A DNA stretch of 64,000 nt from a bacterium (GCA_963674595.2 CAXXFV010000026.1:1-64000); one strand, 5' to 3'. Shown: positions 1 to 64,000, numbered from the stretch's first letter. Notes: generated by a model from the letters alone, not told the origin. Translations and numbers: made by a program.

Positions 1-2094
1 ACAGATGAACTGGGCCAATATTCTATCCAAATAAGTGCAGCAGGCGTTGAAAATAATTCTCTGCAAAAACCCAATGGTTTCCGGTTGCTGCAGAATTATC
101 CCAATCCCTTTAATCCGTCTACCGTTATAAGCTATGAACTGGCCCATCCCTCTCATGTTAACATTGAGGTTTTTAATGTTTTGGCCAGCATGTAAAAACC
201 CTTGTTGATGCTTTTGAATATGGTTCGGGCCGTGTGGTTTGGAACGGGACAGATGACCATAACCGGGGCGTGGCTGCCGGATTGTATATTACAGCATGAA
301 AGCGGGAGATGTCAGGATCAATAAAAAGATGCTGCTGATCGATGGTCAGACAGGCAGTGTGGCGAAAGCAATAAATCATTCAGCGCCTGTAATGTGCGAT
401 CCAAGTTTTTTAAAGAAACAAATGTCTAATAAATTCACACTTACTATTACCGGCGATAATATTGAGACGTATCAAATAGATAATATCAGTATAGGTGGGG
501 ACAGTTGTATTGATGTTTCTGTTACCCGTACGGTTACAGACATTGACGGCAATGTCTATCGTATGGTAAAAATCGGCGATCAATGGTGGATGGCGCAAAA
601 TTTAAAAGTAACACATTATAATGATGGAACACCCATCCCTCATGTTACCGATAATGATGAATGGAGAAGATTAACAACCGGCGCTTATTGCACTTATAAT
701 AATAATGAAAACTATGCTATCACCTATGGCAGACTCTATAACTGGTATGCTGTAAATGATGCCTGTAATATCGCCCCCGAAGGCTGGCATGTGCCCACGG
801 ATGCAGATTGGAAAAAGTTGGAGATGATTCTTGGTATAAGCCAAGCTGAAGTAAATAGTGACAATTTACACGGCACGAATGAGGGCAGTAAACTGGCGGG
901 CAATGCTGCTTTATGGAATGATGGAGAACTTGTAAATAAGATGATGCATTTGGCGAAAGCGGTTTTTCCGCGTTTCCGGGCGGTTATCGCGAGTATAAAG
1001 ATGGCACATTCACCAGAATGGGTCGCCGGGGCCTTTATTGGGCTCCTAAAAAGTGGGATACTGATCAACAAGCGTGGTACCGGAGCATCGACTGTTATTC
1101 TTCACTTTTGAAACACATGTGCAGCCCAAAGAGGCTAGGGTTTTCTGTTCGCTGTATCATGGATTATGATCCTTCCCTTACATTATACTACATTACTATT
1201 GAACCAAAAAACGCAACTGTTTATGGTAATGAAACCATTCAATATTCCTGTAAAGCATTTTATTTTGATGGTTCTATGCATGATGTAACAAATGATGCGG
1301 ACTGGGTAATTAATCCTGATAATTATGGCAATTTTTCACCCGGCGGCGAGTTTTTCCCAAGCGATGTAAACGGAATCTGCACAATTACAGCATCCTACAA
1401 GGGAATAAGTGATAAGACAAATTTGACATTACATTCAGGCGAGCTGTTTGAAACCGGCATGGTAACCGACATTGACGGCAACGTATACAAAACCATTAAA
1501 AAAAGCGACCAATGGTAGATGGCGGAGAATTTAAAGGTAACCCATTACCGTGACGGAACATCCATCCCTCATGTTACCGACAATAGTGAAGGGCCCGGAT
1601 TATCAACAGGTGCTTATTGTGCATATGATAATAATGAAAGCAATGTTACGACTTATGGTTATCTATACAATTGGTATGCTGTGAATGACAGCCGGAATAT
1701 TGCGCCTAATGGCTGGCATGTGCCCACGGATGAAGAGTGGAAACAGTTAGAGATGTATCTAGGTATGAGTGAATCTGAAACAAATAATTACGGTTGGCGT
1801 GGTACAAATGAAGGCAGTAAACTCGCGGGAAACGCTGAGTTGTGGCCTGGTGGAAATCTTGAAAATAATGCCGCATTTGGCGAGAGTGGTTTTTCCGCGT
1901 TGCCTGGCGGTTATAGCTGCTACGACTCTGGTTCCTTTAGCTATATGGATTACCGCGCCTACTTTTGGTCTTCTACGGAGATCAATGATAACTCCGCTTG
2001 GGACCGGGCTCTCGTCCATAATCATTCAAATGTCTTCCGTACTAACCTCTCCAATAAGAAACTCGGGTTTTCGGTGCGCTGTTTGAAGGATTAG
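1..2094 (+). pseudogene. FISUMP (Fib_succ_major) domain secreted protein, copy 1; 5' truncated by the window, with frameshifts and an in-frame TAG
   Basis: Near-identical to 2301-4556 over its 5' half. Pieces 296-1111, 1018-1518 and 1519-2094 give the motifs TDIDGNVYxTVKIGDQWWMAENL, YGxLYNWYAV, GWHVPTD and GFSVRC. TGG>TAG at 1516-1518. Confidence 0.85.
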
Positions 2095-2129
2095 ACTATT
2101 GGATTGTTTATAAAGCGAGTTACTGTTTC

Positions 2130-2271
2130 ATCGGCCGGAGGTTCCGGCATCCGGGCGTAGGGAGTAAAGGCCCGGCGTTTGCAAATTATAGCCTTACATA
2201 AGGAATGTTTGATATAAAAGGGTAAAGCCCTTTTGTTATTCCGTTAAAGGGCAGAGAACCCCTGGACGATC
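2130..2271. repeat. ~140-bp MITE/REP-like element, copy 1
   Basis: Near-identical to 4592-4733 and 7551-7690. Imperfect terminal inverted ends (GATCGYCCRG...CTGGACGATC) and internal hairpins. Confidence 0.85.
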
Positions 2272-2300
2272 AAACACCGGTTTTTATGAGGAGAGAAAAC

Positions 2301-4556
2301 ATGTTTAAACGAAATTTTCTCACGTTTTTCAGCTTGTGTCTGGTATTTGTTCAAGCTGTTTTTGCCCAAATCGTAATACATGGGACCGTGACAGATAACG
2401 GCGCAAAATATTTGGGTAACGGAGCCGAACCGGTAGCGAACGCGTTTGTCAGATTGATATATCAGCCTAATCCCATCGTTTTCTTTAGCGCTTATACAGA
2501 TGAACTGGGTCAATATTCTATCCAAATAAGTGCAGCAGGCGTTGAAAATAATTCTCTGCAAAGTCCTGATGCTTACCGGTTGCTGCAGAATTATCCCAAT
2601 CCCTTTAATCCGTCTACCGTTATAAGCTATGAACTGGCCCATCCCTCTCATGTTAAAATAGAAATTTTTAACGTTTTGGGCCAGCATGTAAAAACCCTTG
2701 TTGATGCTTTTGAATATGGTTCGGGCCGTGTGGTTTGGAACGGGACAGATGACCATAACCGGGGCGTGGCTGCCGGATTGTATATTTACAGCATGAGAGC
2801 AGGAGATGTCAGGATCAACAAAAAGATGCTGCTGATCGATGGTCAGACAGGCAGTGCAGCTACGGCGGCAAATCATTCAGCGCCTGTAATGAGCGATCCA
2901 AGTTTTTTAAAGAAACAAATGTCTAACAAGTTCATACTTGACATTACCGGCGAAAATATTGAGACATATCAATTAGAAAATATCAGTATAGGTGGGGACA
3001 GTTGTATTAGTGTATCTGTTAACAGAACGGTTACGGACTATGACGGCAATGTTTATCGAACAGTAAAAATCGGCGATCAATGGTGGATGGCGGAGAATTT
3101 AATGGTCACCCATTACCGTGACGGGACGCCCATCCCTCAAGTTACCGATAATGGTGACTGGGCAGGAATAACGAACGGTGCTTATTGTGCTTATAACAAT
3201 GATGAAAACAATATGGAGACGTATGGACTGTTATATAACTGGTATGCTGTAAATGATGCCTGTAATATTGCCCCTGAAGGCTGGCATGTACCCACGGATG
3301 AAGAGTGGAAAAAGTTGGAGATGTTTCTTGGTATGGACGAATCTGAAACAAATAATATCAGTACTTATCGTGGCACGAATGAAGGCAGTAAACTGGCGGG
3401 TAATGCTGAATTATGGTCTTATGGCGACCTTAAAAAAAATCCTGCGTTTGGAGAAAGTGGCTTTTTCGCGCTACCGGGTGGTTATCGCCGCGACCACGGT
3501 GGTATCTTTGGCCTTATTGGTGGTAGCGCTAACTTTTGGACTTCTTCCAGGGTTATGGAAATCGCAAATACCGAAGTATGGCGCCGGATAATTACTTGTG
3601 ACTTATCAAGCATCTATCGTGACAACTACACAATGTTCGCTGGTTTATCTGTACGCTGTATTATGGATTTGGAACCTATTATATCATTAGACCACATTAC
3701 AATTGAACCCAAAAACGAAACTGTTTACAGTAACGAAATGATTCAATATTCCTGTAGGGCATTTTATTCAGATGGTTCAAAGCAGGATGTAACAATTTAT
3801 ACGGATTGGTCAATTGAACCTGATAATTATGGCAGGTTCTCATTCAATGGTATGTTTTATCCAAACTATGTAGACGGAACCGGCATTATTACAGCTTCCT
3901 ATGGCGGGAAAAGTGATCAGACAAGCGTGACAATACCTGGTGGTGACCCAGAAAAAACCGGCACGGTAACCGACATTGACGGCAACGTATACAAAACCAT
4001 TAAAATAGGTGATCAATGGTGGATGGCGGAGAATTTAAAAGTAACCCATTACCGTGACGGAACATCCATCCCTCATGTTACCGACAATAATGAGTGGGCC
4101 GGATTAACAACCGGCGCTTATTGTGCATATGATAATAATGAAAGCAATGTAGACACCTATGGTTATTTATATAATTGGTATGCTGTTGGTGACAACCGGA
4201 ATATTGCGCCTAATGGCTGGCATGTACCAACGGATGAAGAGTGGCAAACCTTAGTCGATTATTTAGGTGGTTATTCAGTTGCCGGCGGCAAATTAAAAGA
4301 AGCAGGTACTGAACATTGGAACAGTCCGAATACCGGGGCGACCAATGAAAGCGGTTTTTTCGCGTTGCCTGGCGGTAATCGGAGCTATGACGATGGTGAT
4401 TTTCGCGGTATGGGTAACTTTGCCGAGTTTTGGTCTTCTACGGAGTACCTTAATAGTTACGTTTGGAACCGGCACATCGGAGTTTATTATTCATATGTAA
4501 CCCCTGGCTTCAGCAATAAAACTCCGGGATTTTCGGTGCGCTGTTTGAAGGATTAG
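2301..4556 (+). CDS. Secreted protein: signal peptide, FlgD-Ig/T9SS-like domain, two FISUMP domains separated by an Ig-like (Big_2-type) domain
   Basis: N-terminus [31 protein letters not shown]...KKMLLID domain. Two FISUMP motif sets ending SVRCIMD and GFSVRCLKD. Confidence 0.9.
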   Translation: MFKRNFLTFFSLCLVFVQAVFAQIVIHGTVTDNGAKYLGNGAEPVANAFVRLIYQPNPIVFFSAYTDELGQYSIQISAAGVENNSLQSPDAYRLLQNYPNPFNPSTVISYELAHPSHVKIEIFNVLGQHVKTLVDAFEYGSGRVVWNGTDDHNRGVAAGLYIYSMRAGDVRINKKMLLIDGQTGSAATAANHSAPVMSDPSFLKKQMSNKFILDITGENIETYQLENISIGGDSCISVSVNRTVTDYDGNVYRTVKIGDQWWMAENLMVTHYRDGTPIPQVTDNGDWAGITNGAYCAYNNDENNMETYGLLYNWYAVNDACNIAPEGWHVPTDEEWKKLEMFLGMDESETNNISTYRGTNEGSKLAGNAELWSYGDLKKNPAFGESGFFALPGGYRRDHGGIFGLIGGSANFWTSSRVMEIANTEVWRRIITCDLSSIYRDNYTMFAGLSVRCIMDLEPIISLDHITIEPKNETVYSNEMIQYSCRAFYSDGSKQDVTIYTDWSIEPDNYGRFSFNGMFYPNYVDGTGIITASYGGKSDQTSVTIPGGDPEKTGTVTDIDGNVYKTIKIGDQWWMAENLKVTHYRDGTSIPHVTDNNEWAGLTTGAYCAYDNNESNVDTYGYLYNWYAVGDNRNIAPNGWHVPTDEEWQTLVDYLGGYSVAGGKLKEAGTEHWNSPNTGATNESGFFALPGGNRSYDDGDFRGMGNFAEFWSSTEYLNSYVWNRHIGVYYSYVTPGFSNKTPGFSVRCLKD

Positions 4557-4591
4557 ACTATTGGGTTGTTTACAAAGCGAGTTACTGTTTC

Positions 4592-4733
4592 ATCGGCCGG
4601 AGGTTCCTACATCCGGGCGTTGGGAGTAAAGGCCCGGCGTTTGCAAATTATAGCCTTACATAAGGAATGTTTGATATAAAAGGTCAAAGCCCTTTTGTTA
4701 TTCCGTCCAAGGGGTCGGAATCCCTGGACGATC
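4592..4733. repeat. ~140-bp MITE/REP-like element, copy 2
   Basis: Same sequence as copies 1 and 3. Confidence 0.85.
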
Positions 4734-4746
4734 GAGTTTTTTTACA

Positions 4747-4807
4747 TTGGGGGTAAAATTCCTGTTTCATTGGTTCCGCAGGGGATTGCAAATCCCCTGT
4801 GAGCGGG
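4747..4807. repeat. ~60-bp palindromic repeat, also at 7404-7465
   Basis: TAAAATTCCTGTTTCATTGGTTCCGCAGGGGATTGCAAATCC is shared by both sites. Hairpin CAGGGGATT...AATCCCCTG. Confidence 0.75.
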
Positions 4808-5082
4808 GTATGAATCCTTGGACGATCAAAGTGAAACTTTGAAAACGATCAAACCATACAGGGGTTAAAAATTTTTAATCCCTACACATATCTATTGATC
4901 GCCCGGAGATTTTGCTGACTCTGGAAATTTCTCAAGGCGCGAATCAGGCGGGGTATTTATCCCGGTAAACCAGAGGGTTTAATGATTAATATGGGTCCGT
5001 TATTTGAGATCTGAACAGGGCAGAAGCCCTGATTTATTTGACTCCCGGGGGCTGGAACCCCTGGGAGAGCAGGTTTTTTATG

Positions 5083-5140
5083 CGCCTTTCGGCTCCGCTC
5101 AAGGCCCGGACCATAAGCGGACGTTGAGCGGCGTCGAAGA
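5083..5140. repeat. REP doublet of the TTCGRCTCCGCTCA family; other copies near 7712, 7936 (reverse), 9725, 16299 and 29975
   Basis: CCTTTCGGCTCCGCTCAAGG followed by the inverted TTGAGCGGCGTCGAAG. Confidence 0.75.
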
Positions 5141-5300
5141 ATGGGTGTTAAACAACACAATTTGTTAACCTTGGAAATTTTTTCTGAGTGCAGGTCAAGG
5201 ATAAACAGGGTAGAAGCATTGGAAGAAAAGTTTTGTTAATACCTGTACTAAAAAGGGTCCAAAGATTTAGATCAATCTTTGGACCCTTGAAATGGTTTTT

Positions 5301-7103
5301 TTATTTTAATAAAGTCATTTTACGTGTTTTTACAAAATCACCTGCTGTCATTCGGTATACATATACGCCGCTGGCGACGTTATGGCCGTGGTCGTCAACA
5401 CCGGTCCATGAAACGGAATGATCACCCTGTGATACGGTATCATTAACCAAAGTACAAATTTTACGTCCTGAAATGTCATAAACGGTAATATTAACAACCT
5501 GGCTGGCCGGAAGTTTATAGGTAAAGTTGGTGACCGGATTAAACGGATTTGGATAGTTTTGAGATAAACTAAAATCATCCGGTTTTATGTTTGTTACATC
5601 TTTAGAATCTACAAAATTATCGCCGGGTTCTTTTATATTATGATATTGATTTATCTCCAAACCGGTTAGTACTTGTTTATCGCCGAGCGGCCATTTGATA
5701 ACAACTGAATCAATGGCTGTTTTGAACCCAATTCCAAAATGGGCCCAAAGGTAATCCTGGCGTGTAAAACCATTGCCGCATGTTGTGTATCGAACTTGCT
5801 TTTTATCTCCGGTATAGAGTGTTACCAACGTTCCGACCGCATCACGATTTGATATGGTCCCTTCCAGGGTGAATGCTATCCAGTTTGCATCATTGCCCCC
5901 CTGATTATGATAAAGCAGATGGTTATGTTCTGCTGATGAAATATAAATATCAAGGAACCCGTCCCGGTCATAATCCAAAAAGGTACCGCCTTTTCTATTT
6001 CCTTGTACTGTAATGCCTAAAAATTCGGCAACGTCGGCTAATGTTTGAGTACCATCACCCATGTCCGTATTCGCCAACAAAATATCGGATGTATTATAGT
6101 TGCCATTTTGAACAAAAACATCCACATCGCCGTCGTTATCAAAGTCGCCGATTGACAGGCCTCTATAATTATCCAGTGGAATGTAGAAATTCAAGTCCAC
6201 GATGGCATTAACAAATACGCCGTTATCATTTTTCCATACTTCAGTTACGTCGCCGCTGGTGGGGTATCCATTTACTTTAAAAAAGTCAAAGTCGCCGTCA
6301 TTGTCGTAATCAAAGAATTCCCGATAAGTTACGCCGGTAACCTGGTCGAATCCCATTTCGGCTGAAACATTTGTAAAAACGCCGCCATCGTTTCGGTACA
6401 TATTTGCCCGTGAATGCAGGTCAGGGTCACCATCCAGATCAAAGTCGAACCAGCTTAGTCTGTAATCTTGGGCCATTTCAGTGTTATCGAGTCCGGCTTG
6501 TTCAGAAACATTGGTAAAATGACCGCCATCATTTCGGAACAGATACATTTTGGGGTTGTTGGTCTGCGTAATGGCGCAATCGAGATCGCCATCCAGATCA
6601 AAATCTGCCCATCCACCCATATTATATGTCCATTCGGTAATAAAACCGGGCGGTTTGTACCCTACAAATCCTGTTTCTTCTGAAACTTCAGTAAAAACAT
6701 TATTATCATTCCTGAAAAGATGGATCGCCAGATTCGTTGTCATCGACAGGTCACGATCTCCATCATTGTCATAATCGACCCAAATAACACCCGTTGTTTT
6801 TTCTTCCACACTTTCCACCGCTTCAAGCGGCGATTGAGCTGTAATATCCTGAAAGACACCGTTGGAATTTATGTATATTCGGCTGTAGCCCGGAGCAGCC
6901 CAGCGGGTACATAAAATATCCGGATATCCGTTGCGGTCAATATCCGATATTGCCATTCCCCATTTTTCAAACGGAGCTGCTGTTAATCCAACACTTGAGT
7001 TGTTCACGAGTTCAAACAACGTTAAATCCTGACTGTAAAGAGTAAAGTTTGACAAGCAGAATAGTAAAGCAAAAAGCATAGCAATTCTTTTGTGTGTTTT
7101 CAT
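5301..7103 (-). CDS. CRTAC1/ASPIC-UnbV-like FG-GAP repeat secreted protein with FlgD-Ig/T9SS-like C-terminal domain
   Basis: Signal peptide. Repeated DxDNDGDxD motifs. SNRDAVGTLV...HFGIG...WP ASPIC-type motif. [10 protein letters not shown]-terminal domain. Confidence 0.9.
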   Translation of the reverse strand: MKTHKRIAMLFALLFCLSNFTLYSQDLTLFELVNNSSVGLTAAPFEKWGMAISDIDRNGYPDILCTRWAAPGYSRIYINSNGVFQDITAQSPLEAVESVEEKTTGVIWVDYDNDGDRDLSMTTNLAIHLFRNDNNVFTEVSEETGFVGYKPPGFITEWTYNMGGWADFDLDGDLDCAITQTNNPKMYLFRNDGGHFTNVSEQAGLDNTEMAQDYRLSWFDFDLDGDPDLHSRANMYRNDGGVFTNVSAEMGFDQVTGVTYREFFDYDNDGDFDFFKVNGYPTSGDVTEVWKNDNGVFVNAIVDLNFYIPLDNYRGLSIGDFDNDGDVDVFVQNGNYNTSDILLANTDMGDGTQTLADVAEFLGITVQGNRKGGTFLDYDRDGFLDIYISSAEHNHLLYHNQGGNDANWIAFTLEGTISNRDAVGTLVTLYTGDKKQVRYTTCGNGFTRQDYLWAHFGIGFKTAIDSVVIKWPLGDKQVLTGLEINQYHNIKEPGDNFVDSKDVTNIKPDDFSLSQNYPNPFNPVTNFTYKLPASQVVNITVYDISGRKICTLVNDTVSQGDHSVSWTGVDDHGHNVASGVYVYRMTAGDFVKTRKMTLLK

Positions 7104-7487
7104 TCTTTTAATCTCCGTGTTTTAATTCAGAAAAAACAGATGTTGAAAAAATTTTAATTTAGGAATGTGAATTTTGAAAAAAATGGTAAGAGAATGTCGT
7201 CATAATTTTTCGAACATTCTTGATATTTTATGAAATAAATTTGCAATGTCAAAGGGATTTTTTAATTTTTTTCAGGTAATATTATTTTTACTGAAATTTG
7301 GTTTTATGGGACCATACCTTGTTTTTACCCGGGATGATTTGAAGAGAGGTGTTTGGTGAGTACAGGTTTGTTTTGACGGAGTCGAATATGGAATTTGTTT
7401 TCCTTGGGGATAAAATTCCTGTTTCATTGGTTCCGCAGGGGATTGCAAATCCTCTACGAGCGGGAGGGTATATTTAAAAGCCTGTCT

Positions 7488-7512
7488 GGATTCCTGCTTT
7501 CGCAGGAATGAC
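7488..7512. repeat. Short palindromic REP (GGATTCCTGCTTTCGCAGGAATGAC)
   Basis: Hairpin ATTCCTGC-TTTC-GCAGGAAT. Confidence 0.7.
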
Positions 7513-7550
7513 AGACGTGCTGTGTTATAATGAAATGGATATTTTTGTGT

Positions 7551-7690
7551 GATCGCCTGGAGGTTCCTACATCCGGGCGTTGGGAGTAAAGGCCCGGCGT
7601 TTGCAAATTATAGCCTTACATAAGGAATGTTTGATATAAAAGGGTAAAGCCCTTTTGTTAATCCGACCCAGGGGTCGGAATCCCTGCGAG
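7551..7690. repeat. ~140-bp MITE/REP-like element, copy 3
   Basis: Same sequence as copies 1 and 2. Confidence 0.85.
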
Positions 7691-7743
7691 AGGGGCAGGT
7701 TTTTCACGGGCCTTTCGACTCCGCTCAAGGCCGGACCATAAAC

Positions 7744-7917
7744 GGTCTCTGAGAATCCCTCGTTTTCACTCGGGATTATGGGGAGACAGGTCTCTGAACA
7801 TCCCTCGTTTTCACTCGGGATTATGGGGAGACAGGTCTCTGAACATCCCTCGTTTTCACTCGGGATTATGGGGAGACAGGTTTCTGAACATCCCTCGACT
7901 CCGCTCGGGATGACGGG
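7744..7917. repeat. Tandem 45-bp REP-derived repeat, about 3.8 units
   Basis: GGTCTCTGAACATCCCTCGTTTTCACTCGGGATTATGGGGAGACA starts at 7744, 7789, 7834 and 7879 (partial). There are no unique spacers. Related units occur at 9762-9847 and near 16238. Confidence 0.9.
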
Positions 7918-8187
7918 AAGGAAATTCTGAACTGTGTCACCCTGAGCGTAGTCGAAGGGTAATCAGGACAGAGGGCTTTACTCAGACATTCACCACAGCA
8001 AAATCTATCAATCCTTAACCTTTATCAGCGCATTTGCTGCAGGAAAAAAATTGAATGATTTAAAAATTCCTTGCACGGGGTTGACAAAATTTGTATCATT
8101 ACCTTGTTTATTGTCCGTATGTACCGAGTTTTGGGCATTGAAAGGAATATATTAAAACTATTTTAGCTATGAATTAAGGAGGGCAAA

Positions 8188-8607
8188 ATGCCTTATAAGA
8201 AAATTTTAATCGCGCTTGATCGTACAGAAGAAGAAAATACTGTTATAAAGGAGGCCATTAGTCTGGCTGCTGCTTTTAAAGCAGAAATTTCCGCTGTGCA
8301 CGTAAATGATCCGGCTGCCGGAAAAGCGCACATGATGATGGATTCTTTGCCGTTAAGTACTGAAGATGATATAAGGGAGCAGTTCAGCAAGCTGGGCTTT
8401 GAAAAAGAGGCCAAAGAAATTAAGGTGACTATTGTTGAAAGTGAAGATTATGCCCAGGAGATTGCAAAAGCAGCAGAGGACGCAGACCTGCTGGTTATCG
8501 GCCATCATCCAAAGAGCCGTTTTCTTGCTGCCATTGTGGACTCGACAGACGAGCGTGTTTCAGATTATGTTCCCTGCCCGATGCTTGTTGTACCCTTTAG
8601 TAAATAA
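8188..8607 (+). CDS. Universal stress protein (USP family)
   Basis: YKKILIALD...AVHV...ADLLVIGHH...STDERV...PCPMLVVP. Strong RBS AAGGAGG. Confidence 0.92.
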   Translation: MPYKKILIALDRTEEENTVIKEAISLAAAFKAEISAVHVNDPAAGKAHMMMDSLPLSTEDDIREQFSKLGFEKEAKEIKVTIVESEDYAQEIAKAAEDADLLVIGHHPKSRFLAAIVDSTDERVSDYVPCPMLVVPFSK

Positions 8608-8836
8608 TGTTTGGCGGATGTCCGGGAAAGACATTGCTGTCAATATCAATATCAAGCCGGGTCTGTGTTCAGGGCCCGGCATTTCTTAAAATTTTATAAA
8701 TATTGGGTCTGAAAATAAATCAGCCGCCTGTTGCTGATTTGGTAATACGGTGTGATTTTTCCAGTTGGTTATCAGACTCGTTTAATATTATATCAACCGT
8801 TATTAATATGAAATCTGAAAAAGCGGAGCGAAAATA

Positions 8837-9658
8837 ATGGGGATATATATATGGCTCACTTTATTGGGATTTGTTATAGGCACCTATGGAACACTGATAG
8901 GGGCCGGAGGCGGGTTTGTTCTCGTGCCCATATTGCTGATGCTTTATCCCAATGAAAGTCCGGAAATCATTACAAGCATATCATTAGCTGTTGTTTTTTT
9001 TAATGCCCTGTCCGGTTCACTGGCTTATTCGCGCATGAAGCGTATAGATTATAAATCCGGACTGCTGTTTGCGGCCGCTACAATTCCTGGCGCCGTTCTT
9101 GGAGCGGTCAGCACCGCCCATGTTCCCCGGCGGCTGTTCGACGCTGTTCTCGGCGTTTTTGATGATCGTTGCATCCGTCTATTTATTTTTCAATACCGGT
9201 CAAAAGAACGGGGACAAAGAAGAGGATGAACGTCATCATCGTTTTATGAGAAATATTGTTGAAAAAGATGGTACAGCTTTTACTTTTTCTTACAATCCTA
9301 TAACCGGCGTTGTGTTGAGCTGTTTTATCGGGTTTTTATCCACTTTTCTTGGAATCGGCGGCCGGCAGCATACACGTGCCTGTTTTGGTAAATGTTTTGA
9401 ATTTTCCTGTGCACATTGCTACGGCAACATCGCATTTTGTTCTGGCTATCATGGCTTTAACAGGAACCGTTGTTCACATTGCAAACCGGCACATTTACTC
9501 ACGGCGTGCATCGCACAATTGCGCTTGCCATCGGTGTGCTTTTGGGGGCACAGGTGGGTGCGCTGCTTTCCAATCGTATGAAAGGGCGATGGATCATTCA
9601 GGGTTTGGCAATTGCGCTTGGTTTGGTGGGTATCCGGCTTTTAATGATGATTTTATAA
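8837..9658 (+). pseudogene. Sulfite exporter TauE/SafE (TSUP) family membrane protein, split by frameshifts (possibly sequencing errors)
   Basis: GTLIGAGGGFVLVP and a second GIGGG-like repeat, HIATATSHF. Pieces lie in several frames. Confidence 0.85.
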
Positions 9659-9930
9659 GAGCAAGGACCGGCGCTGTTGCGGTTGAGGTGTAATGCTGAT
9701 AATGGATGGCACCCTGAGCGGCATTTCGGCTCCGCTCAAGGCCCGAGTCTGAAGTGGGACAGGTCTCTGAGAATCCCTCGTTAACACTCGGGATCATGGG
9801 GCGAGATGTCGCTGAGAACCCCCTCTTTAACACTCGGGATGACGGGAGGAGCTCTTTATGAATTGCCCCTACAGGATATTCTACCCCTAAAAATGCCCAA
9901 ATATATTTTAAACATTTTTCAAAAACCGCT

Positions 9931-10240
9931 TTGCCTTGATTTTATTTAATTTGTATTATTATCTTGTCAGTTATAACGGACGATTTTTCAGGACAATTTG
10001 GTCGCGCATGGGAGTTCCTGAGGTCCCCGGCTGATTTACCAACTTTTTTTATAATTACGGGATTCAAACAGATACACGAGGAAGAGATTGCGTCGGTTAG
10101 ATGGTCATATTCCTGTTGGTTTACGGTTAGAATTGTTGGGTGGGGTGGGGGTTAGTTTATTTTTGGAAAGTGGTGGTTGTATTACACTATTTTGATTTTT
10201 ATATAAAATATAATTATATGGTAGAGCTGTCCCTTGCAAC
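9931..10240 (+). promoter_or_regulatory. Conserved leader L, copy 1: sigma70-like promoter plus a predicted structured RNA
   Basis: TTGCCT-N17-TATTAT. About 300 bp similar to 16452-16755. Confidence 0.65.
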
Positions 10241-10276
10241 CTTTTTAATATTATGGTAAACTAAATAAGGATATTT

Positions 10277-10981
10277 ATGCGTTACGACACTTATTCACTA
10301 AAAAAACTAATGAATACTTTCACCAATGATTTCAAAGGTGTAAGTGAGATTTTTCTCTTTGGTTCTCGCCTTCATAGGACAAGAAGCACAAGATCAGATG
10401 TTGATCTACTGGTTAATGTTGACGATTCAGTTGTTGGTGAGGAGGTACGTGATTTTGCGCTAATAAATTGCCCAGCTTTAGATTTTTTTTCTTATTGATC
10501 GTGGTGTTGCGACAAGCTGTGCCAATGGAAGTAAGGTCAGAGGCAGAAATAAAAAAAACCTTGTTATTAGGTTGGGGGCAAAAAAAAATATGGGATCGTA
10601 ATAGAGGCTTTTTATCTGTAGATATAGACTGGGGATTTTAATGTAATTAAGGGGATGGAGCCTATGATGACGACCTTGGTTTCTTTAGCTCCCTTCCCAT
10701 CAAAAGCTGAGGCTATTTCTGATGATATACCTATTGAAACTTTAGTTCATGGAAACTCTAAATGGAGCACCATCAAAGACCATCCAATTTGGATTATTAT
10801 GGTAGTTGCATGCGCTGTTGCGGTAGCTGTTTTTTCAGCCACATATCAATTACGAATTGTACCACTTGAAAATGAGATTGCTAATTTTAAAACTGAAATT
10901 GAAAAAACCTAAAAAGTAATCATTGATAATCAACAAGAGAGACAAATAGAGCAAACAAAGTTTAAAAAAGAAGAACCCTAA
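10277..10981 (+). pseudogene. Pol-beta-type nucleotidyltransferase domain with a C-terminal TM helix, fragmented
   Basis: IFLFGSR...SDVDLLV motif in 10277-10498. Hydrophobic helix in 10655-10912. Breaks occur near homopolymer runs. Confidence 0.65.
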
Positions 10982-11036
10982 CAAAGTTAAATTCAGCCGA
11001 CGAAAAAAAATACGCGGCCCATTAGTAACATTAGAC
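10975..11036 (+). other. Degenerate integron attC-like site
   Basis: CCTAAC...TTCAGCCGACG...CGCGGC...ATTAGAC lies between two co-oriented genes. The R' box reads ATT instead of GTT. Confidence 0.45.
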
Positions 11037-11051
11037 TACTACAATGAGAAT

Positions 11052-12085
11052 ATGAAAATGAGTAGTAGAGTAAAAATATCTCCGCAGCAGAGGTCTCAAT
11101 TACTTCTCAAAAATCAACACGCATGCTGCATCTGTGGCAAATCAGGTGTACAAATTCATCATATTAATTCAGATCCTTCGGATAATTCTTTTGATAATTT
11201 AGCAGTTTTATGCATCGCCCACCATGACGAAGCTACTGCGCCACCAGGTATGACAGCCACACTCAAGCCCGATGAAATAAAGAAATTTAAACGGCGCTGG
11301 GAGTGTAGTTTGTTCAGATCGAGTAAAAAAAGGTGCAAGGGCTAGGACTGCATTTTTTATGGTAGACTACAAAAATGTCGAAAGAATTCGTCAACTATTT
11401 GCACAACTTACTCCAAAAGAGTATGAATGTGCTTACAACATTCTCCAAAAGGAATTAATTGAGGAAACAAAGCTTAGGAAAGAACAACATTTCGATATCT
11501 CAGTCGAACCTACTATTAACGTGGAGTACACCAGTAGAAAGGCTACTTAGTTATATACGGGTGGGTATAGTGCATCCTAAAGTTTTTCAAGGTCTTCGAG
11601 GCCATCCAAAAGATCCACTTTTTCCAATCGACCTTGTTTTTAGCGATCCTCGAGTCGCTTACTTTGATATTTGGTGTCAGCTAATGATCAGGGCAATCAT
11701 AGCAATAAGAACACCTTATTTATTAAATGACCTATTACAATTGGACGATCCATTGAATAGTGGTTTGTCAGGTCAGTTGGTTGCATTTGAAGCCAATCTT
11801 GAGGGAGATGTTAAATATCCTGATCAATGGGAGATACATCCGTTAACGACAACAAACTTATATCTATCTGGAAATGGTACAACTTTTACAAGTACATTAA
11901 ATTTAAAAACCCACTATATATATTCTGTCACAGCTTCAGCATCACTTAGTGGTGGTAGAAGTTATGGATTGCTGATATTACGAACAATAGATTCAGTAAA
12001 GGAAAATGGGGAGCGTATTGTGAAATTTTCGTGTTCTCCTCTAATGATTGGTTGTGGTGGAGGAGCTTTATTGAATATTCCATAA
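11052..12085 (+). pseudogene. HNH endonuclease domain protein, in three frameshifted pieces
   Basis: CCIC...IHHI...DN...NLAVLCxxHH at the N-terminus. Continues in 11359-11550 and 11459-12085. Confidence 0.75.
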
Positions 12086-12097
12086 TAGTAGGGCGTT

Positions 12098-12227
12098 AAT
12101 CACTCAGAGGTTTCAACCTGTGGTAGTAGAAAAAACTTTACACCTAATGACTAAAGTAAGGAATTTTTTAAATAGGAGGGCTAAGCCTCTTGTTAATTCG
12201 TCCAAGGGTATGGGTTCTTGAGAGATC
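12098..12227. repeat. Degenerate fourth copy of the 140-bp MITE-like element
   Basis: TAAGGAAT...AGGGCTAAGCCTCTTGTTAATTCGTCCAAGGG...GAGATC matches the 3' half of the element. Confidence 0.55.
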
Positions 12228-12421
12228 AAATTATTGGGTTGGGTGGGCAGTGGTTTGTTATCAGCTTGTTTAATAATATATTACGTGGTAGGTGACTGGA
12301 TATTTTATATGAAAAATCATAAAAGTTAAATCTCTACAAGTGTTGTTATCCTGTTAAAATGGAGGAATAGCAGCAATGTGAATATACAATCGTCTGTGGT
12401 AAGCCAAGGATAGAGAAAATT

Positions 12422-13185
12422 ATGAACGATATAATAAATGAAATCAAAGACAATTTTATTGGTTCTAGATATAATATTGCCATTCTAAATGAACGGAGAG
12501 CTAAAGATATTGATATTGCATTTTTTACAGATGACATGGATAGATACAATACATATGAATATCGTCATTGATTTTATAAAGCGACTTGAAAATACTTCAA
12601 TATCGAAAAGTTTTTTCTTAAAACATGAACATAGGAATATAGGTAAATCAAAGAAGAATTTTCATTTGCTGTTTTATCCATCTGTTTACTTTTTAAAACT
12701 ATGGGAATTACCGTCATTTTGTACATCCCTTATTTTTTAACTCAAATGTAATCCATGGAAATGTTAATAAAGTTAAAAAATTATCAGACATTTATTTATC
12801 AAAAGATACTATTTCTTTTAATTTACAAGACTACCATATTGGAACATATGCCCAAATTGGAATATACAATTTCCTGTATATTTACTTTCAATCTGACATT
12901 TACCCTTATGAGACACAAATTGAGAATCTATTATATGTTTATAGGTTTTACATAATTGAAGTAATTAAAAGATATCACAAAAATATTAAAAATAGAGAAA
13001 ATATATGGAATTGGGAAATATTTATAAATGAATTCTCCGGGATTTGTAGTAAACATAAGTATTTAATAAATCTATTTAAAAAAAAACAAAATGGGAGATT
13101 AGATGATTTAAAAAATGATGATTTGATTAAATATCATATGGATTTTATTAAACTAATTTCCAATAAAAACATGTCAATTTAAAAG
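12422..13185 (+). pseudogene. Putative nucleotidyltransferase, heavily frameshifted; 3' end approximate
   Basis: Translation from ATG 12422 gives MNDIINEIKDNFIGSRYNIAILNERRAKDIDIAFF (GS...DxD). Later fragments include FHLLFYP. Confidence 0.45.
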
Positions 13186-13194
13186 AGATTAGAA

Positions 13195-13917
13195 ATGAAA
13201 AAAGAAATAATAATTTATTTATCGTCTATCTTACTATCCGGTATAATGCTTTTAGTAGGTTTATTCTCAAAATTATATCCTGTTGATGCGACATTAAATC
13301 CTTTAGTTTCGTTAGTAGTTTCTATTTTCATCATAATTATAGGTGAACGAATTGCAAATTTTCAAAGAGAAGAAGCGAAATTAGAAAAGTTTGAAAGTAA
13401 ATTACCACCAAATTTAACTGGAATTGAACAGTTTAATAATTTAGATGAGGCGTTGAATTATATCACATCCAAAATACCCAAAGCAGAAATAATTTACAAT
13501 ACAAGAATTGAAAAAATGAATGAAAAACAAAGGGCTGCAAGGGATAGTGAGAAAAAATACAGAGAAGTTATTGATATGTCAATAAGCAAGAAAGATGTTG
13601 AATTTCAAGAGATTGTTTCTGATAGTTTTAAAAATAATGCAATTGAGAGATTTAAACTAACTGCCGAAAGCGGTACATATAATGCAAAATATATTGATAT
13701 AATTCCTCCAAGTTTTTTGAATTTCACTATTCTTGATTATGGTAATAATTCAAGAGAAATTTTAATAGGATGGGCAACATCTGGCTTAAAATCAGAATTA
13801 CATCAACCAACTTTTATGATTAAAGACAACCGTGTTGTAGATTACTTCCAACAAATATTTGATGCAATGTTTTTTTATGGTAAGGATATTGAAAATGGTA
13901 ATGATGAAATATCCTAA
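13195..13917 (+). CDS. Hypothetical protein with two N-terminal TM helices and a soluble alpha/beta domain
   Basis: Two hydrophobic segments within residues ~5-50. The intact 240-aa ORF overlaps the next gene. Confidence 0.8.
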   Translation: MKKEIIIYLSSILLSGIMLLVGLFSKLYPVDATLNPLVSLVVSIFIIIIGERIANFQREEAKLEKFESKLPPNLTGIEQFNNLDEALNYITSKIPKAEIIYNTRIEKMNEKQRAARDSEKKYREVIDMSISKKDVEFQEIVSDSFKNNAIERFKLTAESGTYNAKYIDIIPPSFLNFTILDYGNNSREILIGWATSGLKSELHQPTFMIKDNRVVDYFQQIFDAMFFYGKDIENGNDEIS

Positions 13918-14641
13918 TTGGTATAATAAATATTATGACGAAATTTTTAAAAGAAACAGCTATTTTGAAGAAATATCAAAGGTAAATAGTACTTATTCTC
14001 TAAAAGGTAGTAAAGTATTAGAAATTGGTTCTGGTAAAGGATATCATGCAGAAGAAATTCTAAAACTAAATCCTGAAATTTTAAAATTGATTGAAATCCA
14101 AAAAGAAGCATTTGAGATATTGAAAAAGAAGTGCAGTTATGAACCATTAACTGAACCAATCCTTGCAGACGCATTTAAAATATCATTAAAGAATAAAGTT
14201 GACATTGCATTAATCTTTTTTTCAGTATTACAACAAGTAAAAAATATTGATGAGTTTCAAAATAGAATTACTCATGTATTTGATAATTTAATAATCCCGA
14301 ATGGGGTTCTTGCATTTGAATTTATTGATTATGATGTTTCATTAAGTGTATTTCCAGATAATACTGAAAGTTTAATATATAAGAGTAACGTAATAGAAGT
14401 TTATATAAAATCATTATATTTGAGACATTCTTTGGTAATAGAGTATTTTGGAAAAATCAATAATGAACCAATAAAATATACAGTTAATTTATTGAGATTA
14501 AACAATAATACTATCAATGAAATATTAAAGGATTTGAAATTAGAACTTATTGATAATATAAGTTTGGATGTTGATGGGAGACGAAGGATGATTTTTCTAA
14601 AAAGGCCGACCACTAACAAAACATGTAGAGCATTTGGTTGA
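13901..14641 (+). CDS. Class I SAM-dependent methyltransferase
   Basis: VLEIGSGKG motif I, IEIQ, ILADAF, LIIPNGVLAFE. Confidence 0.85.
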   Translation: MMKYPNWYNKYYDEIFKRNSYFEEISKVNSTYSLKGSKVLEIGSGKGYHAEEILKLNPEILKLIEIQKEAFEILKKKCSYEPLTEPILADAFKISLKNKVDIALIFFSVLQQVKNIDEFQNRITHVFDNLIIPNGVLAFEFIDYDVSLSVFPDNTESLIYKSNVIEVYIKSLYLRHSLVIEYFGKINNEPIKYTVNLLRLNNNTINEILKDLKLELIDNISLDVDGRRRMIFLKRPTTNKTCRAFG

Positions 14642-14932
14642 TAATACTAAAAATAAAGATAATAGCAATAAAAAAATATTATTGACTTAAAAGTAAAACG
14701 TTTTAAAATGTTAAACACACCATATTAAAACCCTTGAAAATGAAAGACATAACCAAATAATGGGCTGGATTGAAAAACACATCATCTTTTTATTAATGCT
14801 GATTTTGGGAATCATTTTTTCAATTAGAGTATCTTTTGGTTTTTCAATCGGTTATTATTGCCGTTAGGTCACTTTAAGCAGATATTATTATCTCGAAAGT
14901 GATCAACGTTGTGAACATTCATCGACCATTTT

Positions 14933-14983
14933 CAATTGTTTTTCATTATATCTAATAACTTTTAATAGAAGGAGGGAGTCCAT
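14933..14983. repeat. ~50-bp motif M, duplicated at 20953-21004
   Basis: CAATTGTTTTT(T)CATTATATMTAATAACTTTTAAKAGAAGG...CCAT at both sites. Confidence 0.75.
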
Positions 14984-15047
14984 CCTCCCCCCGGTATCCC
15001 CACCCCGAAAAACCCACCACATTTACTCGATATATTTAATTTTTTAC

Positions 15048-15076
15048 TTGACAAATGTAAAATATATCACTATATT
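15048..15076 (+). promoter_or_regulatory. sigma70-like promoter upstream of the lysis genes (copy 1)
   Basis: TTGACA-N17-TATATT, identical at 23303-23331. Confidence 0.75.
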
Positions 15077-15084
15077 TAGACAGC

Positions 15085-15137
15085 AAGCGGTTAATGGTGA
15101 CTAAATGTTGTAGTCACCGGACCGCTTTTTTGTTTTT
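15085..15137 (+). terminator. Promoter-proximal intrinsic terminator/attenuator
   Basis: AAGCGGT..GGTGACTA-loop-TAGTCACC..ACCGCTT followed by a T-tract, a few nt after the predicted start site. Confidence 0.7.
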
Positions 15138-15161
15138 GGGAACGATTAATTTGAGAATGTT

Positions 15162-15428
15162 ATGCCTGAGGAAAAACAAAAACTGAACGGAAACGGCAGG
15201 GTGTCCTGGTCGGTGGTTATTCTCATTGTGACCACCATTGTGGGCTGGGCCATTGCCGGGTATTCCTTTTCCATTCAAAATGACATCAAACGGAATACCG
15301 CCGACATTAAAGAAACCAGCAGCCGGTCCCTGACCAACCAGGAAGAGATCAAGGTGATTAAAAACACGCTGGAGATCAAGCTGGATAATATTGAAAAGTC
15401 GCTGGAAATTTTGATCAACAAAAAATAG
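15162..15428 (+). CDS. Small single-TM phage protein, holin-like
   Basis: One TM helix followed by a coiled coil ending KLDNIEKSLEILINKK. Directly precedes the DUF5675 gene. Confidence 0.6.
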   Translation: MPEEKQKLNGNGRVSWSVVILIVTTIVGWAIAGYSFSIQNDIKRNTADIKETSSRSLTNQEEIKVIKNTLEIKLDNIEKSLEILINKK

Positions 15429-15436
15429 GTGAGCGC

Positions 15437-16198
15437 GTGAAGGCCCTGGATTTAGTGAGATATGAGGTGGAGGAGACCCATACGCACGGGGATTTTGTGC
15501 GGGACGGGCAGCCGGTGTGCAGGTGTTTGGAGCTGCCCTGGAAGGCGAATGCGAGGGACGTTTCCTGTATTCCGGCCGGGGAGTATGCGGCCCGGTATAA
15601 TCCCGCGAAAAACAAGATCGAGGTTTATAATGTGCCGGACCGTGACAATATTCAAATTCATATCGGCAATGATATTGCGCCGGCGCCGCCAAAGGAGCCG
15701 GACAGTTTGGGGTGTTTGCTGCCGGGCATGGATTTTGTCAGCCATACGTTTATCACAAAATCTGCGGAGGCGTTTGACACGCTGAAAGAGATTGTGGGTG
15801 AGGAAAAGTTTGTGCTGCGAGTGAAGGACCTGACCGGCAAGACACGGTTGGCCTATGAATATAAAATTTTACCGCGAAAGGCCTGGAAGGATATTGCCAA
15901 ACCCGATTTGGAACCGCTTGCTGTTCCGGATGATGTAGAGATCGGGCAGCCCTGGTATATTGTTTTCAAAAAGTATTTGACGCTGCAGCGGCTTATCGGG
16001 GTTGCTACTGTAGTTGGCGGGTGGATTAAAAAAAGTCCCCAGCTTGTGGAATGGGGCCTGGGCATCCTTGGCATTGATCTGGTGAAAAGCGGTTACGACT
16101 CCAAGCCGTCTGTTAACGGCGACAAGGGCCGGCTGTATTCGTTGATTGAAAGGATTATACGGTTTTTGCAGGACATTCTTAAACTAAGCAAGGGGTAA
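15437..16198 (+). CDS. DUF5675-family protein (putative phage lysin) with a C-terminal membrane-associated region
   Basis: CLELPW..N....SCIPAGEY...VPDRDNIQIHIGN...DSLGCLLPG signature. Confidence 0.8.
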   Translation: MKALDLVRYEVEETHTHGDFVRDGQPVCRCLELPWKANARDVSCIPAGEYAARYNPAKNKIEVYNVPDRDNIQIHIGNDIAPAPPKEPDSLGCLLPGMDFVSHTFITKSAEAFDTLKEIVGEEKFVLRVKDLTGKTRLAYEYKILPRKAWKDIAKPDLEPLAVPDDVEIGQPWYIVFKKYLTLQRLIGVATVVGGWIKKSPQLVEWGLGILGIDLVKSGYDSKPSVNGDKGRLYSLIERIIRFLQDILKLSKG

Positions 16199-16367
16199 CC
16201 GGTTGTTAATGGTCAACGAAAGGTTTCGGTTTGGGCGGCCCTCGTTTTCACTCGGGATGACTGGAAGGAGAGGACAAATCGGTGTCGCCCTGGGCGGCCT
16301 TTCGACTCCGCTCAAGGACCGCCCTGATTATAAGTGAACGCTGAGCGTAGGGGCCATTCATGAATTG

Positions 16368-16417
16368 CCCTTACAGGATATTTACCCTTACAGGATATTT
16401 ACCCTTACAGGATATTT
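16368..16417. repeat. 17-bp tandem repeat x3 attached to a GTAG-type REP
   Basis: CCCTTACAGGATATTTA x3 after GTAGGGGCCATTCATGAATTGCCC. A single unit occurs near 9866. Confidence 0.85.
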
Positions 16418-16451
16418 CCACCTACTTATTTTCAACTTTTTTAAAAAACAC

Positions 16452-16755
16452 TTGCCTTGATTTTATTTAATTTGTATTATTAATTTGTCAGTTATAACGG
16501 ACGATTCTCAGGACGGTTGGTCGAGCTATAATCTTCTGAGGTCGGCGGCTGATTTACCACCTTTTTTATAATTACGGGATTTAAATCTACACACGAGGAA
16601 GAGATTGCGCTGGTTACAAGGTCATATTCCTGTTGTTTCATGGTCAAATATTTTTGGGTGCGGTGGGGTGGAGTGTGGTTTGTTTATATTAGGAGAGTGG
16701 TTGTTGTACTGCACTATTTAATAGCTATATAAAATAGATAATTTAATGGTATAGT
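16452..16755 (+). promoter_or_regulatory. Conserved leader L, copy 2
   Basis: Same promoter and conserved blocks as 9931-10240. Confidence 0.65.
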
Positions 16756-16804
16756 AAAACTGCTCATTTCAATTTTTACCCACAATATAGTTTGGAGGAG
16801 CAAT

Positions 16805-17955
16805 ATGCCCATAAACCTATATAAGAGACTTGAAAAAGCGGCTCTAAACAATAAATTACCATCTGTTATTGCATATAATCGAATTGATGGTCCTGGTTCG
16901 AGCTTGGATTTACGTTCTTTTCAACAAGCTATTTGGCGTGTACCAACAATTCCCCGGGAACTCGACAAAGATCCCTCAATGGAATGGTCACGTTATATGC
17001 CAAGAACTATCGGCATAACGATTAATACCGGAACTAAGGTTGAAGCCCATCCATATGAAGAAGACAAAATAATGGTTCAATCCATTGAATATGGAACTGA
17101 AGTCATGGGCAATCCCGGTAAAATCGTTCCGATTAAAGAAAAATTGGCTGATTAAGATTTTAGATATATTAGATCTTTCAGGGGTCAAGTTTGTTTTACA
17201 TAATTTACGCGCAGGCACTCATTCAGCCGGTTTAGGTGGTTCTGCTACAGCGACAACCGCTGTTTGTATACTGGCAAATGAACTGGCCGGAAGACCATTC
17301 AGCAGCACACAACTTGTTGCCCATGGCATCATGTATGGAACATGACTTTGGTGTTAGTATTACAGGAACACAAGAACAAGCTAATGTCATTTATGGTGGA
17401 ATAGTCGACTATATCTGGTGCCCATGGGGTATTCCGGGTCGTGCTGATTCTGGTTATGGTGCCTCTATACGCTCAGAATTGCTCGCACCTGAATATTATG
17501 CAGAATGTGAAAAGAGAATGGCAATTTTTCATACAGGTAAAATGAGAGCAAGTACAGATGTAAATGCAGTTTGGACCAACGCATTATCAACACTTTCCGG
17601 CTACTCTCAACATGCTCAAAAACCGGAAATTGCATACAATTTTCGTGAAGGTATCAGACTTCAACAGTGGGACAGGATTTCAGAATCAATTCATGAATAC
17701 CGTAAAATACGAACAAATCTTTGTTCAGATTATTTGACCGGGTCTCATGAAATTATCGGGCACTCAGATTCATTGGGATGTGAAGCATTTCCATTGGGTG
17801 CAGGTGGCGGCGGTGGTGTTCTTGTTTTCAGCGCAAAGCCAGAATCATTAACTGCTTTTCGAGACGAAATTAAAGATGTTTATCGAGAAATTCCAATTAA
17901 AATCAGATCAAAAGGTCATGATTTATTTAATTTACCGTTAACGGGAGGAAAATGA
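16805..17955 (+). CDS. GHMP-family sugar kinase (HddA/fucokinase-like), with two frameshifts
   Basis: NRIDGPGSSLD (motif I), SAGLGGSAT (motif II), ITGTQEQ and GAGGGG (motif III), spread across three ORF pieces. RBS GGAGG. Confidence 0.8.
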
Positions 17956-17958
17956 AAA

Positions 17959-19143
17959 ATGGAGCTTAAAGTATTAAATTGGAATATTGGCGGAGCAAAA
18001 GTACTGGAACAAATAACTAGAGGAAAAAGAGAAAAGGAAAAAAAAGTTATTAATAGAGATCTTCAAAGGCTTATTAAAGCTAATGAACCAGATGTTGTAA
18101 CCTTGCAAGAAGTAATTGCATATAAACAGCCTTCAGATAAAAAGGTAATACATCTAATAGAAAAAGATATAATTGATAAACTTGGTTATAAATGCTTTTT
18201 TTTTCCACTTATTGATAGTTTAGGTTTTTCATCACAAGAAAAATGGAAGAAAGTAACAGATAAGTCAGATTGGGAGGAAAATACATATTTTTCCCAAGGT
18301 AATGGAATTTTACTTCGTAAAAATGCTCCTCTTTTTCCTTTTTGGGATTTATCAAAATCTAATCAAACAAGTCCTGGTGAACGATTATTATCAATATATA
18401 AACAACACAAAATTAATCCGGTTGATGATTTAATTAAAGAGTTTGATAATGATTTTCAAAATTACCTTATTGAGCGTGTTCATCTTGAGAAAGGAGTTTA
18501 TTTCGGTGACAGAAATACTGAACCGCGAGTAGCTTTAATAACTCATTTGATTTTAGATTCACCTCTTAAAAATGATTCAAGGCCTATAGATGTATTCATA
18601 TTAAACGTGCATCTAGTAACGATAATGAAAGAACGGGTTGGGATACCGTCAAAAGATGCAGAAGCTACTAAACTACGTTTAAATCAACTTGATGCAATAT
18701 TTGACGGAATAATATCCAGATACAACTCATGGTTTGATGATGGTTTTCCGCATAGGGGTGAAAAAAGAATACCTGAAACCTGGGAGACGTTTGAACGACA
18801 TCAACCTGTCTGGTTATTATGTGGTGATTTTAATTTCACAGAAAATTCTGATGAGTATGACTATATAATGCGACGAAATTTTATTGACACAACTCCTGGA
18901 CATAGAAGAATAGCTGTAACACATCATGATGGAGTTACAACAAAGCATAGTGGTACTAAAACAAGTGGAGCTGGTAATCCTGCAACATTAACTTTAGATT
19001 ATATATTTGCAGGACCAAAATTCGTGACATTCGATCCTCTTTTTACAGATGCCGTAATGGATGATAATAGAATCGATCATAATATCAAGTCTTCGGATCA
19101 TTATCCTATAATATCAAAGATACCGCTCTATATGATAAGATGA
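17959..19143 (+). CDS. Endonuclease/exonuclease/phosphatase (EEP) family protein
   Basis: LNWNI, PDVVTLQEV, NVHL, LCGDFN, LDYIF, SDHYP. Confidence 0.92.
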   Translation: MELKVLNWNIGGAKVLEQITRGKREKEKKVINRDLQRLIKANEPDVVTLQEVIAYKQPSDKKVIHLIEKDIIDKLGYKCFFFPLIDSLGFSSQEKWKKVTDKSDWEENTYFSQGNGILLRKNAPLFPFWDLSKSNQTSPGERLLSIYKQHKINPVDDLIKEFDNDFQNYLIERVHLEKGVYFGDRNTEPRVALITHLILDSPLKNDSRPIDVFILNVHLVTIMKERVGIPSKDAEATKLRLNQLDAIFDGIISRYNSWFDDGFPHRGEKRIPETWETFERHQPVWLLCGDFNFTENSDEYDYIMRRNFIDTTPGHRRIAVTHHDGVTTKHSGTKTSGAGNPATLTLDYIFAGPKFVTFDPLFTDAVMDDNRIDHNIKSSDHYPIISKIPLYMIR

Positions 19144-19219
19144 TATTTCAAAAACAACCTAAATTAAAAAATTTGCTGGGTCCATATTTAGGGCTCAGCA
19201 TACTATTCCAAATTATCTC

Positions 19220-20864
19220 TCACCTCCGGAAACGTCTTCTTAAGGCGAGCAGGAACAGGGGAAGGAGAATGGCGCTGATGATGGTTTCTATAATTGATAT
19301 AATATGACTGCACCTTGTCAGTAGAAATGGGGCTTTTCGTTGAAAGGAAAAGGCATAAACACTGACTTCAATGGCTTTTCCTATATTACTCCAATTTAAT
19401 TGATGTATTCTTTCATAGACTGTGACGGGTGTTATGGGTATGGTATTTGGATATTCAAAGCCTGTTACCAAATACAAGGTAGGAAAAAACAGAAATACGA
19501 AAAATAACATCCAAAGGAGTGTTCTGACATAGCGTTCGCCGTACATGCTTATATAACGGTACCATGCCAGTGTGCTGAATATATGTTGGCGTAGCCATTT
19601 GCATACCGGTCTACTGTCCTGAGCCAGTTGTTTTCGGCGCATCTCCATGGCGCCGATATAAAAGTCTCCCGCTTCATTGGGGCATTTGTTTTTTTCAAAA
19701 TTGGATTGCAGCCTTCTGTAAAGCTGTTCTATTTCTCCCAAGGTCGGTTTTGGTAAAAATTTACTATTTCCAATTTCATTAAAATTGTTATAATAAATTT
19801 CGTCAAACACCGCTATTCTGTTGCCAATTCTTGGCCAGGTGCAGTCTAAAAAGTTTATGTCCTGAACATTCGCTTTGACCAGTGCGACCTGTTCAAAATT
19901 TATTTTTTGGAACAGCACCCTGTTTGGATTTTCAAATAAAACATTGGTAAAATTTACTGTTCCGTTTATTTCTATATTTATAAAAGCCTCTCCTGCAAAT
20001 CGGGAATTCATGAATGATATTTGGTTTCCAAAATTACATTCTTTGAAAGTAGTCCTGTCTCCAAATTTAGTGCTAAAAAAAGATGAATTTTTCACCGATT
20101 CTTTTTATAATAAAATCAACTTTACCTTGAAATTCAGCATAGTTAAAATTTGTTTCGTTATCAAATTCGACATTTTTGAAAGATGCGTTTTTACCGAATT
20201 TAGAATAATCAAATCTTACTTTTGGTCCGAAACTAGTTCCATCAAATGATGCTCCTTTTCCAAAAGCGGTAAATGAAAAATTTATATTTTCACCAAATAC
20301 TGCACCTGAAAAATCAGTCTCTTCACCAAATTCGGTATGGTAAAACATTATATTATTTCCGAATTGTGCTCCTGATAATGTTGGACTGATATTAAATTTA
20401 GCATACTCAAAACGTAAATTATCTCCAAATTTTGTTGCAAGAAAACCCGTACAGGAACCGAATTGGGTTCTGGCAAAACATGTTTTACCTTTGAATTTTG
20501 TTTGCACAAAAAGTATACTATCTTCAAACTTAGAATATGAAAAATCGGTATCATTATAAAATGTTGTATAATTAAAATTTATGAAATTGTTGAATTGAGC
20601 GTAATCAAAGTGTGTTGATTTTATAAACTCTAAATCCTTAAGTTCTGTGTTTGGCAAAAAAATAAAGCCCCTGCCATCGAATTCTAGTATTTTTTTTGAA
20701 TGGTTAACGCGTTCTAATTCTATTAAAAATTTCTCTCTAAATTCTTTAATTGATTTTTTTTCGCTATGAAAAATACACGTGTGTTCTAAAACGCTCCATT
20801 CTTCTCGATCACATATAAGTGGGCCTGTTCTTTTGATTTTTACCTGACATTTAGGTGTGCTCAT
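19220..20864 (-). CDS. Pentapeptide-repeat protein with a C-terminal TM (channel-like) region; one frameshift near 20080
   Basis: CIFH N-terminal motif, AxF pentapeptide repeats, A..FY..AMEMRR and YGERY followed by TM helices. Confidence 0.82.
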
Positions 20865-21054
20865 AGAATTTCCCTTTTTTCGCAGAGTAAGATTGTTTTT
20901 ATATATATGGAAATGCCGATTGGTTTAGTTTATAAATTTTTCTGAATTAATGCAATTGTTTTTTCATTATATATAATAACTTTTAAGAGAAGGGGGGAGA
21001 CCATTCGCAACGTACTGCCCTGGGGTATTTGCTTATAAGGAAATGGTCATAATA

Positions 21055-21077
21055 AAAAAGCCGCTTTGCAGCGGCTT
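21055..21077 (-). terminator. Intrinsic terminator for the minus-strand triad
   Basis: AAGCCGCTGCAAAGCGGCTTTTTT on the minus strand. Confidence 0.7.
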
Positions 21078-21109
21078 GACTCATTTATATTGTTTTATAT
21101 GGAATAATA

Positions 21110-21619
21110 TCATTTATTTTTTGATAAAAATCGTCTTGCAAACATGGAAATGATACAAATGAAAATCTCCAGATTGCTTTTGGTTTCATTTGGTTTTAAA
21201 AAAGTTTTGCAGTTTTGATGTAATGAGGCTCTTATTTCTCTTTTTTCTGTTTTAGTCAGTTTTTCACTCGTTCTGATTTCACAATGAGAATAATTTGTTT
21301 GTATAGGGCTATGTTCAACATTAAAAAATTTTGAGCCCACCTGTAGACCACGAATGGTGTTCACTTTAAAACCGGCCACAGCATAATCGCTGCAATAATC
21401 TTGTTTATCATTAAACCTGGTCCAAATGGGAATTGAATAATTACACCAATTGCACGACTGGTTTTCATTTATTCTAAAGGTCGCAAAATCGGGTAAATTT
21501 TCATCATGGTTCCAGTTTGTAGATGGTTTATGACGCGTGAATACGTAGTTCCATTCCCTGATTCTAGAGGCCTCTAATTTTTTTCTGTTTTTTTGGAATA
21601 AAAGAGAGGGAAATTTCAT
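21110..21619 (-). CDS. Hypothetical protein, possible ART-like toxin fold
   Basis: Motifs FTRH, QSCNW..YS and VEHSP..NYSHCEI. ATGA overlap with the upstream gene. Confidence 0.55.
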   Translation of the reverse strand: MKFPSLLFQKNRKKLEASRIREWNYVFTRHKPSTNWNHDENLPDFATFRINENQSCNWCNYSIPIWTRFNDKQDYCSDYAVAGFKVNTIRGLQVGSKFFNVEHSPIQTNYSHCEIRTSEKLTKTEKREIRASLHQNCKTFLKPNETKSNLEIFICIISMFARRFLSKNK

Positions 21620-21984
21620 AAATTATTATAGAATTCCGTTAACTCATTCAATAATTCTTGCCCGCTATGTATTTCTTTATTTTTAATGATTTTTTTATCA
21701 TCAAAATTTTCAACAAGAATTCCCAGTTCTTTATCGTTGTATACTTCGAAATAAAAAGAGAGTTTATTTTTATTAAAGACAAAACAAATCCCTTCTTCTG
21801 CTGATTGGGATATCCTTAATGGGATAAACTGGTTTTCTACGAGTTGAGGAATAATCTCTCTGGAAAAATTTATGGTATATTCATTTGGAGCGTTTATATC
21901 TTCTTCAGTCCAGTTTTCGCCCGCTTTTTCAATGGTGTCAATATGAGAAAGCAAGGATTTCACGATTATCTCTTTCTTATACAC
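21616..21984 (-). CDS. Hypothetical protein; the true start may be ATG at ~22108 with a frameshift
   Basis: Intact 122-aa ORF. A short upstream ORF (MGTAITVNG...) follows the TIGR04255 stop. Confidence 0.6.
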   Translation of the reverse strand: MYKKEIIVKSLLSHIDTIEKAGENWTEEDINAPNEYTINFSREIIPQLVENQFIPLRISQSAEEGICFVFNKNKLSFYFEVYNDKELGILVENFDDKKIIKNKEIHSGQELLNELTEFYNNL

Positions 21985-22112
21985 ATCATAGGGTTTTTCT
22001 TCCCTTATGGAAGTTATTTTTTATACTGTTGTTGAATACAGAGCTGTCTCTTTCCTGAAAATCATGTGGAAAATTTAAAGAGCCATTAACAGTAATCGCC
22101 GTTCCCATTGTA

Positions 22113-22865
22113 CTATTCCTCCCGATAACACCATACTTTTTTTGCTTGTTTTGTGATTATATTAAGAAAATTATTGATAAGAATGTCATGAGCAGAATTA
22201 AACCATTCGTTCATTTCCAATGAAGGTTCATATCCTCTGCATGTGTTTTCAAAAACAAACAGTTTTTCTTTGTCATCACTTTTTACGGCGCTTTTTAAAG
22301 AACTGTTTAAAACACCGCCAATTTTTTGATATGGTATAGAAAAATTGAAATCAATATCTTTGAATTCAATTTCATCTTTTATAAGCTTGAATATTGTACC
22401 TGGTTTATAGTTCGTCAAACTAAAATCTTTAATAATAATATGATCAATATAAGTCATTTCATATTGATTGATCTTGTCGTATAACTCGTTTTTAAGTCTT
22501 TTGTGTATAGTTTTGATTATATGAGTGAAAATTTCAAAAATTTTATCAAAATGGGGGTATTCATTATGGTCTTTTTCTTTTCGCCAGTTAAAGAAAATTT
22601 TGTCCGGCTGTATCTGAATCAATTTATCTTTGTTTTTATGAATAATATGCTTTCGTGAACAAAAAGAATTTAATATTTGTTGGGTTGGTTGATTTGTTAC
22701 ACTTTCTATAATCGCCGGAAGCGGACTATGTTCGGTTATATCCGTATAGTCATTTTTGTATATATTGAACAGCTCAATCATATCTGTTACAGAAAATATT
22801 GGCCCACTGAATTGAATACCGAAAATAACTTCATTAACAGGTGATTTGTCAAATACGATACTCAT
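22113..22865 (-). CDS. TIGR04255-family protein
   Basis: F.KSPVNEVIFGIQF...LIQIQPD..FFNWRK....YPHF...YIDHI...WF..AH.....F. Confidence 0.8.
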   Translation of the reverse strand: MSIVFDKSPVNEVIFGIQFSGPIFSVTDMIELFNIYKNDYTDITEHSPLPAIIESVTNQPTQQILNSFCSRKHIIHKNKDKLIQIQPDKIFFNWRKEKDHNEYPHFDKIFEIFTHIIKTIHKRLKNELYDKINQYEMTYIDHIIIKDFSLTNYKPGTIFKLIKDEIEFKDIDFNFSIPYQKIGGVLNSSLKSAVKSDDKEKLFVFENTCRGYEPSLEMNEWFNSAHDILINNFLNIITKQAKKVWCYREE

Positions 22866-23280
22866 GATTTCCTGTCTTTTTGTGAATATTTCTAAAAGTT
22901 AGATGTGGTGTGGCTTTACTTACTAAAGCTTATATCCAAGTAAACAATTTTGTGTTTACTTGCATAGTGGTAACTTATTTGTGATTTTATGTAACCCTTT
23001 ATTAATATGTTTTTTAGAGTTTTAGTTGTTCTCCGTTAAAATTTTGAAAACAATCCTTTTCAAGATTTATAACGTATAACAGGCAAATATTGTTCCTGTT
23101 ATTGGTGCCAGGGGGAACACTAAAAGACGAAAGTGAAATCCCTTCGTCTGCTCCCACATTTTAGCACATTTTACACTTAAAATCAAGTTTTTTTACACTG
23201 GATTTTGTTGTGCCTCACTTGGATTACTGTCATACACTTGCAAAATTGTATAGTGTAGTTGTGATGTATTTCATTATTTG

Positions 23281-23393
23281 CTCGACCTATTTAATTTTTT
23301 ACTTGACAAATGTAAAATATATCACTATATTTAGACAGCAAGCGGTTAATGGTGACTATATGTTGTAGTCGACGGACCGCTTTTTGTGTTTTT
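23281..23393 (+). promoter_or_regulatory. Second copy of the lysis promoter and proximal terminator
   Basis: Near-identical to 15026-15137. Confidence 0.8.
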
Positions 23394-23410
23394 GGGAAGG
23401 ATGAATTTGA

Positions 23411-23605
23411 GAGTTTTGTACCTGAAGAGAACAGAGATAAAGGGCAGTCACCGGATTGTGGAATGGGCGTTGGTTTTATCGGCGTTGATGAGGTGCAGGG
23501 CCGCCAGCATTCGAATCCGGCGGTGAATGGCGATAAGGGATTTTTTGCAGGTTTATTGAATAAATTGTAAAACTTTTGCAACAACTAATCAATCAAAGAA
23601 AGGGT
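23411..23605 (+). pseudogene. Internally deleted remnant of the holin-like and DUF5675 genes
   Basis: GTACCTGAAGAG resembles the holin start ATGCCTGAGGAA. GVGFIGVD...PAVNGDKG matches the DUF5675 C-terminus GLGILGID...PSVNGDKG. Confidence 0.7.
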
Positions 23606-23609
23606 TAAC

Positions 23610-23774
23610 ATGTCATTAGAAACGGCAGAAATTTTTGATGTGGTCGGCGAACTTTCCAAAGGGATTGCTGAAAGATTGCGCGACGAAGAGACTCCCGGGA
23701 CGATTTCCAAAAAAGAAATGTACGAGCTTGCCCAGCAGGTTGTTTTGGATTTGCTGAGCGAATTTTCGGACTGA
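23610..23774 (+). CDS. Small acidic phage protein (54 aa, MSLETAEIFDVVGELSKG...)
   Basis: Open frame with a purine-rich RBS; too short for the ORF track. Confidence 0.55.
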   Translation: MSLETAEIFDVVGELSKGIAERLRDEETPGTISKKEMYELAQQVVLDLLSEFSD

Positions 23775-23876
23775 TTTCCTCTCTCCTCCCTCAAAAGGCG
23801 TCGGCTGCGGCCGGCGTCTTTATATTTGAGCGGGTGAGAGAAACGTTTTGTAACCGGTTTAAAAAGTGAGGAAGAG

Positions 23877-24071
23877 ATGAGACCCAATTATTTCGGCAGT
23901 ATGTTGTTAGTCATCGTGATTGTTGTATGTGTTGTGACGCTGTAGGCGTTGGAAAACAGGTATCATGTTCCGGTGTATGTTTTTAACGGAGTTTATAAAC
24001 ACATTGACCTAAACAGGGTTATTCAGGACCGGCGGTTTGGGGTCCTGATGGACAGGACATCACGAGAATAA
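23877..24071 (+). pseudogene. Small single-TM phage protein with an in-frame TAG
   Basis: MRPNYFGSMLLVIVIVVCVVTL*ALENRYH..., RBS GAGGA. Confidence 0.45.
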
Positions 24072-24089
24072 TAAAGACGAGAGGATATT

Positions 24090-24365
24090 ATGCTTGAAGT
24101 TAAAAACGGATGGATCCCGGTGACCAAGACCGAGTGCAAACCGATTACGGTAAAGCGAAAGCTGCACGGCATGGGCGCTGTGGACATGCAAATTAATTAT
24201 CTGGACTGGCTCAACCGCTACAAGGAACAACTGGAGAGCGAGGGGATTCAGTGCCGGATTGAAACCATCGGCACGGCAACCTGCAAGTATTACCGGCTGC
24301 TGGCCTGGTTTGATGATTATTTGGTCAGCGACGGCGAGCAGTTGAGGTTTAAAAGCGTGAATTGA
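24090..24365 (+). CDS. Hypothetical phage protein
   Basis: RBS GAGGA; phage-like GC level. Confidence 0.7.
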   Translation: MLEVKNGWIPVTKTECKPITVKRKLHGMGAVDMQINYLDWLNRYKEQLESEGIQCRIETIGTATCKYYRLLAWFDDYLVSDGEQLRFKSVN

Positions 24366-24443
24366 TGGGTTGAAGGTTGGAAAGATGGATATATATGGTA
24401 AACACTGATAAAAGGTATGCTACCAATATCAATCGATTTGTTA

Positions 24444-25268
24444 TTAGGATTTCGGTTGGCATAATATTTCATATATAATATCAATATCTTTTAATTTTTG
24501 TCCTGAAAAGTCCAGTGTTTTTTTTATGATTGCAGTTATTATCATTATTCGAGAGAGGTATTCTGTTATATTATTGAAGTGAATTTGGTAAAAATTCATA
24601 TCGATCAAATACAATTTATTTGCTAAATTTTGTATTTTATCTAAATGTGAAGAGTAAATTTCCTTTGAATCTATACATTTTAATATCTGCTCATAAGTTT
24701 CGTTGTGATATTTTGTGAAAGAAGATATGGTTTCCATTATTTCCGGTTTAATTTTGTGGTTGTTTAATTCCGTTGAAAACCATTTTAAATAGATATCGTT
24801 AAAATACCCTTTGCTTAGTCTGTTTTCAATCAAATGATTGTTTGGTTCCACCTGAATGCAATACTCACTTGGTTTGGGATATTTAACTTTAGTAGCGATG
24901 TTATGCTCAGCATATTTAAAATAATCGACCATAAAAATAACATACAATTCCATATGTTTAATGTAATTATTAAAATGAATATTTTGTGTGGTTATTTGAA
25001 AGTTTTTTTCAAATTGTTTTTCAGAGGATTTGAATCTTTCTATTGCCACGACAACACCCAACAGGGTGGTTGTAAAAACAACTAGGGTTATTGGGAAGGA
25101 ATAGAATTTATAAAAATTTTCAAAACCTGTATAACTGAAATCCGGCTGCCAAAAATTTATGTCTTTAGACCAACATGAAATCAAAATAAATATGAGTAAA
25201 GAAGCGCCATATCCGATTATAGCAATCGCATTAATTGATTTTGTATTATTTTTAAATGGATTTTTCAT
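24444..25268 (-). CDS. AT-rich 2TM membrane protein (moron), flanked by 14-bp direct repeats
   Basis: Two TM helices, then GFENF..F..FPI...HFNNYIKH. TGGTAAACACTGAT at 24396-24409 and 25395-25408. Confidence 0.75.
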   Translation of the reverse strand: MKNPFKNNTKSINAIAIIGYGASLLIFILISCWSKDINFWQPDFSYTGFENFYKFYSFPITLVVFTTTLLGVVVAIERFKSSEKQFEKNFQITTQNIHFNNYIKHMELYVIFMVDYFKYAEHNIATKVKYPKPSEYCIQVEPNNHLIENRLSKGYFNDIYLKWFSTELNNHKIKPEIMETISSFTKYHNETYEQILKCIDSKEIYSSHLDKIQNLANKLYLIDMNFYQIHFNNITEYLSRIMIITAIIKKTLDFSGQKLKDIDIIYEILCQPKS

Positions 25269-25481
25269 TTGTGGAATTTCTCCATAAAAATGTGTTTTTA
25301 ATAAAATCGGTTATGATACCGGAACCTGGAATGTATTCATATTCGGTACATTAAAATGATCTATAAAAATTTGATCCCGCCAAAGATTTTTCTTTGGTAA
25401 ACACTGATTTAAAGTACAAAGCCGGGTTGAAATTGTCAATTGTAATTATTTTTAGTAAATCAAACAATATTGGAAGGTGAC

Positions 25482-26015
25482 ATGGCAGGAAAGCGGTCCA
25501 AAAGTCAGCGGGAACGGGACAGGAAAAACATCAGCGAACTGTATCTGCAGGGGTTTACCCAGATGCAGATCAAGTCCCGGCTGAAAATCAGCCAGAGCAC
25601 GGTGTCGCGGGACTTGCGGGTGATGCAGCGTTACTGGCAAATGAGCGCCATCGCCAATATGGACCAGCGCAAACGTATTGAGCTGGCGAAAATTGACAAC
25701 CTGGAGCGCGAATACTGGCAGTCCTGGCTGACCTCGGGCGGTTCTGCGGGTGTGACCAAAACCGTGGAGACCATTACCAGCGACGGGTCGGAAAAGGCCA
25801 AAGAGGGCGGCAAAAGTTCCACAAAAATTTGGGAAGAGACCGGCGACGTGCGCTATTTGAGCGGGGTGCAGTGGTGCATCAACAAACGCTGTGAAATTTT
25901 GGGCATTAACGCGCCCAGGAAAATTGCGCCCACAGACCCGACCGGTAAAAAGCCCTATCAGACCACGGATGATATTATCAACGAGCTGATCCATATTTTT
26001 AAGAACAGAGAATGA
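25482..26015 (+). CDS. terS: Terminase small subunit (N-terminal HTH)
   Basis: LYLQGFTQMQI...ISQSTVSRDL HTH, RCEILGINAP. Overlaps terL. Confidence 0.75.
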   Translation: MAGKRSKSQRERDRKNISELYLQGFTQMQIKSRLKISQSTVSRDLRVMQRYWQMSAIANMDQRKRIELAKIDNLEREYWQSWLTSGGSAGVTKTVETITSDGSEKAKEGGKSSTKIWEETGDVRYLSGVQWCINKRCEILGINAPRKIAPTDPTGKKPYQTTDDIINELIHIFKNRE

Positions 26016-27685
26016 GTTTGGACCTTGCACAACTTTCGAAACACAAACTTTTGCGGATCAACGAAAGTTTGAACTATATTGCCCCGGTTTTTGGAATTGC
26101 CCGGGTTTTTCATTTAAACCGGCATTTGAAACCCATGTCATTTGTCAATCGCGACTGGCTGCAGGACCTGTACGTGCCGCCGGGATTTTTTGGCGATCTG
26201 GTGTCCGGGGTGTCGCCCAAAACCAAAATGCCCAGATACATTGTCTTTCAAAAACCCGTGCAGGTGGGGCTGACCGAGCGGCTGCTGGTAGAGTTTTTTT
26301 ATTACGTGTCCCTGGGACTGCGCGGGCTGTACATTATGCCCAACCAGACCATGCGCACCAGTTTTGTGCAGGACCGGGTGGACAAGCTGATAAAATACGT
26401 GCCCCGGTACCGGCAATGGATGGCTGAGGGCGGGCAGAGTGACAGCGTGATCCAGAAACATTTTGGCAAGGGAACCATGCGGTTTGTGGGGTCCAACGCC
26501 CGCACCGAGTTTGTGGAGAACCCGGTGGACATAGCCATGGCCGACGAATACGACGAATGCGACATGGACAATATGGACCAGTTGAAAGACCGGCTCAAGG
26601 CCTCCGAATATAAAATGGTGCGGTATGCGTCCCGGCCTTCTTATGAGAACATTGGCGTGGATTTTTTGTACAAGCGCACCTGCCGGTTCCGGTTTTTAAG
26701 CAAGTGCGGGCACTGCGGGGACTTGCGGGAGATTGACTGGTTTAAACACGTGGTGTGTCAGATGGATGACGAGGGCCACGAATTTGAATTGCGCAAGGTT
26801 GAGGACGGTGTGCCGCAGATCGAATGCGGTAAATGCGGCCGGGCCGTTGACCAGCCCTGGGTCGGTGAGTGGGTGGCGGAACAGCCGGGGAATGAGAAAA
26901 TCGGGTATCAGTTCGGGCGGCTGATTTCTTTTGATACCGATTTGAAAGAGCTGTGGGACGAGTTTCAGACGGCGCTGGGTGATGAAACCAAAATGCAGTT
27001 TTTTGTTAATTCGAATCTGGGCCGGGCCTATGCGCCGGGCGGCAACAAAATTACCGAGGCGCTGATGGAGCGCTGCAAGGGCGATTACCTCATGCCGTCC
27101 ACCAGTACCGGTTCTTTTATGGGCGTAGACCCGGGGGGACGCCACCATGCGTTTATCTGGGAGCCCTGTGAGGGACGCAAACGGTTGGTGTTTTGCGGCG
27201 GTGTGCGCGACTGGGCGGGTCTGGGACTGCTGATGGAGCAGTATAATGTTGAAAACTGCGTCATCGACGGCGCCTATGATCCCACCAAGGCCAAAGAGTT
27301 CCGGGATGATTTTCCGGGAAGGGTGTGGCTGGCTTTTTACAAGGGCAATGGGTCGCTGAAAGAGTGGGACCTGGACCATGAACATCGCGGTGTGAGGATC
27401 GGCCGCACCCAGAACCTTGACGCGGTGTTGACCAAGGTGATAAAATTTAAAGAGGGCGGATTTTTGTTTCCGGTCAACTGGAAACAGGCGGGCAATGGTG
27501 AGCTGAAGGACCATTTTACCGCGCCGACCCGTTTTTTTGATGAAAAGAGAGGAACACATGTCTGGAGCAAACCGGACGCCGGCGACCATTTGCTGCACGC
27601 GGCCGGATATTCACTGCTGGCTGAAAAACTGCCCGGGTCCGCTTCCGAGTGGTCCGGATTTATAACCATAGGAGGAACCCGATAA
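26012..27685 (+). CDS. terL: Terminase large subunit (GpA-like ATPase plus RNase H-like nuclease)
   Basis: QKPVQVGLTE Walker A-like, ADEYD Walker B, CxxC pairs, MGVDPG and DHLLHA nuclease motifs. Confidence 0.9.
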   Translation: MSLDLAQLSKHKLLRINESLNYIAPVFGIARVFHLNRHLKPMSFVNRDWLQDLYVPPGFFGDLVSGVSPKTKMPRYIVFQKPVQVGLTERLLVEFFYYVSLGLRGLYIMPNQTMRTSFVQDRVDKLIKYVPRYRQWMAEGGQSDSVIQKHFGKGTMRFVGSNARTEFVENPVDIAMADEYDECDMDNMDQLKDRLKASEYKMVRYASRPSYENIGVDFLYKRTCRFRFLSKCGHCGDLREIDWFKHVVCQMDDEGHEFELRKVEDGVPQIECGKCGRAVDQPWVGEWVAEQPGNEKIGYQFGRLISFDTDLKELWDEFQTALGDETKMQFFVNSNLGRAYAPGGNKITEALMERCKGDYLMPSTSTGSFMGVDPGGRHHAFIWEPCEGRKRLVFCGGVRDWAGLGLLMEQYNVENCVIDGAYDPTKAKEFRDDFPGRVWLAFYKGNGSLKEWDLDHEHRGVRIGRTQNLDAVLTKVIKFKEGGFLFPVNWKQAGNGELKDHFTAPTRFFDEKRGTHVWSKPDAGDHLLHAAGYSLLAEKLPGSASEWSGFITIGGTR

Positions 27686-27861
27686 TGCCGAAACGCAACA
27701 GCACCATCAAACGTCACGATGCCATACGCAACGAAGTGTATGAAAAAGCCAATCAACTGCGCACCTCGGGCATCGTGGACTATGCCAATCAGGCGATCTT
27801 ACGCATCGCAGACAGGTACAAATATTCGTATTATACGGTGAGGGATATTTATTATGGGTAG
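27685..27861 (+). CDS. Small HTH-like protein (58 aa)
   Basis: IADRYKYSYYTVRDIYY HTH-like C-terminus; TAATG coupling to terL. Confidence 0.6.
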   Translation: MPKRNSTIKRHDAIRNEVYEKANQLRTSGIVDYANQAILRIADRYKYSYYTVRDIYYG

Positions 27862-28000
27862 GGGGGAAGAGTGTCGTAAAATGGAGCAGAGTGGGATTGT
27901 TTTGATGAGAAGAGAAATGATTTGGGCTTTGCGGTGTTATATGATATGAGAGCCAATGTTTGCAAATAATACAAAATATTGTTAAATATTTAGAAATAAC

Positions 28001-28029
28001 TTGACATTTTCACTTTTAATAATTACAAT
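28001..28029 (+). promoter_or_regulatory. sigma70-like promoter of the moron region
   Basis: TTGACA-N17-TACAAT. Confidence 0.6.
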
Positions 28030-28555
28030 TAGTATCTTTGATCATCGGAGAAGCAAATCTATGTATATAAATTTGGGTATTATTATTGCTTACCTTTTTA
28101 AGGAAAAGTAAATTTTATATTGTTCATATAAGGTAAATTATGACTTTTAAAATTATTTTTCCATTTTATTATGTTTTTTTTAAATTTAATCATCTTGCAC
28201 TTTTAGCGTACAAGAAAGAGCATTTTGTCTCTAATCAAAGAATTGTTTTGTCCTGGAACAAAAAGATGACAAAATACATATTTTGTGACAAGTATTGAAT
28301 TTTATCCTCAGCTTGATGATAGCTTGATGATAGCTTGAGGTTTTTTAGTATTTTTATGAGCCAAGTACAATTTCAATTAATAAAATGAATAGGAAGTAGC
28401 ATTATTTTTAATAGTAGTGTTTATTCGGATAACAAAAAATTTTAACAGTATTTTATTTAGCCAGTTATGTTAACATAACAAACAGACGCGACGGACTTTC
28501 GTTATAGTCGAGAATGTAATTATTGTTTAATACTATTGTGGGAATCGGAAAAGGA

Positions 28556-29446
28556 ATGAGAAAAACCCTTGGAGATTACTTTGTAATATTATTTTCCGTT
28601 GCAGGTAGTTATGCTTCGATTATGGCATATTCTCGTGTATTTAAAACAAGTTTAAATGAGCAAGGTAAGCATGGGGTCATAATTTTAGGAATTATTATTA
28701 TATCTTTACTTGTGCATAATATATGTCTAACGATGAAGTATAGAAAAAGGATTAAATACGCTGATATTTTTAGCGAACTAAATAATGGTTTTTCATATAT
28801 TCATTCAGTTGACAGAATAAAGAATCATGGTGTAATTGAAATAACTAATAGTATAAAATCTTTATGCAATTCTGTATCAAACACTTTTAGAAATATATAT
28901 GGCCATCATATTGGTGTCTGTATAAAAATATTAACTGATGATGGGGGACGCCCAAAGGTACATACCTATTGTCGTGATGAAAGATCGGCAATGACACGAT
29001 TAGTAAGAGATAATGATAAAGCTATTGAACATTGGTTGTGTGAAAACACAGATTTTCAATTTATTAAAGATGCTTTAAAAAATAATTTATCGGACTGTTA
29101 TTTCTTTTCAAATGCACTTCCCTGGAAATCTGGTTACAAAAATAGTAGATTTGGAAACTGGGCTCCTCCTGGACCTTTACTTTTAAATTTGTTAACAAAA
29201 CTTTTTTGTTGGCCTCTTCCATACAAGAGTACAATTGTAGTACCTTTGGTACCGTTGTCCATAAAAGATCAAAACGAAAGAGCACTCCGTGGATTTTTGT
29301 GTATTGATTCACATCGAAATTTTATCTTTAATGAAAAATTTGATGTACACATTTTAAAAGGTGTTTGTGACGGTTTATATAATAAAATTGATGTAATTTA
29401 TGATGAAATAAAAGATGGGAATTACCCCAATGAAATCAAAAAATAA
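28556..29446 (+). CDS. 2TM membrane protein with a GAF-like C-terminal domain
   Basis: Two TM helices; YKSTIVVPL...GFLCIDS.....F...DV.IL GAF-like tail. Confidence 0.7.
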   Translation: MRKTLGDYFVILFSVAGSYASIMAYSRVFKTSLNEQGKHGVIILGIIIISLLVHNICLTMKYRKRIKYADIFSELNNGFSYIHSVDRIKNHGVIEITNSIKSLCNSVSNTFRNIYGHHIGVCIKILTDDGGRPKVHTYCRDERSAMTRLVRDNDKAIEHWLCENTDFQFIKDALKNNLSDCYFFSNALPWKSGYKNSRFGNWAPPGPLLLNLLTKLFCWPLPYKSTIVVPLVPLSIKDQNERALRGFLCIDSHRNFIFNEKFDVHILKGVCDGLYNKIDVIYDEIKDGNYPNEIKK

Positions 29447-29675
29447 ATTTACCGTAGAAGCTACTGCTTCTAATGGAGAAGCAACATCAGGAAGAATAAG
29501 TACAACATTAAATGGTGAGCGAACTGAAATTCCCGCAGTTATCTTTAGCAAAAGCGAGATAGAAAGACTGTTTGAGATGCTAAAAACTCCCCAGCAAACA
29601 GATGAAACGGATATCAACCATAAGACTATTGGCAGTTGGAAAGATATAATTAATTTTTTTATTTTCAAGTGGTAA
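29430..29675 (+). CDS. Small hypothetical protein
   Basis: Overlaps the stop of the upstream gene. Confidence 0.5.
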   Translation: MKSKNKFTVEATASNGEATSGRISTTLNGERTEIPAVIFSKSEIERLFEMLKTPQQTDETDINHKTIGSWKDIINFFIFKW

Positions 29676-30099
29676 AAAATTTATTTTGACACAATTTTAA
29701 TATAGTATAACTCTTTTCAATGAAGATAATTAGAATTCACTGAATTAAAATCATTCTATGCAGATAAAGTGTTTTTAATTACAAAGTTTAAAATAACTTC
29801 CTCAACGTTATTAATTTGTTGTTTGTATTAAGAATGTTATTTATGCCGGACCTCATCAAGTTCGGTTTTTTTTATCCCCAAATAAATAACTGTATAGCTC
29901 TTTTTATGTTAGCTCGCTTATAATACCATTTCCAGAGTGCTGAATAAAGAGTTAAATATCTGTCTCCTGATTACCCTTCGACTCCGCTCAGGGTGACCCC
30001 GTTCGGCAACGTTAAGGGGATATGTTACGATCTTGCTCAGGGTGAAAGGCTTTAATTTTAATTTCGTTCACTGATATGATTTGAACTTTACCCGAAAAA

Positions 30100-30981
30100 T
30101 CAGACACAAAGATAAGTTCGTTTTTGATTAAATTGTTTTTCAAAGTTAACAGGTGACCTATAATTCAAGCTTGAATGAATTCGTTTGTGATTATAAAAGA
30201 TGTCAATATAGTCAAAGATCTTTTGTTCAGCATCGTGAAAGGATTCAAATTGCTCAAAAGAATAAAATTCTGATTTGAATGTACTAAAAAACGATTCCAT
30301 AACAGCATTGTCATAACAATCACCTTTACGACTCATACTTTGAATAATGCCATGTTCTTTCAAAAAAGTTTTAACTTCAATACTTGCATACTGAATACCT
30401 CGATCTGAATGAAAGATTAAACCTTTTTCCGGTTCACGACGGGTAACAGCCTTCTTTAGAGCGTTCAGCACAAAATCCAAAGACAGGTCACGACTCAAGG
30501 ACCAACTAATAATCTGCCGGGAAAATAAATCCATAATCGCGACCAGATACATCCACTGATTCCGGACTTTGATATAAGTAATATCAGAAAGCCAAATCTG
30601 GTCCGGCTGTTCAGCATGAAAGTTTTGTTTTAACAAATTTGCAGCAACACGAAATTTATGTTTTGAATATGTCGTAGCTTTATATTTTTTCTTAATTTTT
30701 GAACGTATATTATTTTCTCGCATCAAGCGTGCAACACGATTTTTACTGCAACTTTGGTTCTTTGATTTTAACTCGGCTGTAATACGCGGACTGCCATAAA
30801 TATATCGACTTTGTTCGTGGACCTGTTTAATGAGTTTGAGTAATCTCTCATTTTCAAGTTCACGTTGACTGCAACCGCGTCTTCGCCAGGCATAATATCC
30901 GCTCCTTGAGACCTTAAAGGCTCGACACATCTTCAGCAACCGAAATCTGGAGCGGTGAAGAAATATAAACTCATATTTCAT
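30100..30981 (-). CDS. IS3 transposase OrfB (DDE)
   Basis: YGSPRI, WLSDITY, HSDRGIQY, DNAVMESFF. Confidence 0.95.
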   Translation of the reverse strand: MKYEFIFLHRSRFRLLKMCRAFKVSRSGYYAWRRRGCSQRELENERLLKLIKQVHEQSRYIYGSPRITAELKSKNQSCSKNRVARLMRENNIRSKIKKKYKATTYSKHKFRVAANLLKQNFHAEQPDQIWLSDITYIKVRNQWMYLVAIMDLFSRQIISWSLSRDLSLDFVLNALKKAVTRREPEKGLIFHSDRGIQYASIEVKTFLKEHGIIQSMSRKGDCYDNAVMESFFSTFKSEFYSFEQFESFHDAEQKIFDYIDIFYNHKRIHSSLNYRSPVNFEKQFNQKRTYLCV

Positions 30982-31280
30982 TTCGGTCGTTTGGAGAAGA
31001 TGCTCATTGCCTTTTTTAAGATTTCATTCTCCTCTTCGAGGTCAATGATTCGTTTTTTCAGGTCATGGAGTTCCTGATCAGATGGTTTTAAATATCCTTT
31101 TCCAGGAAATGCTTCTTCCTGGTCTTTTAAATATTGGCGTTTCCAACTGCGTAATACTGTTGGTTGTATATCTAATTCTCTGGAAACTGCCTTTAATGGT
31201 CGTTGGCCATCAATGATCAATTTAACGGTTTTAATCTTGAATTCTTTGCTAAAGGTCCTTCTTGGTTTTTGTTCGTTCAT
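30978..31280 (-). CDS. IS3 transposase OrfA
   Basis: RTFSKEFK...HTH...LEEENEILKKA; A6G slippery site near the 3' end. Confidence 0.92.
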   Translation of the reverse strand: MNEQKPRRTFSKEFKIKTVKLIIDGQRPLKAVSRELDIQPTVLRSWKRQYLKDQEEAFPGKGYLKPSDQELHDLKKRIIDLEEENEILKKAMSIFSKRPK

Positions 31281-31725
31281 TACACACCTCCAAAAGTTAG
31301 TTACAATATACGAACTTTTCGGTGTGTCTACAATATTAGGTAAAGGTCAATTGTTTACATCTATAAATACCGGGGCTTGTTTTTCCATACACTGAGGTCG
31401 GAAGCTCATGATGAGCAAAAGTTGTATCTATTGATTATATGATATGGTAACCTCTTCCGTGCCTGACAGTAGTCTTTCGTATTTTAAAAAAGACTGCAAT
31501 TCTTTTAGACTTGAAAGCAAAGTGTCATTGACACTGATCTTGCCATTATCTTCAACTATAAGTTTCATGTCTAGCAAGTAACGCAGCAGATTTGATGCGT
31601 GACCGAAATCTGTGGTAGAGTTGCCACGGGTTATTTTAATAGATGCATTTCCTGGCTTATTTTCAAACAGGTTTGTGTAGATGGCGGCAAATACTGGTAA
31701 ATTTCAGCAAATTGCTATAAATTTC

Positions 31726-31784
31726 TTGACATTTACATTAAAAAAAGTTAAAATAAATTAATTTTTGTTGACTAGTCAACAAAA
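31726..31784 (+). promoter_or_regulatory. sigma70-like promoter with a perfect 22-bp palindromic operator-like site
   Basis: TTGACA-N17-TAAAAT, then TTTTGTTGACTAGTCAACAAAA at 31763-31784. Confidence 0.65.
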
Positions 31785-31999
31785 TCTAAACAATACTGTG
31801 ACTTGGGTAAATTGACTCTAATTTTTTATTTTAAATCAGCAATAAAGGAGCTATTAAGTTAAAACGTAATTGATAATATTGTGGGAGTTAAAATAATAAT
31901 TCAAAATATCACATCCTTTGAAGTTGTTAGCTATTCTAATTGCCATTTATTGAAAAGAATAAAGAATTAACAAGCCATGTTTTAATGTGGAGGGGTTAA

Positions 32000-33172
32000 A
32001 TGAGCTTAATGAATGAATATATTGCTAAAAGATTAAGTGCTAATGATCTTGAAGCTGAATTATTGAAGCTTATTGGTGAATATAACACATATAATGATAC
32101 ATTTCTTTTTGTTTATGGTAGTGCAATTAGTAAGCCGATTCCTGATACTAGTTTGAATATGGACGATTACTTTTTTATTTTTGATATGCTTAATGGAATT
32201 GATTCTAAAAAATTAGACTTTTATATTGAAACTCCAGGCGGAAGTGGTGAAGCCGCAGAAGAAATTGTTAGGTTTATCAGGAATAAATTCAAAGATGTAA
32301 ATTTTGTTGTTTCAGGTGAAGCAAAAAGTGCTGGAACTATAATGGTTCTTTCAGGTGATGAGATTAGCATGACAAAGAGCGGTAGTCTTGGTCCGATAGA
32401 CGCTCAGATGAAAATTGGAAGAAGTATAGTTTCTGCTTATGATTACATGAAGTGGATTAAGAAGGTCAGGAAAAATGCAGAAAAGAATGGCAAATTAAAT
32501 CCATTTGATGCTACTTTGGTGGCACAAATAAGCCCTGGTGAATTAAGGAATGTAAACCATTCTTTAAAATTTGCTGCGGATCTTGTTACGTCATGGCTTC
32601 CAAAATATAAATTTAAAAATTGGAATATGACTGAAACAAGAAAAATTGAAGTCACTAAGGAGATGAAAGAAAAGAGAGCAGATGAAATTGTTAAAGAATT
32701 AATCAACCATGGTAAATGGAGAAGTCATGGTCGCTCTATTAAAATTTCTGATCTTGATGAAATTGGCTTAAAGGTTAATAGAATTGATGATGATTCTACC
32801 TTGTGTGATATAGTTTATAGAATTCAGACCGTAATTCGTTTGTTATATAGTAGTACGAGTATTTATAAAATATTTGCCACAGAAAATGAAAAAATATTCA
32901 AACAAGCTATGCAGGCAGTTAAATCACCTAAGATTCCAGTTGAGCAAGCAGATGTTGTTGAGCTTGAGATAGTTTGTCCAAAATGTGGGAAAAAAGATAA
33001 AATATATGCAAAATTTTTAGAAAATCCAGCTATTGATAAAGATTTTGAAAAAATGAAGTTTAAACCATTTCCTAAAAATAATAGATTTTTATGTGATTGC
33101 GGATTTGAAATTGATTTAACCGGAATGAGAAACGAAATTGAAACCCAAACGGGAAAAAAAATATTAGCCTAA
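32000..33172 (+). CDS. SDH-family Clp-fold serine protease with a C-terminal Zn ribbon
   Basis: ETPGGSGEAA, AKSAGT (Ser), LGPIDAQ (Asp), SHGRSI (His), CPKC...CDCG. Confidence 0.88.
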   Translation: MSLMNEYIAKRLSANDLEAELLKLIGEYNTYNDTFLFVYGSAISKPIPDTSLNMDDYFFIFDMLNGIDSKKLDFYIETPGGSGEAAEEIVRFIRNKFKDVNFVVSGEAKSAGTIMVLSGDEISMTKSGSLGPIDAQMKIGRSIVSAYDYMKWIKKVRKNAEKNGKLNPFDATLVAQISPGELRNVNHSLKFAADLVTSWLPKYKFKNWNMTETRKIEVTKEMKEKRADEIVKELINHGKWRSHGRSIKISDLDEIGLKVNRIDDDSTLCDIVYRIQTVIRLLYSSTSIYKIFATENEKIFKQAMQAVKSPKIPVEQADVVELEIVCPKCGKKDKIYAKFLENPAIDKDFEKMKFKPFPKNNRFLCDCGFEIDLTGMRNEIETQTGKKILA

Positions 33173-33184
33173 AAGGAGCGTAAA

Positions 33185-33385
33185 ATGAAGAATTGCAAGA
33201 ACAAAAACATTCAAAATCTTGCTGCCCCCATGGGTGATGATAAAGCATTGTTAAAGTTTTTAAAACAGACCAAAGATGGCAAGTATGCTCAAATTGAAAA
33301 GAGCTCTCTTAATTATACGAGAATCGAACAAGAAACAGAACATTATGATATAAATGAGGATGAATATTACTATAGTATAACATGA
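33185..33385 (+). CDS. Small hypothetical protein (66 aa)
   Basis: RBS AAGGAG, directly after the protease gene. Confidence 0.6.
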   Translation: MKNCKNKNIQNLAAPMGDDKALLKFLKQTKDGKYAQIEKSSLNYTRIEQETEHYDINEDEYYYSIT

Positions 33386-33487
33386 TTTGGTAGTGTTTTT
33401 GTAATGTTTTGAATGCAGATCAAACAACAATTTTGTGCTAAAGATGTGGAGCAATAAAAGCACAGCACAATTAAAATATAGAACTTA

Positions 33488-33523
33488 GCCGAACCTTATA
33501 AAAAAGGGTCCGGCTTTTTTTTT
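33488..33523 (+). terminator. Intrinsic terminator closing the protease moron
   Basis: AGCCG AACCTT..AAGGGT CCGGCT plus a T-tract. Confidence 0.65.
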
Positions 33524-33627
33524 GTCCTACCTCAAATACAACTATCAGTAAAAAACTGTAAACCCCTTGTTTAGTTTATCAAATCTCACTATATAGTGGT
33601 GGAGATGTCAATAACATCAATATATAG

Positions 33628-34998
33628 GTGAAAATGAATATTTTTGGCAGAGAACTATTGTTTGGGAAAAAGGCGCTGATGAATGACGACAGGCGGCCGG
33701 CTTCCTCGCAAACCCGTGAAGCGCTGAACGATCCTTTTTCAGCCTCTTTTAACGGGTATGAGCCTTTAAAATTTAATTTGGGATTGTATCAGGTGATCCG
33801 GGAAGCAATACCGGTGCTTGATGTGGCGGTGTTAAAGATCGTGCGGTTGATCGGTGATTTCCGGTATATTGCCGAAAACGCCCGCGACCAGCAGTTGCTG
33901 GATGATTTTAAACAGTCCGTAAAGGTCGGGTGGTTTCAGCAGGGATTGAATTTCTGGTTAAAACAGTTGAACGATTCGGCATTGTCCCTGGGTATGGGAT
34001 TCGGTGAGCTGGTGCCATTGGCATCCAACAGCGGCGTGCATCGCCTGAAAATCGCCCATGCGCAGAATTTTCGCTTTATGCGCGACAGTGATAACCGGCT
34101 TGTTTTGGGCACGGTGCAGCGGGGCGGCATGAAACCACGTCAACTGGCTTTTCCGGATTATGTTTATTATCTCGCTTTTGACGTGCGCAACGGTTCTCCC
34201 CAGGGCGTCAGTCTGTTTTATTCGCTGCCTTTTGTGGTGCAGATTTACACCCGCATTGAAAAGGCCATTGAAAACACCATCTGGCGTGTGGGCGATCCCA
34301 CGTTTATTGCGGTTGTTAAAGGCAGCAAGTTTGCCAAATATGCCGAAGTGAAGCAGGCCAAGGACGCGTTTTTGACCGAACTGACCGAGGTGAACAAGGA
34401 CCGGCGGCAGAGCAAGGTGCGTGACATTGGCGTGGCCACGCCCAACGAAAGTGATTTTGAGCTTAAAGTGCTTGGCGAAGGCGCGGAAATGCTGGACATT
34501 AAGGTGCCGTCACGCATTATTCTGGAACAGATTATTGCCAAAACAGAACTGTTCCCCTACATGTTTGGCCTGTATGACTGGAACTCGAATTTTCGTATGA
34601 GTTCGGACCAGGCAGACATGCTGGTTTCCAATATCAATTCCTATCGAAAACAAAACGATCCCATTATCCGTAAAGTGACGGACCAGTTTTTAACATTGTC
34701 CGGACATGCCGGGGTGAAATACACGGTTGAATGGGACCCTGTCAATCTGATGGATGAAAAAGAGATGGCCAATGCCCGGGCGCTGAATGCCACGGCCCTG
34801 CAAAAAGAGCTGACAGCCTTTGACTGGATGCTGGAACGCGGGTTTATTACTGAAGACGAAATCCTGGAATTTCTGGTAAACAATGGGTTTGGCAGCAAAA
34901 AAAATATAAACGGCGAACAACGGCTTGTTTTGGAGCAGTTTGTTAAACGCAACAAAAAGGCCTTTGTGGGCAAGATAAACAAGAGTGTGTTGAATTGA
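33628..34998 (+). CDS. Phage portal protein
   Basis: LYQVIREAIPVLDVAV..., G.GFGELV, SPQGVSLFYSLPFV; size and position fit. Confidence 0.85.
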   Translation: MKMNIFGRELLFGKKALMNDDRRPASSQTREALNDPFSASFNGYEPLKFNLGLYQVIREAIPVLDVAVLKIVRLIGDFRYIAENARDQQLLDDFKQSVKVGWFQQGLNFWLKQLNDSALSLGMGFGELVPLASNSGVHRLKIAHAQNFRFMRDSDNRLVLGTVQRGGMKPRQLAFPDYVYYLAFDVRNGSPQGVSLFYSLPFVVQIYTRIEKAIENTIWRVGDPTFIAVVKGSKFAKYAEVKQAKDAFLTELTEVNKDRRQSKVRDIGVATPNESDFELKVLGEGAEMLDIKVPSRIILEQIIAKTELFPYMFGLYDWNSNFRMSSDQADMLVSNINSYRKQNDPIIRKVTDQFLTLSGHAGVKYTVEWDPVNLMDEKEMANARALNATALQKELTAFDWMLERGFITEDEILEFLVNNGFGSKKNINGEQRLVLEQFVKRNKKAFVGKINKSVLN

Positions 34999-35047
34999 TG
35001 TATTTTAATTTTCAGAGATAATCCTTAAAAAATCAGGAACGTGACAG

Positions 35048-35950
35048 ATGCCGACATTTACATGTGAAAAATGTAACAGAGACGTGACCTATCCGCTGGG
35101 GGACCGGTCTTTTCACCGGGCCCATGAGTGGGAGTGTCTGGACTGTTATACGGTGATTGCGGCGGACCGGTACGAAAAAAACGTTCCTGACCATACCACG
35201 GTTTTTATGCCCATCGGGTTTGCGCTGGGTGACCAAATCGTTAATTCGGTGGTACTGCGATATTACCAGGACCAGAATCCTGCCGAAAACGTTGTGGTCA
35301 TCAACACGGTCATGTTTCCCGATGAGATAAAAACCACCTTTCATCCGGACAAGTTTTTCTGGTCTGATGTGGCGCCTTATAAACCGGCGCCGACCAATGC
35401 GATTTTGTACAGCGTGCCCAATGAGGCCAATGCCCTGAAGGAAAAGGGTTATTATCCGGAACTGTGGTTTACGCCGGAGAGGCCGGAGGTTTACAACGAA
35501 TTGCAGTTTAAAAACTATGTGGTACTGCACATCCGCAATGTGAGCAAAGCGGCCTTTAAAAACGAGGAACCGAAACGGGTCAACAAAATTATCGAATATC
35601 TGTTAAACAGCGAATCGGTGGACTGTATTGTGCTTGTCGGTAATGACAATGACGATCCGCGTTATGCCACCCATCACGAAAAGATTTTTGACCTGCGCAA
35701 AAAGCTCAAACTGCAAGAGATCGCCTGGTTAATTCAGCACAGCCTGTTGTACGTGGGCAAAGATTCCGGTATTGCGCATTTGGCCGGATGCTGTAACGCA
35801 CCCATGGTGGTGTACGGTTACGTAACCGAACGCTGGATGCCCAAGGTTAAACACGACCGGATGCAGGCGTTTATGGAAATCCATTCGTCAGTGGATAACA
35901 TTGTTTATGCCATTAACGATAATATTTTACAAACAAAACTGTGTGCATAA
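35048..35950 (+). CDS. Glycosyltransferase family 9-like protein with an N-terminal Zn ribbon
   Basis: ALGDQI, LYVGKDSGIAHLA...P.VVYG; CEKC...CLDC. Confidence 0.85.
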   Translation: MPTFTCEKCNRDVTYPLGDRSFHRAHEWECLDCYTVIAADRYEKNVPDHTTVFMPIGFALGDQIVNSVVLRYYQDQNPAENVVVINTVMFPDEIKTTFHPDKFFWSDVAPYKPAPTNAILYSVPNEANALKEKGYYPELWFTPERPEVYNELQFKNYVVLHIRNVSKAAFKNEEPKRVNKIIEYLLNSESVDCIVLVGNDNDDPRYATHHEKIFDLRKKLKLQEIAWLIQHSLLYVGKDSGIAHLAGCCNAPMVVYGYVTERWMPKVKHDRMQAFMEIHSSVDNIVYAINDNILQTKLCA

Positions 35951-35951
35951 T

Positions 35952-36449
35952 ATGTCTGATCCGGTAAAAATAAACATCGGCTGCGGCACCCGCAAGTGGA
36001 AGGGATTTTTAAATATCGATATTCAGGAGGCTGTACATCCGGATGTGGTTATGGACATCCGTTACCTGGAAAAAATCGCCGACAATTCTGTGGATGAAAT
36101 TCTGGCCGAACACGTGCTGGAGCATTTTCCGGTATGGCAGACACAGACCATCCTCAATATCTGGGCCTCAAAACTGCATATGGGCGGATATATGAAAATA
36201 TGGATCCCTGACTTTGAGGTGTTGTGCCGGTATGTTGTGGACGGCAATTACGGCAAAATGGCCATGCAGTCCATTTACGGCAAACAGGACCATCCCTGGA
36301 ATTATCATTGTGTGGGATTTACCAAAGAGTATATAAAAGAGCTGATGAAAAACGCGGGCATGACCGTGACGGTGTGCGAAAGCAAAATGGTGGATATTTA
36401 TCCCAATTTATATTGCAAAGGCATAAAAAATGGCCATGTTTCAGTGTGA
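35952..36449 (+). CDS. SAM-dependent methyltransferase (type 11-like)
   Basis: INIGCG...NIDI...SVDEILAEHVLEH...GG..KIWIPD. Confidence 0.88.
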   Translation: MSDPVKINIGCGTRKWKGFLNIDIQEAVHPDVVMDIRYLEKIADNSVDEILAEHVLEHFPVWQTQTILNIWASKLHMGGYMKIWIPDFEVLCRYVVDGNYGKMAMQSIYGKQDHPWNYHCVGFTKEYIKELMKNAGMTVTVCESKMVDIYPNLYCKGIKNGHVSV

Positions 36450-36594
36450 AAAATGTTTAAAAAAAATTGCCTATTGTCCCGGCGACAAAACGCCGGTGTG
36501 TCATTGCAACGTACCTTTTTACAGACGTAACGATTTTGACCATAAAAATGAGGTGAAAAAATGCCACGATTATTTGACAAAGAAACAGGTGTAA
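36430..36594 (+). CDS. Small Zn-ribbon protein (54 aa, MAMFQCEKCLKKIAYCPGDKTPVCHC...)
   Basis: Open frame overlapping both neighbours; N-terminus homologous to that of the GT9 protein. Confidence 0.55.
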   Translation: MAMFQCEKCLKKIAYCPGDKTPVCHCNVPFYRRNDFDHKNEVKKCHDYLTKKQV

Positions 36595-36785
36595 GCATTG
36601 TGTATCCGGCCGGTGACAAGCCGCCCTATGACAGATTTAACGACCTGGTGAAAAAGAAAAAAAGTTTAAAAAGCGCCAATGAGGTAAAATCCGACAAAAC
36701 GGGCCAGGTTGACCGGATAACAAAAGTTGAATCTGATGAAAAGAAAAAGACCTTTAAACGCATCGGTTTTGAAGGCATTAAATAG
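36561..36785 (+). CDS. Small basic phage protein
   Basis: RBS GAGGTG; carries the YPAGDK tag. Confidence 0.7.
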   Translation: MPRLFDKETGVSIVYPAGDKPPYDRFNDLVKKKKSLKSANEVKSDKTGQVDRITKVESDEKKKTFKRIGFEGIK

Positions 36786-36967
36786 TGTCCATTCCCAACA
36801 ATACATTAACGAGTCTTGAAGTAAAGCAGTTTTTGGACAAGATGCGGAACCTGCACAAACCTGTTTCGCTTTCCATCAACCATGCGGGAAACGGTAAAGA
36901 CGAGTTTACGCTGTATATTGAAAAAATGCGGATTAATGACGTGTCCGATATCGACCTTATTCACTAG
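36785..36967 (+). CDS. Small hypothetical protein (60 aa) directly upstream of a conserved RNA motif/terminator
   Basis: TAGTG coupling to the upstream gene. Confidence 0.55.
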   Translation: MSIPNNTLTSLEVKQFLDKMRNLHKPVSLSINHAGNGKDEFTLYIEKMRINDVSDIDLIH

Positions 36968-36985
36968 CAGTTTTTAAAAAATTTC

Positions 36986-37055
36986 CGGTCATTCTGAAAC
37001 ACGAAGCCGAATTTAGCGGCGCTGAAAAGGCGTGACGCTGGGTTCGGCTTTTTTT
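36986..37055 (+). terminator. Terminator with overlapping conserved 5' motif (copy 1)
   Basis: CGGTCATTCTGAAACACGAAGCCG, then a long hairpin closing TTCGGCTT plus a T-tract. Confidence 0.7.
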
Positions 37056-37077
37056 ATTGTGAAAACGAAAATCCACT

Positions 37078-38565
37078 ATGAAGCTAATCAATGAAACACG
37101 ACGTTTTTTTATTGCCGGGTCGCCGGAACTGATAGATATGAACGGCATTGTCGGGAACGGCACAGAAATAAAATTTCCAAAATCATACGATACACTTGGT
37201 TATTTCATTCCCGAAAACAGGGACAAGATAACGTTTACGGATTTTAAACAATGTGAACAATGGATGGAACATATGAAACAATTTAAATCAATGGAGCCGC
37301 AGCACAAAACGTTAACCGGTGTGCGCACAAAAGCCGTCATATTATCGGATGATGATTTTGACGCCATGCAGTCTTTTATGGTTGCGCCCGAGACCTTTGC
37401 CAAAGAGGACTTTAAGGTTTTTGATTTGTGGCTTGCCAATAATTTTGCCGACAGGGACGGTGAACGGTTTGTGAAAAACATTCTCGAATCATTCAACCAC
37501 ACCATTGTCGGGAAATCGCTTTTGTACGGTCATTTTTGGGGACCTCCCGGAGAGGGCCGTTTTTACAAATCACGCATTGAAAAGATGACGATTGAACAGG
37601 TGCTGGAGATTGTAGGTCCGCATCCGTCTAAAAAGTTTAAAGAACATTTGGAAATGATTGAAAAGATCGACGGCGGATTGTATTACCTGGTGCCCACCAT
37701 GTATATGCTGGCCGACCATCCGGACATACGAAAGATCGAAGCCGGTATTATTTCCGATGTGTCCATCGGGTTCAGTGCGCCGACGCGCGTTGAATATAAA
37801 AACGAGTCCGGCCAGACCTTGTGGTACGAATATAAAAATACGGACCAGTTTGAGGGTGAAGCGCTGGAGGGATCATTTGTTTTTCTGGGGTCCCAGTTCG
37901 GCGCCCAGTCTTCAAAAAGTATTGATCAAAACGACTATAAAAAATTTGTTGAAAACCTGCCGCAAAATCTGCGGGACGCCATTGCCGACCATTTTGGAAA
38001 CCAGGTCGCGACACAAACAAAAAAGGGAACATCCAAAAAGGCGGAGGGCATGGTTACATTTCAACTCAACTCGATTGAATTTTGTAAAGAATTCGATCCT
38101 GAAAATCTTGACGGCTGTATCAAAGAAACACAGACAGCCCTTGACCAGGAAATCGGGCATTTGCAGAACGAACTGAGCGAGCAGATAACCGCTCTGAACG
38201 CTGTGACCCAAAGTATGGCGTTGAAGGAAAAGCATCTGGCTGATTTTTATAAAGCCCTGGGAAGCGATGAATTGACCGTTGACGGGGTAAAAAACATCAA
38301 GGCGCTGGCTGACGAATACAAAACCGAACTGATTCGCGAGACCGTCAAGTATGCATGCGGTTCCGGGATGCTTGAGCAAAAAGACGCAGGGCAGCGCAAG
38401 GCCCAGCTTGAAGCATGTTCCGTTGAGGACATAAAAGAACGGCGTGATGAATACCGCAAAATCTTTGATGAAAAAAATCCTTTAAGGGGACAAACACCGG
38501 AACACGATAACAACCATTCACAACATTTTGACGGCACCAACCAGCGTGCCTATGTCATGAATTAA
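37078..38565 (+). CDS. Prohead protease/scaffold protein
   Basis: N..DRDGERF, GKSLLYGH, DVSIGF and EGSFVFLGSQ protease-like motifs, then a coiled-coil C-terminus. Confidence 0.8.
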   Translation: MKLINETRRFFIAGSPELIDMNGIVGNGTEIKFPKSYDTLGYFIPENRDKITFTDFKQCEQWMEHMKQFKSMEPQHKTLTGVRTKAVILSDDDFDAMQSFMVAPETFAKEDFKVFDLWLANNFADRDGERFVKNILESFNHTIVGKSLLYGHFWGPPGEGRFYKSRIEKMTIEQVLEIVGPHPSKKFKEHLEMIEKIDGGLYYLVPTMYMLADHPDIRKIEAGIISDVSIGFSAPTRVEYKNESGQTLWYEYKNTDQFEGEALEGSFVFLGSQFGAQSSKSIDQNDYKKFVENLPQNLRDAIADHFGNQVATQTKKGTSKKAEGMVTFQLNSIEFCKEFDPENLDGCIKETQTALDQEIGHLQNELSEQITALNAVTQSMALKEKHLADFYKALGSDELTVDGVKNIKALADEYKTELIRETVKYACGSGMLEQKDAGQRKAQLEACSVEDIKERRDEYRKIFDEKNPLRGQTPEHDNNHSQHFDGTNQRAYVMN

Positions 38566-38579
38566 CGGAGGTACTCTAA

Positions 38580-39041
38580 ATGTCTGATATATTACGCAAA
38601 GGTGGAAACAAGGGAAATCCTGTTGTTATTTCAGCGGTCCCGGATTCCACATTTAAAAGTGAAATTGACGCGCTTATCACGGCCGGTACGAATGTCGTGG
38701 GCAAGCTTGTTTCGCTGACATTTGCCAATGATTACGAAGTGACGAGTCCGGCTGACGACGCCATTCCGGACGGCGAGATCATTTCGTGCAAAAAAGCGAC
38801 CCTTGCTGCGGGAAATTCCTACATCCTGACCGTGGCGCTTTTTCATTATACCGACCAGAACGGCAGTTCACACACACCGGTCTGCATCCGCGAGCTGGAT
38901 TACAACGGCACCATTGCTTTGCAGGATTCTGTTATTGTCAACGGTACCACCTATCGAAATCTGGATGACGGCGGAACAGGCGGCTGGGGCGCTGTGATTG
39001 CCAAAGACACCAGTAATTCCAAAGTACATGTATTGTTTTAA
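38580..39041 (+). CDS. Putative capsid decoration/cement protein
   Basis: Small beta-rich protein between protease and capsid genes. Confidence 0.6.
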   Translation: MSDILRKGGNKGNPVVISAVPDSTFKSEIDALITAGTNVVGKLVSLTFANDYEVTSPADDAIPDGEIISCKKATLAAGNSYILTVALFHYTDQNGSSHTPVCIRELDYNGTIALQDSVIVNGTTYRNLDDGGTGGWGAVIAKDTSNSKVHVLF

Positions 39042-39053
39042 GGAGGCCAGTAA

Positions 39054-40184
39054 ATGTTTAAACATCGATCTGCACCATTACGTAACGACGAAAATTTTTG
39101 GGTTTCCAAAGATGGCCTCGACGTCGGATTATACAAAGAGGCTGACCGAAAGGGTATGTCCTTCAGCATGCTGCTTGAAGCGATAAAATCCGAAAAACAG
39201 CAGCAGGCGTCGCCCTATTTGGGGATGACCAAAAGTGAAGTTATTGAACAAAAACAGGCCATGCGCAGGGCCGGACAAATTGCACCGCTGACCGCTTTTG
39301 AAGAGTGTCTGGCAAAGGCCGGCATTCAGGTGGCCGGAAAATACACCGATCCTGTCAGCAAGTTTTTTGAATATTCGGATACCGACGTTCTGTTCCCGGA
39401 GTTTATTGCCGACAAAGTTTACACCGGCATGTTGTCTGCCTCACTGGTCCCGGAATTTGTTTCCATGGAAACCGTGGTCAGCAGCAAAACTTTTCAAAAA
39501 CTTTATCTGGACGATTCTGAAGTAGAACGTGAACTGCGCGAAGTGGGTGATTTGGAAGACCTGCCGGAAACCAAAATTTCCGTGGGCGACAAATCCGTTC
39601 ACCTCGGCATGTACGGACGATATATCAAAACATCCAAACTGGACCTGAACCAAATGCGGGCCAATGTTGTCGGTAATTTTATGGACAAAATCGGTTTGCA
39701 AATCGGTATCGACCAGACGGACCTGCTGATCTACCGGCTTATCAACGGTGACGGCAATGCCAACACCACACCCGGAACAACCAAAACAGCAAGCGCATCC
39801 GGCGCAGGCGCCATTGACTTTGAAGACACCATTACCTGGGCAACCGCTTTGCCGACGCCCTATAAAATGGACAAGTTTGTGGGCCGCAAAGCCAACCTGG
39901 TAAAATGGTATAACCGTTTGTATGACGGCACCACCACCAGTGTGGGCAACGATTTTATGGGCATTTTCCCCAAACCGTTTGAATGGGACCGCTCTGTAGT
40001 CACATCCAACTATTTCTGGGGTGTCGATTCCCGTTACGCGGCTGAATTCATCACCATCGGCGGCGTACAGGTCAATGCCGAAGATATCGTTCGTCAGCTT
40101 GCCAAGGGTATTGCAGTTTACACACTATATGAATTTGCCATTGCTGATAAAAACGCTGTCGCAAAGTTTGACATGTCTTCATAG
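39054..40184 (+). CDS. Major capsid protein (HK97 fold)
   Basis: LFPEF, V...EDLPET.I.......L..YGR, LINGDGN; size and position fit. Confidence 0.85.
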   Translation: MFKHRSAPLRNDENFWVSKDGLDVGLYKEADRKGMSFSMLLEAIKSEKQQQASPYLGMTKSEVIEQKQAMRRAGQIAPLTAFEECLAKAGIQVAGKYTDPVSKFFEYSDTDVLFPEFIADKVYTGMLSASLVPEFVSMETVVSSKTFQKLYLDDSEVERELREVGDLEDLPETKISVGDKSVHLGMYGRYIKTSKLDLNQMRANVVGNFMDKIGLQIGIDQTDLLIYRLINGDGNANTTPGTTKTASASGAGAIDFEDTITWATALPTPYKMDKFVGRKANLVKWYNRLYDGTTTSVGNDFMGIFPKPFEWDRSVVTSNYFWGVDSRYAAEFITIGGVQVNAEDIVRQLAKGIAVYTLYEFAIADKNAVAKFDMSS

Positions 40185-40242
40185 TGAGGTGGTCTTTTGA
40201 ACTGGATCTATGTAAAAAGCGCAAAAAAACAAACCACTGACC

Positions 40243-40440
40243 TTGGTGGATGTGTCGACCCGGGATGCAAAAAACAAAAACGAGTATTTTTGTATGAACA
40301 TCAGTGAAAAGATGATTGAACAGGGCACACCGGCAAAAGTGCCGGACAATTCGTTTTTTCAGGGTTTTATCGCCCTGGGTGAACTGGAACAGGCAGACCC
40401 GCCTAAAAAACAGTCCCCTAAAAAAACGGCGGCAAAATAA
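40243..40440 (+). CDS. Small phage protein; an in-frame upstream ATG at 40210 is followed immediately by TAA
   Basis: Lys-rich tail typical of post-capsid proteins. Confidence 0.5.
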   Translation: MVDVSTRDAKNKNEYFCMNISEKMIEQGTPAKVPDNSFFQGFIALGELEQADPPKKQSPKKTAAK

Positions 40441-40592
40441 TGAAAAAAACGGCTCATCATCATTCTTTATCTGCTGTCGTGGTTTGGCCTTTCGCCGCTG
40501 TTTGCGAAGGAGCCGGACCGGGCCGTAACACAGGAACCGACAGCAGAACATGTTCAACAACATATAAAACGGACCAATTCAGGTGATTATTT

Positions 40593-41063
40593 ATGTCTTA
40601 TATAACAGCAAATGACGTGAGAAACCGGCTGCGGATAACCGACAGCACCATTGACGTGACAGACGCCATGCTCACCTCCGCCGCTATGATACCGGCCGGA
40701 GACGCGTGGATCGACAAAATTCTGTCACTCAACGGGACCGGTTTTGCTTCTTTAAGCGCAACAGACCAGGCCCTGGTTAAAGCGGCTGAAATTGCTTTTG
40801 TGGCCCACAAGGTTGTCAATTCCGCACCAAGACGCGGATCCAAAACCGGGCCCATTACCATAAAGCCGGTCCCTTCACAGGATAAAAAGGCCCTGGCCGA
40901 CGAGCTGCAGCGTGAATGGGAGCTCTATTTTAACGCACTCGGCTACTCGCTTGTTTCTGTTTCCGTCAGTTCTGTGGGCAGCAACGACTATATGCCCGAC
41001 GGTGAAGACCTGACAAACATTGATTTTAGCGATACTGAAAACGATTTTTCGGAATGGGCTTAA
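40593..41063 (+). CDS. Head-tail adaptor-like protein
   Basis: MSYIT..DVR..L start; position in the operon. Confidence 0.65.
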   Translation: MSYITANDVRNRLRITDSTIDVTDAMLTSAAMIPAGDAWIDKILSLNGTGFASLSATDQALVKAAEIAFVAHKVVNSAPRRGSKTGPITIKPVPSQDKKALADELQREWELYFNALGYSLVSVSVSSVGSNDYMPDGEDLTNIDFSDTENDFSEWA

Positions 41064-41066
41064 ATC

Positions 41067-41546
41067 ATGACTGACCAGGAAATGTTTCGATCGGATTGTT
41101 TGGCGAACGGCGCTTCCGCAACCATATCCAATACCAGCGGAACTCAATGCCCATGCATGATATGGCGTGATTCTGAAAACCCGGCTTACAGTGCAGAATA
41201 CCATCGGTTATATCCTGCTGCTGAGGATTGCGGCGGCGCCGGTTTAATCAACCGCAGCGTTACCACCACCAACATTAAGGCTTTTTTTACGCCCCTGAAC
41301 ACCACCATCAGCCGGCTGTTTCAAACAAAAAGCCTTCAGGAGATCATTGGTGAACACCAAGATGCCGACCTGGCCATGGTGGGCGCGGTGAACACGGCCA
41401 ACGGACAGTTTGTGGACATTTCCGGTCTGGTGGAACGGGAAGACAAAATCACCTATAACGCGGTAGAGTATGTAGTCAGGCATTTTTATGACCTGAGCAA
41501 TTCCGAACGCGTGGGCCAGGTTGCTTTGCTGAAAAGGAAAAGCTGA
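41067..41546 (+). CDS. Head closure/neck protein (putative)
   Basis: CPC...C.G.G motif, DKITYN..EY.V; position in the operon. Confidence 0.55.
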   Translation: MTDQEMFRSDCLANGASATISNTSGTQCPCMIWRDSENPAYSAEYHRLYPAAEDCGGAGLINRSVTTTNIKAFFTPLNTTISRLFQTKSLQEIIGEHQDADLAMVGAVNTANGQFVDISGLVEREDKITYNAVEYVVRHFYDLSNSERVGQVALLKRKS

Positions 41547-41655
41547 TACGTTGGTCCGCAGATAATAAACAGAGAAATTTTCAGGCGGCACTGTTGCAGA
41601 ATCCGCCTGAAATATCAGATACAATAACGAATGAAATCAGAAAAGCGGGTAAATT

Positions 41656-42147
41656 TTGAGTATTCGACGAACATATTTGATAGATGACGTGCAGAAATGC
41701 GTTTTTCGCTTGCTGCGGCAGCTCACCGGGGCCGAGAGTCCCTGGACAAGCTGGAACGTCATTGAAGGTTATCCGGAAGACCGGGTGTTTGAGGAATTTG
41801 ATAAACCCTTTATCTATGTGCTTAAACCGGTTGTCACCGGTGCCTACAGACAACAGGGCGGACTGCCGAATTACCTGATGGAAATGGTCATCGGCATGTG
41901 GGACGACCGCAAAACCGGCGGTCCGGAAGAGATCAATATCATCGGTTCGCACCTGCTCGAACTTTTTATGAATCCGCAGTCTTTGTATTCGAAAAAATTC
42001 AATGTCACGCTTGGAACCACCAGTTTTACAGACACGACATTGGCGGCCCAGGGTCTGCGCATAAAAAACATTAAAGGACCCAAAGAGCTAAAAGTCAAAG
42101 CCGTGAAAGAGTTTCGGCGTGAATTCACTTTATTTTTAAGGAGCTGA
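41656..42147 (+). CDS. Tail terminator-like protein (putative)
   Basis: Position just before the tail tube; EGYPE...PFIYV. Confidence 0.55.
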   Translation: MSIRRTYLIDDVQKCVFRLLRQLTGAESPWTSWNVIEGYPEDRVFEEFDKPFIYVLKPVVTGAYRQQGGLPNYLMEMVIGMWDDRKTGGPEEINIIGSHLLELFMNPQSLYSKKFNVTLGTTSFTDTTLAAQGLRIKNIKGPKELKVKAVKEFRREFTLFLRS

Positions 42148-42149
42148 AA

Positions 42150-42941
42150 ATGGCATACAACGATCAATTAGGCGCATTGCAGTCAAATGACATTATTGAC
42201 GGTCAGTTTACCCTGCATCGTGTTTACCGGCACGATGCGGACGTGGCAACGGGGATTGTACCCATCAACATTTCCGGTATTCAGGACGTATCGGCTGAGG
42301 CCATGGCCCCGCAAATGTCCCGCGAAGTGTTTCAGCAGGGCGGCGGCAGCGACAGTCTGATCAGTGAACGCAACTTTCGTTACAGCGGCACCATCCGTCT
42401 TAAAGCAGGCAAACTGGATGATTTTCTCACCGCTATTTACGGCAAAACACACTCGACCACCGGTGAGGCCGCGTTGGTGCACAGACCTTCTGTTTTTCCG
42501 GCCATAACCCTGGAATCCATTTGCCGTGCCGACGACAATACCACACACCTTTTTTCCAAAGTGTACCAGGAACTGATTTTAAAACCCTGGAACAACAATT
42601 CACCCATGGAAGACGAAGAAGTGGACATTCCCTTTTACTCCATGCACGATCCGTTTTTGATCTGCGCCGGTGCTGAATTGTTCTATGACAAATTCAACGG
42701 CGACGGTTCAACAACCGACTTTACATTATCCGCAACACCATTGACTGCTGTAGACACAACAGACGCGGCCCGCGAAGACTGGGTGCTTGACAATGCTGTT
42801 TTTGTTGCGGTTAAAAATTCCGGCGATGACCAGTCCACACGACAGAAAAGCGGCGTGACATTGACCAGCACAACATTGTCCTTTACAACCGCCCCGGCAG
42901 CATCGTCTGTGGTTTCTTATCTGGGCATCAAGGCCTATTAA
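42150..42941 (+). CDS. Major tail (tube) protein with a C-terminal Ig-like extension
   Basis: Position; C-terminal GDGSTTDFTL...F.TAPA..S.V motif. Confidence 0.65.
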   Translation: MAYNDQLGALQSNDIIDGQFTLHRVYRHDADVATGIVPINISGIQDVSAEAMAPQMSREVFQQGGGSDSLISERNFRYSGTIRLKAGKLDDFLTAIYGKTHSTTGEAALVHRPSVFPAITLESICRADDNTTHLFSKVYQELILKPWNNNSPMEDEEVDIPFYSMHDPFLICAGAELFYDKFNGDGSTTDFTLSATPLTAVDTTDAAREDWVLDNAVFVAVKNSGDDQSTRQKSGVTLTSTTLSFTTAPAASSVVSYLGIKAY

Positions 42942-42963
42942 TTTTAACCAAGAAGAGAGAACA

Positions 42964-43209
42964 ATGAAAAGAGAATACATAACGGAATGTTTATACAGGG
43001 CTGCTGCGATTGTTTTAACCACCGGGCAGCAGCCCGATCATATCATTCGTGTACGCGGCGACAAAAGCAGGGCCGTGCTGACCTTTCACGTTGAAACCGA
43101 TGTGATTGAAAAACTGGAAAGCAATGAACTGCTTGTGGACCCTGTTGCCTTTAAAGATGTTTTTATTCCATTAAAAAGAAAAGTATTCAGAGTAATAGAC
43201 GAGGACTAA
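42964..43209 (+). CDS. Small hypothetical phage protein
   Basis: Intact, coupled ORF. Confidence 0.6.
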   Translation: MKREYITECLYRAAAIVLTTGQQPDHIIRVRGDKSRAVLTFHVETDVIEKLESNELLVDPVAFKDVFIPLKRKVFRVIDED

Positions 43210-44111
43210 ATGAAAGCTATAGATTTGTTAAAAAACGCCAACCAGAACAAAATCAAATCCATTGAATTTGTAATTCCAATTGACGACAACAACGGTATCG
43301 ATACCGTGCTGCAGGCGCCGGATCTGTGGAGCCTGAAAGAAGAGCAGGAAAAAGTATATCACGCCAAACTTGTTGAACTGTGTCAGGAAGGATATGACCA
43401 GTACCCGATCAACGAACAGGACTTTAATAAAGAAGTGGAAAACTATCTGGAAAATCTGAAAAAATCGGGTTCCAAAGACATAGACAAGGCCGTGGAAAAC
43501 TATAAAAAAGACCGGCCAAAATCTTTGGCAGACCAGTTGGCCCAGCGCACCAGCAAGTACCGCACGATTTTTGAGATATTGCCCAAGTTTTTACGCTACA
43601 AGGAAAACAACAAACTGTTGTTTCCCACGGCTGAAGAGCAGAAACAGTTTAAGGACATATTGTCCAGCAACAACAAACTGTTTGAACTGCTGACCGGGAA
43701 ATACATTGAACTGTCCAAACTGATCAATGAGGAAGACACGGAAAAAAACTCCGTGAAGCCGGGGAATGGCAAGAGTACAGACTCCAAGTAGCCCTGGCGG
43801 ACCGGTTTCAGTATAAAGGCCCGTTTGATCCACAGCTTTTAGATGATTTGAAAAACCCGTATCGGCGGATATTGCTCATTCACAGTTTGCAAATGCCCAA
43901 TTTTCAGGACCATTTGTTTAAACTGCTGGCCGAACAGTATCCCGAGATTTTGAAGAATATGCTCAACATTCACGGGACGTCCATCGTTAAAATGCTGGCC
44001 GGCAAAAACGGGCACAAGATTAAGAGCATTTTTAAGGAAGAAAAGAAAAAGAGACCCAGCGAACAAATCGTTGTAACACCGGATGGTAAACGTATTAGGT
44101 TAAGGTCATAG
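43210..44111 (+). CDS. Tail assembly chaperone G (43210-43791) and GT by -1 frameshift
   Basis: Slippery A AAA AAC at 43743-43749. The -1 frame is open from there to 44111. Precedes the tape measure gene. Confidence 0.8.
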
Positions 44112-44113
44112 TT

Positions 44114-47100
44114 ATGAGTGATTTTACATGAAATTGTCCATTAGCAGCAGGCGGGACTAGCGTTTCAGATATTATTGAACCGTTTAACCTTGTAATAGAT
44201 GTACTAGAAGAGGCCGTTAATACATTAGGCCTTTTCGATGAAAAAATTGAATACACGACAAAAAGAACAGGTGTTGATTTAGTTGATGCACTTATTAGAT
44301 CAGCTGACTTTTTGGTTAAGAATGATGAAGCAGTAATAAAAAGCACACGGAGTCTTGATGAGTTGGCGTTAGCAGTGGCTGATATAAAGATGAAAAATGC
44401 TAGTTTATTGGGATTAGGGCCAGTTATCGATAAAATTACCGGATTTAATACAAAAGTTGAAGAACAAGCAAAAAAAATAATTGCAGCAAGAGACGCTACA
44501 AAGGAATTAAGTGAAAAAACAGGTGTTTATAACGATGCGCTGTATAAAGTCAATCAATATGGTCCAGAAGCTGCTCAGGCGATTTTTGGAATAAGTGAGG
44601 AAACAGATAAAAATAATGATCTTATCAGCATAGCTATTGAGAAACATAAGCAATTTACTGAACAACAAAAAGCCCTTAATGACGCTGGAATTGTGACGAC
44701 AGCATCCATTAGAAGTCAAATTGATTCTCTTGAAAGTTTGTTCCCTGCAGTTGAAAATGATAATTATGCTTATAACCAATTATATAGTATGATACATGAC
44801 CTATATGTGGAAATTGGTGATACGAAAGGATTAAAAGAATTTCGAGAAAAATGTGGTAATGTTACTAATACATTTATACCTTTAAATGTACAGGGGAGAG
44901 AGCTTGCCAATAATATTGACAAAGTTAGACGTTCTCAGGTGGATAATCATCCGGTACTAGAAACCTCAACAAAAAAGGCCAAAGATTTAAAAGAAGAAAC
45001 TGAAGAGACGACTATATCTTTTAAAGATTTTGCCAGTTATGCAAATAAAGTGGCTGAAAAATTGCCAGGTTTAGATAATAGTGTTAAAACGGTGACTTCT
45101 GCTATTTCATCTTTGGCCACAAAAGGTTTTTCCCCTTTGAACATTGCGACAACAGCGGCTTCAGTTGCATTTGGTCTTTTTGGTGATAAAAAGGAAAAAG
45201 TTGTTGTTACCGTTGACCAAATCATTGAGCGTATGGGGGCATTAGGTGTTGAAATTACCAAAACAAAAGATTTTATTGAGGAATTGAGCGACAGCTTTCA
45301 GAGCAACGCGCTGGCGTCCTATACTAAACATCTGGATGCACTTTTAGAAAGGAAAGCCAAGTTAACTTCTGATTATGAAAATACGGATGATGGCGATAAA
45401 AAGGAAAAAATCAATGAAGCTGTCCATAGCATAAATGAAACTATAAATACCGTTATTAAGGAAATAAACAGATTAGTAGAAGCCCTGGTATTTGATGTTG
45501 ATTTTACAGAGACTCTGGACGGATTAAAGTACCTGACAACAGAAGCCGTAAGAATGTTCTCTTATTATGGAGATACATTAAAAGGCACAGGTATTGTTGA
45601 TCTGCTTGAAGAACAAATAAAAAAATCTGCTGAATTAAGGGAAGGACTTGATAAAGACTCTAAAGCGTATGCGGATGTGGAAACTCAAATTATGGCTGCC
45701 GCCCAGGCAATGATAAACTTAGGGGCTTTGCAAAATGAAGTTGCGGCATTGCTTGCCCGGTTTGATATGTCTTTAGTCGATTTTGCCGGTGGTATAAAGG
45801 ATAAATTTGGAGACATTTTTGATAATAGCTCTGTTTTTGACGCTCTACAAAATCAGATGCAGGGATTTTTTAATTCCTTATTAGATGCCGAACAGAATAT
45901 GGACACAGAAGCCTATGAAGAGATGTCTAAAAATATTTATGCTGTTGCTCAAAAGATGAAAGATATGGGTATTTCCGGTGAGGAGTTAAATGCGAAACTT
46001 GAACGTGTTGGTTTGTCTTATACAGAGCTGGCCGAAAAATTTAATTTGTCGAGTGAAGAGATCAATGAAGCAGCCGGTATCGTTGGCGCGCTAAGTACAG
46101 AAATGGCAGATTTAGGAGAGGAGCTGAAAACAATTGATCCTGATAGTGCTGCCTATGATGAGCAGGTTGAAAAAATAGTTGCCGTTGCACAGGCCATGCT
46201 GGAGATGGGTGCATCAAACGCCGAAGTAAATGCTGCTCTTGCCGCTACAGGTTTGACATTGGAACAGGTTACAGGCAAGGTTGCCGGTTTGGAAGACGCC
46301 TGGCGTACCGCAACGTCTGTTATGACTGGTGAATGGTCAACATTTGAAGATGAGGTTGCCGGTGCTAATAAAACTATAGACGATTTAATGTTTTTCAATG
46401 TCGATTTGGATACAACGGATGCGGATGAGAGCCTTCTGGCACTGATTGAAAGTTGGGATGAATATCTTGCAAAACTGGACCCGAATTCAGAAGCCTATCA
46501 ACAAGCTGCTGAAATGGTTAACGGGCTGAAACAACGTTATAATGATCTAACAGGAGCAACTCTTGAGACGACAGAAGCGGCTGTAACAATGGCAGATGCT
46601 TTTCAGTTTGATACTGATTTCTCCAGTCAAAAAGATGAATTAGATACGATAATAGAAAAAGCGCTGGCAATTGGTGATTATTATGGTGATGCTTTTGATA
46701 CCACGGCAGTGGAAGAATTATTGGCACGTTCAATAGAAACTAACCAGGCAATGTTGAATGATCTTGATCCGACAACACAGGCTTATGAGGAATTACAGAA
46801 ATCAATCTGGGAAGGTGAAGCAGCTCTTGCTGTTATGCGCGGTGAAGTGGAAACAACAAATCAGTATTATGAGCAACATGGAATTGTAATTGCCGGTGTA
46901 ACTGATGGTATAGAAGAGAATACGGATGCTGTTAATGATAATGCCGGTGCCATAGAATCATGGTCTGAAATTTTTAATAAATCCATAAATCAAATGTCTT
47001 CGGAATATAATCAGTTTGAAAAAGATGCGGAAACGGCCAGTAAGCTTATAGATGAAATATTATTTTTCAATATTGATCTTGACGCATCTGATCTTGATGA

Positions 47101-49273
47101 GCAGTTGGAAGCGGCCATGGCTTCTATGTATGCTTATATCGGCACGCTCGATCCGGACAGTGAAGCCTACCGGCAAGCCATGGAAACCCTGCAGGGATTG
47201 GCTGACAAATATTATGAGATAAAATATAAAACAGATGATTTGGCTGAAAGCACAGAAACTGCCATGCGCTCTGCCGGAGAGCCGTCAAAGTTTTATGAAC
47301 AGGCATATAAAAAATTACTTGGTGAAATTGATAAAGCTAATGATGAAATAAATTCTTTAATGACCAAAAAAAGAATTATTGAAATTAAAATTGACATGGC
47401 AACTCAAAAAATTGAAGAAACTGAAAAATTAATTGAAGATTTAAAACTGAAAAAAATTGAGGTTGAATTTTATATTTCTCAAGTAAATGAAGAAATAGAC
47501 AAACTCAATGATTATATAGCCAAAAAACAGGAACAGCTTGAAAAAATTGAAATTGCAATTGAAATAACACAGGCTGAAATTGATAAAATAAATGAAAAAA
47601 TTGAGACCCTTGAAGTACAGAAACTTGAAATACAGGCACAAATTGATGATGCAAAGATAAATATTCAGGAATTGAATCAGTTTATTTCAGACAAAGAATT
47701 AGAATTACATGAATTAAAAATTCAATTCATGGCAGATGTCGATAGTTTAAACGAACAGATGGCAACGCTTGGTGCTGAGTTTGATGAGAAAATTAAAGAA
47801 TATAACCTTAACAAAATAAGCATCTCTACTGAGATAGAAAACGCAGAGGTTTCCAAGTCAAAGTTGCGAGATATTATTGATTTACTCGGGACCGATATGG
47901 ATACGTTGCTTTCCGAAGGGCTGGATTTTTATAAAGTGTCCACTATGCTTGAAGATATAACGGGTAAAAGTCAGACTCTGGAAGTCCAGTGGGAATCCAT
48001 GTTAAAGACAATGTTTAACGAGTTTTCTGATTTTGAAACAGACATGAAAACCGCTTCCGATGCGATTGATCAGTTAATGTATTTTGATGTTGATTTGGAT
48101 ACTACCGAAGTTGATGAGCAAATTAACGCTGCTATCTTCCGAATGCAGGATTATCTGAAAACGTTAAGTCCGGAATCTCAAGCTTATAAAGATGCCAGTG
48201 CTTCCCTGACGCAACTTACCAAAAAATTTGAAGAGATGGGCGGTGTGTTGGATGAGGAAAAAGCATTACAGTTTAATGCCGAGTATGCAATACAGGAAGT
48301 TAAAAATTTCGATGATCAAATAGACGGTTTATACACTCAATTACAAGAAAATGATTTACAATTTGATATAGACCAGGATACTTTTGCCACTGAAATGGAA
48401 GCTCTTGATCAAGAACTTGCAAATTTATATACCGAGTACAATAATAAGCAAATAGAAATTGAAGCAGATATACAAGCGGCAAAGGAGAAAGTTGAAGCTT
48501 TTGAGGATCAAATAACGGCACTGGAAGACCAAAAGGTCGCAATAGAAACAGAAATTCAAGAGGCGAAAGATCAATTAGATTTATATCAATCGGATTTAGC
48601 TACCCTTGAAAACCAAAAGGTGAAAATTACGACTGATATTGCTCAAGCACAAACTAAAATTGATGAGTTAGAGCTTGAACTCGCCGGTCTTGAAGAAGAA
48701 AAAATGCAGATTGAAGCGGATATAACCGAAGCTGAAGCCCAGTTAGAAGCTTTTAAACAAGAAATGGCAAAACTTGAGCAGGACAAACTTGAAATTGATG
48801 CCGCAATTGATACTGCTTTAGAAAGATTAACTGAACTAGAGACAAGGCTTAATGACATGGAAACCTCGAAAACAGTTAATATTGATTTATATGTTAATAA
48901 TAAATCAAAAGATGCGCAATCCAAATATCATACCGGCGGGCTGGTTACGGCGCATACGGGACAGTTGTTCCCTAATGAGCGGATTGCCAAAGTGCTGAGC
49001 GGTGAATATGTGCTGCGGCCGGCGGTTGCCGAACGATTTGGTGCGGACGCGTTGAACAATTTTAACGCATCGCTCAATCCCAATGCGCTTGTGTCCGACC
49101 ACAGCCTGTCGCGTCAGGATGCCCGGGCCATTGTTCAGGAATCACGGCCTGTTCAGGTGCACATCCACGAAGCCACCCGGCGCACCTGGGCTGAAGTGAC
49201 GGACCATAGTATTTATGGAAACGTTAAAAAACGTGAACGATTTTTTGAAAGTGAAGGGAGTCCGTTTAACTAA
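44114..49273 (+). CDS. Tape measure protein; disrupted 5' end (ATG 44114, TGA 44129), long ORF open from 44132
   Basis: More than 1650 aa, helical; C-terminal YHTGGLV...E.IA.V..GEYVL motif typical of tape measure proteins. Confidence 0.8.
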
Positions 49274-49674
49274 TGGCATTAACGACAGGCATTCGGATTG
49301 TTATCGGCGCGGTTTATGTTGATTTTTACCGCGAAGAAGTGGAAGACATTGTGTTTAAACCTTTGGTAGAGTATATGGTGCTTGAGGGCCATAAACAGGC
49401 CCCGGACCTGATAAAAATCGGCTCAACACAGTCCATGATCGAAATGTCATTTACGGACTGGAACAGCGCCACCAAAGCCAAGGTCGACCAGGTTGTAAAT
49501 GCTGACTGCGAAATGACCCTGTATTATCAATATGCTTATGATCCGACAGTTTATAAAAACGTTATCGTTATGGCTGTTGATGATGTTAAAAAGACAACGG
49601 AATATTTTAATTCTGCTGATATTAATTACGGCAGAGTAAAGACACGTTATTCACTTACTTTTGCGGAATGTTAA
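49273..49674 (+). CDS. Distal-tail-like protein
   Basis: TAATG coupling to the tape measure gene; resembles 53330-53755. Confidence 0.55.
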   Translation: MALTTGIRIVIGAVYVDFYREEVEDIVFKPLVEYMVLEGHKQAPDLIKIGSTQSMIEMSFTDWNSATKAKVDQVVNADCEMTLYYQYAYDPTVYKNVIVMAVDDVKKTTEYFNSADINYGRVKTRYSLTFAEC

Positions 49675-49675
49675 T

Positions 49676-52600
49676 ATGCCCTATTACACAGATTTGCCGG
49701 AAACATGGCAGGAAGAACTTGAGAAAAGGACCGGTGCACGCATCCTTATAGAAGCGGTGCTGGACCCGGATGGTGAAGCCAGGATCATTCCCTCGAAATA
49801 TGATATTGTGGATATTTCGCCCATTACCAATGTCCGCGACCTGGATATTGAATATACGGACCGTTCGGTTGTGCAGGACGTGACCCTGACCTTTAACGAT
49901 CCGGACGGCTATTTTAGCTACAAAAATCCGGCAAGTCCTTTTCACAACATGGTTGGCGAGTTGTATGAATATACCAAAAGCGGATCGAATAGCATAAAGT
50001 TGATTGATAATACCGGTGTGGAATTTGGCCACAACCAAAAGCTGGAAATTAATGACAACACAAATTGCGAACATGTTTATGTAAACAGTTTTACAAAAGC
50101 CTCGGGCAGTATCTATTATCATCAGCTTGGGATTGTGGGTGCGCTTGTCAACAGTTATAAAGGCGGCACAAAAATATATACCTTGCCGGTTGAAAAAAAG
50201 GAGATTTTGGTGCGTGTGTATATGGTCGGCGCCACGGTGCCCATTCACATGTTTCGCGGAAAAATCATTGCCCTGCCCGAAAGCGAAGCCGGAAAAGGTT
50301 TTTTGACCATTTCTTCCATTAAAAAGTTTTTGCTGGATGAAGAGCTGCGCGGCGCAGAAACCGGCGCCGATAAGCTGAAACGTATCAATACCAACGGCGA
50401 TTTGGTTGATACCATCACCTGGAGTGAAGGCAGTTCCGGTACCCTGGACCGGTCAAAAGTCATTGTTAAAGATAATGCCAAGTTGAGAAACTGGACTTGT
50501 GAATTCAGCAGTAATACCGATTTTGTGCTCTATTCCGAGGACATTGGCAGCGGTGTTGCCGGAAAGACTGAAGCAGAACAAATTTTTTCTATTTCCGGCT
50601 TGGACAATTATTTATATTCTCCCCAAAGAATCATTGCTGACAAAAACTATGCTTATGTAATATCACGAAGTAATGCTTTAACAATTTGGGATATTCGTAA
50701 TAAAAATAATATACAAATGGTTGGCGTTATTTCCGGCATTGGGGCGCCAAATTATCTAAATACACCGACAGACATGGTCATTAAAAAAAACTATGCTTAT
50801 ATAACATCTGCTGATAATGCTTTAGTAATTATTGATGTTTCCAATCCAAACAATCCGACAAAAGTAGGGCACATGGTTGGTGCCGGCAGCTCAAATTATC
50901 TTGAATGGCCGGAGTCCTTGTATATCGAAGATAATTATGCTTATATTGTTACAAACTATGATGAAGTTTTACTAATTATAGATATTTCTGATCCAAAAAA
51001 TCCGGTACAAGTTGGACATACTGCAGACGGTTCATCCGGGTTAGCTTTATGTAAAAAAGATAATTATGTATATACTTGTGGTACTAAACCTTCTAATTAT
51101 AATGATATTAATGTTTATGATGTTTCTGATCCAAGTTCACCAATATTAATAAATACTATAACACATTCTAAATTTTGCTACAAGATAAAAATACATGACG
51201 GTTATTTATATGCTTTGTTTCTAAATGATGATATTTTTAATATTTATAGTTTATCTGATCCGACAACTCCAACTCTGGTGTCAAGCTTATCCGGGGCTGG
51301 TAGTCCAAATTATCTTGATGCCCCAAAATATTTTAATTTTTATGAGCAATATGCTTTTATTTCAAGTGTGGCTGAAAAAACTATAACCATTATTGATATC
51401 TCCGATAAAAGCAATCCAACATTTTTTTGTAAATATGATATTATGTATTGTAATGATATTTTTGTTTATGGTGATTATATTTATCTTTGTTGTGCTCCTT
51501 ATTTTGAATATCGTATTATTAAATGGTCTTGTTCTGACTCTGAAAATAGTGGTAAAGAGAGCATACAAATTCCCTTTGCAGCCTGGGGCGGGACCCGGGC
51601 CGAATCCGACTCGGTACAGTTTACCACCACCATAAATTTTGACAATCAAAATGTTGTGCAGGCCATTTATAATCTATATACAAAATACATCGGTATGGAT
51701 AACAAACTGTTGGGGTGTTCGTCCTTTTTTGAGGACAAGGTCATCGGCACCTTAAACAGCGCCGTGCAACCCACTGGCCCCCCTGATCCCATTCATCCGG
51801 AGGACCCCACGATTTCTATCAAAATATCTGTCCCCATTGTCATCGGCACAAATGATGTCCTGACCATTACCGAAGGAAACACCACCGAAGACATTACCGT
51901 CATTGAGGGCAATACGGTTACATCAAGTTTTCCGCCTGTTATCACCCTTCCGGTCAGTCCCCTGACAAACGGATTCACCAGGGCCGCTACAGTGACATGG
52001 AAAAAAAAGGCTGCTTACGATCCTGCCTACAACTTTGACAGGGAATATCATTACTGTGATATTATGAACTATTGTGTTTCTTTGTCTTTTGATAAGCAAA
52101 TGACACGTTTGCAGGCCCTTGAAGTGTTGACCCAGCATTTGGATGGATTTTTGTTTTCCGACAGTTGGGGTGTGGAAAAGCTGTTTGTGTTTCGGCCCAA
52201 ATACCGATCAAGTGTGCCGGATGTTACCAAAACAGTGAATTTGAAAAAACCGAATCCCGTTATTGAAACCGTGAATCTGGTCAACGAAATCCGTTGTTTT
52301 TACGGATATGATTATACCAACAGCAAGTATTTATATGAATATGTGTATCCGGAAAATGATACGGACAATGACAGTTTTTTAAGAAACGGATTCAAAAGAA
52401 CAAAATCCTTTTACCTGCCGGGTGTTTTTAATGAATCTGTTGCCAAAAATATGACAAGGCACAAATATTTGATCTGGAAAGACGGGCTTTCGCTGATTCG
52501 TTTTAATTTAACATTAAAAGGATTGGTAACGGAAATTGGTGATGCTTATAACCTGATCAGTGAAATGCCGGACATTGATACCCTTGTGGAAGTTGTCGGT

Positions 52601-52726
52601 ATTGGCGGGATAAAATTGTTGAATGGCATAAACATCGAACTGGTTGGACTTGATGTTGAAAAAGTATTAAATAACTGGTTTTTACTTGACGACAGCGGGA
52701 TGGGAACGGCCCGCGTATTATGGTAG
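49676..52726 (+). CDS. Tail tip/hub protein with an internal LVIVD-repeat beta-propeller
   Basis: NYAYI....L.IIDVSNP.NP repeats at ~50580-51540 inside a phage-like scaffold. Confidence 0.75.
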   Translation: MPYYTDLPETWQEELEKRTGARILIEAVLDPDGEARIIPSKYDIVDISPITNVRDLDIEYTDRSVVQDVTLTFNDPDGYFSYKNPASPFHNMVGELYEYTKSGSNSIKLIDNTGVEFGHNQKLEINDNTNCEHVYVNSFTKASGSIYYHQLGIVGALVNSYKGGTKIYTLPVEKKEILVRVYMVGATVPIHMFRGKIIALPESEAGKGFLTISSIKKFLLDEELRGAETGADKLKRINTNGDLVDTITWSEGSSGTLDRSKVIVKDNAKLRNWTCEFSSNTDFVLYSEDIGSGVAGKTEAEQIFSISGLDNYLYSPQRIIADKNYAYVISRSNALTIWDIRNKNNIQMVGVISGIGAPNYLNTPTDMVIKKNYAYITSADNALVIIDVSNPNNPTKVGHMVGAGSSNYLEWPESLYIEDNYAYIVTNYDEVLLIIDISDPKNPVQVGHTADGSSGLALCKKDNYVYTCGTKPSNYNDINVYDVSDPSSPILINTITHSKFCYKIKIHDGYLYALFLNDDIFNIYSLSDPTTPTLVSSLSGAGSPNYLDAPKYFNFYEQYAFISSVAEKTITIIDISDKSNPTFFCKYDIMYCNDIFVYGDYIYLCCAPYFEYRIIKWSCSDSENSGKESIQIPFAAWGGTRAESDSVQFTTTINFDNQNVVQAIYNLYTKYIGMDNKLLGCSSFFEDKVIGTLNSAVQPTGPPDPIHPEDPTISIKISVPIVIGTNDVLTITEGNTTEDITVIEGNTVTSSFPPVITLPVSPLTNGFTRAATVTWKKKAAYDPAYNFDREYHYCDIMNYCVSLSFDKQMTRLQALEVLTQHLDGFLFSDSWGVEKLFVFRPKYRSSVPDVTKTVNLKKPNPVIETVNLVNEIRCFYGYDYTNSKYLYEYVYPENDTDNDSFLRNGFKRTKSFYLPGVFNESVAKNMTRHKYLIWKDGLSLIRFNLTLKGLVTEIGDAYNLISEMPDIDTLVEVVGIGGIKLLNGINIELVGLDVEKVLNNWFLLDDSGMGTARVLW

Positions 52727-52736
52727 GAGTTTTATT

Positions 52737-53330
52737 ATGACATTTGTAACGGGCGATGTTCTGCCTGCCTCTACAGCAAACGCATGGCCGAGAAGCTATA
52801 TGGAACAGGAAGATTTGGTGAGTTATGCTATTACTTTGACCGCATTTCGATATGCAGACGGCGCCATTCCGGACACGGTTGGAGCGGCCGGCAATCCAAA
52901 ACTTGTTATGAGCGGTTGGGGATCCGGCACCGGTATTTTTCAGGGTGAAGATGCACAGGAGGTACTTAAGACAGAGACTTTATGTTTTGAGTTTGTTTTG
53001 CCGGAATGTTATGTGGCCGGACAAAGCGTAATCCTGAGTATAACCGCGCGTATTAACGACGCCGGGGGCAATTCGCATACGTTCGATTCGCTGGATGTAG
53101 AAGCCTATGAAATAGCCGAAGCTGGAACAGCCGAAAGTGATATTTGCGCCACAGATGCGCAGACTCTGGCCGAAATAATGACGGCTTATTCTTTTACCAT
53201 TACTTCGACAAATTTGGGGCCGGGTGATTTGGTGAGGATATTTATCAGAACATCGATCCAGGGCAGTTTCGGTGGATCGTTCAAAGCTGAAATAGGCGGG
53301 GCAACTATGAAACTGGATATTAAAGGCTGA
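52737..53330 (+). CDS. Minor tail protein
   Basis: MTFVTGDVLPASTAN start; RBS AGGAG. Confidence 0.6.
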   Translation: MTFVTGDVLPASTANAWPRSYMEQEDLVSYAITLTAFRYADGAIPDTVGAAGNPKLVMSGWGSGTGIFQGEDAQEVLKTETLCFEFVLPECYVAGQSVILSITARINDAGGNSHTFDSLDVEAYEIAEAGTAESDICATDAQTLAEIMTAYSFTITSTNLGPGDLVRIFIRTSIQGSFGGSFKAEIGGATMKLDIKG

Positions 53331-53755
53331 TGGAAGCAATTCGAATAGATTATATCGACGGCGGCATACTGCAAACGATTACGTTTGATCATTTTGAATT
53401 TGAGACATTGATTGAAAAAGAAAAACAAAAGTCTGAAGTTCAATGGCTGCAAGACAATTCGCCTGTTTTAACCTACACAAGTGTGCGATGGAAAGAGTTC
53501 AAGCTTGTTTTGCAGGCAAAATACAGCTATACCTCAACACAAATTGAAATTTTGCGGGCCGTTGATACGGTGCTGTATTTTTATTATGATTATGTAAAAA
53601 ATCCGAAAATGATGATTCCGGTCAAAGTTTTACCGGACACGCCGACCTATTTTTTTGGCGGTGATAAGGACGCGGAACCGCGTTTGGTTCTGGACTTGAT
53701 AGAAACAACGGGTAATAAGACCTTTACATTTGAATCACAACCACTTGGAAGGTAA
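53330..53755 (+). CDS. Distal-tail-like paralogue
   Basis: Shares the IRI...D..L.FYY.Y...P pattern with 49273-49674. Confidence 0.5.
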   Translation: MEAIRIDYIDGGILQTITFDHFEFETLIEKEKQKSEVQWLQDNSPVLTYTSVRWKEFKLVLQAKYSYTSTQIEILRAVDTVLYFYYDYVKNPKMMIPVKVLPDTPTYFFGGDKDAEPRLVLDLIETTGNKTFTFESQPLGR

Positions 53756-53758
53756 AAT

Positions 53759-54025
53759 ATGGCTATATGGAGCAAAAATGATATGATCATTACAATAAGA
53801 GATGCAACAACCGGCGAACTGGACACAGGGACCTATGCTATAAAATATCAACCTGTGGACCAGCCCTATGATACCGGCGCTATAACGGCTTCTCAATTGC
53901 CGTCGTTATCCAATTACAAACCCGACGAAGACGGTAATACGGAACAGGCTTATGATATTTATAAAGACGGCACAAAAATCGGGCGGATATGGGGCCCGGA
54001 TTTGCTGCCGGATATAGGCGTCTGA
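53759..54025 (+). CDS. Small hypothetical phage protein
   Basis: Intact, coupled ORF. Confidence 0.6.
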   Translation: MAIWSKNDMIITIRDATTGELDTGTYAIKYQPVDQPYDTGAITASQLPSLSNYKPDEDGNTEQAYDIYKDGTKIGRIWGPDLLPDIGV

Positions 54026-54040
54026 TAAATTTGTAAATAA

Positions 54041-54103
54041 CGGTCATCGTGAAACATCGAGCCGGATGTATCAATAAAGTTTTTGATATGTCCGGCTTTT
54101 TTT
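54041..54103 (+). terminator. Terminator with overlapping conserved 5' motif (copy 2)
   Basis: CGGTCATCGTGAAACATCGAGCCGG, hairpin closing TCCGGCT plus a T-tract. Confidence 0.7.
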
Positions 54104-54121
54104 ATTTTGAAAGGATTGGAA

Positions 54122-57100
54122 ATGAAAAAAATAATAATCGCTTTACTGCTGTTGTTATCTTCGGTTGCTATAGGTCAGGTCACCTATAAGCACAATGCCG
54201 GTAAATACGGTCAGGTATGGTATGATGCTGAGTATGAAAAAAGTCATGCAACCATTGCCGGTTATGACTCCAGTTCTATTGTGTTGTTGAAAAATGACGG
54301 ATACTGGGCGGTTTCCATATATGATAATGAAGGCGTTAAGGTGTTTGGTGTTGACTCGACCATGGACATGGGGATTGTCAACGCACTGAACTATATGACA
54401 ACCGCCGGATATCCTGTAAACGATATCCTCTTTCCCCAGGACATACAAAACTGGAGCATCAACTCCCTTAAAGGCAGTGTAGGTTTGGATGTGAAAGGGT
54501 ATGAGGTGAAACATGAGCCGGCGGTGTTTGGGGGAACTTTAAACACAGTGAACTCTTGTTGTGCGCTGCCGGATGGAAATTTTATGATTGCCTATTCTGA
54601 TGTTGATAATTCAAGTTTTGGAACATTTGTGATTTACGATGCCGACAGCAACCTGGTTAAAGCGCCGTCGGTTTTTAATAGTGGAACAACAACTTATATT
54701 TCTGCGACTGCTTTGTCCAATGGTAATGTTTTAATTGCTTTTCGGGATGAAAGTAATTCAAACTATGGGACCTTTGTGATTTATGACTCACAGGGAAACC
54801 TTGTTAAAAGTCCGGCAGTGTTTACACAGGCTGCAGTACAAAGTAATGTTGCGAAAACATTAACAAACGGGCAGGTTTTAATTGCCTTTCGGGATTGTAA
54901 TAATTCTTATTATGGGACGTTTGTTATTTATGACGCTAAAGGCAATGAGGTGTGTGAACCTACCATTTTTGCGCAAACAGATGTAATTTATATTTCAGTG
55001 TCACCATTGACCGATGGAAATGTTCTGATAGCTTACAGAGATAACAATAATTCAAATCGTGGGACTTTTGTTATTGCAGGGCAAAATGGCAATATTGTAA
55101 AAACCGCTACTACTTTTTCAACAGGAGCTGTCTCACATATTTCTTCAACAACAAATAACAATGGGCATGTTTTAATTGCTTTTCGTGATGAAGCCAATTT
55201 AAATTATGGGACCCTTGTGATTTACGATTCACAGGGAAATTTGATTAAAAGTCCGACAGTGTTTGAGAGCGGGGCTTCTGCTTTTTTTACTGCAGCTACA
55301 TTGCCAGATGGTAATGCTCTGATTGCCTATAGTGATGAAGATAATAATGGTTATGGAACCTCTGTTATTTATGATGACATGGGAAATGAGATTCAAACTC
55401 CTGATGTTTTTTACTGAGGCTATGATAGGTTACACTTTTTGCTGTGTGTTAACCAATGGCAATTTTGTCATTTCTTATCTTGATTATGATAACTCAAACT
55501 ATGGGACTTTTGTCATATACGAAGGCAGTGGTGCGCATTTGAGTAAAGATTTACAGGTGGATGGAGAGGCATATTTAAATAGTGGGCTTTCTATCGGTGG
55601 AACCCCCTATAGTACTACAGTACCACCATCATACGGACTGATTGTTAAGGGCAAAGTAGGAATTGGCACGGATAAACCGGGAGAAAAATTGGAAGTAGTT
55701 GGTACTGCAAAAATTGGAGCAGATAGTACCCTACAGTGGTAATAGTATTTTATATGTGGTAAACACAGGGACTAGTCTTGAACCACCTATTGAAGGTGAG
55801 GTAATTACAGGTCATACATCAACTGTTCGAGATGTTCAGGTACTCCGGCGTACGAGTACGGGTGACATGGTGGATGGCTTTGGCGGTAGAATAGCGCTTG
55901 AAATTGAAGATAGTTCGGCTGTTGAAAATGGTATAGCCAAAATTGAATGGTCCAGAGATGGAGCGGATAATTCAGGAAAACTTGGTTTGGTAACAAAAAA
56001 TGCCGGGACATATAACACAGGATTAGTAATAAAATCATCCGGTAATGTTGGTGTCGGTACGACAATACCATCGGAAGATTTGGAAGTGGCCGATGTAAAT
56101 GCAAACGGGACCACAATTATTAAGATGATAGAAGACAATCCTGCAACGGTATCTATGGCAGCGCTTCGAACAGCCAATGACAATACCACTGGTTATGGCT
56201 GGTTTGGGACGGCTGGTACAGGTTATACAGTATTACCTGGATTGCAAGACAAGGCATTTATGCTGGCGGGTCCAAATACATCGGGAATAAATATCTACAC
56301 AGAAGGTACCGATGATCCGATTGTTTTTACCACCGATGATACCGAGGCCATGCGAATAAACGATGGCGGCAACGTTGGCATCGGCACTGCGTCTCCGTAT
56401 AGTTTGTTGCATTTATCCCAGGCTTCTGGAAATGCAATGTCCATTATTCAAACACAAACAAAAGCTGGTGATCCGATTTTACAGTTTAAAGATGGAGATG
56501 ATACGGATAACGACACCTATCAGTTTCAGGCACAGGGAAGCACCTTGAAACTGCGCTATGGTGCTGATATTGCTGCCGGGGCTCAGGCAGGCACTGATCT
56601 GATCTCTTTTTTATCAAACAAAAATGTCGGCATTGGGACGACAACGCCGAATGCAGAACTGGAAGTAGCCAATGCAGGTGTTACAACCATTAAAATTCAC
56701 GACAAAAGTGGAACCAGCAGAGGCGACATTGATTTTGATGACGAATCCTCTTCAAGAGGAACATTAAGATATGATTTTACGAGCGACAAATTTATATTTG
56801 TTAATGGTGGTTATGACAGGTTTGCGATTCAAAGTGATGGTAAAATAGGAATAGGTACAACGACACCTGAATATAAACTGGACATTGTGGGGGGAAGTGC
56901 AAGTATAGCAAGTAATTATGTTTTATGGTTAGGTGGCGCTAAATTATTTGAATCTGGAAATAACCTGTTTATTCGGCCTCAATCAGCTCAAACTTTGAAT
57001 ATACAGGGAGTTGGCGGTTATAATAATACAAATTTAAGTGTTAATGGCGGGCATTTATATATAGATGGTTCAAGCGGCTATGTAGGAATCGGTTCTTCTT

Positions 57101-59670
57101 CGCCAGCAGCAAATCTTCATGTTCAAAATGGAAATTCAACCGCAACACCGGATACAGGTGGAGACGATTTTGTTGTTGAAGGCACTGCTTCAGGCACAGG
57201 TATGAGTATTCTTGCAAATGATGATGATAATGTAAACCTGTATTGGGGATCACCGACAGACAGCCGTGGCGCCTATGCCAGATGGACCCATGATAACGAT
57301 CTTTTTACCGTTGGAACAGATAATTCAAATGCAGAAATACAATTTGTTGTTAACACTTCTGTTCCTGTTATGCGAATGGATAATGCCGGTCATGTCGGTA
57401 TCGGCACAGTGTCACCTGATAGAATGCTGCACATTTATGATAGTACGACCGCAAATTTGGAATTGGAAGGTAACGCCGGTAATTCTTATATATTCATGAA
57501 CTCTGGTACCGATGGGGCAGGTTGTGAGGGAAGTGATATTTATTTTCAGGACAATTCAAACACAATTTGGATTGCTGGAAAAACTTCTTTGAATGATTTT
57601 CAGATTTATGACAATGTCAGAGGAGCAGATGCAATGAGAATCAGAGATAACGGCGACATGACACTCATGGAAAACGGTGGTAATGTTGGTATCGGGACAA
57701 CGAATCCACAAGTATTATTGGATGTAAATGGCACAGCAAGAGTATATAGTTCAGCAGATGCACCACTATCTGTCCAATCAGCGGATGCGTGGACTGGCAT
57801 TAAATTCCAAGATCCAGATGGAAATAATGTCATTTATTATAAAGGCTCAACTGGTGCTTTTTCTATTGGTGGAAGCGGTGGTAATAATAACAGATTAAAT
57901 GTTTATGGAAATATGGCTGTTGGCACAAATTATTATGGCGTTTCAGCACCTAGTGAGGGGATGATAATTGAAGGCTCTGTCGGCATAGGCACATCGACGC
58001 CCGAATCCGGAACGGCTTTGGATGTTAAGGGACTCACCAAAACAGATTCCCTCCATGTTACCGGCGGCATAATCCTGCAGGAAACCGATTTTCAGGGAAA
58101 CTATGCTTCCAGCCTGCAAAATCTTCAGGACAACCAAATCGGTCCCTATTACTTTTTCGACGGTATTAACGATATAGCTACGGTCACGGATAATAGTGCT
58201 ATCGATTTTGGCACGGACGATTTTTCTATTGTAGCTCATTTTAATACATCGTCAAATGATAATTACAATACCATCGTCAGTAAAGGAACCTATGATACAT
58301 CACACCGATACTGGGCCGTAACAACACATGGCGGCAAACCGGGATTTTCTATGGGTGACAGTTCCACAGCCATCCAAAGCACTTTTACTGAGGGAACTTT
58401 GGTAAATGACGGCAACTGGCATACTGTGGTTATGGTTGTTGAAAGGAATACGGCCACGGATGTTGATATTAGCTGTTATATCGATGGAAAACAAAACGGG
58501 CAAACCAGAAATTTAACCATGACCGGTAACGGAAATGTGTCAAATTCTGATGACCTGCTCGTTGGCCGGTCTGTCGGCGGTGATTACTTTTTCGGTGATA
58601 TTGGTAAGGTGTTGCTGTTTAACCGAATATTGACTAATGATGAAATAAAATTCTATTCCAATCCGCTGGCCCAAACACAATATGCACATAAAGATGCCAT
58701 CGGCAATTATACCTATGAAAGCGATTTCAGCACCGGTGTTGATGGTTTCGCTTCTGCTCGGGGTACGGCTGCCGGAAATATAGATGATATTGGCGGACAA
58801 AATGATAATTTAAGGTTTACCGTTGATACAGATAACAACACCCATTATGTTTATAGGACAGGTACATTCAGTGTCGGTAAAGATGTCATTATAACATTTG
58901 ATTATTATATTCCGTCAGGACAAAGCCATGTCGATGGAATCAAATTTGGGGACGGATCGACATATTCCGATAACCAGACTGTTACAGATTCATGGACAAC
59001 AGCAACAATGACGATTAATAGCACAAAAAGCAATATCTTTTGGGTCCATGCCACTGACAATGGTCTGTTTACGTTTCAGGATACCGGCGGAGATGATGCT
59101 TTTTACATCAGAAATGTTAAAATAAAACATCCCGGTTGTGTTGCCGAATATGTGCCCCAAAACGCCAGTGCTGCCGCCTGGTATGACGCCGGCAGCAACA
59201 ACTTGGACGCTACAGTTTCCGGAGCCGCCATGGTTTCAGCGCCCAAACATTTGTTTGTTGACGGACTGGTGCATGCTGATTCTGTTTATACGGAAGGCGG
59301 CATTTCAGCACTCTATGTAACCGACCGGTGTAACTGGTTCGATGGTGATGCCCTGTCGCTTTTGATGAAACTGCAAAAAACTGTTGGTGCCCCCACAGGT
59401 CTTGATGGATTTACTTTTCTGGACCATACGACGCTTCCAAAAGGCGCCCGAAAAGAGAAAAAGACCAAGGTATGGAAAGCCAAAGTAACGGGAAAACACC
59501 CGGACCTTTATAAAGCCCCGACAAAAGACCTGGCTGCGGAATATTACCAAACTGAAGAAACCGACTATGGCCGCGACCTCGGTGACATGAATGCCCTGAA
59601 CTCCCGCGCCATTCAACAGCTTTATGAAATGGTGATGCAGTTGCAGAATAGTGAAAAGAATAAAAATTAG
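54122..59670 (+). CDS. Large tail-fibre/adhesin protein (signal peptide, beta-propeller repeats, GNVGIGT repeats, LamG domain, chaperone-like C-terminus); two frameshifts near 55410 and 55735
   Basis: MKKIIIALLLLLSSVAIG; about 6-7 GNVLIAFRD..N..YGTFVIYD repeats; many GNVGIGTT.P repeats; LamG motif NDGNWH..YIDG..F.GDI; RAIQQL coiled-coil end. Confidence 0.8.
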
Positions 59671-59676
59671 TTGAAG

Positions 59677-59701
59677 GTTGGGTTCTTTTTTTGAACCCAA
59701 C
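59677..59701. terminator. Hairpin at the end of the phage operon, between convergent genes
   Basis: GTTGGGTTC-loop-GAACCCAAC. Confidence 0.55.
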
Positions 59702-59802
59702 AATTATTTATCAAATTTTTATTTAGTTTAAATTTCAAATCAATATTATTTATCTTCATATTGCTTATTAGCTGGGTATTGAACAAGCACCCGGCTAAGC
59801 GC

Positions 59803-62082
59803 TTATTTAATTAAAAGCATTTTTTTGATTTTAATTATGTCATTAAACTGAATACGACATAAATATAATCCACTTGCAAATCCATCTGCATAAAATTCGA
59901 TCTCATAGTGACCGATTTGCACAAATTTATCTACTAACGTGGCAAGCAATTTTCCTTGCAAATCAAAAATATTCACTTTTACATGTCCCGATGAAGGAGC
60001 AATATAACTAATATAGGTAGATCGCTTAAACGGATTTGGATAATTTTGATATGCTATAAATTCCTTAGGTAATTTAATTATAAATGAAAATGTATCTGCA
60101 CTGGAAATATTGAAATAACTATCTGAAACAGAAACTGTCCAATAGTATTTTTCTTCAGGTACAATAATCTCCTTCCAGAAAAGATCATAGAAATTATTTG
60201 AAATATTTTCAATGGATATATTTTTTGAAGAATTATATATTTGTAAATTATATTTAAGTGAATCATTGTCTAAATCATAAGAATCTTCCCATATAAAATT
60301 AATATATTTAGAACTATACTGGATACTTTCATTATTAGGAGGATTAATTAAGTTAAAGTTCTTTGGCCGATTATTGAGTACATAAATTTGAAATTGAAAA
60401 GTATCCAAACTTGCAGTTTGAGAAAATTCATCATTTGCAATAGCTGTCCAATTGTATATTTCATCGAAATTTAAATTGTTTAACCAGTTGAAATTATAAT
60501 ATTCTTCAGAGATACCCATAATGGTTGTGTCTATCGTCGAGTTGAAAATTTTTAAACTATATTCTATTGAATCATTATCTAAATCAATGGATTCATCCCA
60601 ACTAAAATGAATAAAATCATCAAGGTTATCGAGTCTTTCTGAATCAAATGGACTAACAAGATTAAAGGTCTCAGGGAAATTATTATTTTTATATAACTGA
60701 AGCTCATCATTATATTTACTGCTTAATCCCAAATCGATGTCCCCATCCATGTCATAGTCTCCTACAATTATAAAATCTCCTCGAATTAAATTTTGTCCTA
60801 ACTCAAAGGCCCCATCGCCTTTATTTATTAGAATATATGAACCGAGTGAACCGGCAACTATAATATCAATATTTCCATCAGCATTAAAATCTGAAAAATT
60901 TAAATATGATAGAGTATAATTAGTATTAATACAGTCATATTTTATAAAACTGCCCTTTTTATCATTAATAAAGATAGTAACAGTTTTGTCGTTTTTGTTA
61001 GCAGCCGCTATGTCAATGTAACCGTCTTTATTTAAATCACAACTATTAATGGACAAATTGTATCCTACATCATTTAACTCTTGGTTATAAGAAAAATTAC
61101 CTAATCCATCATTTTTGAGTACAGTTAAAATATGTGCCCCATCAGAGATTGCGATATCCATATCAAAATCATTGTCAAAATCTCCAGTTGTTATAGACAT
61201 AGGCCAGCTTCCAACTTGAATATCTGAATTATAATTAAATACCCCTTTCCCATTATTCATCAATATCTCTAATTTGTTTTCATAGGCGTTTAATGTTGCT
61301 ATATCAAAGTCACCATCACCATTGAAATCAGTTAAAATGCTTGAAGTTGTCATATTTTTTATTGAAGAGACCTGCATAAATGTAAAATCGCCTGCATTTA
61401 TCCAAGACTGTGCCGCTCCCGATGCAAATATTAGTAAATCAATTTTATAATCCATGTTTAAATCTACTGGCATCAGGCTTACAGGATAACCAGAACCTAG
61501 GGAAAAACTTGTTTTCTGATAGTATTGTCCATTGGAAAGTCCAAAAATACCATATTCTTTAGTTTTCATATCTGGAATGAAAATTTCAATAGAGTTATTT
61601 CCATCAATATCAATACCACATACATCAGAGGATTCTATTGACTCTTGTTGGTTTTGTATTATCTCAAAAGTCTGTCCTTCAATGAATTGACTGTCTCCAC
61701 GTAATGCTTCAATATAAAATTGCCAAATCAAAGGTTTATGTAGTAACTGTCCATTTACAAACCTCAAGTTTTGACTTATGATAACAGTAATAATTTCACC
61801 TGGATTAAATTGAGTATCTGGTGTAAATTTTATAAGAGAGCCCGAATCTAATATTTCAAAACACCCCATTTTTCGCCCTGTTTGCGATCCATAAATAAAT
61901 ATAGTTTCATTATTTTCATAAGATGAATCTGGTTGTAAATCAAAACCAAAGATTATGTTTGAATTTATTGGAACATTTGTTTCATTTTGCTTTGGTGATA
62001 TATAGGCTAGAGTTTGTGAAATTGTTGTATTTGAAAAAAAGAAAATAAAAATGATTAAGAAATGTTGTTTATTAAAACTCAT
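59803..62082 (-). CDS. Secreted FG-GAP repeat protein with an N-terminal Ig-like domain and a T9SS-like C-terminal domain
   Basis: Signal peptide; DFNGDGDFD repeats; QNYPNPF...KKMLLIK. Confidence 0.88.
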   Translation of the reverse strand: MSFNKQHFLIIFIFFFSNTTISQTLAYISPKQNETNVPINSNIIFGFDLQPDSSYENNETIFIYGSQTGRKMGCFEILDSGSLIKFTPDTQFNPGEIITVIISQNLRFVNGQLLHKPLIWQFYIEALRGDSQFIEGQTFEIIQNQQESIESSDVCGIDIDGNNSIEIFIPDMKTKEYGIFGLSNGQYYQKTSFSLGSGYPVSLMPVDLNMDYKIDLLIFASGAAQSWINAGDFTFMQVSSIKNMTTSSILTDFNGDGDFDIATLNAYENKLEILMNNGKGVFNYNSDIQVGSWPMSITTGDFDNDFDMDIAISDGAHILTVLKNDGLGNFSYNQELNDVGYNLSINSCDLNKDGYIDIAAANKNDKTVTIFINDKKGSFIKYDCINTNYTLSYLNFSDFNADGNIDIIVAGSLGSYILINKGDGAFELGQNLIRGDFIIVGDYDMDGDIDLGLSSKYNDELQLYKNNNFPETFNLVSPFDSERLDNLDDFIHFSWDESIDLDNDSIEYSLKIFNSTIDTTIMGISEEYYNFNWLNNLNFDEIYNWTAIANDEFSQTASLDTFQFQIYVLNNRPKNFNLINPPNNESIQYSSKYINFIWEDSYDLDNDSLKYNLQIYNSSKNISIENISNNFYDLFWKEIIVPEEKYYWTVSVSDSYFNISSADTFSFIIKLPKEFIAYQNYPNPFKRSTYISYIAPSSGHVKVNIFDLQGKLLATLVDKFVQIGHYEIEFYADGFASGLYLCRIQFNDIIKIKKMLLIK

Positions 62083-62271
62083 TAATAATTACTCCAAAAA
62101 ATAGTCTCAGATGATAATTTTTTTTCTAATTGATTATGTAGATTCTGACCAAATAAGTTTAGTAGTCTAAATACAAAAATTTACCAGTTGCCGTTTTACC
62201 TTACCATTAACCATTTTTTAATTTGCACTTGCAACTGCGCACCGGAACCGGTTTCGGCACCTTAAAGTTAC

Positions 62272-62631
62272 TTACATCTTAATATCGTTATATGATTTAT
62301 AATGACTCTCGTAAATTTTAAAAATAGGAAAACCGTCAAAGTATTCCGGCACTTTGACAGGCTTCTTGCCGCGAGGAATAAAAACTTTGATACAATTAAG
62401 CGGACCCAACATGGGTGCCATTCCGCATTTTACCAATTCAATTCCATCCTGGTCACCATATAATTCAATAAACCTTTTTTCTACCTGTTTGAATATTTGC
62501 AAATGACGATCATTATACATATTGAGTTCCTGGCAAATAGCAATTTTATCTGATTCATTCAGGTTGTAATAATCTTGCACAGATAGATTGTCACTGTTAT
62601 ACTTTTTAAAATTAGACATATCGACGTTCAT
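62272..62631 (-). CDS. Hypothetical protein
   Basis: Intact 119-aa ORF. Confidence 0.6.
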   Translation of the reverse strand: MNVDMSNFKKYNSDNLSVQDYYNLNESDKIAICQELNMYNDRHLQIFKQVEKRFIELYGDQDGIELVKCGMAPMLGPLNCIKVFIPRGKKPVKVPEYFDGFPIFKIYESHYKSYNDIKM

Positions 62632-62669
62632 CTTTTAAAGGTTGCTGCTTTACAGCTCCATTTCATGAT

Positions 62670-63980
62670 TTATTTCACATATAACATTTTTATCATGCTG
62701 GAATAATCATCTGTTTCAAAGTGTGTAAAATATATACCGCTAGGTAAATTGTCCAAATTAATGATGTGTTCATATTCGCCACTTTCTTGAAACAATTTTA
62801 TATCATCTCTGACTTTGTGACCATTAATGTTATAAATCTTGATTGTTACAAGTGAAGCTTTAGATAGTTTATATTTTATTTTGGTCGTTTTGTTAAATGG
62901 ATTTGGATAATTTTGTGTTATTTGATATTCTAAGGGCTGATTAATATTTATGCTTGTAAATCCACAAATACAGAAGGAACCATCATTATCAATTTGTTTT
63001 AAACGATATTGATATTTTTTGTTTTTTATATCATTGTCCGTATAAGAATATTTCGAAGTTTGATTTGTTGTGCCACACCCTTGTATAAAGGCGATGGTTC
63101 GCCAATCTTCATTTCCTGCTTTTCTTTCAATTTCAAATCCATAATTATTTGATTCGCTGTTTGTTTCCCACTGCAAAATTATATGATCTTTATTTGTTTG
63201 CGCTTTGAAAAACAATAGCTCGACAGGCACAACATCATCAAGCAAAATCCATTCACTTTCAATAAAGGTATCCGGATTGTCAGTTTCCTGCGGATCAAAA
63301 ATCACAGCTTGGTTTTCATTTATGGAAATTTTTACAGGTTCTGTACTTGATGTGGTTTTCGAATACTCTATTTTTAGATAATATGGATTATTAACATTTA
63401 AACTGTCATATAATAGTATTCCGGAACTGTCAATACCGAAACTGGCCCAATAACAAATTTTATCGAGTTCGTGTTTATACCCTGAATTGTGAAAAGTCGG
63501 CTTTGAACCATCAATAAGCAGCGAATTATTTTTTTGTTTTGAACCTGCAAGCCACATTCTTTTCAAGTTTAAAACTCCTTCCGGTTGCCCGGCAGTGGTT
63601 AATGTTAAACAATTCAGGCTTGTGCTGTCACCCATTTGAGTCACTTGAAATTCCAATGGTGAATTAATTACTCCTGTTGCATGAAAACTAATTATCCCTT
63701 CCCGTTGAAGGTTATGGTTTGGTAGAATTAAAAGCTTAACGACAGCATCTCCGGTTCCGGTATCTGGAATTATTTTTACCCAATCGGGATAATAAAATTG
63801 CCAGGTGTTTTGGACCGAATCGTTTGAAGTTTTAAATAATGACGTGACCGGTTCAAATTTAACTGGCACTGGAAAATTCATTCCAGGTGAAGGAATTATG
63901 TTTTTTAATATATCCTTTATATAATCTATTACTACCTGGCGTTTTTTTTCATCGTTTCCTTTACGAACTTGTTTAACCAC
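62670..63980 (-). CDS. Surface protein with a BACON-like segment and T9SS-like C-terminal domain; 5' end uncertain at the window edge
   Basis: W....P..G.G....N....R.G.I (BACON-like); VPVEL..F...L.W.T.SE.NNYGFEIER; QNYPNPFN. Confidence 0.75.
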   Translation of the reverse strand: MVKQVRKGNDEKKRQVVIDYIKDILKNIIPSPGMNFPVPVKFEPVTSLFKTSNDSVQNTWQFYYPDWVKIIPDTGTGDAVVKLLILPNHNLQREGIISFHATGVINSPLEFQVTQMGDSTSLNCLTLTTAGQPEGVLNLKRMWLAGSKQKNNSLLIDGSKPTFHNSGYKHELDKICYWASFGIDSSGILLYDSLNVNNPYYLKIEYSKTTSSTEPVKISINENQAVIFDPQETDNPDTFIESEWILLDDVVPVELLFFKAQTNKDHIILQWETNSESNNYGFEIERKAGNEDWRTIAFIQGCGTTNQTSKYSYTDNDIKNKKYQYRLKQIDNDGSFCICGFTSININQPLEYQITQNYPNPFNKTTKIKYKLSKASLVTIKIYNINGHKVRDDIKLFQESGEYEHIINLDNLPSGIYFTHFETDDYSSMIKMLYVK

Positions 63981-64000
63981 AACAATCTGCTCTGCTGCAG

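Follow-up and report, generated by a model that had tools for sequence, protein, structure and literature searches.

A covarying RNA hairpin that overlaps terminators before prophage head and fibre genes, proposed as a factor-dependent antiterminator

Two copies of a 24-nt motif lie inside the particle-building genes of a prophage, and each runs into an intrinsic terminator. When transcribed, the motif can form a small hairpin with a bulge, and the 3' half of this hairpin is at the same time the 5' base of the terminator stem, so that the two structures are mutually exclusive. Within the window, by which we mean the whole stretch of 64,000 nucleotides of bacterial DNA that was analysed, copy 1 is found at 36986..37009 and copy 2 at 54041..54064, both on the plus strand, as are all features described below. 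We give about even chances to the proposal that the motif is a cis-acting RNA antiterminator hairpin operated by a factor, for which a small protein encoded upstream of copy 1 is the best candidate. The timing of late genes is understood for a few model phages, through lambda N and Q, P2 Ogr and Mu C, and to our knowledge nothing is known of it in phages of uncultured phyla. If confirmed, the proposal would add a new and very compact RNA-protein antitermination pair whose clear RNA code is made up of a U.G pair, a stem that may vary in sequence and three A's that are both invariant and unpaired, and internal terminators would stage capsid and fibre expression within an apparent single operon. 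The small, modular parts could also serve as an orthogonal genetic switch.

The hairpin and the terminators that it overlaps

The two copies, CGGTCATTCTGAAACACGAAGCCG and CGGTCATCGTGAAACATCGAGCCG, are identical at 19 of 24 positions, and four of the five differences constitute two compensatory base-pair swaps in a 3-bp inner stem. Both 24-mers fold alike, as ((((..(((........))))))). In copy 1 the outer stem joins 36986-89 to 37006-09 (C-G, G-C, G-C, U.G) and is followed by the bulge CA and by an inner stem of UUC (36992-94) with GAA (37003-05) that closes the loop UGAAACAC; in copy 2 the inner stem is UCG:CGA and the loop UGAAACAU. Note that the hairpin alone is weak in both cases, with -3.6 kcal/mol (z -0.95) for copy 1 and -5.3 kcal/mol (z -1.08) for copy 2, and its stability is no better than that of shuffled sequence. 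The core CGGTCATNNTGAAACA, with 14 specified bases, has two exact matches in the window. When up to two mismatches are allowed there are three matches against 0.52 expected, a number reached by 1 of 100 shuffles. In the whole 6.6-Mb genome the core occurs three times exactly and nine times with one mismatch, and among these matches a terminator follows only the two window sites.

Intrinsic terminator 1 (37003..37055) has a 5' arm that begins within the motif (GAAGCCG...) and a T7 run at 37049-37055; its GCCG at 37006-37009 pairs with CGGC at 37045-37048. Terminator 2 (54059..54103) comprises a 16-pair stem at 54059-54098, in which GCCGG (54061-65) pairs with CCGGC (54092-96), and a T7 run at 54097-54103. 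Folded in full, region 1 reaches -33.2 kcal/mol (z -4.6) and region 2 -25.4 kcal/mol (z -5.75), both via the terminator. At site 1 the terminator has -29.9 kcal/mol versus -4.7 kcal/mol for the hairpin, and over 15 sites the hairpin ranges from -4.3 to -8.2 and the terminator from -18.1 to -39.9 kcal/mol. By these computed energies the hairpin is predicted to be unable to outcompete the terminator unaided. In both window copies and all nine relatives that were folded, the hairpin's seven 3' nucleotides belong to the terminator stem, and in the same nine relatives the minimum-energy terminator stem starts at about motif position 17-20.

An earlier note on this DNA had stated that both terminators start with the same sequence and have unrelated hairpin interiors, and the sequence agrees on both points. 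It had further proposed a hairpin, exclusive with the terminator, in which the 5' CGGU pairs with GCCG. Folding of both conformers bears out this pairing, the overlap and the mutual exclusion, but the description was incomplete, as an inner stem of three base pairs is also present.

At the 14 sites with a callable downstream start, the ATG comes 0-42 nt after the T-rich tail, and no more than 32 nt after it in 13 of them; in locus L030 the ATG follows the tail immediately (0 nt). As the genes begin so shortly past the T-tract, they probably need read-through of the predicted terminators. Behind terminator 1 a gene for a 495-aa protein (37078..38565), with its ATG 19 nt past the T-rich tail, opens a block that contains the major head protein (39054-40184). 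The N-terminal ~280 residues of the 495-aa protein are conserved and its C-terminus is coiled-coil-like; it might be a prohead protease or a scaffold. A scan of the genome contigs with this protein as a single query returned no relative. Behind terminator 2 a gene for a 431-aa signal-peptide protein (54122..55417, ATG 13 nt past the T-rich tail) heads a block that ends with a 1323-aa tail-fibre gene (55699-59670).

Covariation, recurrence and the upstream small ORF

In the consensus of the motif family the outer stem (CGGU:GCCG), a bulged A and two A's of the loop are invariant. The loop is A-rich and 8 nt long (NRWAAMAN), and the inner stem of 3 bp is free in sequence. In an alignment of eight sequences 56 of 56 stem cells pair and both sides change in three of the seven pairs; sliding the partner by 1-3 columns as a control lowers pairing to 18-55%. 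With twelve sequences 84 of 84 stem cells pair, seven of them with double changes. The covariation score is 0.276 versus 0.099 shuffled for eight sequences and 0.290 versus 0.116 for twelve, each reached by 0 of 500 shuffles, to be read with the fact that the search pattern behind G569b and G570 had the UUC/GAA stem fixed in it, and that G060, G569a and G569c came from a structure-aware model, which favours pairing. Inner stems are exchanged within one genome, UUC:GAA for UCG:CGA in the window and UCU:AGA, UUC:GAA and UCC:GGA in the phage G569, and such swaps appear telling, since one factor would have to serve every site there. The U.G pair is invariant (12/12), the bulge one-sided and the loop asymmetric, features that fit a sense-strand RNA and do not fit a DNA palindrome. 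Taken together, the alignments support a conserved, covarying RNA hairpin.

With the covariance models R1 and R2, copy 1 scores 42.4 and 38.6 bits and copy 2 39.9 and 35.4 bits, respectively. The check that the earlier note had proposed, a covariance model and a search of relatives, produced homologues as well as covariation. Rfam gave no match across the window at gathering thresholds, and at E<=1 on five motif loci the sole match was to an unrelated snoRNA model (28 bits versus a cut-off of 100) elsewhere in L055. Literature listings and the openings of abstracts hold no description of the motif or of the small protein. Several other searches were set aside: a strict pattern for viral contigs, CGGTCANNNTGAAACANNNNGCCG, yielded five loci at chance level, none with the hairpin-terminator architecture; a loose structural descriptor for the motif was too noisy; and R1 matches of 25-29 bits, seen in eight further genomes of the phylum, fall within coding sequence and were discarded as false.

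The motif stands directly before a homologue of the 495-aa gene at L024, L025/L034/L035, L033, L030, L045, L043, L048 and L027, and the carriers at this head-gene junction include homologous prophages and metagenomic phages. G569, a CheckV-complete 64-kb phage, has three copies, two of which precede its capsid block and its giant-fibre block; its terminase, portal and capsid belong to PHROG families different from those in the window, and the phage is unrelated. In the genome G060, the ORF-motif-hairpin cassette is located beside ordinary chromosomal genes, before a gene for a secreted protein and not a head gene. The 431-aa protein shows no similarity to the protein encoded downstream in G060 (best E 0.38). 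A search for a second copy in the downstream DNA of G006 (13 kb), G007 (5.5 kb) and G167 (15.5 kb) was negative; these contigs stop short of the distance at which copy 2 sits in the window.

The candidate trans-acting factor is encoded by a 60-aa ORF (36785..36967) whose GTG start overlaps the stop of a preceding 74-aa ORF. It has conserved homologues in related loci and belongs to a rare, unannotated family of ~55 aa, for which a profile search of 1.84 billion representatives retrieved 25 proteins at E<=1e-3, three of them long and with partial repeated matches. A homologue search with the 60-aa sequence alone found only itself, and no relative came up when viral sequences were scanned with the sub-alignment A7, which is of the G060 type. 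Among 167 genomes of the phylum, the small-ORF profile A6, with which the window ORF scores 73.6 bits, matches four (G000, G006, G007 and G060), the same four that give R1 matches of at least 30 bits among 151 genomes; as most loci are related prophages, such co-occurrence counts are not independent. In the window, L024, L033, L030, L027 and G060 an A6 ORF precedes the motif by 18-101 nt; in G570 it is directly upstream, and in L035 the distance is 549 nt. In L045 there is none in the 936 nt upstream of the motif, and the sole candidate in G569, 3 kb away from its site A, is marginal (E 0.003; hhalign probability 70%). For the small ORFs beside the variant motifs of L043 and L048 no relationship to A6 is detected (hhalign probability of 1.6% for L043 and 0.35% for L048), and an 88-aa ORF before copy 2, considered as kin of the 60-aa ORF, was judged unrelated by eye. 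The proposed family of small ORF A6 plus bulged hairpin is represented in the window by both motif copies (35-42 bits, R1/R2) and an A6 ORF in the same replicon.

The AlphaFold2 model of the small protein (mean pLDDT 79) consists of one helix and a beta-hairpin (H10-22, E27-33, E41-48). Pfam and PHROGs hold no family match for it, Foldseek gave no significant match in the PDB (best E 0.52), a wide VIA-align search reached a best Z of 4.9, and the best feature score in the protein atlas, 0.77, was against an unnamed cluster. The family is not clearly basic, with a median pI of 7.9, a pI >8 in 8 of 23 members and 6.2 for the window copy.

In more distant relatives a zinc-ribbon ORF occupies the same genomic slot as the small ORF, and behind it come a near-consensus sigma-70 promoter (11/12 matches), a leader and, immediately ahead of the gene, a terminator. 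One of the four zinc-ribbon ORFs tested, that of L042, passes the threshold of the Pfam family Com (PF10122; 28.7 bits versus 22.9) and the other three fall below it. By analogy of position, this slot would support a role for the small protein, and the Com-like ORFs hint at a wider, unnoticed class of small-protein/leader/terminator controls before head genes.

A proposed mechanism and its alternatives

From these comparisons we infer, on what we consider good grounds, a protein-dependent, RAT-like antitermination. In the nascent late transcript, the first 24 nt would be able to fold into the bulged hairpin. Unaided, the terminator would win and RNA polymerase would halt before the head block at site 1 or before the fibre block at site 2. 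A trans-acting factor that clamps the hairpin would block the base of the terminator stem beside the U-tract, and the polymerase would read through. This factor could be the ~55-aa protein whose ORF lies shortly before site 1; produced from the upstream, portal-side transcript that would end at site 1, it would accumulate until read-through opened the head and tail genes and, later, the fibre genes. The earlier note had already proposed antitermination with the 60-aa ORF as regulator. The mechanism gains from the conserved overlapping hairpin, its recurrence at the same junction, its placement before capsid and fibre genes in G569 and the lack of an Rfam match, and the regulator from the 4/167 co-occurrence and its usual position directly upstream, but neither an RNA-binding fold nor an RNA-binding family is recognised. 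On the comparative evidence the small protein appears the best candidate for the antitermination factor. More tentatively, and with somewhat less than even prospects, protein and hairpin might form a portable two-part module. Its protein, of ~55 aa, would combine one helix and a beta-hairpin in a new RNA-binding fold, and its RNA part would be the 24-nt bulged hairpin joined to an intrinsic terminator. In phages whose hosts are of KSB1-type, Verrucomicrobia-type or further uncultured lineages, the module would act as a timer that releases the head genes first and the fibre genes afterwards; it and the Com-type zinc-ribbon modules would be able to replace each other in one genomic slot, and chromosomal genes for secreted proteins could recruit it.

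The terminators are strong at every site, and they might be constitutive. They would then end upstream transcripts, with the hairpin as an element of 3'-end stability, processing or autoregulation and with a promoter buried in the DNA of the terminator or T-tract. Capsid proteins are required in far larger quantity than portal, which would favour a fresh promoter, and one may be embedded in the terminator, as TAnnnT-like hexamers stand right after many T-tracts (TATTGT, TATTTT, TATGCT, TATGTT); the small ORF's own message would also end at site 1. We nevertheless hold this to be rather unlikely. The 0-32 nt between T-rich tail and ATG in 13 of 14 sites leave such a promoter little or no leader, its -35 would fall inside variable hairpin sequence, and no such buried promoter is conserved. 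A 3'-end element, moreover, needs no competition with the terminator for the same seven nucleotides, and copy 2 and sites B and C of G569 do not adjoin the small ORF. A promoter may instead lie at the motif itself, judging from A/T-rich -10-like sequences just upstream of many copies (e.g. TATAAT 3 nt before the L033 copy), and the motif could then be a loading site of the Q/AlpA/N type, as the first transcribed sequence or as a DNA site at which the factor boards polymerase, the adjacent terminator being just the first one ignored. A transcription start 7 nt past these hexamers, which lie 3-9 nt upstream of several copies, would however remove the conserved CGG arm. The copies share no conserved -35/-10 pair with constant spacing to the motif, and a promoter scan finds nothing between the ORF stop and motif 1. 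The order of regulator, site, terminator and late genes does mirror lambda Q-PR'-tR', the distant relatives have a clear promoter (11/12) upstream of leader and terminator, a TGnTAAAAT-type sequence stands ~45 nt upstream of site C in G569, and small antiterminators that work through DNA sites exist, AlpA being reported as one (PMC7969949). Stem complementarity within genomes, the invariant U.G pair and the one-sided bulge favour a fully transcribed RNA hairpin, and we regard a loading site as quite improbable. Bacteroides-type promoters (TTTG...TAnnTTTG) before copy 2 or after the T-tracts were considered and rejected, as TAnnTTTG is not positionally enriched over 2346 regions upstream of host ORFs; the perfect TAAATTTG before copy 2 therefore carries no weight.

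The hairpin might also act as an antiterminator under a host factor or the kinetics of transcription, with the small ORF as a mere syntenic neighbour. The small protein indeed carries no RNA-binding signature, L045 and G569 have no clear copy of it nearby, and a general RNA chaperone could find a suitable target in the A-rich loop, but the common 4/167 distribution of motif and ORF in the phylum, and their pairing outside the head-gene context in G060, make this very unlikely. It is scarcely credible, finally, that the motif is a chance resemblance or a functionless terminator cassette spread by recombination. There are just two copies in this genome and the hairpin alone is thermodynamically not significant; against this, the exact core occurs twice where ~0.5 would be expected even at up to two mismatches, the motif is kept across distinct phage lineages with unrelated terminator interiors, and covariation exceeds that of all 500 shuffles.

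Comparison with known systems

The factor-operated hairpin that we favour most resembles the RAT elements, targets of the BglG/SacY/LicT antiterminators. These are likewise short imperfect hairpins, too weak unaided, whose 3' part overlaps and excludes the 5' arm of the terminator, as is found for the motif, and they are stabilised by a small RNA-binding module, the CAT domain, which with ~55 aa is close in size to the ORF described here. The RNA differs, with 24 nt, a one-sided 2-nt bulge and an A-rich 8-nt loop, and so does the protein, as RAT regulators have CAT_RBD/PRD domains, absent from 23 members of the small-ORF family (Pfam, E<=1) and from 41 window ORFs scanned, whereas a helix plus beta-hairpin is predicted here. 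RAT elements gate sugar operons; the present element is phage-borne and lies by structural genes. HutP of the Bacillus subtilis hut operon is a ligand-activated hexamer that binds UAG repeats, and its ORF lies directly upstream of the overridden terminator, a layout shared by site 1, G060 and G570. Only this gene order is common, as the target here is one hairpin without UAG repeats and none of the 23 small-ORF members matches the HutP family. ANTAR-domain proteins also form a protein-plus-RNA antitermination module, on two tandem hexaloop hairpins the second of which overlaps the terminator; the motif is a single hairpin with an 8-nt loop, and no ANTAR domain was matched in the same 41 window ORFs or 23 family members.

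Among mobile elements, the conAn system of conjugative elements is a bipartite protein-RNA module as well, but is described as processive (PMC8191782), and it does not match the single bulged hairpin here. Com of phage Mu, a zinc-finger protein reported to bind mom mRNA (PMC6483171), is likewise very small for a phage protein and remodels a hairpin in an mRNA. Its effect is to activate translation, and no role of Com in antitermination is known. A Com-family ORF holds the same slot in a distant relative (L042), but the window ORF has no Cys and no Pfam match, and hence lacks the four-cysteine zinc ribbon of Com.

Phage late-gene control over terminators would be shared with lambda N-boxB/nut and Q-qut, and a small hairpin with an A-rich loop as a protein handle is boxB-like. 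The boxB loop is a 5-nt GNRA-like one and that of the motif has 8 nt; nut further comprises boxA, and N works from afar together with Nus factors. Q, like AlpA-type factors, uses a site inside or beside a late promoter and engages polymerase during a sigma-dependent pause near that promoter. N and Q render RNA polymerase processively terminator-resistant from a distant site. Here, by contrast, each site abuts its own terminator, and the fact that every putatively regulated terminator carries an overlapping hairpin suggests local structural competition.

The repeated hairpin in the prophage morphogenesis region

The window comes from a host genome of 6.6 Mb in 37 contigs, and its prophage morphogenesis region extends from about 25.4 to 59.7 kb. 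The small and large terminase (25470-27685) are separated from the ClpP-like protease (32000-33172) and portal genes (33628-34998) by an inserted IS3-type transposase pair (HTH_Tnp_1 + rve, 30100-31280, minus strand), so that the prophage may be damaged. Several small ORFs follow, among them one of 60 aa (36785-36967), then a conserved 495-aa protein (37078-38565), a 153-aa protein, the major head protein (39054-40184), the tape measure (44312-49273) with baseplate-like genes behind it, a 431-aa signal-peptide protein (54122-55417) and a 1323-aa tail fibre (55699-59670). The flanking host genes (296-4556, 5301-7103 and 59803-63980) encode Fib_succ_major-domain proteins and FG-GAP proteins with type IX secretion sorting tails, which fits an FCB-group host. 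GGAGG is enriched just 5' of only about 7% of 2346 long host ORFs.

The two copies of the RNA motif lie at 36986-37009 and 54041-54064, where the earlier note had placed them, and each leads into a strong hairpin with a T7 tract. Their likeness is real, with 19 of 24 positions identical: the core of 14 specified bases has two exact matches in the window, where only 0.52 matches with up to two mismatches are expected. Across the whole genome this core is matched three times exactly and nine times with one mismatch, and a terminator follows at the two window sites only. Note that a separate hairpin terminator of 9 pairs (59677-59701) closes the fibre gene without the motif; in the window the motif hairpin is carried by internal terminators only.

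Both 24-mers adopt an identical predicted structure, consisting of an outer stem (C-G, G-C, G-C, U.G), a 2-nt bulge (CA) on the 5' side, an inner stem of 3 bp and a loop of 8 nt. The earlier note had proposed the outer stem alone; the inner stem emerged on folding. Two compensatory swaps in this inner stem (U-A to C-G, C-G to G-C) account for four of the five positions at which the copies differ, and the fifth is located in the loop. The isolated hairpins are weak (-3.6 and -5.3 kcal/mol) and do not beat shuffled sequence; the full regions, folded through the terminators, reach -33.2 and -25.4 kcal/mol (z -4.6 and -5.8).

Relatives and covariation of the motif

Relatives were sought via the 495-aa protein, alone or as alignment A1, in genomes of the host's family and in collections of genomes, viruses and metagenomes, and were thus located independently of the RNA structure. 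The same hairpin, fused to a terminator directly 5' of the 495-aa homologue, was found in L024 (genome G006), L025, L034 and L035 (the G007 type), L045, L033, L030 and L036 (an IMG/VR contig), and in a more divergent form in L043, L048 and L027, the latter from a MAG titled Verrucomicrobia. The inner stems at these loci read UUC:GAA, CUU:AAG, CC:GG or UUC:GAG, and in L048 a C-G replaces the U.G pair. The motif is absent upstream of the homologues in L019, L023, L026, L031, L032, L038, L040 and the G009 and G010 loci L017, L018 and L020. Note that L019 and L023 (G000:C3:6229-7440 and G000:C10:40890-42101) are two near-identical paralogues of the 495-aa protein (45% identity) in other prophage-like regions of the window's own genome, with neither an intergenic gap nor the motif upstream.

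A covariance model, R1, was built from seven sequences, its own training sites scoring 40-44 bits; it gives L043 20.8 bits and misses L048 and L027. Among 151 phylum genomes, scores of at least 30 bits occur only in G000, the genome of the window (two sites), G006, G007 and G060. Eight further matches of 25-29 bits in phylum genomes fall in coding DNA and were treated as false. A pattern with the UUC/GAA stem fixed retrieved three loci from viral contigs, all genuine motifs with terminators, and led to G570 and G569.

G569 is a phage of 64,270 bp, rated 100% complete, with three motif sites, and its terminase, portal and capsid PHROG families differ from those of the window's phage. Site A (7361-7390, plus strand, inner stem UCU:AGA) lies between portal-side genes and the major-head-protein block, and site B (28571-28600, plus strand, UUC:GAA) between the tail genes and a block encoding a giant protein of 3883 aa along with signal-peptide proteins. 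The arrangement of two gates seen in the window is thus repeated, and the placement before a capsid block and before a fibre-type block described in the earlier note recurs. Site C (43893-43922, minus strand, UCC:GGA) is found in the leader before an IS1-like DDE transposase gene (G569:42657-44472, L100:2657-4472, minus strand); the site is preceded by a promoter-like sequence of TGnTAAAAT type and by a perfect hairpin of 9 bp.

The search of related genomes and phages, proposed earlier as a check, brought further copies, and the aligned sites show covariation. In an alignment of eight sequences all 56 of 56 stem cells are paired and three of seven pairs show double changes; the covariation score of 0.276, as against 0.099 in shuffles, was reached by 0 of 500 shuffles, and slid controls paired at only 18-55%. 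With twelve sequences, 84 of 84 stem cells are paired, seven cells carry double changes and the score is 0.290 against 0.116 (0 of 500). Note that the aligned sequences are related to each other, that the query which retrieved G569b and G570 had its stem fixed, and that G060, G569a and G569c came from a model that rewards pairing; among sites located independently of structure, double changes occur in the second window copy and L030, and L027 and L048 are variant sites. All twelve sequences keep the four outer pairs, U.G among them, as well as an A as the second base of the bulge and A's at loop positions 5 and 7. It is these features that a protein would read, and their asymmetry argues for RNA and against a DNA palindrome.

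Small proteins at the junction before the 495-aa gene

Homologues of the 60-aa ORF lie 18-101 nt upstream of the motif in the window, L024, L033, L030, L027 and G060, and directly 5' of it in G570. L035 has a longer gap, of 549 nt, and a palindromic repeat within it. This repeat, GGGTTCCCAATCGGGAGATTGGGAACC, is located between small ORF and motif in G007-type loci (L035:2366-2913, L025 at about 9850-9900, L045 at about 850-900 and L075, G007:C4) and may represent a mobile insertion or else a break of the assembly at a repeat; in the G007 assembly small ORF and motif are on separate contigs. A profile search of 1.84 billion representatives yielded 25 proteins at E<=1e-3, 22 of them of 52-85 aa. 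The family profile A6 matches four of 167 phylum genomes, exactly the four motif carriers, and in the phylum of the L027 genome one of 401, the L027 genome itself. In G060 the cassette adjoins ordinary chromosomal genes (TonB receptor, AMP-binding enzyme, saccharopine dehydrogenase) and precedes a secreted protein with CarboxypepD_reg domains, so that the pairing of ORF and motif is more than head-gene synteny. A region of about 390 nt upstream of this chromosomal small ORF (L068:19230-19330) contains repeated palindromes, TTGTTGCAAGTTTTGCAACAA and CCTTGCAACAAAT, which look like putative operator sites.

No A6 copy was detected within 936 nt upstream of the L045 motif, G569 has a marginal candidate only, and the small ORFs beside the L043 and L048 motifs have no detectable kinship to A6. 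The small protein is predicted as a helix, a beta-hairpin and a short helix (pLDDT 79); structural searches returned no significant neighbour, and a strong basic character was not seen in the family. The earlier proposal of the ORF as regulator is thus favoured by distribution and adjacency shared with the motif and finds no backing in a recognised fold or family.

In the more distant loci L042, L044, L046/L047 and L049-L054, the slot before the 495-aa homologue contains, in order, a zinc-ribbon ORF, a promoter and a leader with terminator (L042:648-960, L049:497-765, L044:1-215). The ORF of L042 passes the Pfam Com threshold and the other three tested fall below it; Mu Com is described as an RNA-binding zinc finger (PMC6483171). 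The promoter is of near-consensus sigma-70 type (TTGACA, 16 or 17 nt, TATATT; 11 of 12 consensus positions), the leaders share GAGYCC(n2-3)AGAGRNCG, and their intrinsic terminator stops a few nt short of the ATG. The whole set looks like a second, distinct module of small protein, leader and terminator, and the presence of two unrelated small proteins at one junction, each with its own leader and terminator, suggests that the junction is a regulated gate throughout the group.

Proposed competition with the terminator and alternative readings

The overlap of hairpin and terminator noted earlier is present in the window and in nine of nine folded relatives, where the minimum-energy terminator stem begins at about motif position 17-20 and hence takes up the entire 3' strand of the hairpin. 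At 15 sites the hairpin is predicted at -4.3 to -8.2 kcal/mol, as against -18.1 to -39.9 for the terminator. The best-supported reading is local structure competition, an antitermination in which hairpin and terminator would compete for the same RNA strand and a trans-acting factor would favour the hairpin, the product of the small ORF being the likeliest candidate. That such a switch is operated by a host factor instead we hold to be very improbable.

From the T-rich tail to the first ATG of a long frame there are 0-42 nt at the 14 sites with a callable start, and at most 32 nt in 13 of them (the 0 of L033 reflects an in-frame ATG within the T-tract, the conserved MKLI start being 24 nt further on; the tail in G060 is a non-canonical T-tract). 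A conventional promoter would hardly fit into this spacing, if at all. Unless the terminator DNA itself contains a promoter, the head and fibre genes seem to rely on polymerase passing through the terminator. The former case, a constitutive terminator with the downstream promoter inside it and the hairpin as a 3'-end element, appears unlikely, and a Q- or AlpA-like promoter-proximal loading site we regard as distinctly unlikely.

Neither motif nor small protein has a match in Rfam, Pfam or PHROGs, and full-text searching of the literature found no description of either, in line with the earlier claim of an undescribed system. In its working principle, the proposed switch resembles RAT with BglG/SacY, and in gene order HutP. 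However, no CAT, PRD or HutP domain was detected and the RNA differs as well, which places the system outside these families.
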